A stretch of DNA of 64,000 bases from Utricularia gibba (taxonomy: Eukaryota; Plantae; Magnoliophyta), in NCBI GenBank assembly GCA_002189035.1, contig CM007989.1, positions 7,068,001 to 7,132,000 of the forward strand, read 5' to 3'. Of the stretch, positions 1-64,000 are shown piece by piece. Within the stretch, counting starts at the first letter, position 1, and every line of letters starts with the position of its first letter. Below the pieces are notes generated by a model. That model was not told where the DNA came from and made no database searches. It saw only the letters and a program-made list of their open reading frames with translations. Both the position numbers and the translations under genes were made by a program.

Positions 1-165
1 TACACTTGGGATAAGCATTTGGAGACATGGGTGAAAGCATCTGGGATTCTGGGAGGACCCAAAAACGTCTCTCCCACAATTATTTCTCCAAAGCAGTACA
101 AGAAACGGTTCAGGAAAGCTATGACTTCATATTTTCTTACTGTTCCTGATCAATGGACATCATAG
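1..165 (+). CDS. FAB1: 3' end of 1-phosphatidylinositol-3-phosphate 5-kinase (FAB1/PIKfyve, FAB1C-like), partial
   Basis: Frame 1 reads [54 protein letters not shown], the recognisable C-terminus of the plant FAB1 PIPK domain. Stop TAG at 163-165. Confidence 0.88.
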
Positions 166-1564
166 ACCATTGTCGCTTCCTCTATATTCTTCATTCTTTT
201 CAAACCACAGTTCTCTGCGTTGTAATTACGATTCTCATAAAGCAAGTGCTGTTTACACAAATCATGAGCTAAGTAAACTTCATTGGCATTTGATCGTTCT
301 GCTGAGACTTGATGGTGTCTTTACCATCATTAGAGGTAATCAAAGCTCAAATGGGTAGTGATAATGATAGATATTTTGCCTTACGTAGGTGTGATCGGTT
401 TTGGTTTGGAAGCAAATGGTTTTCTTAAACCGCCAATTTATCAAACCGAATTCGGAATCAAACAGTTATTGTTTAAATGAATAATGCATTTCCCACGTTG
501 TTGTGAATGTTATGAATGAATTTTAATTTTGCTGAATCATTTCTAGATATTCTTAGCATTCATTACAATTGTCTAGAATTGATCTAGATATCTTTAGGAA
601 TTAGAATGAGAGCTTAAAAATTTCTACAAATTTAAATTAAACAAAATATACAATTCAATTCATTGTATAATGAATAATCAATTGAAAATATAAAATTAAA
701 ATATACAAATATTCGCATGCACCTATAACGGGTCATATGGATGACTTAATAAACATTTCCAACATCTACATTACTCATAAAAACCGTCAATTTCATACTG
801 GTGAAAACTGATGGAGTAACCAATTACAACACTAGCTTCTAGTAATGGGTATCAGTCATTTTGCATGGAAAACTTCTGCATATGCAGTGTTCAATTTGGG
901 AATCAAAACTTCTGCAGAGGCCTGTGGCTTGGAATGCTGTCGGGTGTATCTATACAGACGATCACGTGTGGAACTTGGAGAAACAGGTCTTTTCTCCGTT
1001 TCTTTCGTTTTTTTTCCCTTACAACAGCTGCATTGCACCCGACTAGGAAACATCATGCTAATCATTTGCTCCATGTTTGTGTCAAAAAACAGTCACATGA
1101 GGCAAGAAAAAGGCTTCCTTCATCAGGCGGAGAAAGTGTCCGGATGCTGCATGAGCCAGAGAATCGGATTTATTATCATTTTTTCTTTTTGTTATTGCAC
1201 GAACACAGAAATTGACTTTCGTCGGCTGCTTGTTGACCGCCATCTTTCCGACAAACAACAAATCAAACAACTTGAATTTATGTCATACTCTCAGCATTTT
1301 CGAATAGTGATTTTTGCACGTGGCGACAAGAAAATGGTCCCAGACCCAGAAATTTCGATTTGGGAGAAAGTAAAAGATGAGGTTGGATGTACATAAATCA
1401 TGACAAATCTTCTATAAAATTGCTCTAGAACAAAAGAACTGGAGGAGTTTGTGCTGTGTTCTGGTGCAGCAACAAGTTGGAGGAGTTACTACTGATCTGG
1501 TGCAACAGACCGTGAACCCAATTGTTGGCTTCTCCTGGTTTATGTAATAATGTATGCTGATCTT

Positions 1565-2520
1565 CTAGGAGGCTGCAACAAGCTGCCGTACCTCCCCTTC
1601 CGTCACCGCCCTGAATCCGACTCTCCTCTGCAATGCAAAACAACCAGATGTCAGGGATCACCATCCTTTCTAAAAGAGGGCACGCTTTATACTTTTATGG
1701 GAGTGCTGTGAACATGGAAAGTCAAACATGGCTGTGGGGGTTTGGTATTATCTGTAGGCCGAATCAGAGAACAGTGCTGAAAATCGATTTGAAGGTCAAA
1801 TCAGTGAGATGTTTGGTTGGGATTGAAAAATCGATTACGTTCTGAAGTTAATCCAACGTGAAAGTTCTTTGGATTATTTTTCAGGTGTTGTGGAGATGAA
1901 AATGTCTGAATTTTGCATGTGGAGGAAACGTGGATTACCTCACGGGGTTTGGTGGCGTGTTGCGGTGTTGGATTCTGAGGGCGGGAACTCCCCCTGGCTG
2001 CCTCGCCTCCGTCGGTGGCTAAGCCAAGGTTGTATATCTTCCTCGCCGCCTCAGCTCCGCCGTTACTCTCCGCCATCAGCCTTTCCACCTCCGCCTTGGG
2101 CACCCGCATTTTCACCCTCATTCCGCTCACCGAACCGCCTTCCTCCGAGGCCACCTCGATACGCTCCTTGTGGAATATCGACAAATCCGAAGACGAGCGG
2201 CGCGCCAGCATGAGGCTCTCCAGCCGATCCTTGGCGCTCATCTGGATATCCGAACGCACCCGCCGCGGCACCGGCTGCTCCGGCAGCTTAGGCAGCTCGA
2301 TGAGGAAGTAAAGCCTACCCGGCTTCAGCTCCTCCTGCGGCTCCAACGCCTTCGCTCGCACCCCAAAATACTTCACGGCCTCCGATTCCATCAGCGAGTG
2401 CCCCGGATGGCCCGAAAGAACCGACGCCGCCCGTACCGGTGCCGGGAGCTTGAACGTCTCCCCGGTGACCTTCATCACCTTTGCAGTCCTCTTCTTCTTC
2501 ACTCCCAAGGCGTTCCCCAT
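1565..2520 (-). CDS. PADRE/DUF4228-domain protein (At1g66480-like), 2 exons
   Basis: Exon 1 (2520-1939) reads MGNALGVKKKRTAKVMKVTGETFKL...KYFGVRAKALEP...GRLYFLIELP...RRVRSDIQMSAKDRLESLMLARRS and ends at a GAG|gtaatc donor. Exon 2 (1627-1565) follows ttgcag and encodes RRVGFRAVTEGEVRQLVAAS*. Confidence 0.85.
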
Positions 2521-3359
2521 CTGCAGCCAAAACCCTGATTCTCTTGTGGGAGGAAGCAGGATGTATATAATGGATCCAGGGATGCGGTTGCATGGAGAAG
2601 TCAATTTGTTTGAAAAGAGGGCTACTCCTTTATTGACAAGTAGTGGGAATTTTGTGTCTTCAATTTCCATCCCATCTTCCTTCCTGGTCTGGTAGTTGTT
2701 GTTGCAGAGATTTGTCCAATCATTATTGTGTTAAATAACATATGTTAAATTCTTTAAGAAATAGTATTTAATACTATGAATTAGTTATGAAGTTGGTTTT
2801 TTTATTTATTTACATATTGATTTGTAATGAAATATAAATGTATATAATAAATAATAATATATCAATATATATTCTTTACTATTAATGAATAAAAAGGGAA
2901 TAATATCACTTCAATGATTTTACGCATGCAAAGTTATTTTTTTAAAATATCAAACACGTGATAAATAATTCTTTTATTAAGTAATAATCTTTACCAAATA
3001 TACACAATTTTTTCAAATCAATTGTTTTGGTGTAAATTAATTTTATCTACATTTTTTAATGACGTATTTTATAATATACGTATAATTTGTAAAGCACTTG
3101 CATAATTTCTTCAATTATTTCAAATCAATACATTACATAATGTGGTATGATTGTTTTGTTTTCGAGAGTGTCTTAAGAAATACATATATTTGATAGACAT
3201 GTTAAATATTTTCATAAACTCTCCAATTATATTAATCAAAGTCATTTTCTTAAATAATTTTTTGTAAATTAATATCATTTTAATCTTTTTCTAAAATGTG
3301 TCTATTAAAGATATTTTCAATTATAGTCATATAACATATGTTTAATATATATATTTATA

Positions 3360-3960
3360 GAAAAAATTACACGAATTGTCTCCCTTTTTTGTATAAATGA
3401 TACAATTGATTCTTATAAACAATGTTTTAATCTTCATTATTTCAATATCATTTATAATTAATCCTCACTATTCATACAAAATAATCTCTACTATTTACAT
3501 TATTTGATATTCAATTTAAAACTCTATTTTTTTTATACAATTCAATTTTACTATTATCGACCATCGTCCACTTGTAGCCCATGCACCCACCACCATGATA
3601 GGCGAAGCTATGCAAGCGTGGGCGTGGACAAAGGCGACATTGCCAAAAAAAAAGAGAATTAATTTTTTAAAATTATAAAATAATGAGAATTAAATATGTA
3701 GATTTTCAAATATTAATGATTAATTATAACTAGCATTTAAATAATGGATACAGAAAATGATTGAAATAAAAAAATTAGGAATTAAATATACTCATTACAT
3801 GTGTGAATTAAATATATTTGATATGTTAAAATTTAAGGATTAAATATATCATTAAAGAATTAATCATACCATTTTTATTAAATATTGTAGATTAATTATA
3901 CCCATTTTAAAAACCGTGGAAATATATGCACAAATAAACTATTAATTAAAATGTACTACT
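3360..3960. mobile_element. Possible decayed MITE-like element: AT-rich arms around a GC-rich imperfect palindrome
   Basis: A GC island at about 3560-3645 has the inverted pairs GTCCAC/GTGGAC and GCCCATGC/GCGTGGGC inside very AT-rich flanks. Terminal repeats and target-site duplication were not resolved. Confidence 0.25.
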
Positions 3961-4151
3961 AAATACATATGAATAACAATTGACTATTTATTGTCACATG
4001 TCCATTTCCTATATTTGTAACAAATTCAAGACCATAGGAATTTTACTTGTGTGCTGTTGAATATTGAACTCATAGTTTAGATTTTAGAAGAAGAAGAAAC
4101 CCTAAGGATAAGGTTCACATGAGTCATTATTACCTTTTGTAAAAGTCCTAT

Positions 4152-4529
4152 ACGTGCACGTTCTTTTTTCATAATTTTCAAAGATTTTTCTTATTTTTGA
4201 ATGTAAAAGAAGCTAAAAATCCCTTGTTCTAACCACGTAATTTATCTTTATAAATTTTAAAAGTAACCAATAGCTTCATATTAGTTTAAACCCCCACGTG
4301 TTATTACAAGAGAATTCCGAACCTTCGTCTTTAAAACTATGCACGCCAGAATTACTATTTATAGGGGTAAAACTGGTAATTCATAAATGACTGGGGGATC
4401 TTTTGGTAATTTTCTTGATGATGAAAAGAATTTTGGGTAAAACGGTGACTAGGCAGCGAGATCAACCAAGATGGACCGTCCACGTCAATCACGGGTGTGA
4501 AACCTGAAAATTCGACACGACCCCACGTG
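4152..4529. promoter_or_regulatory. ACGT/G-box cluster in the divergent PADRE-MAF1 intergenic region
   Basis: ACGT cores at 4152, 4158, 4235, 4296, 4482 and 4525, including two CCCCACGTG G-boxes. A telo-box AAACCCTAA lies near 4098. Confidence 0.4.
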
Positions 4530-5223
4530 GAACAGTTTGACTTGGTCTTCACCTCAACAATTATTATTTGACTCTTACTTATTTTATTTTTTTAAAAAAA
4601 GAGAATAATAGTTTCATTTTCACCTATGTTTTAGTGGTATTAATTTATAATGAGGAAAAAAATATGGGCCTTTTGTAAAGCTCAATACCCATGGGCCGTG
4701 GTGGAGGCTTCCAGCTCGTTACTGCTGGAAACGGAAATGGAATATTCTGGGGTTTCATTCGGCTGGAAACCGCGTTTTTAAGCAAAATCGTTGCTGCGCA
4801 ATTAATGCGACCTCTCGAGTCGAAGGGAACGTTCACCTCTATCCGAAATCGACGCTACCGAGATCTGGTTCCCAGACGATTCCTTGGTATGGATTCTAAA
4901 ATGCTGTCCTTTGAAAGGTTTTCTATTCTGTGCGCGCTTCATTTCTTTTGTCTGTTTCTCCTTGTCCTTGATTTGAGCGGTTTGGGGTTTTTTTTTTTTT
5001 TTTTTGGTTTGGTGGTCGTCGCTGTTGGCGAGTATGAAATGCGAAAATTTGAATTATCGTGTTCTGTAGGGTGGTATGATTTTACATTCCAGATCTTTGT
5101 GCTTGGGGGTGAATCACCTTATTGGTGTAAATTTTACACAGCATGAGAATTTGATTTGTATTTTATGAATGGCGCAGGTATCAATATTAAGTTTTGAAAC
5201 TGTTGTCTTCAATTGTGCGTATC

Positions 5224-7285
5224 ATGAAGTACATGGAATATACCCCACTTGAACGGTATGTATTTAGTTTTGGGAAGTGAGGAAATCTTTATAAGTATTT
5301 GATGTTATTATTATGTCGATAGTTTTGCCACTAATTATTGGTATGTACGTACAGAATAAATGATTTCGTGAGCCATTTAAATCTTGGAGAAAGAACAATT
5401 AGAGGCTGTCTGGAGGCTTATTCTTGTAAGTTTGAGGATTTATAAATGCTTGGACTGGAATCTGTGTTGCAAGTGAAAAGGGGATGCATAAAGTTATTTG
5501 CTGAACTTGCTTCTGTAGGCAAACACACAAGTACGGATAAGAAGCTTTCTCTTAGTTTGGAAAATGAGGTGGGCTCTTCTCTTCTGGGTTTTTTTTTTCG
5601 GCATCCTGAGCATCCTCTATTTCAGTAGTTGTGTTCATCAAGTGAGGAACTTCATGTGGAACACAACGTAAAAGAATGATTTAGGAAATTTTGCATCATT
5701 TTGTCTCCTTTCCGCCATCAGGTTGTAAATGAGGCCAAATTACTTTAGATTCGTTTCTTGAATCTCAGGACGGTTTTATTTCTTTCTAATACTTTGTTTT
5801 ACTATACCACTTATTGAGCATTCTCTTTTTTTTTTCTGTGTTATAGTAGCTTTCATATGTACCGTGAGGTATAATTTTACCAAAATTAATACCTGCCACC
5901 CCCCACCCCATCCCCTCTCTCACAACTATAAGCGGGAGTGGTTCATGCTGGCACTTTTTTGTTACAGATTCTTGATCATCTTGGGAAGTCTTCGGATACT
6001 GACTCCTGTTCACCAGTTGAATATCTACTTAGTAGATCCAGGTATTATAAATATATATAATTTTCCACTGTATTTTGTGACGTGACCATTACCCATCCTT
6101 GATTGGCAGCCGGAAGACTTTGATATACCTTCTTCTAACTCTTCATCATATCTACCCCGAGCACAACTTCAGGTAACCCTGTATCGTATTGAGGTAGAAG
6201 AAAGGATTATGGGTAATGCCTCTATCAGCTTTCTCAGCGATGTGGCATCCCATTATATAGTCCTTTCTTAATGAACTTGGGAGTGTTGTCAGAAGGTTTG
6301 ACAAACAGTTTAGATTACTGTTGCTCTGATAGGAGCTGAGAGTTCAAGTCTCTCCATTTCCCAAATTATGGCCGATTGATATCCTTTCATCACTCATCAT
6401 TTTCTTTGTGGGTTTTGGGTGCTTTTATCAGTATACTTTATGCATGTTTTTTTATATTCTACAACGAATCATCTTCTGGCTTAGCAGTGCAATGAAGGCG
6501 CACATGTATTTTACCGAAGAAACGTGGGATTCCTTCAGGCAGATCTTTGATGCCTATATGTATGAAGCCTGCAGGGTAATTGCTTATGGATCTTCTCCCA
6601 ATATTTGAGTCGTGCTAGTCATGAAACCTCTTGAAGAATGGATCTTCGTGCCTGATTTGTTTATTGTAATGCATTCAATTAAATTCAATGCATATATGCA
6701 TTCATGTTAAACTTGGTAAAGCTTTAAATCACAGGAATGGCTTGAGGAGAATGATGATGGGACCCTGCTCGAAACCTTGTACAAGGCTTTAGATGAGGTA
6801 GTATCGGTTATGAAGGGATTCCGGAAAGGGAAAAAACAGATACTAGGGATCACAGGGGACTTTTGTCTGACACTTGCAGGTTGTGAATGTACCCGAGTGT
6901 GAAATCTACAGTTACAACCCTTCTGTTGAAGATGATCCTTGGTTTGAAAAAGGAGCCATGTAAGCCTAGAAAGCTACTTATCCACGCATCCTATTCCACC
7001 ATTGGCTCCCGCTCCATCAGCTACTAATTTCCATTTTCTGTTCATTGAATCTCACTTTGCAGATGGTCTTACCATTTCTTCTTTTACAATCGAGGTCTCA
7101 AGCGGGTCGTTGCTCTTTGCTTCTGCTGCGTAAGGTAATACCCAATTACTTGTATCAGTTCGATGGCAAGGAAGTGTTCTGGTTCAACCAATTTTCTTGA
7201 CTGCTACAGTAATTTGGTTGGCGAACGCTTCTTAGAGTCTAATCCGGACGACGATGGCGAAATTTTCGTTGATATGGATATATAA
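5224..7285 (+). CDS. MAF1: Repressor of RNA polymerase III transcription MAF1 homolog, multi-exon
   Basis: Spliced exons give MKYMEYTPLER / INDFVSHLNLGERTIRGCLEAYSC / KHTSTDKKLSLSLENE / ILDHLGKSSDTDS / RKTLIYLLLTLHHIYPEHNFS / AMKAHMYFTEETWDSFRQIF / TLYKALDE / ECEIYSYNP / WSYHFFFYNRGLKRV / ...DGEIFVDMDI*, with GT-AG junctions. Confidence 0.93.
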
Positions 7286-8062
7286 TCTAAAGCTGGTAGC
7301 TTGTGAAGTACTTCCAAACCACGTGGCTGAGTGTGTATGTGAATTAATCCCTTGTATATGTATATAATTGTATGTCTATGTGTTTGCATTCCCAGTGGAA
7401 CTGTGCGAGTGCAATAAGAGTTCGAACCTTGAACCGGAGACCTCGGTAAGCAGGATACTGGAGTGTCCGGGTCCGGTTAGCATCATGTAAACAAAACAAA
7501 AAAAAAAAACTTTTAGATCATGAAATGTATCTGCTTGTTGTTACCTACTCAATACCTTGGCCCTTTTTCATTAGAAAAAAATGTGTTTTTTGATGCAAGT
7601 GAACACAAAAGCGAAATGCATTGAAAACTTTTAAAAAAAAAATTGTAGGAATGGCTTATGGAGAAGGATTTTTTTCTTGTGGTAGTGATTTTTTGTTTGC
7701 CATCTTGCAAATCTACTCTGGTTACTGCATGTTGTTCAGGTTGTATGGATAAGTCTTGCAGATGTAGTATTCGATTTGGAAAGAAATTGTGGTAAAATGA
7801 AGAGGCAGACAAAGACGTGAAATGAAATGATGAAATCTTATTACAAGTTCGATCACATTTGTTCTTCCTTCACATGCTAAAAACAAATCCGGATGTTGGC
7901 ATGGTTGTCTACTTGCCTTATGCAGTATGTGAATGTGGAGCCACCCTCGTTATCCATCCTTCTATATATACAAGTAACATGTCCTAAAATCCCATTACCT
8001 GATGAAAGCAGTAATTGCTTCTCATTTTCCTCCCCTACACAAAATAATCTGGCTGAAAAAGA

Positions 8063-10334
8063 ATGGAGGAGGGGTTGTTGTTGAAGGAAAGATTACCCGG
8101 AGACCGAGTAAGATGGGTGGAAGTAGGCGGGGAGATGAAGAGCATTGCGTACTTAGCCGGTCCAATGGTGTCTGTCACTCTTTCTTTCTACTTGTTGCAG
8201 GTTTCATCGCTGATGATGGTTGGCCATTTGGGTGAACTCGCTCTTTCGAGTACTTCTATTGCAGTTTCTCTTTCTGGTGTCACTGGCTTCAGTTTCCTTG
8301 TACGTTCTACTCCTCTATCTTCTGTGATAATTTTTTTCTGAAAGTTTATTTGCGTCATGCTGAAAGGTGTGATAGGGAAATAAATATGTTGGTGTGCACA
8401 AGAGCAGCAAATGGGAATGTGTTGCTTTGTTTATTGGTGACTCTTTTTCACTAAATGTGTATCTACAAGATCTTATTTCAAACAGAATCTGAAAGTGTCT
8501 TCATGCACCATGGCCCAAGTTGGCGTGTGGGTTGGATCCTGACACACTTCTTGGAGCGCTTAGCAGCTTGATGTGATGGTAGTTGTTTGCAGAATGGTGG
8601 GTTTTCATTTTCGGCTGACTTTGTAGGCTATTTTTGTGGTCGCCAAGGGGGTGGGAGTTTGTCTTTGAAGCGTAGATGACTAGTTTTCTTCATTGCATTG
8701 AGTTTCATTCTCACATACTTTTTTTTTGTGAAACAGTTAGGTTTGGCAAGTGGTTTGGAAACCATAAGTGGACAAGCCTTTGGTGCTCAGCAGTACGAAA
8801 AAATCGGAACTCAAACCTTTACCGCAATGTTCTGTCTAATCATTGCCACGATTCCCATCTCCATCCTGTGGTTGTATAGCGTAAACTTCCTAATATTTCT
8901 GGGGCAGGATCCTCTGATTGCTATTGAAGCTGGAAGGTTCTTAACTTGGCTAATACCTTCACTGTTGGGCTATGCATTTCTTCAACCTCTTGTTCGATTC
9001 TACCAGATGCAAAGCTTGATTGTTCCCATGATCATGAGTTCATGCATCACTCTGTGCTTCCATATCCCTGTTTGTTGGGCACTTGTTTTTAATTCAAGAC
9101 TTGGGAACGTTGGTGGTGCAGTTGCGATGGGACTTTCCATATGGTTAAATGTTGGCATTCTTGGTTTGTACCTGAAATACTCCCCATCATGTGCTAAAGC
9201 TCGCTCACCTATTTCACTCAAGATACTCGATGGGGTGAAGGAGTTTTTTGCATTTGCAGTTCCTTCCGCATTAATGATCTGGTAAGAGCAAAACTCCCCC
9301 TCAACTTTGTCTGCTTGTTATTTGTTTAACAAGTTTCCAATACCATTTTTATTCATTCGTGATGTAGCCTCGAGTGGTGGTCCTATGAACTACTGGTTTT
9401 GCTAGCGGCATTGCTACCAAATCCGCAACTAGAAACCTCAGTGCTTGCTGTCTGGTACTTCCATCCCAATTCTATAGTCGTTTTTAAGATGAATATATTA
9501 TTCCATCCATTACTGAATGTACATGAGCTGCTCTTTACAGCCTCAGCACCACCACAACACTGTATTCGATCCCAGAAGGACTAGCTGCTGCTGCAAGGTA
9601 CGATCTCTCTGTTTTTTTTGTCTTCTGAGAGAAAATCCTTTGACCATATAGATTATCCTTATTCATCTGCAGCACGAGGATTTCAAACGCTCTGGGAGCA
9701 GGGGATTCACATCGAGCTCGTGTCACTGTGACGAGTGTAATGCTTTTTGCAGTCGTGGATGGGATTGTTGTTAGCTCCACTCTCTTTGCTACCCGCAAAG
9801 TCTTTGGCTACGTGTTCACCAACGAGAAAGAGGTCGTCCAGTACGTTGCAAGCATGACTCCTCTGGTCTGCTTATCTGTTATCTTTGACAGCATCCAAGG
9901 CACAATTGCAGGTACTTGAGAACTCTCTCTCTTCCTACTGAAAGATGTGAGTTACACTCATGACGTCTGACTTCCTTCTTCATGCATCTCAGGAATCGCA
10001 AGGGGCTCCGGCTGGCAGCACATGGGAGCCTATGTAAACCTAGCAGCTTATTACCTTTTTGGAGTTCCGATAGCAGCTTTGTTGGCGTTCTGGTGGAACC
10101 TGAGAGGAAGAGGTCTGTGGCTTGGAATACTGTGCGGTGTGTCCGTGCAAACGATCATGTACGGAACTATAACCATCTGCACCAACTGGGAGAAACAGGT
10201 CTTGTTTTCTTTCCCTGGATATGGGGCACTTCAATTGGGAACAATGATGCTTATCTCTTTCTGGTTTGGAACAGGTAGCTGAGGCGAGGAAAAGGCAATC
10301 CTCTTGGGCACCATGTGCGGTGAGCGAGGCCTGA
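8063..10334 (+). CDS. MATE efflux family transporter (DETOXIFICATION, DTX1-15-like clade)
   Basis: Exons encode YLAGPMVSVTLSFYLLQVSSLMMVGHLGELALS, GLASGLETISGQAFGAQQY, LEWWSYELLVLL, LPNPQLETSVL, STRISNALGAG, GIARGSGWQHMGAYVNLAAYY and TNWEKQ. Last exon 10275-10334. No frameshift seen. Confidence 0.93.
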
Positions 10335-10638
10335 TGTAGAAGAAATGTAGGAGTTTTTGTTTCTTTCTCTCCTTCAAGTGGGAAATGTGTGCATTAGAGT
10401 TGAGGCTGAGGAGGTGTGTAGTAGTAATCTTGCATTCAGATTTGTACTACACATCATAAACTGCGAAGTGCAGAGTAGCAAACGTCTATAGATTCATAAA
10501 CAACTGACATGCACACAAGTAAAGACAGACACAGTTAACCCAAGCACACTTGATACTGCAACACCAGCAATCCACTCCACACAGAAGAAGAAACACACGA
10601 GCAGCAATCCAATCCCCAAAGATAAGCGTGATTTAAAA

Positions 10639-13600
10639 TCATAAAGCTCCACTCAAGTACCGAAGAATTAGTTCCACGACAATGGGAGCTAATTTGTCGA
10701 AGATTTTATCCCAGTCTGTTTTCTGTTGTAAGAAAAACAATGTGAAAGAGTGTACATATATACTGCACAATGCACTAAATGTGAGCAACAGAAATTGTAG
10801 TTGGTACTAACAGTAGTGTTTCTCTCTCTGAGAGAAAAGGATGTTTTCTGAGTGAAGGCTTTCCATAGTTCCAGACACTGACGAGGTGTCAATAAGACGT
10901 GTTCTTCATCAACCTTCAAGGAAACACGGGATGGAGATTAATCAGCAGCAGGAGGAATGAATGATCATGAAATGTCTTTGCAGCAGAAGTGGTAGTAGCG
11001 CTCACCCCCTTCCAATTTTCTAAGCTGTTAAGTTGTTCTCCATTCGAAGGATCTCCAAGAAGGCTGCTCTTCAAAACATTCTCGAATGCATTGGAAACAC
11101 TCGCATCCAATCGCATCACCGCCAGAACCGAGAGCAGTTTCACGCACTATTGATAGACAGTAGCGAGGAAAATGTCAATATAGAAGGAAAAAAGGGAAGA
11201 CAAGTGGTTCAAAAAGAGTTGACAAGCACATACCTCCGAGCGGGATTCCTTGGTGAGTCGATCAATGTCATCTTTAGATAAACTGGATAAATCACGATCC
11301 TTGAAAAACACATCGTAAAACCTGTGGGGTTCAAACCAATCAATATGATGGATGATGCAGCAGTGGGGTTCAAACTTCGATTATTCTCACCTCAGCACCA
11401 TACGATTCAAAGCATTTTCCGATTCTACTCTTGCAGATTCTTTTACCAGGCTTTCACCGAAGTCTTTCAGAAATGACACATTTAATTCCACCATGCTTGC
11501 ATCCACTTTGAAACCAGAGAGGGCATGACGGTACTTCTGAATTACACTTTCACTCTGAGCTGCAGAGTATTCCCTTATTTTCTTCCATGTATCTCCTTCA
11601 CTTTCTAGTAGCAAAGTCCTCGGGTAGTCACCTAGCGCGTCTTTCATTATCTCCTACCGAAGTTTGGAATTATTTAGAGGGCTAGCAAATGGACATGAAT
11701 TGACAACATCATTAGTACCTCATGTTCTTTCAAAATTGCCGGCAGTTGGGAACTTCTAAGTCCAACAATATGTTCATCGATGTCATTCTTGAGCTGATTC
11801 CTGATAGCATATGAGTTCCAGATTGCTTGCTCTGGCTTGGCATCTATGAACAGAAACTTTATATGATTTGCATGCCCCAACACTCACAATATTTTTGCTC
11901 TGTTGACAGAAATGCAGTAGGAGATCAGAGACAACAGCATGTTTTGGTGGTACCTGCAGATGCTTTATCGAACTGCTTGAGTGCTCTTTCAGTGAAGTCA
12001 TTTGCATCTTTGGTGAATTTTTCACCATCTTTCGAGATGACCAAATCCCTCTTGAATTGACTCCAGAGTTTAGAACGTGTGTGGCCCATCGAGGATGTGT
12101 ACACTTCCCTCACGTTCTTACAGAAACAAAAAAGAACATGCACGTGGTGTTGTCATTACGGGGACGGTGGTGATCAAGTGTGTGTGTGTATATATATAGA
12201 GAAAGCTTGAAGGTACCAGAAGGAGCTCCTCTTCTAACTCCTTTCGTTTCACAGATTTCACATTTTCATCAAAATGAAGGGTGGCTGCATCGAAACTGTC
12301 ACAATTCGTTCATAAGTCGGCTTCTGAAACTGCAACTCACAATAACTTGCACAGTGGATTTTTGCAAAGTGTCATATACTCACCTGGATAAGCATTTTTT
12401 AATAAGTTTTCCCAATGTGTCTCCCAGTTTATCCACCGATTCTCTGTCGGCCTTCTTTTTCAGTTCGCACCATTCCTGAGAGCAAGTTAACAAGGACAAA
12501 AATGAGTGGCGACAGGTATTTGAATGACCATATCTTATTTGATACTTTAGTATATAGGATTTCATGAGATTTGATTATTATACATCATATTCTGTTGTTG
12601 GCTTCCGGGGTTTCGAAAACTTAATATTTGAGAAATCAAATAAGAAGTGGAAGGGTGAAACCAACACTCTCAAATTGAAATTTGAGAAATCAAATAGGAG
12701 AGGAAGACTTTCTTTACAACTTTGACCCAAAGAGCATAGTAAAAAGCATTCATGAGGATCATGGTCAGTACCTCATTTTCACGGAATGACTTTAGCTCCG
12801 CATTACGAATCTCATCACACCTATGTTTGGCAAGAGTAAACTAGCGGAGAAACAAGAGTAAATGCTCCTTTTTGGGAAAAGAAAGAAAGAAAGAAAGAAA
12901 GACACTGGAGAATAATACCTTGTGGGAGGGGATGTCAATGTCCTTGTTCGCTTGAATCCCTTCCCATATGGTTTCCAAGCTTTCTGCCAACGCTGATGCA
13001 GGAACTGCATCTCCATTATCACCCACTGTCTCAGGACCACAGATCAATTCTCTTAGTTGGGACACCTACGGTAAACAAACAAGCACATGTGGAATATAAC
13101 ATTAGAAGCAAACTCTACGTTTAATGACCATGTACCTCGTGAATGAACTTTTCTGTAGCATATTCGTAGCTTGATAGTGCCACAACTTTAACCTGAAATA
13201 GAAGACTAAATTTAAACCAGCATATGAACCATATCTAATTAAGTGTACAACAACTATCTTACATTGAAAAACTGGTTTATTTCAGATCGTGTCTCATATG
13301 TTTTTATTGGGATGGAATTCCATATCTGCACAAGTTGTTGATTAGCATAACTGAAACCCTAATGCAATGTCATCAACTGTACCTTAAGATTGTGGAGTTG
13401 ACAAAAAGTAGAGTTATCTTGCGTGGATTGTAGAGATTCCTCATAACCTATTATTTATCATAGTGAAAAAAATGAAGTGAGGTTTTCTTTTTGAATTACT
13501 CATTATGTGAACCGGATCAATACCTCGAATACAACTTTTAAGAGGGAATTCATGGAAGCCTTTTCCCGTCCGATCTCGTTACACTATCTTCACAAACAAG

Positions 13601-14405
13601 AATGTTATATCATTTGGGATCGAATGTCAATAACTCTAAAATATATGTAGAAAGGCATACATGTTGATCAAGACCACATCTGCGACCGCGAGAGCGAAGA
13701 GGGCGGTTTGCTTCTCGAACTTGGTGTCATCCTTTCAAGAAGAGATGAATGACAAAATGATGTCAACCAGCATTTTTTCATTTAGGGGATAAATCGGATA
13801 CCTCTCCGCGTTCACTCCCATCGGAGCCTTCGATATCCATGACAAGTGTGCCAGGAGTGAACTCCTTGTTGTATCCTAACCATATGCCATTGGTCGTCTT
13901 GGACCTGATAAGCACTTTGTTTACTCCGTATGTCATTTGGGTTAGTAATATAATGTAATGTAATGAGAAGAAGGTTCTTGCCTCCCCTCCATCGCATCCA
14001 TTTCTTGGAAATTTGTATGGAACAGGTGATTCAACAGTGTGCTCTTCCCTGCAACACAAATGTTGCTGGTGACCGCCAAACAGACAGAGCGTAAAAAGCT
14101 TGCTACACAGGTAACGTACCACTACTTTGGGGACCTATGATCGCAACGATCTTATAGGAAACACCAAACTGCGCCAGGTTAATTTGCTTGCAGAGATTCT
14201 CAAAAGCAGCGTTCTCGTAAGCACCATCCTTATCTACAAGTTGAATCAATTCAGAACTATCCGAGCGTGAGGAGTTACCATGTGCAGAGCTCGACACAGC
14301 GCCAGCAATACATGGATCTGCACCCAAAAAAAAGGTGGGAAACACGTAATACCAAAACTCTAAAGCCCCTACGAGGAACAGATAAAAAGGTGATCACTTA
14401 CCCAT
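10639..14405 (-). pseudogene. RHD3/Sey1 (atlastin-type) GTPase-like copy A, disrupted
   Basis: Exon pattern is RHD3-like: micro-exon ATGG at 14405-14402, P-loop GPQSSGKST, TLVMDIEGSDGSERGE, DDTKFEKQTALFALAVADVVLIN, and helical exons down to WKAFTQKT. Lesions: TGG>TAG at 13586-13584, a deletion removing the IRD motif near 13400, and the terminal-exon acceptor changed to GGGG near 10615. The end coordinate is the read-through stop TGA. Confidence 0.85.
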
Positions 14406-14495
14406 TGGCGAGAATGAAGATCTACAGAAGCTCAACTCAAAGTCCAGGTACAAAATGACTTCGTGATTGCTCCTCTAAATAATGCTAATTTTGGA

Positions 14496-14517
14496 GTGTG
14501 TGTGTGTGTGTGTGTGT
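14496..14517. repeat. (GT)11 microsatellite upstream of RHD3-like copy A
   Basis: Direct reading of gtgtgtgtgtgtgtgtgtgtgt. Confidence 0.9.
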
Positions 14518-14561
14518 AAACGAAGAAAAATTTTGGTACATGATTTGTCAATAACCAAACC

Positions 14562-16395
14562 TTGACCTTCACTCGGTTTACATAGTCTAGAACTATCCTA
14601 TGCACGAAGCCGCCGTGACCGACATTGACTTTATTTGATAAATAGTCATCCTTTTACCTAAATTGAAAATTTTCATCCTCACAAAAATTTTTAAAAAATG
14701 GTCATATTTAATATTTTATTTTAAATTAATTAAATGCATTGAATGTGAAATATACTTATATTTCTATGTATTTAAGATATTTTATATTTTTTTTATTTAT
14801 GCAGTATAATATTCATAATTATTGTTTTATTAATTTTTTAAGAAATAACGATAAACATTATATTATTTATGTTTAGATCATATAATATTAACAAATAATC
14901 TAATAAAATAAAATATGTTGTATTATTTGATTTAAAAAATACAAAATAAATATCTATACAAATATTTTTTAATTATTATAAATTCATAATAAATCAATAT
15001 TAAAAAATATGTAAATATGCAATTTTTTTTTAATTTGCTATGTAGCACATGAAAAAATAGACGACAAGCGTGAAAAAAAAATCAAACATATCTTGATTAG
15101 CAAAATTCACCTAGAATAAAAATTTCAGAATAAATTATATGTTACAATGATGAGGGTAGTCATTAATAGGACAGTTGAGGACCACGTCCAGGACGGCTGC
15201 AAATCACGTCGTTGACCTTGACCTTAACTCTGGTTTACCATATTCTAGAACCATCACGTGTACGACATAGAAAAAAATCTTGTGGATGTGGCTACAAATT
15301 ATTATCGGTTTTTGATGAACTGATTCTGATGAAATTGATCTAACCCTTCGAAAAAGAAAAAATCACATAGAGTGATTAACGGGAAGATGAAAATAGTGAA
15401 TCTAAAATTATTATTATTATCATTGTTGTTATTATTGTTATTATTATTATTATTATTGTTTTATAGTTTCAAATAATTAATATTTAGTTATTAATTGATA
15501 ATTGACACCTAAGAAATAGATGTTATTAATGTTTAAACATGTAAATAAGTACCAAGAGTGGAGTTATTCCAATAGAGTTGTCCCTTGTCGTCACTCCTTT
15601 TCCCTTGTCCTGTTTAAAATAATTTTTAAAACTAAGTCAATTGGCTCATTGAATAATTGTATAGATTATTAATCATCGAATTTAAACATACATTTAAAAT
15701 TTACCAAATAGAGAAATTCTAATTTTAATGAATTTTGATAACTAATTTTATGTCAATTATATTTGTATTTTTTATAATTATATTATATTGATTTTATATC
15801 AATTTGATATTTTTGGAATAAAAATATATTTTATAATTTTTCAAAATTATTTCAATCTAAATTAAAAAAAAAAAATAGATTGGTATTGATGAATATATTT
15901 TTAAAGGGAATATATTTCTTATTGACTTACATTTTAATGTTTTTTTATTTTCATTCATGGAAAAAAAATAAAAATCTTGACACGCTGTTATTAGTGAGTA
16001 CATATTATATCACTCTTCTAAAAAGTTGGCTACACAGTTGACGTACATTTTAATCGTTGGCACCGCATTCCTTGACTCCTTTTCCCACAACTTCGAATTT
16101 TCTTTTTGTGTGTGGTTCAAGAGGAAAGCCGCCATGGACCCACGTTACGACTCATTCCCTAAATATGATTTTTTATTTTAATTACTATTCACAAATTTTA
16201 TTTTTCTCTTTTGTGGTTATCTTATAGTTTCAAATAAATAATATTTAGTTGAAAGTAGTACAGTATTAGAAAATGATAATCCGTGAACTTGAAAATATAA
16301 ATTGCTGTCCAAATTCGAGAAAATAATTTATTAAACAATTTGTTCGGGGGAAGACCTGATTATTAAGTATAAAATAATTTTCAAAACTAAGTCAA
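14562..16395. promoter_or_regulatory. W-box (TTGACY) cluster upstream of RHD3-like copy A
   Basis: TTGACC/T at 14562, 14625, 15212, 15218, 15922 and 16072, plus reverse-strand AGTCAA at 15635 and 16390. Confidence 0.5.
15408..15460. repeat. (TTA/TTG)n trinucleotide microsatellite
   Basis: ttattattattatcattgttgttattattgttattattattattattattgtt. Confidence 0.8.
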
Positions 16396-16560
16396 CTGGA
16401 TCAGAGAATAATTTTATAGACAAGTAATTAAAATCTCAAAACGAATTGTATATACGTATAAGCAAATTGGATCATTGAATTTAAACAAAAAATTAAATTT
16501 TATCACGTAGTGGTATTATAATTTTAATGAATTTCATACTAAATGATATAACACATATTT
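15455..16560. repeat. Internally duplicated intergenic modules, also shared with the copy B promoter (about 20700-20900)
   Basis: The block ttatagtttcaaa(t/c)aa..aatatttagtt occurs at about 15462, 16223 and 20828. The block aaaactaagtcaa...gaataatt...gaatttaaaca occurs at about 15628 and 16383. The block gtgtgtggtt...ggaa..gccgccatgga occurs at about 16108 and 20737. Confidence 0.75.
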
Positions 16561-16797
16561 TATAATCGATTTTGATTAGGAAAGACAATTTCTTCGTTGT
16601 TCCTGATTTTGCATTCTCTTCCATCGTCTTCTTCTACAAAATTTTATCTTCCTATTTACCAGAACTTAAGGTTTGCCCCCCCTACTTTCCTGCAGACTTT
16701 CTTTTCTCATTCTCTACCCTTTAAGGGCAGCTTACGTGCTCCAAAAAGAGTATGAGTCACTTGCACTCCAATTCCTTCATTAATGCTTTCCTTGAGA

Positions 16798-19700
16798 TCA
16801 TAAGTATAGCTGGTAATAATGTGTCCTGATTCTTGCAAATTGTTTCTTTCTGTAAGGTGTAAAAATTCTCCCAAGCACACTTGATACAACAACATGAGCA
16901 ATCCACTCCACACAGAAGAGCTGCACACGTGCAGCAATCCAATCTGTAAAGACAAGCGTGATTTAAAATGAATCACCTATACCTATACCAATTCCGAAGA
17001 ACAGAAGAACTGCTTTGATGACAAGGGGACCCATTAGAAATATTTTCTTGAAGATTTTACCCGCGCCTGATTTCTGTTGGAAGAAAAACAATGTGAAACA
17101 GATCATATATGTATTGTAGGATGTACTAAAGGAGAAGATAAATTGTAGTTAGGACAGGGAGTAGTAGTGGTTGCCTGTCTAAGAGAAAAGGATGTCTTCT
17201 CAATGAACGCCTTCCATAGTTGCAGACACTGACGAGGTGTCAATAAGACGTGCTCTGCAGCAACCTTCAAAGGAAACACAGGATGGAGATTAATGAGCAG
17301 CAGGAGGAATGACTGCTTGCAAAGTGTCTCTGCAGCACAAGTGGCAGTAGCACTCACCCCCGACCAATTTTCTAAGCTGTCAAGTTGTTCTCCATTTGAA
17401 TAAGATCTAAGAAGACTGTTGTACAAAACTTCCACAAATGAACTGGAAACCCTCTCATCCAATCGGATCACCGCCAGAACCGAGAGTAGTTTCAAGCACT
17501 ATTTGCAGACAGTGAAAAGGAAAATCTCAATATAGAAGGGCAAAAGTGAAGGGGCAGGTGGTTCAAAACGACTTGCAAGCACATACCTCCAAGCGGGATT
17601 CATTGGCGAGCTGATTGATGTCATCTTTAGATAACTTGGACATATCACGATCCTTGGAAAACTCGTCGAAAAACCTGTGGGGTTCAAGCAAATCAATAGG
17701 ATGAATGATGCAGCGGTGGTTTAAGAAACATAGTTGAGATCCATTATTCTCACCTCTCCACCATATGATTCAAAGCATTTTCCGATTCTACTCTTGCATG
17801 TTCTTTTACCAGGCCTTCACCGAAGTCTTTCAGAAGCTTCACATTTAAGCCCAGCGTACTTTGATCCACCTTGTAACGAGAGAGGGCAAGACAGTATTCC
17901 TTAGTTACATCTCCGATCTTGTTTTCAGAGTATTCCCTTATTTGCTCCCATGCATCTCCTGCACTTTCTAGTAGCAAAGACTTCACATGGTCACCTAGCG
18001 CTTTTGTCATTTTCTCCTACACAAGTTTTGCATTCTTTAGAGTGCTAGCAATGGAATATATATATATGTATATTGACAATAGCATGCGTACCTTATATTC
18101 TTTCAAAATCCCAGGCAGTAGGGAATTTTGAAGATGAACAACACGATTATCGATGCCATTCTTGAGTTGATTCCTGATAGCAAGTGAGTTCCAGATTGCT
18201 TGCTGTGGTGTGGCATCTGTACAAAAGAAAGTTTATATATATTGTGTGACCCAGAACTAGCCAACTGTTTCTCTATTAACAGAAATGCAGTAGGAGATCA
18301 GACACAAGAATACCTGTAGATGCTTTATCCAGCTGCTTGAGTGCGCTTTCAGTCAAGTCATCTGCATCTTTAGCAAAATTTGCACTATATTTCAAGTTGA
18401 CCGCATCCTTCTTGAATCGATTCCATATTTTATAACGTGTGTGAACCATCGAGGATGCGTACACCTCCCTTGCGCTCTTACAAAAAAAGAGAAAGAATAT
18501 GCAGGGGTTGTGTGTGTATATGTAGAGGAAACTTCAAAGTACCTCAAGCAGCTGCTCTTCTAACTCCCTTTGTTTCACGGATCTCACATTTTCATCGAAA
18601 TGAAGGGTGGCCTCATTGAACCTATCACAATTCGTTCATAAGTCAGTATAATTTTCACAATTGATTTTTCCCAAGTGTCATATACTCACCTGGATAAACA
18701 TTCGTTAATGAAATCTCCCAAATTGGCCCCTAGTCCATCCACTGACCTTCTCTGGGCCTCCTTTCTCAGTTCGTCCCATTTCTGAGCGCAAGTTGACAGG
18801 GACAAATGAGTGGCAACAAGTATTTGGATGGCAACCTTTTGGCTAGTCCTGAGTAGTTTTATGTTTGTAAAAAGCATTCATGGGGATCATGGCCAGTACC
18901 TCATTTTCAAGGAATGGCTTCAGCTTCTTAGCACGAATCTCATCACACTTATGAGCGGCAAGAGTAAACTAGCGGAGAAACAAGAGTAAATTCTCCTTTT
19001 TGGAAAGAAAACGACAATGGAGAATACCTTGTGGGAGGGGACGTCAATGTCCTTGTTTTCTTTAATCTCTTCCCATATGCGTTTAAAGCTTTCTGGCATG
19101 TGTGAAGCAGGAACTTCATCCCCCTTTTTACTCATTGTCTCAGGACCACAGATCTGTTCTCTTAGTTGGGACACCTACATCAAACATGCTCCCGTGGCAT
19201 ACGACATTAGAAGCAAATCTCACGTTTGATGATCACCATTTACCTCGCGAATGAAGTCATTTCTAGCGTATCTGTAGTGTGATAGCCACAACTTCAACCT
19301 GAAATAGAAGACAAAATTTAAACCAACATATGATACCCAATCTAATTAACTATACAACAAGTATCATACATTGAAAAACTGACTTATGTCATATTTTCTT
19401 GTCTCTGATGATTTCATTGGAATGGAGTTCCATATCTGCACAAGTTGTTGATCAGGATAACTGAAATCCTTATTTAATGTTATCAACTGTACCTCACGAA
19501 TAGTACTTCTTAATTTTAAATCCAACTGAGGGAGAGGAGTCTGCACACAATGAAACCATTAGAAATTATATTTGGTGATTTTCAAAACAAACACAAGGAG
19601 TCAAATAAAGAATCTTACTTCACTCTTATCACGGATGACAAAAAGTAGAGTGATTTTACGTGGGTTGTAGAGCTTACTCATAGCCTATTATTCATCACAG

Positions 19701-20483
19701 TAGAAAAAAAAAGTGAGATTCTTTTGAGTTTGATTATGTGAAAAGTATTAATACCTCGAATACAATCTTTAAGAGAGATTTCATGGAAGCCTTTTCACGT
19801 CCGACCTCATGACACCATCTTCAAAAGCAAGAGAGAAAGAGAAAAACAAGAATGTTATACAAGTCTACAACATTTGTGATCGAATGTTATAAGCAAGGGG
19901 AATAATAACCACTAACTCCTATATCCCTCATCTTTGAAGTGCTGAAATAATCTATGTAAGAATGCATACATGTTGATCAAGACCACATCTTCAATGTCCA
20001 TGACAAGTGTGCAATGAGTAGACTCCTCGCTGTATCCTAACCATATGCCTTTGGTTGTCTGGGACCTGATAAGTACCTGTTTACTCTGTGTATCATTTAG
20101 GTTAATGTAATGAGAAGAAGGTTCTTGCCTTCCGTCCACTGCATTCATTTCTTGGAAATTTGTATGGAAGAGGTGATTCAGCAGCGTGCTCTTCCCTGCA
20201 GCCCAAATGTTGCTGGTGACCGCCAAACAGACAGAGAGTAAAGAATTTGCTGCACAGGTGACGTACCACTACTCTGGGGGCCTATGATCGCAATGATCTT
20301 ATAGGAAACACCAACCCGCGCCAGGTTAACTTGGTCGCAGAGATTCTCAAAAGCAGCGTCCTCATAAGCACCATATTTATCAGCAAGTTGAATCGAATAA
20401 GAAGCATCCGAGCTCGAGAAGATAGCGCGTGCTTTGCTCCACAATGCACGCACTGCCGAGAATGAAGAGGTAAAGAAGCTCAT
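16798..20483 (-). pseudogene. RHD3/Sey1 GTPase-like copy B, disrupted
   Basis: Exon-by-exon paralog of copy A: [54 protein letters not shown] and on. Lesions: in-frame 148-bp deletion fusing MDIE to DVVLIN at 19989/19990, and a 2-nt deletion near 19285 giving TAG at 19265-19263. The original ATG became GTG; an upstream in-frame ATG lies at 20483. Confidence 0.85.
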
Positions 20484-20698
20484 CTCCAAGTTTGCAACTC
20501 AAACTCCACCTACAAAACGACTTAATGATCTGTCGTATATATACATACAATAATTTAGGTGTATGTGTCAAAGAAAACGAAGAATAGCTTTTTTTATGTA
20601 ATAAAATAGGTTATGCAAAGTTTTACATTAATGATCATGAGCTAATACATTAATGTCGCAGTTGCGTGTCGCGTCCAATACAGTTGTCCCTTTCTCGG

Positions 20699-20710
20699 TT
20701 GACCTTGACT
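20699..20710. promoter_or_regulatory. Tandem W-box pair upstream of RHD3-like copy B
   Basis: TTGACC immediately followed by TTGACT, about 220 bp upstream of the ATG at 20483. The arrangement matches 15212-15223. Confidence 0.5.
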
Positions 20711-22199
20711 TGCGTCATTTCTACCTTCTTTTCAAGTGTGTGGTTACAGGAAGCCGCCATGGATCCACATTCCGCCTCGCATTCTGAATATGTTTTTTTA
20801 TTCGTTTTTATCTTTTGTTGATATTTTATAGTTTCAAACAAATAATATTTAGTTGTCAATAATGATTGAATGTAATAAAATATTAGAAAACGGTAATCTA
20901 AAAATGTGAAAAATAGCATGGGGATAGTTAGATAAGGATGATTGAACGGTGCATTTTTTATGTTTTTATTACAAAAAATAAAGTGATCAATTTAATATCT
21001 ATACCCAAAACTGTGATCAGATTGTGATTGAACCACAATTTGGTCAGATTCATTTTTTTATACTTTAGAGATGTTTGAATTTAATTTAATTTCTATTTCA
21101 AAAACAATTTAATCATGAGCTTTTAAGCACTTGTGTGGATTTTACATTCCATGAATATGTAAAAATTCACAAAGTGGAGTGCATATATTCATGATTTGAA
21201 AAATTATGAGTACGTTGAATTAGTTTCCATTTATAATATTTAATTTATATTATATTATTTTTTAAAAAAATACTAAAATCAAGTAATTTTATTAACAAAC
21301 TAATGGAAACTTGAAAGATTGTCAAAATTATTAGAAAAATACAAAATCAAATAAAACAAAAAAGCATAAAGACACTAGAAATTAAAGTTCAAACTAAATA
21401 AATTAAATTATTTATCATCACTACATAATAATAAGCATTTCAGTTTAATACTGTGTTCTTAGAATCCAAGACAAGTTACCTGTCAAATTACAACCTTTAA
21501 ATGAGGAAAACGTCTCAGTTAAATTCAAGTACTTTGAGATAGCTTATTTTATTTGATGTTTTGACTTATTGTTTAGAGTTTATTCGTTGCTTTATTATAT
21601 TTAGAATTATAAAAAAATATTAGATGGCACTTATATTTATTAGAATTAAATAATCATTTAAGCTAAAATATAGAACACATAAAGAAACAATTAACAGACA
21701 TGTTTTGAGAGCATGTGTTCAGAATAAGAATTTCATATATTTGGTTATTAGATGAGACAATTTTACTATAGATGCTCATATTCTAAAAAATGCTTTGTCT
21801 CGACCAAATGGTCTACAAGTTCTTAAAGTCAAGTTTTTTTTTTTGTTTTATCTTGCTATATACTAATCAAAATAACTAATCTACAAATGTGGATATGCTA
21901 AGTTAATATTACGTTTGATATTAATATATTAGTATGTTTAAGTATAATATAATTAAATATGTATATACTTAATTGTAGATAACGTTTGATATGTAAAAAT
22001 ATAAATTTAAGTATATGAGTGCTATACATATAAGTAGTCATCTCCTCTATTTGTATATATTATCTATATACTCAAAAAAATAAGTATATCAATAATATAA
22101 TTATACAAGTTTAGTATATATATACTAATCAATCAAACAACGATATATATCTAAACTTAGATATAAATATTCTATACTATCTTATCAAACATCCCATTA

Positions 22200-22900
22200 T
22201 CAATATGCTACACAAATGCCAATGGATTTTTAGCATCATACAGAGCAGTCCGTTACCACCTAAAGAAAAGTGTTGGGAGATTGCTAGCTTCACAAAATGC
22301 TCATGAATACTTCAATTCTACCAAATAAGATTATCTTGTGTATTATTGCCATGTGGTCAAATTCATTGTATCCTATAATTTTATAATGAACCACATAGCT
22401 TGCATTCAGAATATTAATTGGAAATAAAATCATCCTAAAAATAATCTTTCATAATAGCAAAATAAGTTTACCAGAGAATCCAGAAGATCAAATACTAGAA
22501 AATCCAAAATATGCAAAAGAAAGAGTAATTCAAATATTAAAACAAGTTTCCATAGTGCTTCATTTGCCCTTACAAATAGAGTCATTTTAGCTGGATTAGA
22601 TATAGTTATCTCACTAATTTTGAAATAATCAGAATCTTCAATCTCCAATGGAAATTGAAACATGATATCAGCTAGTTGTTCTTCTTTCTCGATCTCCATC
22701 ATTATGGCAGCATGATCAGGCCTATTTTGAAGCCTTTTGATTGGTTCATTGGTACTTTCAGTTAATTTTTTTCATATGTGAATCCAATACTCGATATCAT
22801 GCTATGCTATATCCAACAAGCATATGCTCATTGTGTAAGTTTTGAGGCAAAAAATGGGGGATCATTTCCTAAGTAAACAAACATTAGAAACTATTTGATA
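22200..22900 (-). mobile_element. Possible degenerate PIF/Harbinger transposon relic
   Basis: The ORF at 22702-22430 (EEQLADI...DYFKISEITISNPAKMTLF...W) resembles the C-terminus of Harbinger Myb/SANT proteins. A downstream stop-ridden frame HGNNTQDNLIW..HFVKL weakly resembles the transposase N-terminus. This is recalled similarity only. Confidence 0.35.
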
Positions 22901-23466
22901 AGAGCTTTTTTTCATTGATGAAATGAAACCCAATCTAATTAAAGTAGAATCTAAAATATTCTAGAAAATGATGGTGAACTTTATTGTATTAAAAATCTAG
23001 AAGAAGATTGAACAGTAAATAATAATCGAGAAATAACTAATTTAGAATTATCTATGTTATATATTGTTGTATAAATACAATAACAAGTATTTAAAAATTA
23101 TGTAAAATTATAAATATCCCTTTTTGAAATTAATAAATTCGATTATTTATACTATTTTAAATCGTTGTTCTACAATTTATACTATTTTTGCATTTGTGAA
23201 CTTTTCCGTGCACATAATTGCAACATATTCAAAACAATTGGGACCATCTTTGTAAATTTAAACAGTTTAGGGACTGGTAATGTACGTTTTCCAAAATTTA
23301 TGACTAAAACTGCTGTCCAATTCTAAAACTATTCGTCCACCAAGCGCTGTGGTGAATCGTAGAACTTTGATGGAGCCCTAGTTTTTACACAGTGCATTAG
23401 CTTCTCCTCACAAAGTCACAAGCCCTAATTTTTTTTCCTGGCGTTTACGGCATACCGTGATCGCCG

Positions 23467-26104
23467 ATGACTTCGGACCGGGGAGCGGCTTCGGGGCCGT
23501 TGGAAGGGGACCGGGATCAGCTGGTGGCGCGGAGACGGTCCATGCGAACGGAAATAGCAATGGAACGACCCAGACGGACGCTGCGCTGCCTCCGACGTGC
23601 GCAGCGCATAGACTAAGGCTGAACCCGAATTGTGATCACAAACCCGATAACTACGACGATTTGCAGCTGGATTTTAACCCGTTGATTTTCAGCTCACTGG
23701 AGAGGTATCTTCCGCCGAATTTACTCAATCAGGATCGCGATGTGAAGGTCGATTTCATGCGGAAAGTTCTTCTTCGCTACTTCCCTGAAAAAGAACGACT
23801 TCGAGTATGTGCCCTGAAACTTTCTGTTTTTATCAAGTTCTTTATTGGTTGGTTTTCCACGAGTTCTCAAAATTTAAAAGCTAATGAATTTTTATACTTT
23901 CCTGTAGTCTGTTATCTCTTTAGGTAATCTTTGGAGCCACATTTATGAGAACTTCAACTTTCTTTGGTAAAACAGTATCAGATACTACTGCAAAGAGTCT
24001 CCTCTTTATCAATTTTGTATTTTTAAATGCATGAAAATCCTTTTCGATGGAATCATACTTTCTGTATTTTTTGAGAAGTTATTGCCTTTGAAGAGGGCAT
24101 TACTTCTAGAACAGCGTTCAAGTGTCATTTTGGCGTATCTTGACATCTTTTTGGGTTTCAGCTCGATCTATGATTGTTGAAATTTATGTTTACCGCATCT
24201 TCTGTTTTTTGCCCATGCCCGCTACTGGGTACCCGTCAGTTAATGTATGTTGGCAAGTCCTTTTTATGATGTTTTGTACAATCATTAATATTCAAGGTGT
24301 TTGTATACTACCCCTTTTAAACAGATTCAAAAACATCGAGAGTATAGGCAGAAGATTATATCGAACTATCAGGTTCTTCATCATTGTACCTTCTTCTATG
24401 TTATCAATTCAAAATACTCGAGAGAACATGAAGTCATCTTTTTCATTCTCAGCGTCTACACAGGGAGCTATACAGTATGCAAGCTGAAAACTTTTTTAAA
24501 CCCTCATTCCTAAGAGCTATAAATGAGAACACTGAGCAAGGTTATAGGGATATCATGTCTGAACCTCATCCAGGTGTCTTCTCATTTGAATTCCTGCAGC
24601 CACAGTTCTGCGAATTGATGATTTCAGAAGTGAGTCCTTTGGTTGTCTGTATCATATCAACTTAAAATATCATTTTACTCACTGCCTGAAGTTTCTCACA
24701 CACTTTCCTAGGTAGAGAACTTCGAAAAATGGGTGCATGAGACGAAGTTCCGGATTATGAGACCTAATACGCTGAATAAATACGGTGTTGTTCTTGATGA
24801 TTTTGGTCTCGGGGCTATGCTTGATAAGCTCGTGGAATATTTTATACGCCCCATTGCAAAAAGTAAGGTTATATTTTTTTTTCAGTATTGTTAGCGTTGC
24901 TCCTTTCCTGCTCATTTGATTTTTTTTGGGATGGCAGTTTTCTTTGCTGACGTTGGTGGAGCAACACTTGATTCACATCATGGTTTTGTCCTTGAGTATG
25001 GTATTGACAGGGATGTTGATATGAGTAAGTTATTGTTCTTACCTTTATTTTTTCCGTGTTTAATGACTAAACAATTTCTTTGAAAGATTTGTACTAGAGG
25101 AACTTTACATCATTGTCTTAGTGCAAACAGGTTCATTGCCTTTTTGTTGTATTTTTTTATGTGCTATCGATGCAAGTAATCAATAATGCATCTGCTCGAA
25201 CATTTTCTGCCTTGCACAAGAGCATAGTGTGCACAAAGCTCTCTTATTTGTTCAGTGAACTCTAAGTGATGTTTAAACACATGAAGTCTTTTCAATGACG
25301 AATCAAATTTTTGGGCAGGTTTTCACATGGATGACTCAGAAGTGAGTTTAAATGTTTGCTTGGGAACACAGTTTTCCGGGGGTGAACTCTTCTTTCGTGG
25401 TGTACGGTGTGAAAATCATGTAAATACAGATACGCAAATTGACGTGAGTGTGATCGTACAGGAGCTTTTCATTATTCCTCACGAAAGTAGAACTCTGTCC
25501 TGCATTTTAGGTCCGCATCATTACTTAGCTTGTGGGCCTCTCTCTACAGGAGATTTTCGACTACCAGCAGGTCCCTGGTTGTGCTGTTCTCCATCGCGGC
25601 TGCCACAGGCATGGTGCAAGAGCCACCACGTCTGGTACCAGGATCAATTTCGTGTTATGGTGTAGAAGGTACAAAACACTCTTCCCTTCATGCCATTTGC
25701 TTATCATGTGTGAAAGTTTTTAGATGTGTTTCATTTTGAGTGTCTCGAATCCTTGAAATATTCATTAACTAATCTCTGCTCTCATATCACTTGCTAACAT
25801 TTTTCCCGATTGGAGAGCTGTGTAACAGACGTCTATTGCGAACCCATCATTCTAATAATCTTCCTTTTTCAACTCAGCTCTGTGTTCAGAGAGCTGAGGA
25901 AGTATCAAAGGGATTTCTCCGGTTGGTGCACCGAGTGCTTGAGAGAGAAGAGGGAAAGACAGCGTCAGTCTGTAGCTGCAACCAAGTTGGTATGCAATGC
26001 AGCGTGCAACCATGCGTTTGTCAATACTTTCTACCATCCATTTCTCAAGTATTCTAGTTTTTATCCAGGAGTTGCTTAGAAGAGAGTGCCAAAATTCCTC
26101 CTGA
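23467..26104 (+). CDS. 2-oxoglutarate/Fe(II) dioxygenase of the CUPULIFORMIS2/ICU11 family (apparent 1-nt frameshift near 23508)
   Basis: Exons encode AHRLRLNPNCDHKPDNYDDLQLDF, QKHREYRQKIISNYQ, VENFEKWVHETKFRIMRPNT, LDSHHGFVLEYG, GFHMDDSEVSLNVCLG (HxD), AVLHRGCHRHGARATTSG and SSVFRELRKYQRDFSGWC. Last exon ELLRRECQNSS*. The ATG at 23467 joins this frame only with one extra G. Confidence 0.9.
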
Positions 26105-26988
26105 GCCTAGTCAATAAGCTAGCTACAAACGCCACCATATCATGTAAGAAGTTTACCCAGATTGTGCTTGCTCGCATTGTGTATGGTCCCCCGGCTCCCA
26201 TTCCTCCATTCCTTTGGACATGAATGTCAACTTTTTCTGCAATGACAAGTCATGGGGTTCTGATGTGTCATGCAAGAAACACTCAAAACAGGAATCAAAT
26301 TTTCTGGGGGTGAACCTAAGAGACCACTTGAAAAAGCGTTTGCTCACCTCAGCTGCTGCATGCATGTAAAACCCCTACTCTTTACACGGACACCAATATC
26401 TGACGTCTCTTTTAGTCAATATTCTGTTTACAATACCTTTTTATACGCTCTGAATTTACAAAAACAATACTTTTCATTTAAATTGTAGTCAATTTGTCAT
26501 ACAGTTTTGCGAACCTTTTCCTGCATTCTTCATTTCATTAGAAACATGTGTCCTTGCATGTCTGCAATCGTCTGCAGTACTTGGTGTTCTAAGTGGAACA
26601 CTTCATCGGTGGAGCACAACACACCATCATGGACTACACTCTAGTTTATCCAACAAGATTTTCATTCTCATTTCTCTGGTTTTCCTCTTCTGATGTGTTG
26701 TTCTCTACATTTTCCTATTTTATCCCTTTCTGGGTCATTGTGATTAGGATATGTCTCAATAAACAACTTAGGTTGAAGTTCTTGTAATGTATGTTTTGTT
26801 GGAAAACGAAGCTATAACAAGCAATATCAAAGTGAGGCACACCCCAAGGAAGAATAGGAGCAAGTTTGGAGGAAGGTAATTAGGAATGGATGGAGAATAA
26901 ACAACACATTTAGTACATGAGGGTAAAATAGACATTTTATTGTAATGCAAATTAATCTAATTATTTAAAAACACGGATTGCAATTTCA

Positions 26989-27055
26989 GAAGCCCAATTT
27001 TCGAAACCCAATTTTCGAAACCCAATTTTTGAAACCCAATTTTCGAAGCCCATTC
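26989..27055. repeat. 14-bp tandem repeat CCCAATTTTCGAAA, about 4.5 copies
   Basis: Unit starts at 26993, 27007, 27021, 27035 and 27049 (partial), ending about 95 bp upstream of the GWT1 ATG. Confidence 0.9.
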
Positions 27056-27148
27056 AATTTCCTACGTTCTTTTCTTCTTTATTTCCCAAAAGGCCATTGT
27101 CTCCTCTCTTGGTGTGTTGATTTGCAGTGCGCGTCGCCAAGCTCGTCC

Positions 27149-30117
27149 ATGGAGTCATTTAATCCCAACAAGAATATCAAAGAACAGTAGGATTATTTTC
27201 TTTTCCCATTGTAGGGCATTCAACTTTCACGGATGTTAGTGATTTTTTTTTAATCTTTTGAATGCAGATTCGTCAGCAATCTGACTGGTTCTTCGAAGCT
27301 GGAAATGTTTTTGTTCATAACGAATCTCTCGGTTGCAATCAATAACTTAACTCTTTGTACCACTCTTTCCTAATTATTATGGAAATTTTGTTCTTTTTTT
27401 TTTCAGGTATTGATTCTTGTAAGACGTTGTATTGGGTTCGGTTCTAGTAAGTTTATTGCCTCTATTTAATCATTTATCGTTGACGCTGCTCGTTCCTTTT
27501 AGGTCCTTATTCCATTTTTTTCTTCCTCCTGCAGTGCGTTCTGTTAAGAAAGATGGTTATGCTCCTGGAACTCGCAAGTCTCTGAAAGTGTATATGATGT
27601 GTTTATTTGTCGACTATCTCTGCGTTGGAGTACCTTACATTTTGTTTATGACGGTAAGGCTTGTAGTTAATGCAATAGGGTGTATGCTTTGCTAGCTCTG
27701 TTAACACAGAGACTGGATTTGGAGAGATACCACTGAAAAGGCTAAACTAAGTGAAATGTTAACTTAATGTTGTATGCTTTAGAGTTCCATCCATGCGGAA
27801 AATTCAGCACTTTTACTGCCTCAAAATAATCTCCGCAACAGGTTTGGATGTATTAATTATAGGTTATAGCAGAATGGACAATGTGGATCACTGTCTTGCT
27901 GATTTCACTTTTGATTTCTCTGCAACTGCCAAAGGGGTAAATGACATAAAGGATTTTTTTTTATGGTAAATGTTTTTTCTTAAAATGCTTACTTGAAATC
28001 TCCTTCATATTCAGAGCAGCAATCGAACATATCTCTTGCAGGAAGATGGTTCTAGCACTGTAAGAGCATGCGTTTCATCATATAGAGTGTCCATGGTATG
28101 TGTTTTTTATCACCCTCTTTGAAGATTAGAACTTAATTCTTCTGAAAATTAATGCAGATGCTTGCTACAAGTATTTCCATTTTGGCTGTTGATTTCAAGA
28201 TATTTCCCAGAAGATATGCAAAAACTGAAACTTATGGCACTAGTTTGGTGAGAACAACTTTTGCAACTATCTATGGTTCGACACATCTATTCTCTCATGG
28301 GTTTTGGTTGCAACTGTTTCCCCATATTTGTAAAATTTAGGCTCTTTATTAGTGTGTTTGGAGGGTACTTGGCACGCGTAAAGCTCCACTGAATTCTAGG
28401 AAGTGCACCTTTGGAGTTGTTTTTTGCTAATAGATTGACTTGATGATTGAACTGGATCATTAATGGTTCTGTAGCATTTTTCTATTTCATCTCCGGCTGA
28501 ATGCTCGTTATGGTTCTTTGAAATGACAGATGGATCTTGGGGTGGGTTCTTTTGTGCTAGCAAATGCACTGGTTTCACAGCAGGCTCGAGCGCTCTCAAA
28601 CAAGTAAGTTCTCAAGGCCTTCATATATCCCAATTGCCTATAAATTAACTTCTTTTCATGCCTTTTTAGGTCTCTTGCAAATGCTCTCCTGTCAAGTAGT
28701 CCATTAATTCTTCTAGGCCTTGTTCGACTCATTTCCACATTGAGGGTTAATTATCAGGTGCAGTTTGGTTTGTTTAAATTTGGCACTTCATGCTGGATTT
28801 TGATTGAATTCTCTCCCAATCATTAGTTCGTTTCAATTCTTCATGCAGGTTCATGTTGGGGAGTATGGTGTTCATTGGAACTTCTTTTTCTCCCTTGCTG
28901 CTGTGGCTCTGCTCACATCAATTTTCAGTATTCATCCAAAGCATTGTTTTGTTAGTGGTTCTGTTATTCTCATTGGTATGCCATAGATTCTCTTGTTTTC
29001 TACGTACTTTTCACTGTCTTTTGTGACTGATTAGTTTCCTTTCTCTTGGATGGGAACTCGCTCACTCGTTCACATAAAAAACTGAACTTACAGGCCCTAA
29101 ACCTCTCCCCTTGTGACTTATAGACTGTTTAGCTAATTTTTATGTTTTATCGGTAACAGGCTATCAAGCTTCTCTTTTTTGTGGATTGAATAAATATCTT
29201 CTATCTGACGAAAGGGGTGCTACCATCTTTAGTATGAACAAGGAAGGAATACTTAGCATATTTGGTGAGGATCAAGTGCTTCAATCCAAGATGAGATAGT
29301 TTGAGATGGAGCATTTAGCTAGCTCCAAACTTATTAAATTTTTCTTCCATCAGGATATTGGGGCTTGTATCTTCTTGGTGTCGGTATAGGACACTCCCTC
29401 TTCTTCAAGGGGACCGCAGGCACTGCCTCAAAATCTATGAATTTGAGAATACATATGTGGACACTCTGCTTCTTTTTCTGGTGAGGAATTGAACTCTTGG
29501 CCTTTTTTTACTTTTGCATACTTCTAAGGCACCCTCTTGTCGCACAGGGCAACAACCTTGATCTTTGACAGATATGTCGAAAGAATATCTCGCCGAATGG
29601 TAAGCTCAATTTCCTTGATTTGGAGACTCCTTTCTTATGGTGAAGAAACTGACTTTTATCAACCCACTGCAGTGCAACTTAGCATACGTTTCATTCACTC
29701 TGGCTGCCAACCTTCAAGTAACTACATAGTTTCTCCGCAATACCGATATCTTTCTTGACAGCCTATTACATAATCCCCTGATTCAAATGCAGGCATTGTC
29801 CATCATGATGCTCCCGATTTTCACATACTCAAGCAGAATCTCATCTCTCGAAGAAGCATTCAACCGTAATTTACTAGCATCTTTCCTACTGGTAAGACAC
29901 AGGCTCCACCCCACGTAATCTCCAGACTTATTCCTCCAATGATTTTTCAAATACATGACTACAGGCAAATATCTTCACCGGGGTGGTCAACCTGTCCCTT
30001 GACACCCTCTCTGCATCTTCACCGGAAGCTCTAGGTATCCTTCTCGCCTACACCTTGGCCCTATCCCTCTCCATTGGATTTGCAGATTTCCTTGGAATAA
30101 AGTTGAAGTTTTGGTAG
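27149..30117 (+). CDS. GWT1: GPI inositol acyltransferase GWT1/PIG-W homolog (At4g17910-like), multi-exon
   Basis: Exons encode [112 protein letters not shown] and GIKLKFW*. Confidence 0.88.
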
Positions 30118-30311
30118 ATAGTTTTGAATGGGAACTTCTGCTGTAACTGTATACGCTTTGTTATGCATGAATCAGGATCTGTTTTGTGCTAGAATTGTTC
30201 TACGTATGCTGCTTTTGCTGTGCAATAAGAAACGATATGCGACTGCTCTGGAGGCCACTAGCAGGTAAAGCTTGGAATAAATTCATTGCCCACTTCGCAC
30301 TATTCAATACC

Positions 30312-30332
30312 ATCATCATCATCATCATCATT
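30312..30332. repeat. (CAT)n microsatellite
   Basis: catcatcatcatcatcatcat read directly. Confidence 0.8.
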
Positions 30333-30623
30333 TCATCGTTCATCGTTGGAAGCTGGACCACCGGAGCGGAATCTTGCAGTGACGTCAATGCCTGAAACTG
30401 CTGTAGTTTGTGCAACCGGGTCGGGTCAGAAAAGTGGTGATGAGAGTTTGCTTTGAAAGAAATGAAAATAAAAAAAAGAAAGAAATTGAAAAGCTGTGAG
30501 GCAAAATAAAATAAATGAATTATTTAATGGGTAGTATAAAAGAAATGATTTTCACAGCTGGACTATAATCTGCACGCATCCACCGGCGACTCGTTTTTCA
30601 CTCTTTTGGAAGTCTCTTCTGCC

Positions 30624-32782
30624 ATGGAGGCTACGCCGGCGCCGGCGATGCCGCAATCGGTGGCTGCGCCCATCGTCAACGCTGCCGTCACCGCTGGGGT
30701 GTACGCGGAGTCGATCGATTCCTCGCCGCGTTCTCGCCACACGGAGCAATTGGAAGCCGATCCTGTGTCGGCTGTGCCGCAGAAACTCCGGTTGATGTGC
30801 AGCTACGGAGGACACATAGTTCCTCGACCACATGATAAAACCCTCTGCTACGTGGGCGGCGACACGCGAATTATTGTAATTGACCGCCACACTTCGCTTT
30901 CGGACCTCCACAATCGTCTCTCTAAAACCCTCCTCCATAACCAATCCTTTTTGCTGAAATACCAACTGCCGAACGAGGACCTGGATTCTCTGATTTCTGT
31001 GGCGACGGATGAAGATCTCGAGAATATGGTGGAGGAGTACGACCGCCTTAGTAATGGCGGGGGGTCTCTGAAACAGGGGCGTCTTCGTCTCTTCTTGTTT
31101 CCGAAGTCGCAGTCAAATATTGAACATCTTCTTGTTGAAACTGGGTCCGCAAAGTCGGAGGACTGGTTCTTCAACGCCTTGAATGGAAAGGCAAGTACCG
31201 TATCTGGTGGCTGCGCAAGTGATCGTGGGTTTTCGGAGTCTTCTTCGATTAATAATCTTCTTGGTTTGGATGAAGATCCAGTTGCTAAAGGTGGGATCGG
31301 AGGAAAAGATGGTGAAGCTCAAGCAGAGGGGTCAAAAGTCTCCGGAACTGGATCGGGAAATAGCGCTGTTAATCATGATGTACACTCTATTCCGGGTTCT
31401 CCAATGCTCGACACCACATCGTCTTTTGGATCTACTAACAGTTCCCCGTCAATGGCAAATTTGCCGCGTATAAAAGTACATGTTGAGGAGAATCCGAAGG
31501 TGGGCATTATAGGACTTGAGGATCAGTTTCAGCAGATGCATGTTATTGAAGGTGGAAATGCTAATTTACCGCTGTCTCATAAACAAGAAGAATTGGGGGG
31601 TTTGTGGCACCGGTGGCGGTTGCCCCTGGTTTGCCGGTAGTTGTCGGTGGAGAATATGCCGCTGGCAGGGTGTTATCCGATGATGAGAGATCGGAACATG
31701 GTGGTCATACAAGAGTTCAACAAGTTCAGGTTCAAATTCAAGGTCATTCTCATTTGCCACAGCTTCCGGTTGCCCAAATTCCGCAGAAATCATCTGGTGT
31801 GACTGATTTGGCCTCACCTGATTCAGTATCAAGGTGCAGAATTGAAACCTCAGATAAGAATTCTCCATTTTGTCTCCTATTAATATGATTTTAACTGTTT
31901 GTATTCATGACTTATTGATGTAGTGAGGGAAGCGCCAGAAACACATTGTCTAAGCAGATGCAAGTCGTGTATCAAGAACCTATTGCACAAATACCATCTG
32001 GAAACAGCAGGGTCAGCCCTAGCCAGGCTGATATCAAGAATGGTGAGCCTGATAGCATCAAGTATCAAGTGCAACCACATGTTCAGGAACATGGGTATAT
32101 ATTATCCGGCCAGTTTGACCAAAACCATCATACCTTGCATCGTCCACAACAGTTTGTTCATGCTGGAAACCAGTACATACCTGCTGGAGCGGTACCGATT
32201 GCATCTTACTACCCTGTTTATGCACACCAGCAGCAGCAGAACTTACACCAACATCTGATTGACCAGCCATACCCATTCTACTTCATGCCGGCTCGACCTG
32301 CTCAAGCATACAGCTTGCAACCACAGCAGCCAGCTTATAATGAGCTGCCACATTCAGCTCCTTCTAGCCGCCCCCAAACGCCTCCTCCTGCTGGTGCAGC
32401 ACATCAGGTAGCCTATACTTCCACAATTACCGGTCCTTCCTCCAAACCTGAACTTACTACTGGGGTGTATAGAACTGCTGCTGGGGTAGCTCAGCAATTG
32501 GTGCAGCTTCCCTCAGGCCAGCATCAAACGCAGTATGTGGGTTTCAGCCAAATTTCTCATCCTTCTCAGTCAATTAACCCCATACCCGGAGTCAATGCTC
32601 CTTTTACCTATGAGTTTGCTGATCCTTCACGCCCCCAAATGTATTACAGCCAGCCTCTGCCTCCTCAATCAGCTGCCCATTACCAAACATTGACACCCGC
32701 TACGGCTGCAGTGATACCGAATGCCTCTGCTCAGCTCCCCGTAGAGACTGTGAAGCATCCGGTCAAGACACCGCAACCATGA
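30624..32782 (+). CDS. PB1 (octicosapeptide/Phox/Bem1p) domain protein with Pro/Gln-rich tail (apparent 1-nt frameshift at 31595-31600)
   Basis: DSIDSSPRSR, KLRLMCSYGGHIVPRPHDKTLCYVGGDTRI, LKYQLPNEDLDSLISVATDEDLENMVEEYDR and RVLSDDERSE. One intron at about 31833-31923. The last exon ends at 32782. Confidence 0.9.
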
Positions 32783-35186
32783 TCAAAATTGTGAGTAGCC
32801 GTTGGATGTAACAATTTTGCAACAGTGGGTTTTGATTTGTTACTGCAATATCTGCATCCCGTTTATATATGTTACAGATAATAAGAAGCATTGTCTTGGT
32901 CTTTGTATTTCCGTGTCTGTGTGTGCCTCTGCGTCTAGAGAAACAGTGGATGTATGATCTCCTATAGTAATATTGCATCTAAAGTTACATGTCCAGTTAA
33001 TATCTCTTTATGCCCCAGTGTTTTTTGCACTATTTTTATAATTCAGATACTCCCAGCCCCCGTTTATTTCATCATTCAACTAATTTCGAGGTGCTATGGA
33101 GTCGTATGCCGTGACCTCATGCCATGTTATTCTTGGTGACACAAGGACAGCATGCGCTATTACTTGATGTGTACTTCACCTACAAGTTGAGGCAAATTTT
33201 ATTGGCCATCCTGTTGAATGTTTCACTAATTTCATACGTGCTTCTCTACCTTAAGTTGCATGATCTTTGTTTTTAGCCGAATCTTGATAGGACTGAGTTG
33301 GTATATAGGATTATCAATCATCTTGTGCAATGCCTTTATTTTTTCTTGTTCTTGCTGCCGTGTTGCCAAGGTAGGTCTTGCTTTATTCGAGGATCTTGCC
33401 TTATTTCATAAACCCTTTCGTCCTTTGTATGGATGAGAATATAGGATAACAAGCCTGCTATGGTTTACAGCTACACACTTGCTCAATGTGTTGTAGCGAA
33501 TTTGAATATAGCTGATGAACAGTCTTTCACCTATTGTATATTGTTCCCCGTTGAGAAACCTGGTGCTTCCCATGTTACACTCCCTGACAAGCTTATGTGG
33601 TGCTCTGAGCTTTGAAGAGTCTGAGGGTGACTCATCTCCTTGTCAGTTTATCCTTTGCTCTCTTCTCTTGTCTGCACACATGATTCTTTTATTGCAGCAC
33701 GCTGTACCATCCCATGGTATCAAGGGGCTCCATGTCTGTGACATGGTTGAAAAGAAACAGCAACCATAACATCACCATGACCACCATGTGGTTGCAACCG
33801 CAACAGCACATCTTCTCCTCATGTGTTGAACCAGTTCCAGCTTGACCCATGTTCTGAAGCTCCAACACTAATCCTTTCAGGTAAAAACTTGTTACTGCGG
33901 AGGAGCTTGGTCCATCTGGTTGAGTAAAAAGGGTAAATCTAAAAAGTGAATAATGATGTGCAATCTGTCCTGTGGATTTATGCTCATGTGGATTGTCTGT
34001 CGCAGTAACTTTTTCCTTGTGCGTGGGGTTGTGGTGTCGTCTGGTCAAAAATATGTGTTCACATCACATGGTGCCACCAGGTTCGCCCCTGTCTGCAAAT
34101 TAGGGTTTTAATCTCTCATCACATTCTGAAATTCAAAAAAATGGCTGGAAAATCGAATGTGCAGCAGCATTATTGGAATATTATTTTAAAATAATACGCC
34201 ATAATGAATTCCGTCTGAACCACACAGTCAATGCGGTGGGGTCCAGTAACATACGCTAAGAAGTATTATGCGGGTATTATATTTATCATCATCATTATTA
34301 TTATATTATTATTCCATATGCCCAATCAATGTTCGCCACGAATATACCCAGGAGGAGCACGTAAAAAAATACTACATTACTCCAACTATAAATGTTATTG
34401 GATCGAGTTAGGTTGGGTTTTTCATTTATATTTTAGATTTTAAACATTAATAATCTCAAATGTAAATGATATTGTATTTCGTTAGTATATATATGATAAA
34501 TTTATATTGTAAATTTTAAATGATGTCTATATTTATTCATAAAAATATAATATATTACATAATTAGTATTATAAAAACTATTTATATAAAAATAAAAATA
34601 ATAATTGATTCATGTTCCTATAAACGATTCATTCGGATTCAAATAATTTATAATCAGTTATTATACTTTGTTATGACCATTTATTATTGATTCTTAAATG
34701 GTTTCACTTCTAATTGGTAATAATTTCCGATCCATGAACATTTATAACTCCAACCATACACGAGCTCTTGTAATATTCATGTAAGAATTTATACTCAGGA
34801 TTAATTTTTTTATTATCTTGGAATGTGAAAAAAAAAAAAGTGATGGGATGGGTAAATGGCCCGGAAGAGCTGTGGGGTGGTCCTTATCAACTTGAAGCAA
34901 GTTGATTTTATGCCACCTACAAAGTTATCCTTTGTAACCTGGCAAGTGACATATTCGAACATTCGCGCGGATAGAATGAATATATGCAACCCAGCAGACC
35001 CATAGGAATAACTGCATCAAAGAATTCTTAGTGATGGTGAGGTTCCCTTCATTAGAACATGAATGCTGTTATCATCTCTTCTTAGTATAAATATGCATTT
35101 GGTTCTGGTAATCACTGTAAGCAGGCACTCATCTGGGGTGTACAGGAGGTAAGCGCCATGCTTTTCTTTTGCTTCACTAGAAGGGG

Positions 35187-36460
35187 ATGGATATTTCAGT
35201 TGTCTCCAATCTGCTCTTCAGGAACTGGTTGGTTTCTGTACTGAAGATGGAAGGTGGAAGTTCACCTGGGAGTGGTCCTAAGTATGAATGCTTACTCTTT
35301 GATCTGGATGACACCCTCTACCCTTTGAGCTTGGGTATAAACATCGCATGCCGTAAAAACATCGAAGGTAAGGTGTATTATATATTTGTAGATCGATATT
35401 CGATGATCAAGAAGGTGATTCCCATCCATGGTGATAGATTATATGAGGCATCAGTTGCATATCCAAGAGAGTGAAGTGCCCAGGATGTGCTTGGACTTGT
35501 ACAGGGAGTATGGAACCACAATGGCTGGCCTTAAGGTATGCAGAAAACTGCTATAGGATCTGATCAGTATGAGTTTGAGCTAACTGTCTTCTGTATGAAC
35601 ATGGATTTGCTTGCAGGCAATCGGCTACGAATTCGATAACGACGAGTTTCATGCTTATGCTCATGGTAGATTGCCTTATGATTTACTGCAACCTGATCCA
35701 GTGCTGAGGAACCTCCTCTTGTCCATGCCTCAGAGGAAAATAGTATGCATCTCTGTGTATTAAGTGCTGAAAATTTTGGTCATACTAACTGGAGACTGTT
35801 TCATTGCAGATCTTTACGAATTCGGACAAAGTCCATGCTGCTCAGGTGGTTCGCCGGTTGGGGTTAGAAAACTGCTTCCATGATGTTATATGCTTTGAAA
35901 CTCTTAATCCTCCACCGGAACCTGCGAAAATCGAAGACGGGGTGGATGATGAGCATCTTGTTGATAAAGCTAAGAGAAGCAGTGAAGAGGATGCTGCTAC
36001 CTTGAAGAAGAGAATTATCTGCAAGCCTGTAATCCAAGCATTTGAAGCTTCTATACTCATGATGAACATTGATCCAAAGAAAACAGTAAGACTGAATTGC
36101 TTTTCTGTACACAGAATCAAAAGTTAGCCAGAAAGCTGATGAATCCTTCTCTGCTTCTTGTCAGATCTTCTTTGATGACAGCATTCGTAATGTTGCAAGT
36201 GCAAAAGCAGTTGGGCTTCATACTGTAATTGTGAGTTCAATATTTCATTGTTCTTGAAGATAATGAGTTGGGGTGCATCACGAGAGAAAGTAAAATAAAC
36301 ACTGCAGGTTGGAAGATCAACTCTGGTGCCTGGTGCAGATTATGCTTTGAACAGTATACACAACATTAGGGAAGCCATACCTGAAATATGGGAGACTGAG
36401 GAGGATTATTCAGAGCACAGGATACAGTCCTCTGCTGTTGAAACTGCTGTTTTAGCATAA
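35187..36460 (+). CDS. HAD-superfamily hydrolase, pyrimidine 5'-nucleotidase/SDT1-like (At3g62040-like)
   Basis: KYECLLFDLDDTLYP (motif I), YGTTMAGLK, VHGRLPY-type exon, IFTNSDK, ICKP, IFFDDSIRN (motif IV) and ETAVLA*. The start could be 35187 or 35247. Confidence 0.92.
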
Positions 36461-36766
36461 AGATCAATAGCATTAGCTTTTACAGCTTCTGCAATAAAAT
36501 CTCTAAGTGATTGATTGCAAGAGCTCAGTTATTGTATGGTCCCAGCCTGCCATTAATATGACACTAATTGTCTATCATAATTGTTGGCAAGATTTTAATA
36601 CAGAGAACTAACAGTTGATGAAAAGAAACAACACAAGTTAGCAGAGGTGAAACAAGAGCTGCTTAGGAAGATAACCATCTTTCGCCCAAAAGAGGGTATG
36701 AGGATACATGCAATCCCTCCTTTGTTTTAGTTTACATGCATTGTCCGGTTTGTAAGCATGGAGCCC

Positions 36767-39004
36767 TCAAACCAGAGGAAGAGGCAATCGTTCCAGAGCA
36801 TCATACACATGCCTCATAGAAGGCCTTTTATCTGGTGAAGATTGAGTGCAGGCCATTGCAATCTTAAGAACTGCGATCATTTCTTCTTCTCTGTCACCAT
36901 CCCCTGAAAGATTTGGATCCAAGACGTCCCAAACAGGTTTTCTCTCTTCGATACAGATTTGCATCCAGTGGACTAGGTCCATTTCTGAGCTGCCAACTTG
37001 AACAGAAGGTGATCTTCCTGTGATAATTTCAAGTAGAATCATTCCATAGGAGAAGACATCCCACTTTTGGGAAGGCTTCAGTGCTTTTAGTGCCTCCGGA
37101 GCTTGATAAAATTGGCTACATGACGATGTTGAGGAAAATGTTGCTGCCTCTGAAGCCGAAGCAATGCTCTGATGATGTGCTTGTACATTATCAGCAGTCA
37201 TTCGACTTGAATGCAGAGTTGGGGATTCCCCAGCAATGTTGGCAAGGCGACCAAGGCCGAAATCAGAAATTCTTGGCTCCATGTCCAGTCCAAGCAGTAC
37301 ATTTGACGGCTTCAGGTCTCCATGGACATACTTCTTGGGACTGAACTCATGCAGAAAAACTAGTCCTCTCGCAATTCCTTTCATGATTTTCAGACGAATG
37401 GACCATGAAAGTGGAGTGAATGTCGCCATCCCTGGCTTCCCTGTGCAAACAAAACTCCAAGCAGTCAGTAAGGCAACACGACAAGAAAGAAACAAGGCGC
37501 TAAAGGGTGAGAAAATCAAGCAATAACAATCTTTTCCTAAAAAGAAAGGTGAGAGCTTACCATGAATCGCCTGACCAAGATTCCCATTTGGTATGAAATC
37601 ATATATCAGCAACTTCTCATCAACAGACCAATAATAAGCTCTTAGTGTCACCACATTGGGATGCCTGAGCTTCCCAATGGCTTCCACTTCACTTTGGAAC
37701 TCCTTAAACCTTTGAGATCCTCCTTCTCCCAATCTTCTCACAGCCAAAATCAACCCACCATCAAGCACAACCTTATAGACAATCCCATTCCCACTCTTGC
37801 CAAGAACAAAAGCAGATGCCTTCAAAAGCTCATCGAGATCGAATCCCACGGCTGCATCCAACGGTACTAGATCATACTGTTCGATATTCTCAGAGAAACC
37901 CTCGGATTCCTCCTTTCTGAAACATAAGCATTCCTGTTTTCTTTTGCCACCCTTCCCACCATTTTCATCTCTTCGATTCCCGCGTGAAAATTTAGAGTAA
38001 CAGTATGAGAATAGCAGGCCTATTAAACAAATCCCAACTACATCTCCCACGATAATAGCAATCAAACCAGATTTACTCAGAGTTTGCCCACCAAGATCTC
38101 TTCTTCCATGGTTGTTGTTGGGCAAGTTTGGAAATGAATACGGGGAACCGCGATCGCCTTCAGAGGAACATAGATCCTTCAATGGAGGTCCACAAAGACC
38201 ATGATTTCCGATGAAAGCAGTAGGTCCTCTGTTTATCAAAGCTCCATTTTGTGGAATGGGGCCGCTTAAATTGTTAAAGGTGAGATCAATGTAAACCTTT
38301 TCTGGAAGATTTCCAAGACTTGGAGGGATTGAACCATTAAACTTGTTATGAGACAAATCCATGGTTTCTCGCATGTTGGAAAGATAACCCAAGTCATCAG
38401 GGATGGAACCAACAAAACCATTAAAAGAAAGGTCAAGCTTTTCAAGTAAAGACAAGCTTTTACCAAAGCCATCAGGCAAAAAACCAGTGAAGTTGTTTTG
38501 ACTAACATCCAAATTTCTTAGCCTCCTGCACTTAGTTAACGAAGCTGGTAATGACCCATTGAAAAAATTCTGTGACAAATCTAAAGTTTGAAGATACGGA
38601 AGGTTGCCAACCTCAACTGGCAGCGGCCCGGAGAAGGAATTCCCATAAATCACCAAACTTTGTAACCCCTGTGCCTTGAAGATCTCCGACGGTAATTCTC
38701 CATAAAGCTTATTGCTCCTCAAGTTCACATGCCTAAGCTGAGGGAGAGATCCAAGAGAAGAAAAAAGAATTCCGGCTAGTTTCTTCTTAGGAATGCTAAT
38801 AGATACAACTCTCTGCTCTTTACATGTAATGCCATTCCAAGAACAAGGGGTGTCATCTGACTGATTCCAATTGTTGAGTGCACCCTCAGGGTCCTCTGCG
38901 AGAAACGCCTTGAAAGACAGCAGAGCGATCCCCTCCTCATTCAGAGAGGCTACACCACAAATGCCACAACCAGCAAACAAAATCAACACCAAAGAGGCAA
39001 TCAT
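36767..39004 (-). CDS. ZAR1: LRR receptor-like kinase, ZYGOTIC ARREST 1-like, 2 exons
   Basis: Signal peptide [13 protein letters not shown] region, [34 protein letters not shown], a transmembrane helix, and kinase motifs [21 protein letters not shown] and DFG. One 120-nt intron at 37560-37441. Confidence 0.9.
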
Positions 39005-40240
39005 CTCCCAGAAACAGAGAGAAACAACAGCCCAAAGCAACAGAACCGAGCTTGGGTTTATTCGCTTCCTCCAGAAGCCTAACAAAAAGCCAAGCAGATA
39101 GGGGAGAAACAAAAGCCTGCAAATGAAAATGGAAAATGGGGGGTAGTTTGCAGGCTAGAGAGAGAGAGTGACTATGAACAGACGTAAGTGTGAAAGCCTT
39201 GACAGCCTGGGAAAGAAGGCGTTGCTTTCAAATCAGAAGGACCAGGCAAACACACCTCTGAGAGAACACTATCAATTCTGTGGGGGAGCAGAAAGCTTCA
39301 TGACGAAAATAAAAACGAAACGAAACTACCCACTGGACAAAATGTGAAGCTCCTCTTGCTCTCCTACAGAACCAGACAAGGGAATATGTTCTGCTCCGAT
39401 TGTTTCATTAGGAGCCGGACGATTCCCTTCACTCCACTTGCAATCAAAACAAGATTTGGTTCATGAGATTAGAACATAAAGAATTAGTTTTTATATGACT
39501 TTGAGTTAGTAATTAAAAATTTAAAATTAAATAAAAGAATGAGGAGTGTAGATTTAGATAAATTCGACCTTATAATATTAAACAAAAATAATTCAATTTC
39601 AGATTTATGGATATAATTTATAATATTTATATTAAATACTCGTAGACTTTTATTGAGTCGAGTCATGTGAGACCTGAGGGAGCAGCAGATGTCATAAATA
39701 TCTTATAGTAATATTATTATTAATAATATTATATAGGGAATAAATAATTGATTTTATTGATGTGGACCCGGGATGTGGTACTCCCTCTCCCCCCTCCCTT
39801 CAATGGTTTGGGGGTCACCTACTATCATCACTGTGCACCTCTTGTATATACCACCTAATCTTGAAATTAAATATTGATGTATATGATGAGCTATAATAAA
39901 TATAAATTATATTAAAAAAATAAATTTAATTAATTATTAATGATTTATAATATTTTATATATTTAAATTTTCGATATAAGATTATTTGTTCTAATATCAA
40001 ATCTTTAAAATGACTTCCCTAACCATTTAGGTATGCTTGATAGAAGATTTAGATGACTTTAATAAGTTTTTAGTTTTAATAAATCTTGTTTAACTAGAGA
40101 TTTTATACAAAAGTATTTTTCAGAAAAATGATTTTAAATAAAGTTAATAGACAAGTGGTTTTATTTAAAGATATATATTTGATTTTAATTAAATACTACT
40201 TTTAAAAACACTTCCTCAACTGAAATGAAGACTTCCCCTC

Positions 40241-41277
40241 AACGGCTTAATTTCCCCGTGAGTGCCGGAAGGGTCTCCGCTTCTATTTCTATTCGCACCA
40301 GAGAATTTTTTTCAGAGCAAGTGGGCCCGCTCCCAACGGTCGCCCACCTTTCGAAATTTTCCTGAAATTTGGTTGTTTTCTCCCAAATTCAAACACTACT
40401 GAACTGTTTACTGATTTGGGTGGGGCCCGCTGTGTTTCCAATCCAGGTTTTCCTCCAAGCAGTTATGTGTGGGCTGGCATTGGGTTAGGCCCAACTCTTT
40501 CATTAAATACTGCCGGCCCATCAATACATTAATTGAAATCCTTTTTCTTTTTTTTTCCTAGGGCGAGGCAAACATTTATGACCAAAATCCCCACCCTTGG
40601 GGTTGTAGCCCGGCGGGGCGGGGCGGGGGCGCGACACTGGTCACGTGCAGGGCACGTGGTGCCCGACCACTTGAAACACTCCACATCCGTTACGATTATA
40701 TTATTTAATATTCTTCATTAAATGACGTGGACAATTTGAAAATTACTTTTTTTTTTCGGTTGCAACCCCATCACGCCTTTTTCGTGCATCTTTAGTTCCC
40801 ACCAGTCGGCACGTAGAAGAACACCAAGCCCATTAATGCCTTTTTTTTAACTATTTTGAAAATATTATTTTATTTGTGAAAATATTAAATCTGAATTGGA
40901 ATTTCCGACGGCATTGGAATGTAGGCTGAAATTTAATCAGCCTGACCGTTCCAGGAGTTGGGGACCCCGGCGGAGCGGTCAACCATTTAACTCCGACCTT
41001 CGTTTCTCGCACGGCTGTTTTGTTCTCCGAGGGAGTCGCTCACGACGCACCGGAACCGAACCAGAAATGGTTTTGGTTTTCATCGAAATGTAAAATTTGT
41101 CTTCTCTCTTGAAGTGGATTAGTTGTTGTTTTGCTTTCTCCTGATGTTGATGCTTCTTCCCTTTTGTAACTACCGATTTCCTCATTTTCCGCGAAACTGG
41201 GTTTTGGAAACTCTACTATCTGTTCCTATTTTTCCTCTTCCACTGTTGCGGCGTCTTTATGGGAGATTTTGCAACGG
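40241..41277. promoter_or_regulatory. MSA-like AACGG cores and G-boxes in the divergent ZAR1/kinesin-7 promoter
   Basis: AACGG at 40241, 40335 (CCCAACGGTC fits YCYAACGGYY), 40946 (reverse) and 41273. CACGTG occurs twice near 40644-40660. Confidence 0.4.
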
Positions 41278-41934
41278 TTTCAGGTGGCGGCGTTTCGTGA
41301 AAGATCCTGCGTTCTCTGCCGGAGGCTGATGCAATGAAAATAAAAGGTATGTTCGCTCCGGGTCTCATTTTGTGGGATCAGTAAAAAGCTGAAGAGTATG
41401 CAGTACAGTCTGTCCTTGGACAGAGAGACGTAGTGGTTCGCAGGGTGAGGTCAGAGTACCCTCTTCTGGTTAATTGGAGTCTACTTCTTGTCGGTTTGAT
41501 GGGTAATCGGTTTTCGAAATCGTGGCTGGGTGTTAAAAAAATTTAGGGTCTTTGTCTAAAGGGGGTGGGGGTCCGATTTTCACGTGTGCCCGGCTTTTTG
41601 CTCAGTGGATCCCATGACTCAATACCGTTTCTTTGTGGTGAAGCATAGTTTGGTTCCTGTCAAAAATGCTGTCAATTCTGTGTTGCTGATAAACTGTCAC
41701 AACAAATGGAGAAAGATGTTTTTCTGTCTGAAGTGTGTATTTGAGGCCTAGGATCAGGGATAGTGGTTTGTTTTCGTGGATTACAACCAAGCTGCCTGGT
41801 TGTTTATAACCTACTCTTGCTAAAATGTTTCCAGATACCAACATTTTGGGCGATGAAAATTGGCGGTGCTTTAGCAGTATTCGGATGGGGAACAAAGCTT
41901 TTCATTGTAACTTGGTGGAATAGATTGTGAAGAA

Positions 41935-44900
41935 ATGGGAGAGGTGGGCGCGGAAGGCTTGATGGATTGGGGTAAGGTGCAAGGAGATGCTGAAGAAAGG
42001 ATTCTGGTTCTGGTAAGGTTGAGGCCTTTAAGTGAGAAGGAGACCCTGCAGAATGAGGTTGCAGACTGGGAATGCATCAACACAATGACGATTTTGTACC
42101 GGAACAGCCTGCAAGAGCGATCAGGCCTTCCAAAAGCATATTCATTTGGTTAGTGGTAGTTGCTCCTATTCCATCTTTTCCTCTGATTGATCCTGCAAAT
42201 ATTGATGTCGGTCAAAGATATGGTGTTTCTGATCTCCATGTTATGCCTGTAGACAGAGTATTCAGAGGGGATAACACAACCCGTGAAGTTTACAATGAAG
42301 GAGTGAAGGACATAGCTCTCTCTGTTGTTGGTGGCATCAACTGTAAGTTCCTCCTGAATGATTTAGATTCAAATTTGTAGCCTTCCTTTCACCAATGAAT
42401 TTCTTGACCTGCAACTGACTTACCGAACCTCGTCGGCCTAATGTATATCAGCAACTATTTTTGCGTATGGTCAAACAAGCAGTGGAAAGACATACACGAT
42501 GAATGGCATCACTGAGTATACAGTTGCTGATATTTATGAGTATATGAAGAAGGTATGCGCTTGACTAACTCCAAACACGAATATCCCCAGATGTTTACGT
42601 TCTTGCAGATAATTTCCATTTTCCCATTTTTTGACTCTCTTTATGAACGTGCGCCATGAAATCCAGCATGAAGAAAGAGAATTCGTGTTGAAGTTCTCTG
42701 CAATAGAGATATATAACGAAGTTGTTAGAGATCTCCTCAATGCAGACAATACCGCATTGCGGTTACTTGATGATCCTGAAGTGAGCATTTCATAACCTGT
42801 TTCAGCATGTTTATAGATATTTTTTTATTAATTTACTTGGGTTCAACTTGTAGAAAGGGACCATAATAGAAAAACTTACAGAAGAGACCTTAAGGGATTG
42901 GAATCACCTTAAGAAGTTGATGTCCATATGTGAAAGTAAGAACATTTCATCTCTGTACTGGCCTTCATATGCTTCTTTTTCTGCTTCTCAAGTGTATTTT
43001 GCTGGTTCCAACTTAGCACAACGACAAATTGCGGAAACCCAACTGAATGAAGCAAGTTCTAGATCTCATCAGATTCTGAGATTGGTTAGTTCGCTCCTCC
43101 CAATGGCATCCTGTTTCATTCTTAAGTCTCCACCTCCAGTTCTGTTTTCTGGAGAAACGATAATTTTAAAAACCTTGTTTCCCCTTTCTTCATTGCAGAC
43201 AATCGAAAGTTCCGCTCGAGAGTTCATGGGAAATAGCAACTCAACCACCCTTGCTGCTAGTGTGGTAGGACTATATTTTGTCAATTTTCTTGTATGCACT
43301 TGGTGTACCAACTTTGTGTGCATGTAGAATTTTGTCGATCTTGCTGGTAGTGAGCGAGCGTCTCAAGCTTTATCAATTGGGCAAAGACTTAAAGAAGGAT
43401 GCCACATAAATCGTAGCTTGCTAACTCTGGGGACTGTCATTCGCAAACTCAGGTAGAGTGCTTCAAGTTCCACTTGCGATGTTTAATCTCTCTCATCCAT
43501 AACTCCAGCAATTATACAAAATTTGACTGCAAGGACTGCACTCTAATGCAGCAAAGGGAGACATGGGCATGTGAACTACAGAGACTCAAAGCTCACACGT
43601 ATACTGCAGCCTGCGTTGGGGGCAATGCAAGAACAGCGATCATTTGCACCTTGAGTCCTGCTAGAAGCCACGTTGAGCAATCAAGAAATACCCTTCTCTT
43701 TGCCACCTGTGCCAAGGAAGTATCAACAAATGCACAGGTCAATGTAGTGATGACTGATAAGGCTTTGGTTAAACACCTTCAGAAGGAGGTAGCTAGGCTG
43801 GAAAGTGAGTTGAGAATCTCAGGACCAACTTGCGATCATGCTGCATTGCTCAGAAAGAAAGATGTGCGGATCGAAAAGGTTCCAATAGTTTTCTTCGTCC
43901 CTGATTTTGAATGCATAGAGAGCAGACATGTATAACTTTTTCTATTTGATCTACAGTTGGAGGAGGAGAATAGGGAGCTGAAGAAGCAACTTGATATTGC
44001 TCGGTCTCGAAACAATGATCTATTTAATGCTATTGAAGATTATAAATCTGCACTCGAAGCTACTGGAGTGCAAAGCGTTGACAGAGCTTTTTTGAGCAAT
44101 GGAGTTCCAGGCCCTCTCCCATCAGAGAACGAGCATGATAATTATTCGTCTGAAAGTGCTTCTTACCGTGGCCAAAGAATGGTTGACAGTCTGATAGGAT
44201 ATGGAGAAGATTCCGAAGAGATCTCTCCAGAAGCACACTGTGCTGATATGGATGAAAAGAACGGAGGTAAATCATATGAATCTTTTTCGCCAGCAACCAG
44301 CTGTAGTGAAGTATGCACTCCGAACCATGTGGTTAAATCATTTGCTTCAAGTAGACGTGCTGGTGGAAATGGTAATGACTCTGCTTGTGGTGAAATTGAG
44401 CACAGAGTACAAGGATTGCACAGCATGGATTCACTTGTCACGGATGCAAATTCTCCGAGTGTCCAATCAGATACAGCCGCCATGTGCTCGAATATTGGAC
44501 GAAGCAGAAGCTGCAGGGCATATTTCATGATAACAGGATCACCCAACTCGGAGATGCCTGATCAAAACGAGGCCACACCTCCAACTATTTTGGAACAAGG
44601 CTTCACAGAAAGGACAATCGGTGCCTTTACCAGGAAGCAATGGAAACTTCCACCCGTGATATACGGTGCAGATGGCTCAAGAATAACAAGGAATGATTCT
44701 CTGTCTTCTGGCTACCGCAGTTTCGTAGATGCAACAGTAGATCATGAAAGCTCAGCAACTCATTGGGATGAGGAGATTCCTACGCTCGGATCATTTGTTG
44801 CAGGACTTAAACAGCTAGCAAGGACTGAATATGAAAACCAGAGTGAACCACAGGTCAGGCATCCATTCCTGAGCTATGAAAACCAGAATCCCTGATTGTA

Positions 44901-45633
44901 AACTTCCATTATATTTTCAGGTTCAAGTGAAAGAAACAATGGATGATGAAGAGAGCTCCAAAGACCTTGACTTGAACACTTGGCCTGCAAGATTCGACAA
45001 GCTACGGAGCCAGATCATTGAACTCTGGCAGAGTTGCAATGTTTCATTGGTGCACAGAACATATTTCTTCCTCCTGATCAAGAAGGAATTGACATACTCC
45101 ATCTATGTGGAGGTTGAACACAGGAGACTTTCCTTCCTCAAGGAAACATTTTCTAGAGGTAATTCCGCTCAACAAGATGGCCGGGTTCTAACACAAGCAT
45201 CAAGGTAACTGGAAAACGAACACCTGAATTGAAAATAAGAATGCATCTATCCTGTAATGTCAAGTGATTTATGATCAAGAAGTTGAATTATACTGAAATC
45301 ATTTGCAGCAAGAAAGCTTTGCAGCGGGAAAGGGAGGTGCTGAGCCGGCTGATGTACAAGAGGTACACAGAACAGGAGAGGATCCAGCTATATGAGGAGT
45401 GGGGAATCGCGGTGAATTCCAAGAGGCGGCGGCTGCAGTTGGCACGGCGATTGTGGACTGATGCAGGGAGTTTGTATCATGTCGCAAAGAGTGCCGCCAT
45501 CGTTGCAAAGCTCATCGGTTTCTTGGAGAACGGACGCACCGTGGAGGAGATGCTTGGTCTCAGGTTTTCTCCAGCAGCGACGATCAGCCGGAGGTCTTTC
45601 AGATGGAAAGACGGTGTGAGTTCCCTTCTTTGA
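41935..45633 (+). CDS. Kinesin-7 (CENP-E/NACK-related, KIN-7E/F-like) with DUF3490-type tail (apparent 1-nt frameshift at 43618-43622)
   Basis: [29 protein letters not shown] (P-loop), [45 protein letters not shown], and a C-terminal [21 protein letters not shown]...[14 protein letters not shown]. Confidence 0.93.
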
Positions 45634-45821
45634 AGTGATTGAAATTTCAGTGTGAGTGAGCTTGCTGATTTAGTTGCCGAGTGTTGAACTTGTATTTCTT
45701 TCCCACTCCACTACAAAAATCAGAAAAATCCTACCACAAGAGCGCGAAGGCTTTGCCCCTCACTTCCTCTTCTCTGATTCCTCTTCTTTCACGGCGAGTG
45801 GTAGCAAATTCGCAAGAGACA

Positions 45822-47080
45822 ATGGCGAAGGACGAAGACATCGATCGTCTCCGCGAGTCGCCGAACAACGTATTCACCTACATTCTCTCCTTTCTACCAA
45901 TTACTACTTCTGCTGTAGCTACCAGCGCCCTTGCTAAAAGATGGACGCTTCTCTGGACGAGTCTCCCAAATCTGGTTTTCGATGTCGCCAAGGCATTCCT
46001 CTTCCGGCGATATCTCGGAAATTATTAATCATCGGGAAGCACTCCGTTTCTGAGATTCGAATTTTCAGACACGATTTATCGTCTTCTCGGTGAGTAATCT
46101 GCCGTTACTTTTCGATACTTCTCGCCTCAATTATCGTCTTTCCGATTCGAGTGATTTCAAAATGGAGTAATACATCTGCAAAGCAGTTGATCGTGAGGTC
46201 AAAAACCTTGAGATACAATGTTTCTTCTCGTTTAAACGCTACTGTGAAAACAAGATATCTGTTTCTCTGTTTGCTTCCAGGTTTCTTGTTAGTCTGAGGG
46301 TTAGTGGTCCTTACATCTGCATCCCTTCTGATGAAACATTTAGCCTGTCGAACTTGAGGAATATGTATTTGGAACTTGGAAGTGGTCATGAGCGCGGTGA
46401 CATGCGATCCGAGATCTGGCTCTGCTACAGATCCGTAGGCGAACCAGATCTCCTTGGATTCAGAGTGTGCGGCTACTATAACATGGGGTGCCATTTCGTC
46501 ATCGTGAGTTTGTTTTCTTCATCTTGTTGCAGGATCCCGGATAACCTTGCTCTTATTCCATTCACATGTCGTCTTAACTATAACATTTGGGTTCTCGATC
46601 TGCATTTTACTCCCTCCCAAGTACATCTTCTAAAATATATCTTCCCTTGCACAGGTAGTGGTGCTATCTTGTCTTCCCAGTGCAGTCCGATCTGATAACC
46701 TTCAATTTGTCCTCCGGCGTCTTAAGGATCCAGGAAAACTTATGGATTCACGTCCAAGATGTCATCTTTGAGGAAACTCTGCGTAGCTTTCTAATCGTGA
46801 TGTTCTTGTGAAGCTCCAAGAAAGTACTGGTAAACTGGCAAGGCTTGAGGCAAGTGTGGATGGAACCAGAAACACTATCTGAATGCAATAAGTACCATCT
46901 TGAATCTTTCAATATTCGAGGATTCAAGGGTTCGGAAAATGGTTTTCAGTTCATAGAGCATCAGTTAGATAAGGCTAGACCTTGAGCAACACTTCTATAA
47001 CATGGAACCCAATCCCTCTGATAAGATGGAGAAGCTTGAAACCATGAAAAGAACTTATGGCTACCTGGAATTTGTCGCCT
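45822..47080 (+). pseudogene. F-box/LRR/FBD-domain gene relic
   Basis: F-box-like start DIDRLRESPNNVFTYILSFLP..AVATSALAKRWTLLWTSLPNL, stopped at 46026-46028. LRR-like fragment LVSLRV..FSLSNLRNMYL. FBD-like fragment WMEPETLSEC..HLESFNIRGFKGSENGFQFIEH. Multiple stops and frameshifts. Confidence 0.75.
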
Positions 47081-47841
47081 CGGCCGACAGGAGATGATCT
47101 CTGGAGCCCATGGGAACTCTTTGTACGGATACCCCGCATCGGTATGGTCATTCTCTAGTGTTCAGATGGTTCCTTGTGGCTTTGGTTTTTGACAAATCTG
47201 TTGGCTGTTGATTTTGGATGGTGTTCATCCGTGATAATAAAACGGAAAAAACTATCTGATTTTAGATTTCGGATTAGAATATTGGGTCAATAAGAGTAGG
47301 ACACGTGTCCACTTCGTATTTGTGTGTTTTGGGTGGACCCAGGGTAAAAGTACATGCAGAGCAATAGGGATAGGCACAAACCTGATTTTGTGAAATACAC
47401 GACATTTTGATATCACTCTCTCTTTGGCTGGAGGGTTGCTGTTGTGTATGATTTCTGCGATTTGGAAGCCTTGAATGTTGATTCCGTGAACCAGTGAGGG
47501 ATACGCAGTTCTCTTTCGTACAGTTTGTCTACATCTCGGACCCGGAATTTTGTGTCGCCGTCCGATCCTACACTGCAGGTGAGACGGATTCGATTTGTTG
47601 AAAAATCCTTATTTGTATTTGTGAATATTGGAATTCAGTTAAGGTGAATTCATGCTCGCTACTGGAAACGTTAAAATTGGATTTCGAATCTCAAATTTTT
47701 TCTCCTTACAGTCGATTGAGCGCGAGGCGTACTTTTTTTAATGTGATTTTCAAGTGCTATGATGAATTCCCAACCCTTGCTGTGGATGAAGATTGGCTTT
47801 TTTTTGGATTTTTTTTTTTTTTTTTTTTTGAAAAACAAGGG

Positions 47842-49124
47842 ATGGATGGCGAACCAACGGACTCTTCCAATGATGCAAGGAAGGTTCAGAAAGCTGGCCG
47901 TGAAAAGTTGAGGAGGGACCGCTTGAATGAGCAGTTCATGGAATTGGGGAAAGCCCTTGGTAAAAAAAAAAAAAAACCTTGAATAGTTTAATTTTGTTGC
48001 TTGTTGCTTTAACCGACTGCAGTTGGATATACTTGATTAGTTCTTAACTTGTGGAACATGCTGCGGGATGTTTGTTTGCGTAGCAGTATTTAAACAACGA
48101 ATGCACAAGCTTGATGAATTTTGGATGGAAAACAGAAGAGCTCATCAGAAATTTCAATGGAGATGGCTATTCATATTGGTTGTGGTCTTTTCTTGCAGAT
48201 CCGGATAGGCCAAAGAATGATAAGGCTTCTATTATCATTGATGCAATTCAAATGCTGAAGGATTTGACGGGTCAGGTTGGCAAATTAAAGTCCGAGTGTG
48301 CATCGCTCACCGAGGAATCTCGTGAGGTGATATTTCGAATGATTTGTTTACTGCAATGAGTCATTCTAGGTAAAGATTTCACCAGCTTTTCTTATTTGTA
48401 CCAGCTAACTCAAGAGAAGAATGATCTCAGAGAAGAAAAGGCTTCTCTCAAGGCTGATATTGAAAACTTGAATGCGCAGTACGCACAAAGAGTTAGATCC
48501 ATGCATCCATGGCCTGGGATGGATCACTCTATGTTAATGCATCCAACTTCTTATGGATTCACAGTTCCAGTTCCTATACCAACCGCCCCTATCCCTTGCA
48601 CCCATCCGTACAGCCATACCCATTCTTTGTTAATCAAAATTCACCTGTAGTTGCTAGACCGGGCTCAACCTTTGTTCCTTACATGGCCCATAATCCTTCC
48701 ATGGTTGAGCAGCAATCTACTCAGCATGCCTCTCAGTCTCAAGTTATTCAACATGACAGCAGATCCATCTCTTCCAGCAGACATGACCCTAGAGGCAAGT
48801 CTCTGGACATGGAAAGTAGAATAGAGAGAAGTGATGAATCAAATGATGTTACCACAGACTTAGAGCTGAAAACACCCGGATCAACTTCTGAACAGGTGAA
48901 TCTCATCACTTAAACGCTCATTTTTAAGCATGTATGACAACGCTACAACTCCTTTTATTCATGGAACATTGCAGACTTCCTCTCCAGTGGCAAGAACACC
49001 GGAAAAACTGGTTAGAAAAGCAACCAGGCTTACAGGTGCAAGCACATCCAGTGGATGCTCGTCTTCCCGGAGCTCACGTTCCATCTCATCTGGCAGTAAT
49101 GCGGATGGGGGACACACTTCATGA
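47842..49124 (+). CDS. bHLH121: bHLH subgroup IVb transcription factor, bHLH121/URI-like (apparent 1-nt frameshift near 48596)
   Basis: ARKVQKAGREKLRRDRLNEQFMELG / DPDRPKNDKASI / SLTEESRE / LTQEKNDLREEKASLKADIENLNAQY / SNDVTTDLELKTPGSTS. A coding exon further upstream cannot be excluded. Confidence 0.85.
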
Positions 49125-49618
49125 CTTTGGAAGAGAATGGAAGCCTTCCTCGCCCTAAGGTGAAATACTTCTCATCCGGTTGATGATAAGCTTTCCAACC
49201 TTGGGCTTTAACTCCACCTCATGCTGACTATGTTGCAACGCCTACCGTGTAGGTAGGTGATCATGCTCCTTACTTGCAGCATGTGTGTATATCCAGAGCC
49301 TTGTAACAAAAGTGTGTATTCACTGTTCTTACGCCTGGCGCCGGGATGTGCGTTGGGTTCATTGTATTTTTTCAGGTAAAATTGTTTCTTTTTTTTAATG
49401 AAAAATAAGACATTTGTTAGAATTTTGGTCGATATTACTTCTCGTGGAACTGAATTCCGAAAGTAATCACAACAATAATTGTCAACTGAAAGTTTTCTGA
49501 TCGGCGAGGTCGGTGATAAATTCCGGGGTTCGGAGTTCTGCGCCTGTCGCAAAGAACAACTAGTTACTTGGAGAAGAAGTTAAGAAACCGAATTTCCCAG
49601 TTTTGCTTGCATGCCAAG

Positions 49619-51073
49619 ATGAGGAATCCTCTACGCGCGGCGTCGGTGTGGCTCCGCCGGCGAACGGGGAGAGTCAAGATTTCTCTGGCGGTGTTCGTCA
49701 CCGTGGCGGCGGTTTTTCTAATTCGAGCTTTTGTTCGTAACCACGATAGCCTCTTTGTGATGGCGGAGACCGTACACTCCATCGGCATTTGTCTCCTGAT
49801 TTACAAGTTGATGACGGAGCAAACTTGTGAAGGTAACGACTTTCTGTTTGCGTCTACTTTCTCTTTTTTCAATTTTACGATCAATTGGACTCGAGGACTT
49901 TGGTTTTTTCATGGAATTCTGTTGGTTTGGTTCTTGAAGATGGTTAAGTCCTCTTACCACAATGCTTTTCATGAAGTAATTGCAAGAGACTTGGCAACTG
50001 AGAATTTGTATTTCAAGGGTGATGTTACAATAGTTCTGATAACCGGTGTTTATGGCAGGCTTGTCACTCAAATCCCAGGAGCTTACAGCTATGTTTTTGG
50101 CCATTAGATTGTATTGTAGTTTTTTCATGGAATATGACATACACACTATACTGGATCTGGCTACTCTCGCTGCAACAATGTGGGCGATTTATATGATTCG
50201 GTTTAAGCTGAGTTCAAGTTACGAGGGGGAAGGGGACAAGGTGTTACACTATTACGTGGTTAGTTTTTTACTCGGTTTGTACTTGTGGCATATTGTTGGT
50301 GTAGAAGGAACTAGATGATGTTGCTCATACTCGATAGATCACAAGTGATAAGAAGTGAAATGAGTTTGTATTGATGCTGCCACGTTCAAGAGAGTACTAT
50401 CTTTGCAGGTTGCTCCTTGCTCTGTTTTGGCTCTCCTCGTTCATCCATCTACATCGCATTTTCTGTTTAACAGGATTGCCTGGGCTTTTGCTGTTTACCT
50501 TGAATCTGTATCCGTGCTTCCACAGCTGCATTTCATGCAAAACCTGCAGGTAGGATTTAACTAATGATCCATTTTTTTCAGTTTCTTGAATTCGTTTGGG
50601 GTTTTCTCAGCGACCAATCTGCAAATATTTGATGTCTTTGTAACAGGTCGTGGAACCTTTTACAGCACACTATGTATTTGCTCTGGGAGTTGCCAGGTTC
50701 TTGAATTGTGCTCACTGGATTCTCCAGGTATTTCAACCCTGTAACCTTTTTTGTTGGTGGTTTTCCTAATTCTCAAGACGAGTATATTATGATGGAATGC
50801 CAAACCATGCTCTTGATTGTTCCACTCAGGTCGTGGACAATCGTGATCAGCTCCGTGCAGCATTTGGTCGAGGACTCTGGCCGCCAATGGTCCTTATATC
50901 CGAAATCGTTCAAACTCTCATCCTTGCAGACTTCTGCTATTTCTACATAAAAAGGTTTGCCGGCAAACATCTTATCCCTCACCCTTTTATCCCGATTCTC
51001 TTTTCACGGATATTTTACTCTACAGTGTTTTCGGGGCCAACTTCTTCATCGTCATCCTGCCGGAGTGAGTTAG
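49619..51073 (+). CDS. ER lumen protein-retaining receptor family, ERD2-related (apparent 1-nt frameshift at 51033-51036)
   Basis: GLSLKSQELTAMFLAIRLYCSFFMEYDIHT, YLESVSVLPQL, VEPFTAHYVFALGVARFLNCAHW and LWPPMVLISEIVQTLILADFCY. The last exon gives SVFGGQL.. with one extra G. Confidence 0.9.
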
Positions 51074-52213
51074 TCACCAGTTGATATCTGCACTCCCTCC
51101 CCCTAAGTCCCAAGAACCTCCCTGGTAGGCTCAATTTCCACCTGGTTTACTATGTTTACAAGGAGATACAACTTGCTGCTGCACTCGCAGTATTCGATCA
51201 ACAAGCACACAAAACACTTTCATTATTCCATTTTATTTCTCACAGAGAAAAGCCATCTCAATGACATTCAGACTCATTTCCTTGCAGACCAGCCTTTCTT
51301 CAAAGACGATGAGAAGATAACACAACATAAAACGTGGGCAGCACCTCCCCCCACCGCCGGCCACCTGTTTCCGCCACACACAGTTTTGCCCCTCAAGTGT
51401 ACCCCGCCATGCAACCACTCAACATGAGGTGAGCCACCAACTGTGTTTCTTTAGAAAATTGAATGGATCGATATAAACGGAAGACGCCCATATGGCCACG
51501 TCCCTCCCATGGATTACAATAAAACAGCGTACACGTCTCATAATCTGTGTACAGTGGGAGCAACCTCGGTTTCATGAACATGGTGTTCGAGACATTCCGT
51601 ATTGAAATTCCTGTGCCACCGTTGACTTTAGGCACCTTCGCCGTGGGGGATGTCGGAGGGGAATTGATGTTCCAGATCCCCCCATAAAGTCTGATGCGAT
51701 ATAGTATGCTTTTAGACTAAAACAAATGGATTTTAGTATTGGGAAAAGCAAGGTGAAACGGCATCATGATAAGGAATTTAAGATAATTAATCTCAATTAT
51801 TTGAGGGGACTGGGGACCCATCTCCATCCCGAGGCAAGTAGCAAATTTTCTAACATTTCCTCCCAAAAAAACAAATATTTGTTTGAGTGTCTACTCACCT
51901 GTAGCCCAAACATTTGTACTGCATGATGTGTTGTCATGTAGTCTGTGGGCGTGAAGCATCGTGATGACGGCATCCATCACTGTGATTTTATGTGTTTCTG
52001 ATCCCTGCTCTGAAATCATGCGTGAAAAGAGGTAATGAGCTACCCATCTGATCCTAAATTGTGAAATGATGCAGTAAATCAGTTTTTCTTTTTGCAGAAC
52101 ATGTTAGAAAAGGAGAAATGAAAATTTGAGACATACTTTTTATGGCTCTGGGGAGTAACGATGTGGGGAGTGAACAAGACAATTTGATCTCCCAAACTTG
52201 GCTCATGTATGGG

Positions 52214-52220
52214 TATAAAT
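52214..52220 (+). promoter_or_regulatory. TATA box upstream of the XIP
   Basis: TATAAAT 28 bp before the first in-frame ATG (52242). The downstream ATGs at 52248 or 52269 may be the real start. Confidence 0.5.
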
Positions 52221-52241
52221 AGGAGGAGGAACATGTGAGGA

Positions 52242-53498
52242 ATGGCAATGAAATTGAAGAAGGAAGCGATGAGTTCTACATCAAATGATCATCTTCTGTA
52301 TGACGTTGAGAGCCAGAGCAAGACTCTAGCTACCAAATCAGGCTCCTTGTTAGGCCTACTTCCCCTACTTTGCTCTCTTGATTACATTATAGTCGTGGGT
52401 TTCTGATCCGTGATGTTTTGATTCTAACAGGGAGAGGATCCTCACTATTGATGCACAAGAGGAGAAGAGACTTCTGAGCCCTCCTACTGTTGGTGAGCTC
52501 CTTGGGGTGGATGAGATTTTCAGCTTGAATGTAAGCAATGCACCAACACCCATTCCTTCTGTTTTTAACCTAAAACTTGAAAGGGCCGACGGGAGGGGAA
52601 GATGGGGAGGGATCTTCAACCTCGAAGCAATAAAAGTATACTTTGAGAGTTGAATAGAACGAGTTCAGTATCCTTGGAAGTTTGAATGTTGCAGGTATGG
52701 CGAGCTGCGATCGGGGAAGTGATTGCCTCCGCCTTGTTCGTCTTCATGGTCGACACGATCGTCGTATCGACGATCACTTCCGGCGTCCAAATGCAAGCCC
52801 TGATACTCTCCATTCTCATTGGCATCACCGTGACCGTCGTTTTGTTAGCGGTGGCTCCTGTCTCCGGCGGTAACCTGAGCCCCATGTTGTCCATCTGCGC
52901 TGCCCTCATCGGCCTCATCTCCATCTCCCGCGCCGTCATCTATATAGTCGCACAGTGCATCGGCGCGGTGCTCGCGGTTTTAGCCTTCAGAGCTCTGATC
53001 ACCGATGAGGTCGACCAGGCCATCCTCTCCGGTGGCTGCACGGTGTCCGTACTCGTGGAAGGGCCTAACGGCCCGTTATTGCAAGGAGTCTCGGTGGGGC
53101 AGGCCTTCTTAATGGAGTTCATGTGCTGCTTTTTCCTGCTGTTTGGGACCGTCTGGATGGCCTACGACTTCCGGCAGGCCAAGGAAATGGGGCGAATCAA
53201 AATCTTCACCTTCATCGGGATCCTCATTTCTATACTCTTGTTCGTGTCCATCTCCGTGACCGGACAAAAGGGGTACTCGGGGGCGTCCTTCAACCCCGCC
53301 AAGTGCATCGCCACCGCCGTCGTGAGAGGCGGCCACCTCTGGAAGGACGTCTGGGTTTTCTGCGCAGGGGATGCCGTCGCGGCCATCGCCTTCTACGTGT
53401 ACACCAAGGTCATACCAAGAGAGCATCTTCAGGCCAAGGAGTATGACCACGACTTCATCAACCTGATCAAAGTGACGTTTGGTAAGCGCAGGCTCTAG
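52242..53498 (+). CDS. XIP1: Aquaporin, X intrinsic protein (XIP1-like), 3 exons, atypical NPA and ar/R motifs
   Basis: Exons 52242-52348, 52431-52530 and 52695-53498 give LGVDEIFSLNVWRAAIGE, PVSGGNLSPM, ISRAVIYIVAQC, LSGGCTV..GPNGP, WMAYDFRQAK, KGYSGASFNPAKC and VVRGGHLW, which is XIP architecture. Confidence 0.92.
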
Positions 53499-56250
53499 CT
53501 ATGGCAGATAAGGAGATGGATAATGAAATAAAGAAGAGCACGATCACACAGCCATTGTATAACTCAATAAACAATGGATTGATCATTGAAATTAATGATC
53601 TAATAGGTAGATCGTATTAGAAAATATTAAATCTAACAAATTATTGATAATCTACTATAATTTGTTATATATTTGATTATTTTATTTTTAAATTTCAATA
53701 TGAAATTACTATATTCTAATACTTTTATGATGAATAATGTCACCTATTCCACATCAATCTCCTTTTGCAGTCGGACGATCGATCGGAAAATGATAATCAG
53801 AATGCATCAAAAGTATGGATGAATATAACTTAAGACCAGAATCCCATGATCCAAGTTTAGGGTTTCATGGATTCTCTTTGATGATGGGGTGGGGGGTTGG
53901 TAATTTCTTTATACTTGAAAGCAACTCTTTAGATATTTGCAAAGATGGTCAACATATTTTAAAAAATATCGATTTCGATATTAATTTTTTATCTTAATAT
54001 ATGAAATAAAAGCGATAAATAATAAAGAGAACACATGACATCAAAAGGAGCATGGAGCAGGTGAATTGCTTTCATGGAATGGTTGAGAGGTCAAACACAC
54101 ATAATTAGCACTTGCATATTATCTTTATTATTATAAACACAATTTATATACTATATAATAATATGTATAATAATCTCAACAATTATATTTATTGTACGAA
54201 TTCTTGATTTTCTTAATTTTAGTTTTCATAGTAGTTAATATACATTTTTTAAATAAAAAGTTAGATATCTCTAACCATAATTATAAATTTTAAGAAAAAA
54301 TATACTATATAATTTTTTAAAGCATAAAATAGTTTAGTTATCCATTCATACGAATTTAGCTCTCCAAAAATATTGATTTTTCGTACTCGTATCTATTGGT
54401 ACTTCTTGTATACGTGAAAAAGTTAATAAATATTATTTGTATATATTAAGTCTTTTTTTTTTCACATACACAATATGTTTCACGTGAATAAAATACATGA
54501 GATTTTATTAATATATTTCCATGTATTTATTGATATCATTTTTTGATGTTAATAAATTAGTATTTTTGAATTTTATTTCAACATGATTGGTTTCCTTGTC
54601 AACGGTTATAAATGAGGCGCACGGCCAAGTACAACTCCCCCCGCCCAACCTAGTTTTCCGCAACGACGGCTCACTATAAATGTAAATGAAATGAAGTGAA
54701 ATTTATGCGTGTTCTGAAAAATTTTTAGAGTCTATTTTTATTTTTCAAAAAATAAAAATAATTTTATTCTAAAATACTATTAATTATAAAAGTAATTCTA
54801 CCAAAAGTAATTTTGAAATTATATTATAAAAATTACTTTTGAAAAAATAAGTAATAGTCTACTTTTACATTTATTTTTACTTTTGAATTATTTCTTTGAT
54901 TTAAAAAGTAATTCTACATCTATTTTTACAATTTTTTAGAACACTTAAAATATTTTTCTATTTCCATCAACTATTTTTTTTACTTTTTAAAATTATTTTT
55001 TAAATTCTAGAGACAATCATGTGTTCATGGGCCAGCTTGGAGCAAAAGCCCAATATAATATACTGTAAAATATTCCAAGCCCAATATCAAGGCCCAGAGT
55101 GACCCCACGTCATCATCATCTTCTCCAATGCGCAGCGCAGTTGAGCGTCTGCGTTGACGTAGCTGTTGCACTTTAATAGAGAGAGGGCCGTATGGGGTCG
55201 TGTACGGTCTCCATCAGTCGAACGTAGGTCGAGTAGGAGACCCTTTTCCCTTCAACGCCCCTACTTTGAACATCCAAATTCTGATGCAAAAAGGAAGCTT
55301 CTTCGGCACACAGTTTCCAGAATTGCCGGTCCGAGCCCGGTTCGCGCCTCTACCCGACCCGCTTCGACCCAACCCCTTAATCAATTTCAGATATAAGGCA
55401 TGTTTTCTAGACATAATTTATTGAATTGGTTCTATTTGATTTTTAAAAATTCTAATATTTAATCATTTTGTAGTGAAATAGAAAATTTCGATTTTATGAT
55501 TCTATTTGATATAATCTGAATCATGTATTCAAAATATAAAACACGCCCAGATTTGACATGTGGTGGTTGTTTTAAAACAATGGGATTCAATCTATTTAAA
55601 TAATAACTTTTTCCAAATATTTCAATACATAATTAAAAATTATTGAAATCTATTCGATCAAAAGATTAACTAATTTCCTAACTAAAACGAAGAATTTGTT
55701 CAAACATAACAGACCAAATTGTATTAAATTTGAAATGAAAAATGTATTTCCCAATATATAAATTAAAAAAATGGCATTTATGTTGAAAATTGGCGGTATT
55801 TGACTCCCGTGAAAACAACGGCTACAAAACAACGGCACCGGTCTATTTGTGGTGGGGGATGACCCCATCAGTCGCATAGCTACTAGTACAAGTTTCCGGG
55901 TCAACATGCTGCAATCTCTTGGACCCCAAGAATCAATTGGTATAAATCCCTTGTTAAATATAATGTTCAATTAGTATAATATTGTCTGCTTCGAATATTC
56001 AAAGTTTACGATTTCATGATTTCCATTTTTAGAAAAAAAATATCGTGTAAAATTAGATACGATATATTTATATAAACTATTGCTTATCTTAATTGTAATC
56101 TATGTGGTATTTAGTAAGATACTTCCAACTTTTCTTTGGACTCTAATTACCATATTTTATATTTTATTATAAAATATGAATATCTTTCTTTTTGTTTTTT
56201 ATCAAATAATGGATTCTCAATGAAATCATGGTATTGGGAAGATGATAACA

Positions 56251-56341
56251 CAAAATTATGTGCGCGTACGTTTAAATCAAATCAAAATTATGTGCGCGTA
56301 ATTTTAAATCAAATCAAAATTATGTGCGCGTAATTTTAAAT
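56251..56341. repeat. 32-bp tandem repeat, 3 copies, each carrying a GCGCGT (CGCG-box) core, upstream of the SAUR
   Basis: CGCGT at 56263, 56295 and 56327 (period 32). Unit aaaattatgtgcgcgtaattttaaatcaaatc. Confidence 0.9.
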
Positions 56342-56507
56342 ATGATTAGTAATTAGGGAGAAAGGACACGCGGAAAATAGACGACGGTCCGAATTGTACA
56401 GCTGGTTCCATGTATAAATATGCCTCCAAGCTCTTACTTTTCTTCAGGCTCAAAACCTGGCTTCTTCTACCAAAACCCTAGTCACCATGTGCTCTTCATC
56501 TCCAGAG

Positions 56508-56818
56508 ATGGCGATCAAGAAGCCCAACAAGCTGCTCAAGGCGGCCTCCTTCAAGAAGATCATCGAAAGATGTTCCAGTCTCGGGAGGAATCATAACCGC
56601 TACGAGGGGGAGCAGCTCCGGCGGATGTACCCAGAGGGCACTTCGCGGTTTACGTGGGAGAGAATCGGAGGCGATACATCATCCCCATCTCCTTCCTCTC
56701 TCGCCCGGAGTTCCGCTTTCTTCTGAAGCAAGCGGAGGAGGAGTTCGGTTTCTATCATGCAATGGGGCTCACTCTCCCCTGTGATGAGATCGTGTTCCGA
56801 GCGTTAACTGCTAAGTAG
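56508..56818 (+). CDS. SAUR: SAUR auxin-responsive protein (SAUR50/51-like; apparent 1-nt frameshift near 56618)
   Basis: [26 protein letters not shown], then after +1 C: [61 protein letters not shown] near 56414. An alternative ATG lies at 56487. Confidence 0.9.
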
Positions 56819-58061
56819 GCTTCACCGGCTCAGCGACATGCATGACACATAGTATAGCAGCCCTTTTTCCTTCATAGGTTTTCCGGCGACGCCGGTTCTC
56901 CCATCTTTGCTCCAAAATCTACACATATAAACTGTTTGTGAACTGAGTGGTTTTTTTCTTTTAAGCTGCCAAGAATAGGTTCGGTTACCACACCCCAACT
57001 CATTTGTACTTGGGTGCTGAAAGATTTTGGTCCATGTCTTCTTCCATATGGGTAGCAAGTTGTATACTTGGAGTTCATTTGATGCATCGTGAATGGGGTT
57101 CTAGTTCTGAAATTCGAACTGGATTTTGATTGCAAGTTGTATGAAAAAGAGAGCAACAAGAATGCCAAGAATAAAAGAACGAGCACTGTTTTATCCTTTT
57201 GATGACATAAACACAATGCAGCCAAAGTCACAGAGAGACAGATTTCTGGAGAGATCGATTGCGTTCTTTTCCTGTTTATTCGGAGTTGCTTATGGGAACA
57301 TCCAAACAGTACTTTTCTACTTGATGTTGGGAAATGGGAATGCTTCCGTACATGTGAGACTGAGATCAGAGTTTTCACTAGAAACTGATAATGAATTTAA
57401 AGTACAGATCTTCTTCCTGATGTCATGGATGCTGTAGTTGAAAACAGCGATTGCCGTGATCTTTTCTATTGATGTGCGATTTGGAAATAAGGGATATAAT
57501 TAAAAACCTACAAGCTCCAACCAATTATTGGCTCCCATTTGATTCTCGAAGCTTGAAAGGAGAGCCGCAATCAATGCCCTACTGTCTGAAGTCAAGTTTG
57601 GATCACTATGCCTTGTTCTGCTTTTTCTTTTGTTGCATCAACATGCCACCTGACCCACTGCAAAGTTAAAATTTGATATCTAGTTAAGTATGATTTTGAT
57701 CATGAGCTAACAAGGGGTTTTGAGTAGGGTGCCAACTCCTGTGGGAATAGGATGGTTCTTTATATCATGGCTTACAAGGGGGAGATGAAGGGAGATCCAT
57801 GTGTAAGATCGTCTATCTACCTTAGGCATCGAGCATTAAGTCAGCTACAGGTCCGTCTGTGTTATTGTCAATATTGCATGCCTTGTTTGAAGAGATAAAA
57901 AGGTGCATTTTCCTCAGGGGGGATAAGTTCTTAGGTGAAAAATAGGTGATGAGGGTCCTTGAATTCCAAGTTTTTAGAAAAAGGAACAATACTGACACTT
58001 GCCGGAAAACAATTTCTCACAGTTTATTTTTGAGCACATTGCGAAAAGAGATTCTTCTCCT

Positions 58062-58977
58062 CTAGTGATGAACCTTTGTGTCAGCATGGTTACTGGGCTT
58101 AGACTTCATCTGTCAAACAAGAAGAAGGCAGGTCAATGGAAAATATATCATACGGGGTCGAGAGAGGGTTTGATGTCCAGTGCGCGAAAAGAGAGCTAGA
58201 GGACTAAATCCAATACAAAACATGAATGCCATTAAGGAACTTCAAAGATCCATAAGAATAAGGAGCAAGGGAGGATCTTGGGATTTCCCAGAAATGATCT
58301 TGTGATAATATGCGCGATCTGAGCCGTATCACAAGTCAGAGGCACGATTAAGGAAAACCAATGGGCATTTCACAGAAGCAATTATAATGTATCAATGAGG
58401 CTGCAAAACCACTTCACGGTCATTTTCAGCAGCTCCATCTTTATTGTGAACAGAATTCAAACTCTAAATCATACTAGAAATCTACACATTATGCTTAGTT
58501 TTGCAGCAATGCAGGGAATATCCTTCACTTCAGTCAGGAGTTATTCTGATAATGACCAATCACCCATTGCATGCATCCTAATCCAACAAACGTTCCACAC
58601 CTGTACCTCAAAACAAACCTCCATACCCAGGCATACCGAAGCCGGTGTGCATCAGTTCAAATACCCGATCCAACTCATTGATTCGATCTCTCAGGTGGGA
58701 ATAGCGATATCGAAATTTTCACCAAAAAATGCCATCAGTTATTTGAGGAAAAATACCTTGAGTATCTTAAGTTTGACACTTCCATAAACAATCCCAAATG
58801 TGAACGCAGAAGCCCTAGCAACCTGCAACCACCACCAAAAACCGTACAAAAAAACCCCAAATTTCATTGCTGGAAAGACATTCGATTGTTCGCATACAAA
58901 TCAGATAAGGAAAATGAAGATACCAGCGCAAGAGAGCTCTTTCCGGAGTACGGTCCAGGCGGTATCCGCGGCGACAT
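58062..58977 (-). CDS. Mitochondrial ATP synthase subunit e (55 aa), 3 exons
   Basis: Exons 58977-58924 (MSPRIPPGPYSGKSSLAL), 58822-58757 (VARASAFTFGIVYGSVKLKILK) and 58109-58062 (MKSKPSNHADTKVHH*). All junctions are phase-0 GT-AG and the protein matches the plant subunit e pattern PPPGPYSG..LALVAR.SAF..G.VYG..KLK. Confidence 0.9.
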
Positions 58978-61147
58978 TCTTCTGCACAAGTAAAATCATT
59001 CAATTTCTCTATAGACTGTGAGCCTATAATTAAACTCAGAGAAGGGCTTCTATGTAATTTTTAAAAAGGTGGAGAGCTTTTCATTTTTTTTTATATACAA
59101 TAGGACCCCTAAAACTCCGAAAATAAGAAATTAAAATCGTGTTACAAAATGAAGACTAAATAAATATTTTTTTCGATGAAAACGAATGTTTTAAAAATCT
59201 AATTATTCAATTTAATCATGAATTTTAATTGAACATTTTGTATAATGAGTCGAATCGAATGGTAATATATAAAAAATAAATCATCATAATATATTTTATA
59301 AAAATAAATTTAACTCATTTTTTGATTTACTTATAAATTTGAGCTGAATATTATTTAATTTCAAATTAAATTCATTATTTTAAAATAAATAATATTTCAT
59401 ACCCAACCAATTCAGCATTTTCTTTTTGTGATACAATATCTTTTCCTGATGCTTCGAGCTGCTCAGCCATAGCATTTGCATGATCAAAGTTGACTGCTGC
59501 AACACACTTAGTCATTTACAAGTCTGATCATCCTAATAATCTCTTACACACATTATGTTAAAAAAAATATACTAAGAATTATCAAATTTCTAGCATAGTA
59601 GTGAGAGAATGACCATATTTCTAATACACTCCAAAACACAGAACCATGCGAGTTCCTAGAGATATCAGACTGCGCCTCGCAGTACTTGAGTGCATTGCAG
59701 AGGAAAAAAGGTTGTCGAAAACCATGCTGTAACACCATGGATTGTCTCCTCAATCATAACCGGTGATTCTTGCTTTGACATTCAACTGCATGAGCACCAA
59801 GGCTCGGGGACCTGATCTGCTTGACCTCTGATGAACCTTTTGGCGTTTATGATTTGTCAGGGAAGCAAACCAAACAGTTCATGATAACAGATGGTAGGAT
59901 GCACTTGACTTTTAGCTTATCCAAGTGAAGTGAAGCTTCCACGAATCGGCTGTCAGAAGCTTCCACACCCGCTGAAAAATGAACACATCAAAAGATTGAA
60001 CTGTATACAAAGACTGCAAATGCCAACTAACAGAAGAATCAAGGATTCCTACGAAAGAAGGTGCCATGCAAACCGCCCATTCATCAAATGGTAAAAGATA
60101 TGCTGTCATTCAACTTCATCTATCAAAAGAGTCTCTAGAATGCCAGTTTTGGATGCACTACATTTGGAACTTTTCTTCTGCCCAGTATGCAGCTGATCAG
60201 AAACGAACAAAGAGCTATCTACGTCTTCACAAGAAGAACTTGCCAACGATGCATCACGTAATAGAATTGACTTTGGATCAGAAAGATTTTTTATCACGAA
60301 TTGATCCGAACAAAACTGATACAATGAAAAATCAGACATTGAACCCTAATTCTTGAAAATTCGGAACTCATCAAACAAATTGTGAATTGCGAACTTCAGA
60401 GAAAGAATGCGTCTGCACTGTTGAGCTGAAGCCCAACAATACAATTTACTAGGACAGAAAATTATGTTATTGGGCTTTGAATTGCCGCAGGCTCAAAATT
60501 CGTTCAATTGGGCCTCCTAAAATAGCAATCCTTGACAGCGACGTAATGTACCGTAACGTGGTCCCAGATGTAAATACAACACATTAAAAAAAGTAAAATC
60601 GAATGTACATTTTCATCATCACGTGCGAGGCTGTGCTTTCCAAATTGGAATTTCCATTCACGTCCTCCATTCTCCAATTCCATATATTTTGTCTTAATAA
60701 TGTCTAAAAATTGTAATAACAATTTTGAATTCAATATCCAAAATTAATTATTAATGCGTTACGTTAATTTTTTTAAGAAAAACAAATTAATTTGTCGAGG
60801 AATCGACGATTTATTTGATCAAGACTTATGAATCACACATTATTCTTATTAAAACGTGATTAGAGATTGATAATTGGGTTTGGTAAATTGGTCATGAGTC
60901 ATTTTCGGATTAAAGTGTTTTGATTAATGTGAAAACATTTGTTACAAGTGAATAAAATATATTATTTATAAATAGCAAGTGAGTTATTGTAATAAAATTT
61001 TAGGAATTATAAAGGTCGGTTACTCTGATTGTAAACGACAGAGGAAGAGGGGGAAGAGGTTTGGGAATCGTGATTGATTAGGGTTTGCGATACTGCGAAG
61101 GGGGGAGGATTGATTCAGGAACGTGGGTTTGGGAGGTTTTTTGGATT

Positions 61148-61213
61148 ATGACGATGGTGGCATGAGGGCCGCCTGGGGATCCGTAGCGGCTGTCATCGCC
61201 GATTAGTCGGCGA
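61148..61213 (+). promoter_or_regulatory. Two overlapping uORFs and a GC-rich hairpin in the UPL3 5' leader
   Basis: uORF1 61148-61165 (MTMVA*) overlaps uORF2 61162-61206 (MRAAWGSVAAVIAD*) through ATGA. Hairpin TCGCCGA-TTAG-TCGGCGA at 61196-61213. Confidence 0.55.
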
Positions 61214-61242
61214 GCTGATTTGTCGCATTTGAGGGGTATTGT

Positions 61243-64000
61243 ATGGAAACTCGGAGCCGGAAGCGGGCCGAGGCATCAACCTCATCACCGATCTCAGGGC
61301 CAACTGCTCGTCCCAACAAACGCTCTCGTGTCTCTTTAACCGCCACAGTTAACGCTTCCGCCATCGCCACTCGCACTCGGACTCGCACGCGTGCTGCCGC
61401 AGCTCGATCTGCTACTATGGATCCGAATTCGGAACCTTCAAGCGCTTCTGGATCGACCCCCAGGGGACGCCGCGGTAAAAATTCTGGTTCTAAACAGAAG
61501 CATGATAAGGAAACGGGTAACTCTGACAAGGGAAAAGAGAAGGAGCCTGAAATCAGGCATAGGGAAACGGAAAGAAGCTCGGCTCTGAATTTTGAATCGC
61601 ATGATGGAGGGGAAGATGATAATGACAGCGAGGGTGGAGGGGGGATTTTTCACCAGAACTTGACTTCCGCTAGTAGTGCTCTTCAGGGTTTACTGAGAAA
61701 ATTGGGTGCCGGATTGGATGATTTGCTCCCGAGCTCGGCAACTGGTTCCGCTTCCTCTTCGCATCAAAATGGGCGACTGAAAAAGGTTTTGTCAGGTTTG
61801 AGGGCTGATGGGGAAGAGGGGAGGCAAGTGGAGGCCTTACTGCAGCTGTGTGATATTCTCTCAATTGGAACAGAGGAGTCTTTAAGTACTTTCTCAGTGG
61901 ACTCTTTTGTTCCAGTCTTGGTGGGATTACTGAATCATGAGAGTAATCCAGACATCATGCTTTTTGCTGCGAGAGCTCTGACACATTTGGTTGATGTGCT
62001 GCCCTCATCCTGCGCGACAGTTGTGCATTACGGTGCTGTATCTTGTTTTGTATCACGACTGCTGACTATTGAATACATGGACTTAGCTGAACAGGTGAAT
62101 GTATTAGTTTCTTCTCGCACTGGGGGGCGAAATATTAAGGCTTTTGTGTGCCTTTTCTAGTCCTTTTAGGGTTATTAACGTGATGTCTGTATGTTATCTG
62201 GATATAGGAATTTCATCACTGTCATTCTAATCTGTAATGATGGTAATTTTACAGTCCTTGCAAGCTTTGAAAAAGATATCCCAGGAACACCCGACTGATT
62301 GCCTGCAGGCAGGTGCACTCATGGCTGTGCTTTCTTATCTCGACTTCTTTTCCACTGGAGTCCAAGTAAGAATTTTTTTCGTTTGTTTTATATGGTTGAT
62401 GTTATCCACGTGGTCATCTTCATTCATTGCTTGAGATTCTTTCTCATTAACATGTTTAAAACTCTTTTGTAGAGGGTGGCCTTGGCAACCGCTGCTAACA
62501 TGTGCAAGAAGCTCCCATCTAATGCTGCTGATTTTGTGATGGCAGCAGTTCCACTGCTGACAAACTTGCTTCAGTATCATGATGCCAAGGTTAGATAGGT
62601 TATCACAGAGATCATAATAACCATCCCCGTCAATCCATATGCAAATTATCAGCCTTTTGTTGACTCTTCTTTTTTCAGGTTGTAGAATCTGCATCTATTT
62701 GCTTGACTCGAATTGCTGAGGCTTTTGCTTCATCACCCGAAAAACTTGATAAACTGTGCAACCATGGAGTAGTGACTCAAGCAGCAACTTTGATTTCCTC
62801 GAAAACTTCTGGTGGTGGTCAGACTTCCTTTAGCGCATCTACATATACAGTAAGAGAATACTATTTGGTAGTGCTTGTTTGTTCCCCCTTCTAACTCCTG
62901 CTTTTTATTTATGACTTTTATCAGGGATTGATTCAACTTCTTTCAACTTGTGCCCGTGGTTCTCCTCTAGGAGCAAAGTCATTACTCCTCCTTGGTATCA
63001 GTGGAATTCTTAAAGACATTTTGTCAGGTTCGGACGTGATGTCAAGCATGTCCTTTTCACCTGCTTTGAGTAGGCCACTGGAGCAGGTATCAGTAAACCT
63101 TCTAATATGAACGGTATTCATTTGAAACATTTTTATGGATATTAGATATCAGTCTTGATCTGCATTTATAATATTTCATTCCTCTCTGCGTCAGATTTTT
63201 GAGATCGTCAACCTGGCAAATGAGCTTCTTCCGCCACTCCCATTAGGAACTGTGTCTCTTCCAGTAAGCAGTTTCTTTCAAAGTAGAGACCCTCTGGGTA
63301 GGAAAAGCCACACAAGCAGCTCATACAAACAGGAGGGTTCCAGTGCGAATCCACAAGAGGCTTCAACACGCGTTAAAATCTTAACTGATCAGCCTGAATT
63401 TCTTGAACAATTTGGAGTGGATCTTCTTCCTGTTATGGTTCAGGCGAGTTGCTTTCTCAGCTCTGGTGTTGAGATAAGTTATTTGCTCAAGTGCTTATTT
63501 TGTGTTGGCAGATTTATGGTTCCAGCGTGAATAGTCGTGTACGCCACATGTGTCTTTCTGTTATAGGAAAGCTTATGTACTTCAGCCCTCCAGAAACAAT
63601 AAAGTCTCTGCTAAATGTAACAAACATTTCGAGGTACATGCTTCTTTTCCATGACACTGCTTGTTGCGTACTTTGGATCCGTGTCTGTGAGTTGTGATTC
63701 ATGCACTCGCTTTTTAGTTTCTTAGCAGGAGTTTTAGCTTGGAAAGACCCTCAAGTCCTGGTGCCTGCACTCCAGATATCTGGGATTTTGATGGAAAAGC
63801 TACCCGATACCTTTTCAGTGATGTTTGTAAGGGAAGGTGTTGTTCATGCTGTTGATGCATTGATCATGTCCGGATCGTCCAGCACTTGTCAATCATCTGG
63901 TGTTGACAAGGATAATGATTCCATTCCTGGGTCATCACCCCAGACTAGACGAAGTCGGCGTAGAGGCACCACTGGTAATCTTGATTCAGGTTCAGCTGAA
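61243..64000 (+). CDS. UPL3: HECT E3 ubiquitin ligase UPL3/KAKTUS, 5' part (continues beyond the window)
   Basis: METRSRKRAEAS, SDKGKEKE, HQNLTSASSALQGLLRKLGAGLDDLLPSS, GLRADGEEGRQVEAL, SLQALKKISQEHPT, SFLAGVLAWKDPQVLVPALQI and FVREGVVHAVD. Eight exons traced. Confidence 0.95.

What the first reader, a model, noticed from the sequence alone, without database searches (positions are those of the whole stretch)
10639..20483. Tandem pair of strongly diverged RHD3/Sey1-like GTPases with an immune-gene-like evolutionary signature
Seen: two copies keep the full RHD3 exon structure and alignable introns but differ heavily in protein. In one helical exon (12117-11955 vs 18477-18315) my hand count is 22 of 54 codons changing amino acid, about 23 non-synonymous vs about 7 synonymous changes, so dN/dS is roughly 1. 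Yet each copy has only one premature stop over about 2.2 kb of CDS, fewer than long neutral decay should leave. Established: canonical RHD3 is a conserved ER-fusion GTPase of the dynamin-like class that also includes animal GBPs. Inference: a lineage-specific, rapidly evolving, birth-and-death RHD3-like subfamily, possibly defence-related, that kept its ORF until recently. This is the best candidate for an undescribed system in the window.
Basis: partly seen in the sequence, partly recalled or inferred. Interest (0 to 1): 0.75.

Follow-up and report, generated by a model that had tools for sequence, protein, structure and literature searches.

The report
Fast-evolving, recently broken RHD3-like gene pair
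A Lamiales plant carries two side-by-side copies of a very diverged relative of the ER-fusion GTPase RHD3; the copies changed protein sequence at about the neutral rate yet kept their reading frame and splice sites for millions of years, and both are now broken in the GTPase domain.

Summary
Two minus-strand RHD3/Sey1-like genes (A 10639-14317, B 16963-20483) share about 19 collinear exons, canonical RHD3 intron positions and a conserved GC-AG intron 2. Exons (K=0.218) have diverged as much as introns (K=0.227). Whole-gene dN/dS is 0.9 by NG86 and about 1.25 by ML.

Plain neutral decay is nevertheless rejected:
- About 8 stops per copy are expected since the duplication; 1 and 0 are seen.
- About 22 indels are expected in exons 10-18; none is seen.
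- All splice dinucleotides are kept.
- Replacements are more conservative than random mutation.

The damage is greater than "one stop each". A has a nonsense codon, a 127-bp frameshifting deletion (G4 lost) and a lost start codon. B has an in-frame 146-bp deletion (G3/switch II lost) and a 2-bp frameshift.

Both copies are only 37-43% identical to canonical RHD3s, which are 71-92% identical to Paulownia RHD3. Both lack the two-TM hairpin and the tail. No close relative turned up in public proteins.

Best reading: a fast-evolving RHD3 derivative without the TM hairpin, functional until recently and now a pseudogene pair. The defence link is untested speculation.

The parts
10639..14317 (-). Copy A of the RHD3-like gene, 19 exons: 14317-14120, 14048-13982, 13904-13802, 13731-13661, 13587-13524, 13447-13383, 13325-13263, 13192-13136, 13065-12919, 12840-12772, 12475-12384, 12295-12217, 12116-11954, 11843-11719, 11653-11391, 11321-11234, 11146-11006, 10913-10776, 10722-10639
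   Evidence: All acceptors are AG and all donors GT, except the GC donor of intron 2. Pfam RHD3_GTPase and Sey1_3HB hit the exon pieces. The copy is collinear with canonical RHD3.
16963..20483 (-). Copy B, 19 exons: 20483-20267, 20195-20129, 20065-19970, 19818-19755, 19684-19619, 19540-19493, 19435-19370, 19298-19244, 19174-19028, 18968-18900, 18781-18690, 18621-18543, 18476-18314, 18216-18092, 18016-17754, 17674-17587, 17498-17358, 17264-17127, 17073-16963
   Evidence: The ATG lies at 20483-20481.
13584..13586 (-). Nonsense codon in copy A exon 5: TAG where B and canonical RHD3 have the Trp of 'INMWC'
   Evidence: Sequence; frame-corrected translation; alignment with canonical RHD3.
13383..13447 (-). 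Copy A fused exon 6/7. A 127-bp deletion relative to B removes the end of exon 6, intron 6 and most of exon 7, with 49 nt of CDS lost. This is a frameshift, and the G4 'RD' region is gone.
14433..14435 (-). TTG in copy A at the position matching B's start ATG. An insertion of about 84 bp and an in-frame stop follow it. A possible ATG plus mini-intron rescue (14405-14402, then 14317) is unverified.
   Evidence: Read by eye.
19970..20065 (-). Copy B fused exon 3/4. A 146-bp deletion removes 78 nt of CDS (26 codons, in frame) plus intron 3. The G3 DxxG motif and switch II are lost.
19244..19298 (-). Copy B exon 9, with a 2-bp deletion (between 19286 and 19285) that creates an in-frame TAG at 19265-19263
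13905..13981 (-). GC-AG intron 2 of copy A (B: 20066-20128). The same GC donor is seen in canonical RHD3 loci L012 and L014.
16963..17073 (-). Terminal exon of B. It encodes one hydrophobic stretch (19-residue Kyte-Doolittle mean 2.24) and then a stop. It stands in place of the canonical TM1, TM2 and tail exons.
10639..10722 (-). Terminal exon of A. It is shortened by in-frame deletions of 9 nt and 18 nt (27 nt in all, as aligned) and has no TM-grade hydrophobic stretch.
14504..16099 (.). AT-rich block of about 1.6 kb (28% GC, microsatellites, internal direct repeats) inserted about 100 bp upstream of copy A's former start codon. B has 157 bp at the same place.

Best explanation
These are two tandem duplicates of one very diverged RHD3/Sey1-type dynamin-like GTPase gene in a Lamiales plant.

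Shown: their common ancestor had a complete RHD3-type GTPase domain. Taken together, the two copies still show G1, G2, G3 and G4. The ancestor also had the long three-helix-bundle region and all canonical intron positions up to the membrane region. It had lost the exons for the two-TM hairpin and the amphipathic tail, and ended instead in one short exon with a single hydrophobic stretch.

Shown: after the duplication (K about 0.23, roughly 8-17 million years) both copies changed amino acids at about the neutral rate. Even so, frameshifts, stops, splice-site losses and radical replacements were filtered out for most of that time.

Shown: both copies now carry disabling lesions in the GTPase half.

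Inferred: both copies are recent pseudogenes of a gene that was functional. The ancestral protein could not have acted as a canonical ER fusogen. It most likely worked as a cytosol-facing GTPase held by a tail anchor that dimerises through its G domain with itself or with RHD3. That would make it a tether, a regulator or a competitor of RHD3.
For: Family identity and collinearity rest. The conserved GC-AG intron 2 is.

Divergence: exon K is 0.218 against intron K 0.227. dN/dS is 0.90 by NG86 and 1.25 by ML overall, 0.6-0.75 in the GTPase part and 1.06-1.7 in the 3HB.

Evidence against neutral decay:
- 7.6-8 stops per copy are expected and 1 and 0 are observed, with single-copy P of 0.0035 and 0.0008.
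- Exons 10-18 (1167 nt) have no indels, against 22.6 expected at the intron rate.
- Exon indels are multiples of three in 7 of 10 cases, against 2 of 24 in introns (Fisher P = 0.0007).
- All 36 splice dinucleotides per copy are kept, against about 7.7 losses expected.
- Replacements are more conservative than random mutation (mean BLOSUM62 0.12 against -0.34, P = 0.0004).

The lesions are documented. The missing TM hairpin and tail are shown.
Against: - There are no transcript data and no intact relative, so past function is inferred only from sequence statistics.
- The intron indel rate may overstate the exon mutation rate, because the introns are AT-rich. At a quarter of that rate, P is still 0.0035.
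- dN only equals the intron rate. The fast change could therefore reflect very weak constraint rather than adaptation.
- B could still give a protein if exon 9 is skipped, since exon 8 ends and exon 10 starts in phase 0. 'Both dead' is thus not proven for B.
- The proposed molecular role has no direct support.
Confidence: 0.6

Rival explanations
1. At least copy B is still functional as a GTPase-dead or N-terminally truncated protein: a three-helix bundle plus a tail anchor. The lesions cluster in the GTPase half because only that half became dispensable, so the gene was re-purposed rather than lost.
For: All four disabling lesions lie in the first 759 of 2178 aligned CDS positions (P about 0.015 if placed at random, a post hoc figure). 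Exons 10-20 are open and free of frameshifting indels in both copies. Skipping B's exon 9 would restore the frame (phases). B keeps a TM-grade hydrophobic end.
Against: The GTPase part shows the lower dN/dS (0.6-0.75 against 1.06-1.7 in the 3HB), the opposite of early release of that domain. A has also lost its start codon, has a 1.6-kb insertion in its promoter-proximal region and has lost the hydrophobic end. There is no transcript evidence.
Confidence: 0.17
2. The lineage was, or is, a pathogen-facing factor under diversifying selection, for example a decoy or competitor of RHD3, which some viruses depend on. That arms race drives the fast protein change and the gene turnover.
For: dN/dS is about 1 or more in the helical region while the ORF is kept. 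The genes are a tandem duplicate that was later lost. Canonical RHD3 matters for virus spread: TSWV cell-to-cell spread is delayed in the rhd3 mutant (PMC4749231).
Against: dN does not exceed the intron rate (0.22-0.25 against 0.227), so positive selection is not shown. Only two sequences exist, so no site or branch test is possible. There are no GBP or NLR domains and no defence genes nearby: the neighbours are a MATE carrier, a ZAR1-like kinase, a PB1 protein and a XIP aquaporin. No other family members were found.
Confidence: 0.15
3. This is plain neutral decay: the gene was already dead before or at the duplication, and the open frames are chance.
For: Exon and intron divergence are equal. 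dN/dS is not different from 1. Both copies carry disabling lesions.
Against: The joint probability of so few stops is about 3e-6 (the product of the two single-copy probabilities). There are no indels in 1167 nt of exons, against about 22 expected. Exon indels are biased to multiples of three (P = 0.0007). All splice sites are kept (P about 2e-4 per copy). Replacements are conservative (P = 0.0004). The 37-43% identity to canonical RHD3 with an intact exon structure also implies a long stem spent with an open frame.
Confidence: 0.04

Closest known systems
Canonical plant RHD3 (ROOT HAIR DEFECTIVE 3; Arabidopsis RHD3/RL1/RL2 family) and its Lamiales orthologues such as Paulownia P0202 and Sesamum P0185
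   Same: Both have the RHD3-type GTPase domain, with '[15 protein letters not shown]' almost unchanged, and the long Sey1-type helical bundle. Exon borders are the same up to residue 680 of the Paulownia RHD3. The GC-AG intron 2 is shared.
   Different: - Identity is only 37-43% overall: 50-55% in the GTPase domain and 32-36% in the 3HB.
- The two TM segments and the C-terminal tail are absent, replaced by a short exon with at most one hydrophobic stretch.
- There is an N-terminal extension of about 21 residues, rich in Ser, Ala and Arg.
- Amino-acid change is about neutral rather than strongly constrained.
- Both copies are broken.
Yeast/Candida Sey1p (PDB 5ca8)
   Same: It belongs to the same Pfam families. 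Exon 10 matches the end of the Sey1p GTPase domain weakly.
   Different: The match is very distant (E = 0.18 for that exon). Sey1p has the TM hairpin and tail and is a proven fusogen (PMC9804665).
Animal GBPs and other immune dynamin-like GTPases
   Same: They also combine a large GTPase with a helical domain, occur as tandem duplicates and evolve fast. This is an analogy only.
   Different: No Pfam GBP or GBP_C hit was found on any exon. The language-model look-alikes to GBP_C are of lead quality only, with low recognition. No homology beyond the shared superfamily was shown.

Membership tests
RHD3/Sey1 family of ER-fusion dynamin-like GTPases | N-terminal RHD3-type GTPase domain (Pfam PF05879) | tested here: met
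   Exon pieces of A hit PF05879 at profile positions 6-30, 26-69, 65-89 and 214-245. Pieces of B hit positions 8-26, 29-56, 89-109 and 214-245. Each piece is below the whole-protein cut-off on its own, but they lie in order along the profile. Identity to Lamiales RHD3 in this domain is 50-55%.
RHD3/Sey1 family of ER-fusion dynamin-like GTPases | Complete set of GTP-binding motifs (G1 P-loop, G2 Thr, G3 DxxG, G4 RD) in one open frame | tested here: not met
   A keeps G1, G2 and G3 but lacks G4 (127-bp deletion) and has a stop in exon 5. B keeps G1, G2 and G4 but lacks G3 and switch II (146-bp deletion) and has a frameshift in exon 9. Taken together, the copies imply that their ancestor had all four motifs.
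RHD3/Sey1 family of ER-fusion dynamin-like GTPases | Long Sey1-type three-helix-bundle region (Pfam PF20428) | tested here: met
   There are weak PF20428 hits on exons 14 and 16 of A and on exon 16 of B. The region aligns collinearly and without gaps to residues 296-645 of canonical RHD3, at 32-36% identity.
RHD3/Sey1 family of ER-fusion dynamin-like GTPases | Two closely spaced transmembrane segments (hairpin), as described in PMC9804665 | tested here: not met
   tblastn with a full Paulownia RHD3 finds nothing for residues beyond about 690 near either copy. The canonical exons 680-712, 712-745 and 745-end have no counterpart. B has one hydrophobic stretch and A has none.
RHD3/Sey1 family of ER-fusion dynamin-like GTPases | Cytosolic C-terminal tail with an amphipathic helix | tested here: not met
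   Both ORFs stop 27-36 codons into the last exon. Nothing aligns to the canonical tail.
RHD3/Sey1 family of ER-fusion dynamin-like GTPases | Canonical plant RHD3 exon-intron structure | tested here: met
   Exon borders fall at Paulownia RHD3 residues 51, 143, 164, 202, 223, 242, 295, 318, 349, 375, 430, 472, 560, 592 and 645. These coincide with HSP borders in canonical loci L003, L012, L013, L014 and L020. The GC donor of intron 2 is shared.
RHD3/Sey1 family of ER-fusion dynamin-like GTPases | GTP-dependent homotypic ER membrane fusion | not testable with these tools
   This needs biochemistry or genetics.
Rapidly evolving immune gene families (GBP-like or birth-and-death clusters) | Positive selection (a class of sites with dN/dS above 1) and several turning-over paralogues | tested here: inconclusive
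   Pairwise omega is 0.9-1.3 overall and 1.06-1.7 in the 3HB. The NG86 bootstrap interval spans 1, and dN equals the intron rate. Only two copies are known and no other members were found.
Rapidly evolving immune gene families (GBP-like or birth-and-death clusters) | Defence-type domains or defence gene neighbourhood | tested here: not met
   No GBP, NB-ARC or TIR hits were found on the exon pieces. The neighbours are a MATE carrier, a ZAR1-like LRR kinase, a PB1-domain gene, a kinesin-like gene and a XIP aquaporin.

The most novel reading that the evidence does not exclude
A and B are the dead local remnants of an undescribed RHD3-derived subfamily in Lamiales, with intact members elsewhere in this genome or in related species. 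Its members would be tail-anchored and unable to fuse membranes. The helical bundle would evolve under diversifying selection because the protein faces pathogens that exploit RHD3, for example as a decoy or as a dominant-negative restriction factor.
Probability: 0.12. Interest if true: 0.8.

Novelty: new variant of a known kind. Interest (0 to 1): 0.45.

Why it matters
RHD3/Sey1/atlastin proteins are described as slowly evolving housekeeping fusogens with a fixed layout: GTPase, helical bundle, TM hairpin and tail. In the papers I searched I found no description of a derivative like this one.

Here a derivative lost the hairpin and tail. It then changed its protein sequence about as fast as introns change, yet was kept open and spliceable for a long time. 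In their helical region the two young copies differ as much as monocot and dicot RHD3 do.

This shows that the RHD3 scaffold can be re-used for something other than fusion. If intact members exist, they would give a handle on regulators or competitors of ER fusion in plants, perhaps linked to pathogens.

In this window, however, both copies are broken, so the immediate value is evolutionary rather than functional.

Tried and rejected
1. Close relatives. phmmer with A's 88-residue exon 16 against 1.84 billion representatives gave three weak hits. P0001 is a metagenome fragment, 35% identical to A and 47% to canonical RHD3, so it is not a clear subfamily member. P0003 is canonical-like. P0002 is a spurious repeat. 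The word search with the A+B+P0001 profile returned only P0001.

2. PDB. No plant RHD3 is held, only Candida Sey1p at E = 0.18.

3. ESM Atlas. Recognition was low and the Sey1_3HB and GBP_C look-alikes are of lead quality only.

4. Phylogenetic origin is unresolved. A+B attach in a core-eudicot polytomy with 57 rows and at the monocot base with 31 rows. The AU test does not reject a clade with Lamiales RHD3 (p = 0.34). Diagnostic-site counts were too few to use. No named RL1 or RL2 sequences were obtained, because the top 120 hits were all RHD3-type.

I then worked from coordinates only.

7. The joined spliced protein models were never sent to a public-database tool, to structure prediction or to fold search. 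They were used only in local scripts, with X at each break.

8. Rfam found nothing in the window.

9. A possible rescue of A's start by an 'ATG G' mini-exon plus an 84-nt intron fits the splice consensus, but it is unverified and I did not rely on it.
Full report
**What is there.** The window is plant DNA from the order Lamiales. A ZAR1-like LRR kinase at 36770-39112 has its best hits, at 70-74% identity, in Paulownia, Phlomoides, Handroanthus and Sesamum, and nothing is near-identical. Earlier notes of this scan call it a compact Lamiales genome as well. It is not human.

Between 10.5 and 20.6 kb lie two minus-strand copies of one gene. blastn aligns 10539-14503 with 16870-20568 at 77-83% identity, across exons and introns alike. 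Exon-sized open frames hit Pfam RHD3_GTPase (PF05879) and Sey1_3HB (PF20428), in order along the profiles, in both copies.

I fixed the exon models by coordinates. Each copy has 19 exons as it now stands, or 20 exon units once the fused exons are counted apart. Every acceptor is AG and every donor GT, except intron 2, which has a GC donor in both copies. The same GC donor is present in canonical RHD3 loci from a grass and from another plant. The exon borders fall at the same residues as in canonical RHD3 genes, up to residue 680 of a Paulownia RHD3.

**Lesions.**

Copy A:
- It has TAG in place of the conserved Trp codon at 13586-13584.
- A 127-bp deletion fuses exons 6 and 7 at 13447-13383. 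It removes 49 nt of CDS, shifts the frame and deletes the 'IRDK' G4 region.
- It has TTG where B has its ATG, followed by an inserted stretch and a stop (read by eye).
- An AT-rich block of about 1.6 kb sits about 100 bp upstream.

Copy B:
- A 146-bp deletion fuses exons 3 and 4 at 20065-19970. It is in frame and removes 26 codons that include the G3 DxxG motif and switch II.
- A 2-bp deletion in exon 9 produces a TAG.

Each copy keeps the motifs that the other lost, so their ancestor had a complete GTPase domain. 'One premature stop each' is an understatement, but apart from these lesions the roughly 700-codon frames are open.

**Divergence.**
- Aligned exons are 81.1% identical (K = 0.218) and aligned introns 80.4% (K = 0.227).
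- Protein identity between A and B is 65%.
- dN/dS over 639 codons is 0.90 by NG86 (bootstrap 0.70-1.18): 0.59 in the GTPase part, 1.06 in the helical bundle and 1.44 in the last two exons.
- Methods that allow for transition bias give 1.25-1.29 overall, 0.75 for the GTPase part and 1.6-1.7 for the bundle.
- That rise comes from a lower dS (0.15-0.17). dN (0.22-0.25) only equals the intron rate, so I do not claim positive selection.
- In the bundle, A and B (64% identity) are as far apart as Paulownia and rice RHD3 (66.5%).

**Not plain decay.** Five separate tests reject neutral evolution since the duplication.
1. Stops. Simulated neutral substitution at the intron rate and transition bias gives 7.6-8 in-frame stops per copy. 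One is observed in A and none in B. The single-copy probabilities are 0.0035 and 0.0008.
2. Indels. Introns carry 24 indel events in 1241 aligned bases. Exons 10-18 (1167 bases) carry none, against 22.6 expected. Even at a quarter of the intron rate, P is 0.0035.
3. Indel phase. Seven of ten exon indels are multiples of three, against two of 24 in introns (Fisher P = 0.0007).
4. Splice sites. All 36 splice dinucleotides per copy are intact, against about 7.7 losses expected. The sites were not chosen freely, since they coincide with canonical borders.
5. Replacements. Single-step amino-acid replacements are more conservative than random mutation would give (mean BLOSUM62 0.12 against -0.34, P = 0.0004; this also holds within the bundle, P = 0.0016).

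The simulations suggest that the neutral phase covers at most roughly a fifth of the time since duplication. With K = 0.227, the duplication is about 8-17 million years old, depending on the assumed rate.

**Relation to known RHD3.** A metatranscriptome contig (L016) gave a 522-residue canonical RHD3 ORF. That ORF retrieved 120 named full-length RHD3 proteins, including eleven from Lamiales.
- A and B are 37-43% identical to all of them. The canonical proteins are 71-92% identical to the Paulownia RHD3 across monocots and dicots.
- Identity to Lamiales RHD3 is 50-55% in the GTPase domain and 32-36% in the bundle.
- In trees, A+B form a fully supported pair on a stem of about 3-5 substitutions per site. 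The attachment point moves with taxon sampling.
- The AU test does not reject a clade with Lamiales RHD3 (p = 0.34).
- The origin, whether recent in Lamiales or an old paralogue, therefore stays open. I could not obtain named RL1 or RL2 sequences.

**Architecture.** The canonical family is defined by a GTPase domain, a long helical bundle, two closely spaced TM segments and a tail with an amphipathic helix (PMC9804665; PMC13189119). A and B have no counterpart of the three canonical exons that encode TM1, TM2 and the tail. Instead there is a short final exon. In B it encodes a single hydrophobic stretch of TM grade. In A it is shortened by in-frame deletions and is not hydrophobic enough. B, and by homology the ancestor, also has an N-terminal extension of about 21 residues, rich in Ser, Ala and Arg, that canonical RHD3 lacks.

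**Relatives.** A full HMMER scan of 1.84 billion representative proteins with exon 16 found nothing closer than 35% identity. The word search with a profile found only the same fragment. That fragment is nearer to canonical RHD3 (47%) than to A or B. There is no further RHD3-like piece in the window. The scan's notes list no other RHD3-like finding in this genome, although those blanks carry little weight.

**Limits of method.** The joined spliced models were used only in local scripts, with X at each break. They were not sent to any public-database search, family scan, structure prediction or fold search. All tool searches were made exon by exon, by reference.

**Verdict.** The evolutionary inference is supported: this was a fast-evolving RHD3-like lineage that kept its ORF until recently. 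The defence label is not supported by anything tested.

The most likely account is a fast-changing RHD3 derivative without the TM hairpin that was functional through the long stem and for most of the time after the tandem duplication. It is now represented here by two pseudogenes, both disabled in the GTPase half. Less likely alternatives are a still-working GTPase-less product, mainly from B, or an arms-race history. Long-dead pseudogenes are effectively excluded.

Noticed in passing
window 13905-13981 and 20066-20128; L012 about 5463, L014 about 1206: Intron 2 of RHD3 genes has a conserved GC-AG donor (AG|GCA...) in both window copies and in canonical loci from other plants. The annotated Paulownia protein P0202 carries an extra 'HADTEHLNLI' exactly at this spot, which looks like an intron read through by the gene predictor.
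   Followed up: partly
window 20403-20483 (minus strand; B exon 1, 5' part): B starts with an extension of about 21 residues that is rich in Ser, Ala and Arg and has no acidic residue over its first 25 positions. Canonical RHD3 lacks it. It looks like an organelle presequence. A keeps a homologous but disrupted version. No targeting predictor was available.
   Followed up: no
window 14504-16099: An AT-rich block of about 1.6 kb (28% GC) with an (ATT)17 microsatellite and internal direct repeats (15612-15735 against 16367-16534) sits between copy A's proximal upstream region and a piece (16100-16251) that is homologous to 20726-20855 upstream of B. It is probably a transposon-like insertion.
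   Followed up: partly
window 17265-17357 (B intron 18) and 10914-11005 (A intron 18): Intron 18 of B is 93 nt long, in frame and free of stops, so exons 18 and 19 read through as one 131-codon ORF. The A intron is 92 nt. Retention of this intron in B would stay in frame.
   Followed up: no
window 10540-10624 and 16870-16954: The roughly 85 bases just downstream of both stop codons look at least as well conserved between A and B as the coding sequence (by eye in the alignment), but they contain a 1-bp indel. This is probably a conserved 3'UTR element.
   Followed up: no
window 4691-10300 (+), 30606-32782 (+), 36767-39112 (-), 52686-53498 (+): The neighbouring genes are a MATE efflux carrier ending about 350 bp from copy A, a PB1-domain gene, a ZAR1-like LRR receptor kinase and a XIP-type aquaporin. 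None is a classical defence gene cluster.
   Followed up: partly
L003-L021 (JGI metagenome contigs): Plant RHD3 genes with full TM and tail exons occur on long metagenome contigs. They are 51-75% identical to Paulownia RHD3 over the HSP-chained rows, with L006 the most divergent at 51%. The source organisms are unknown.
   Followed up: partly
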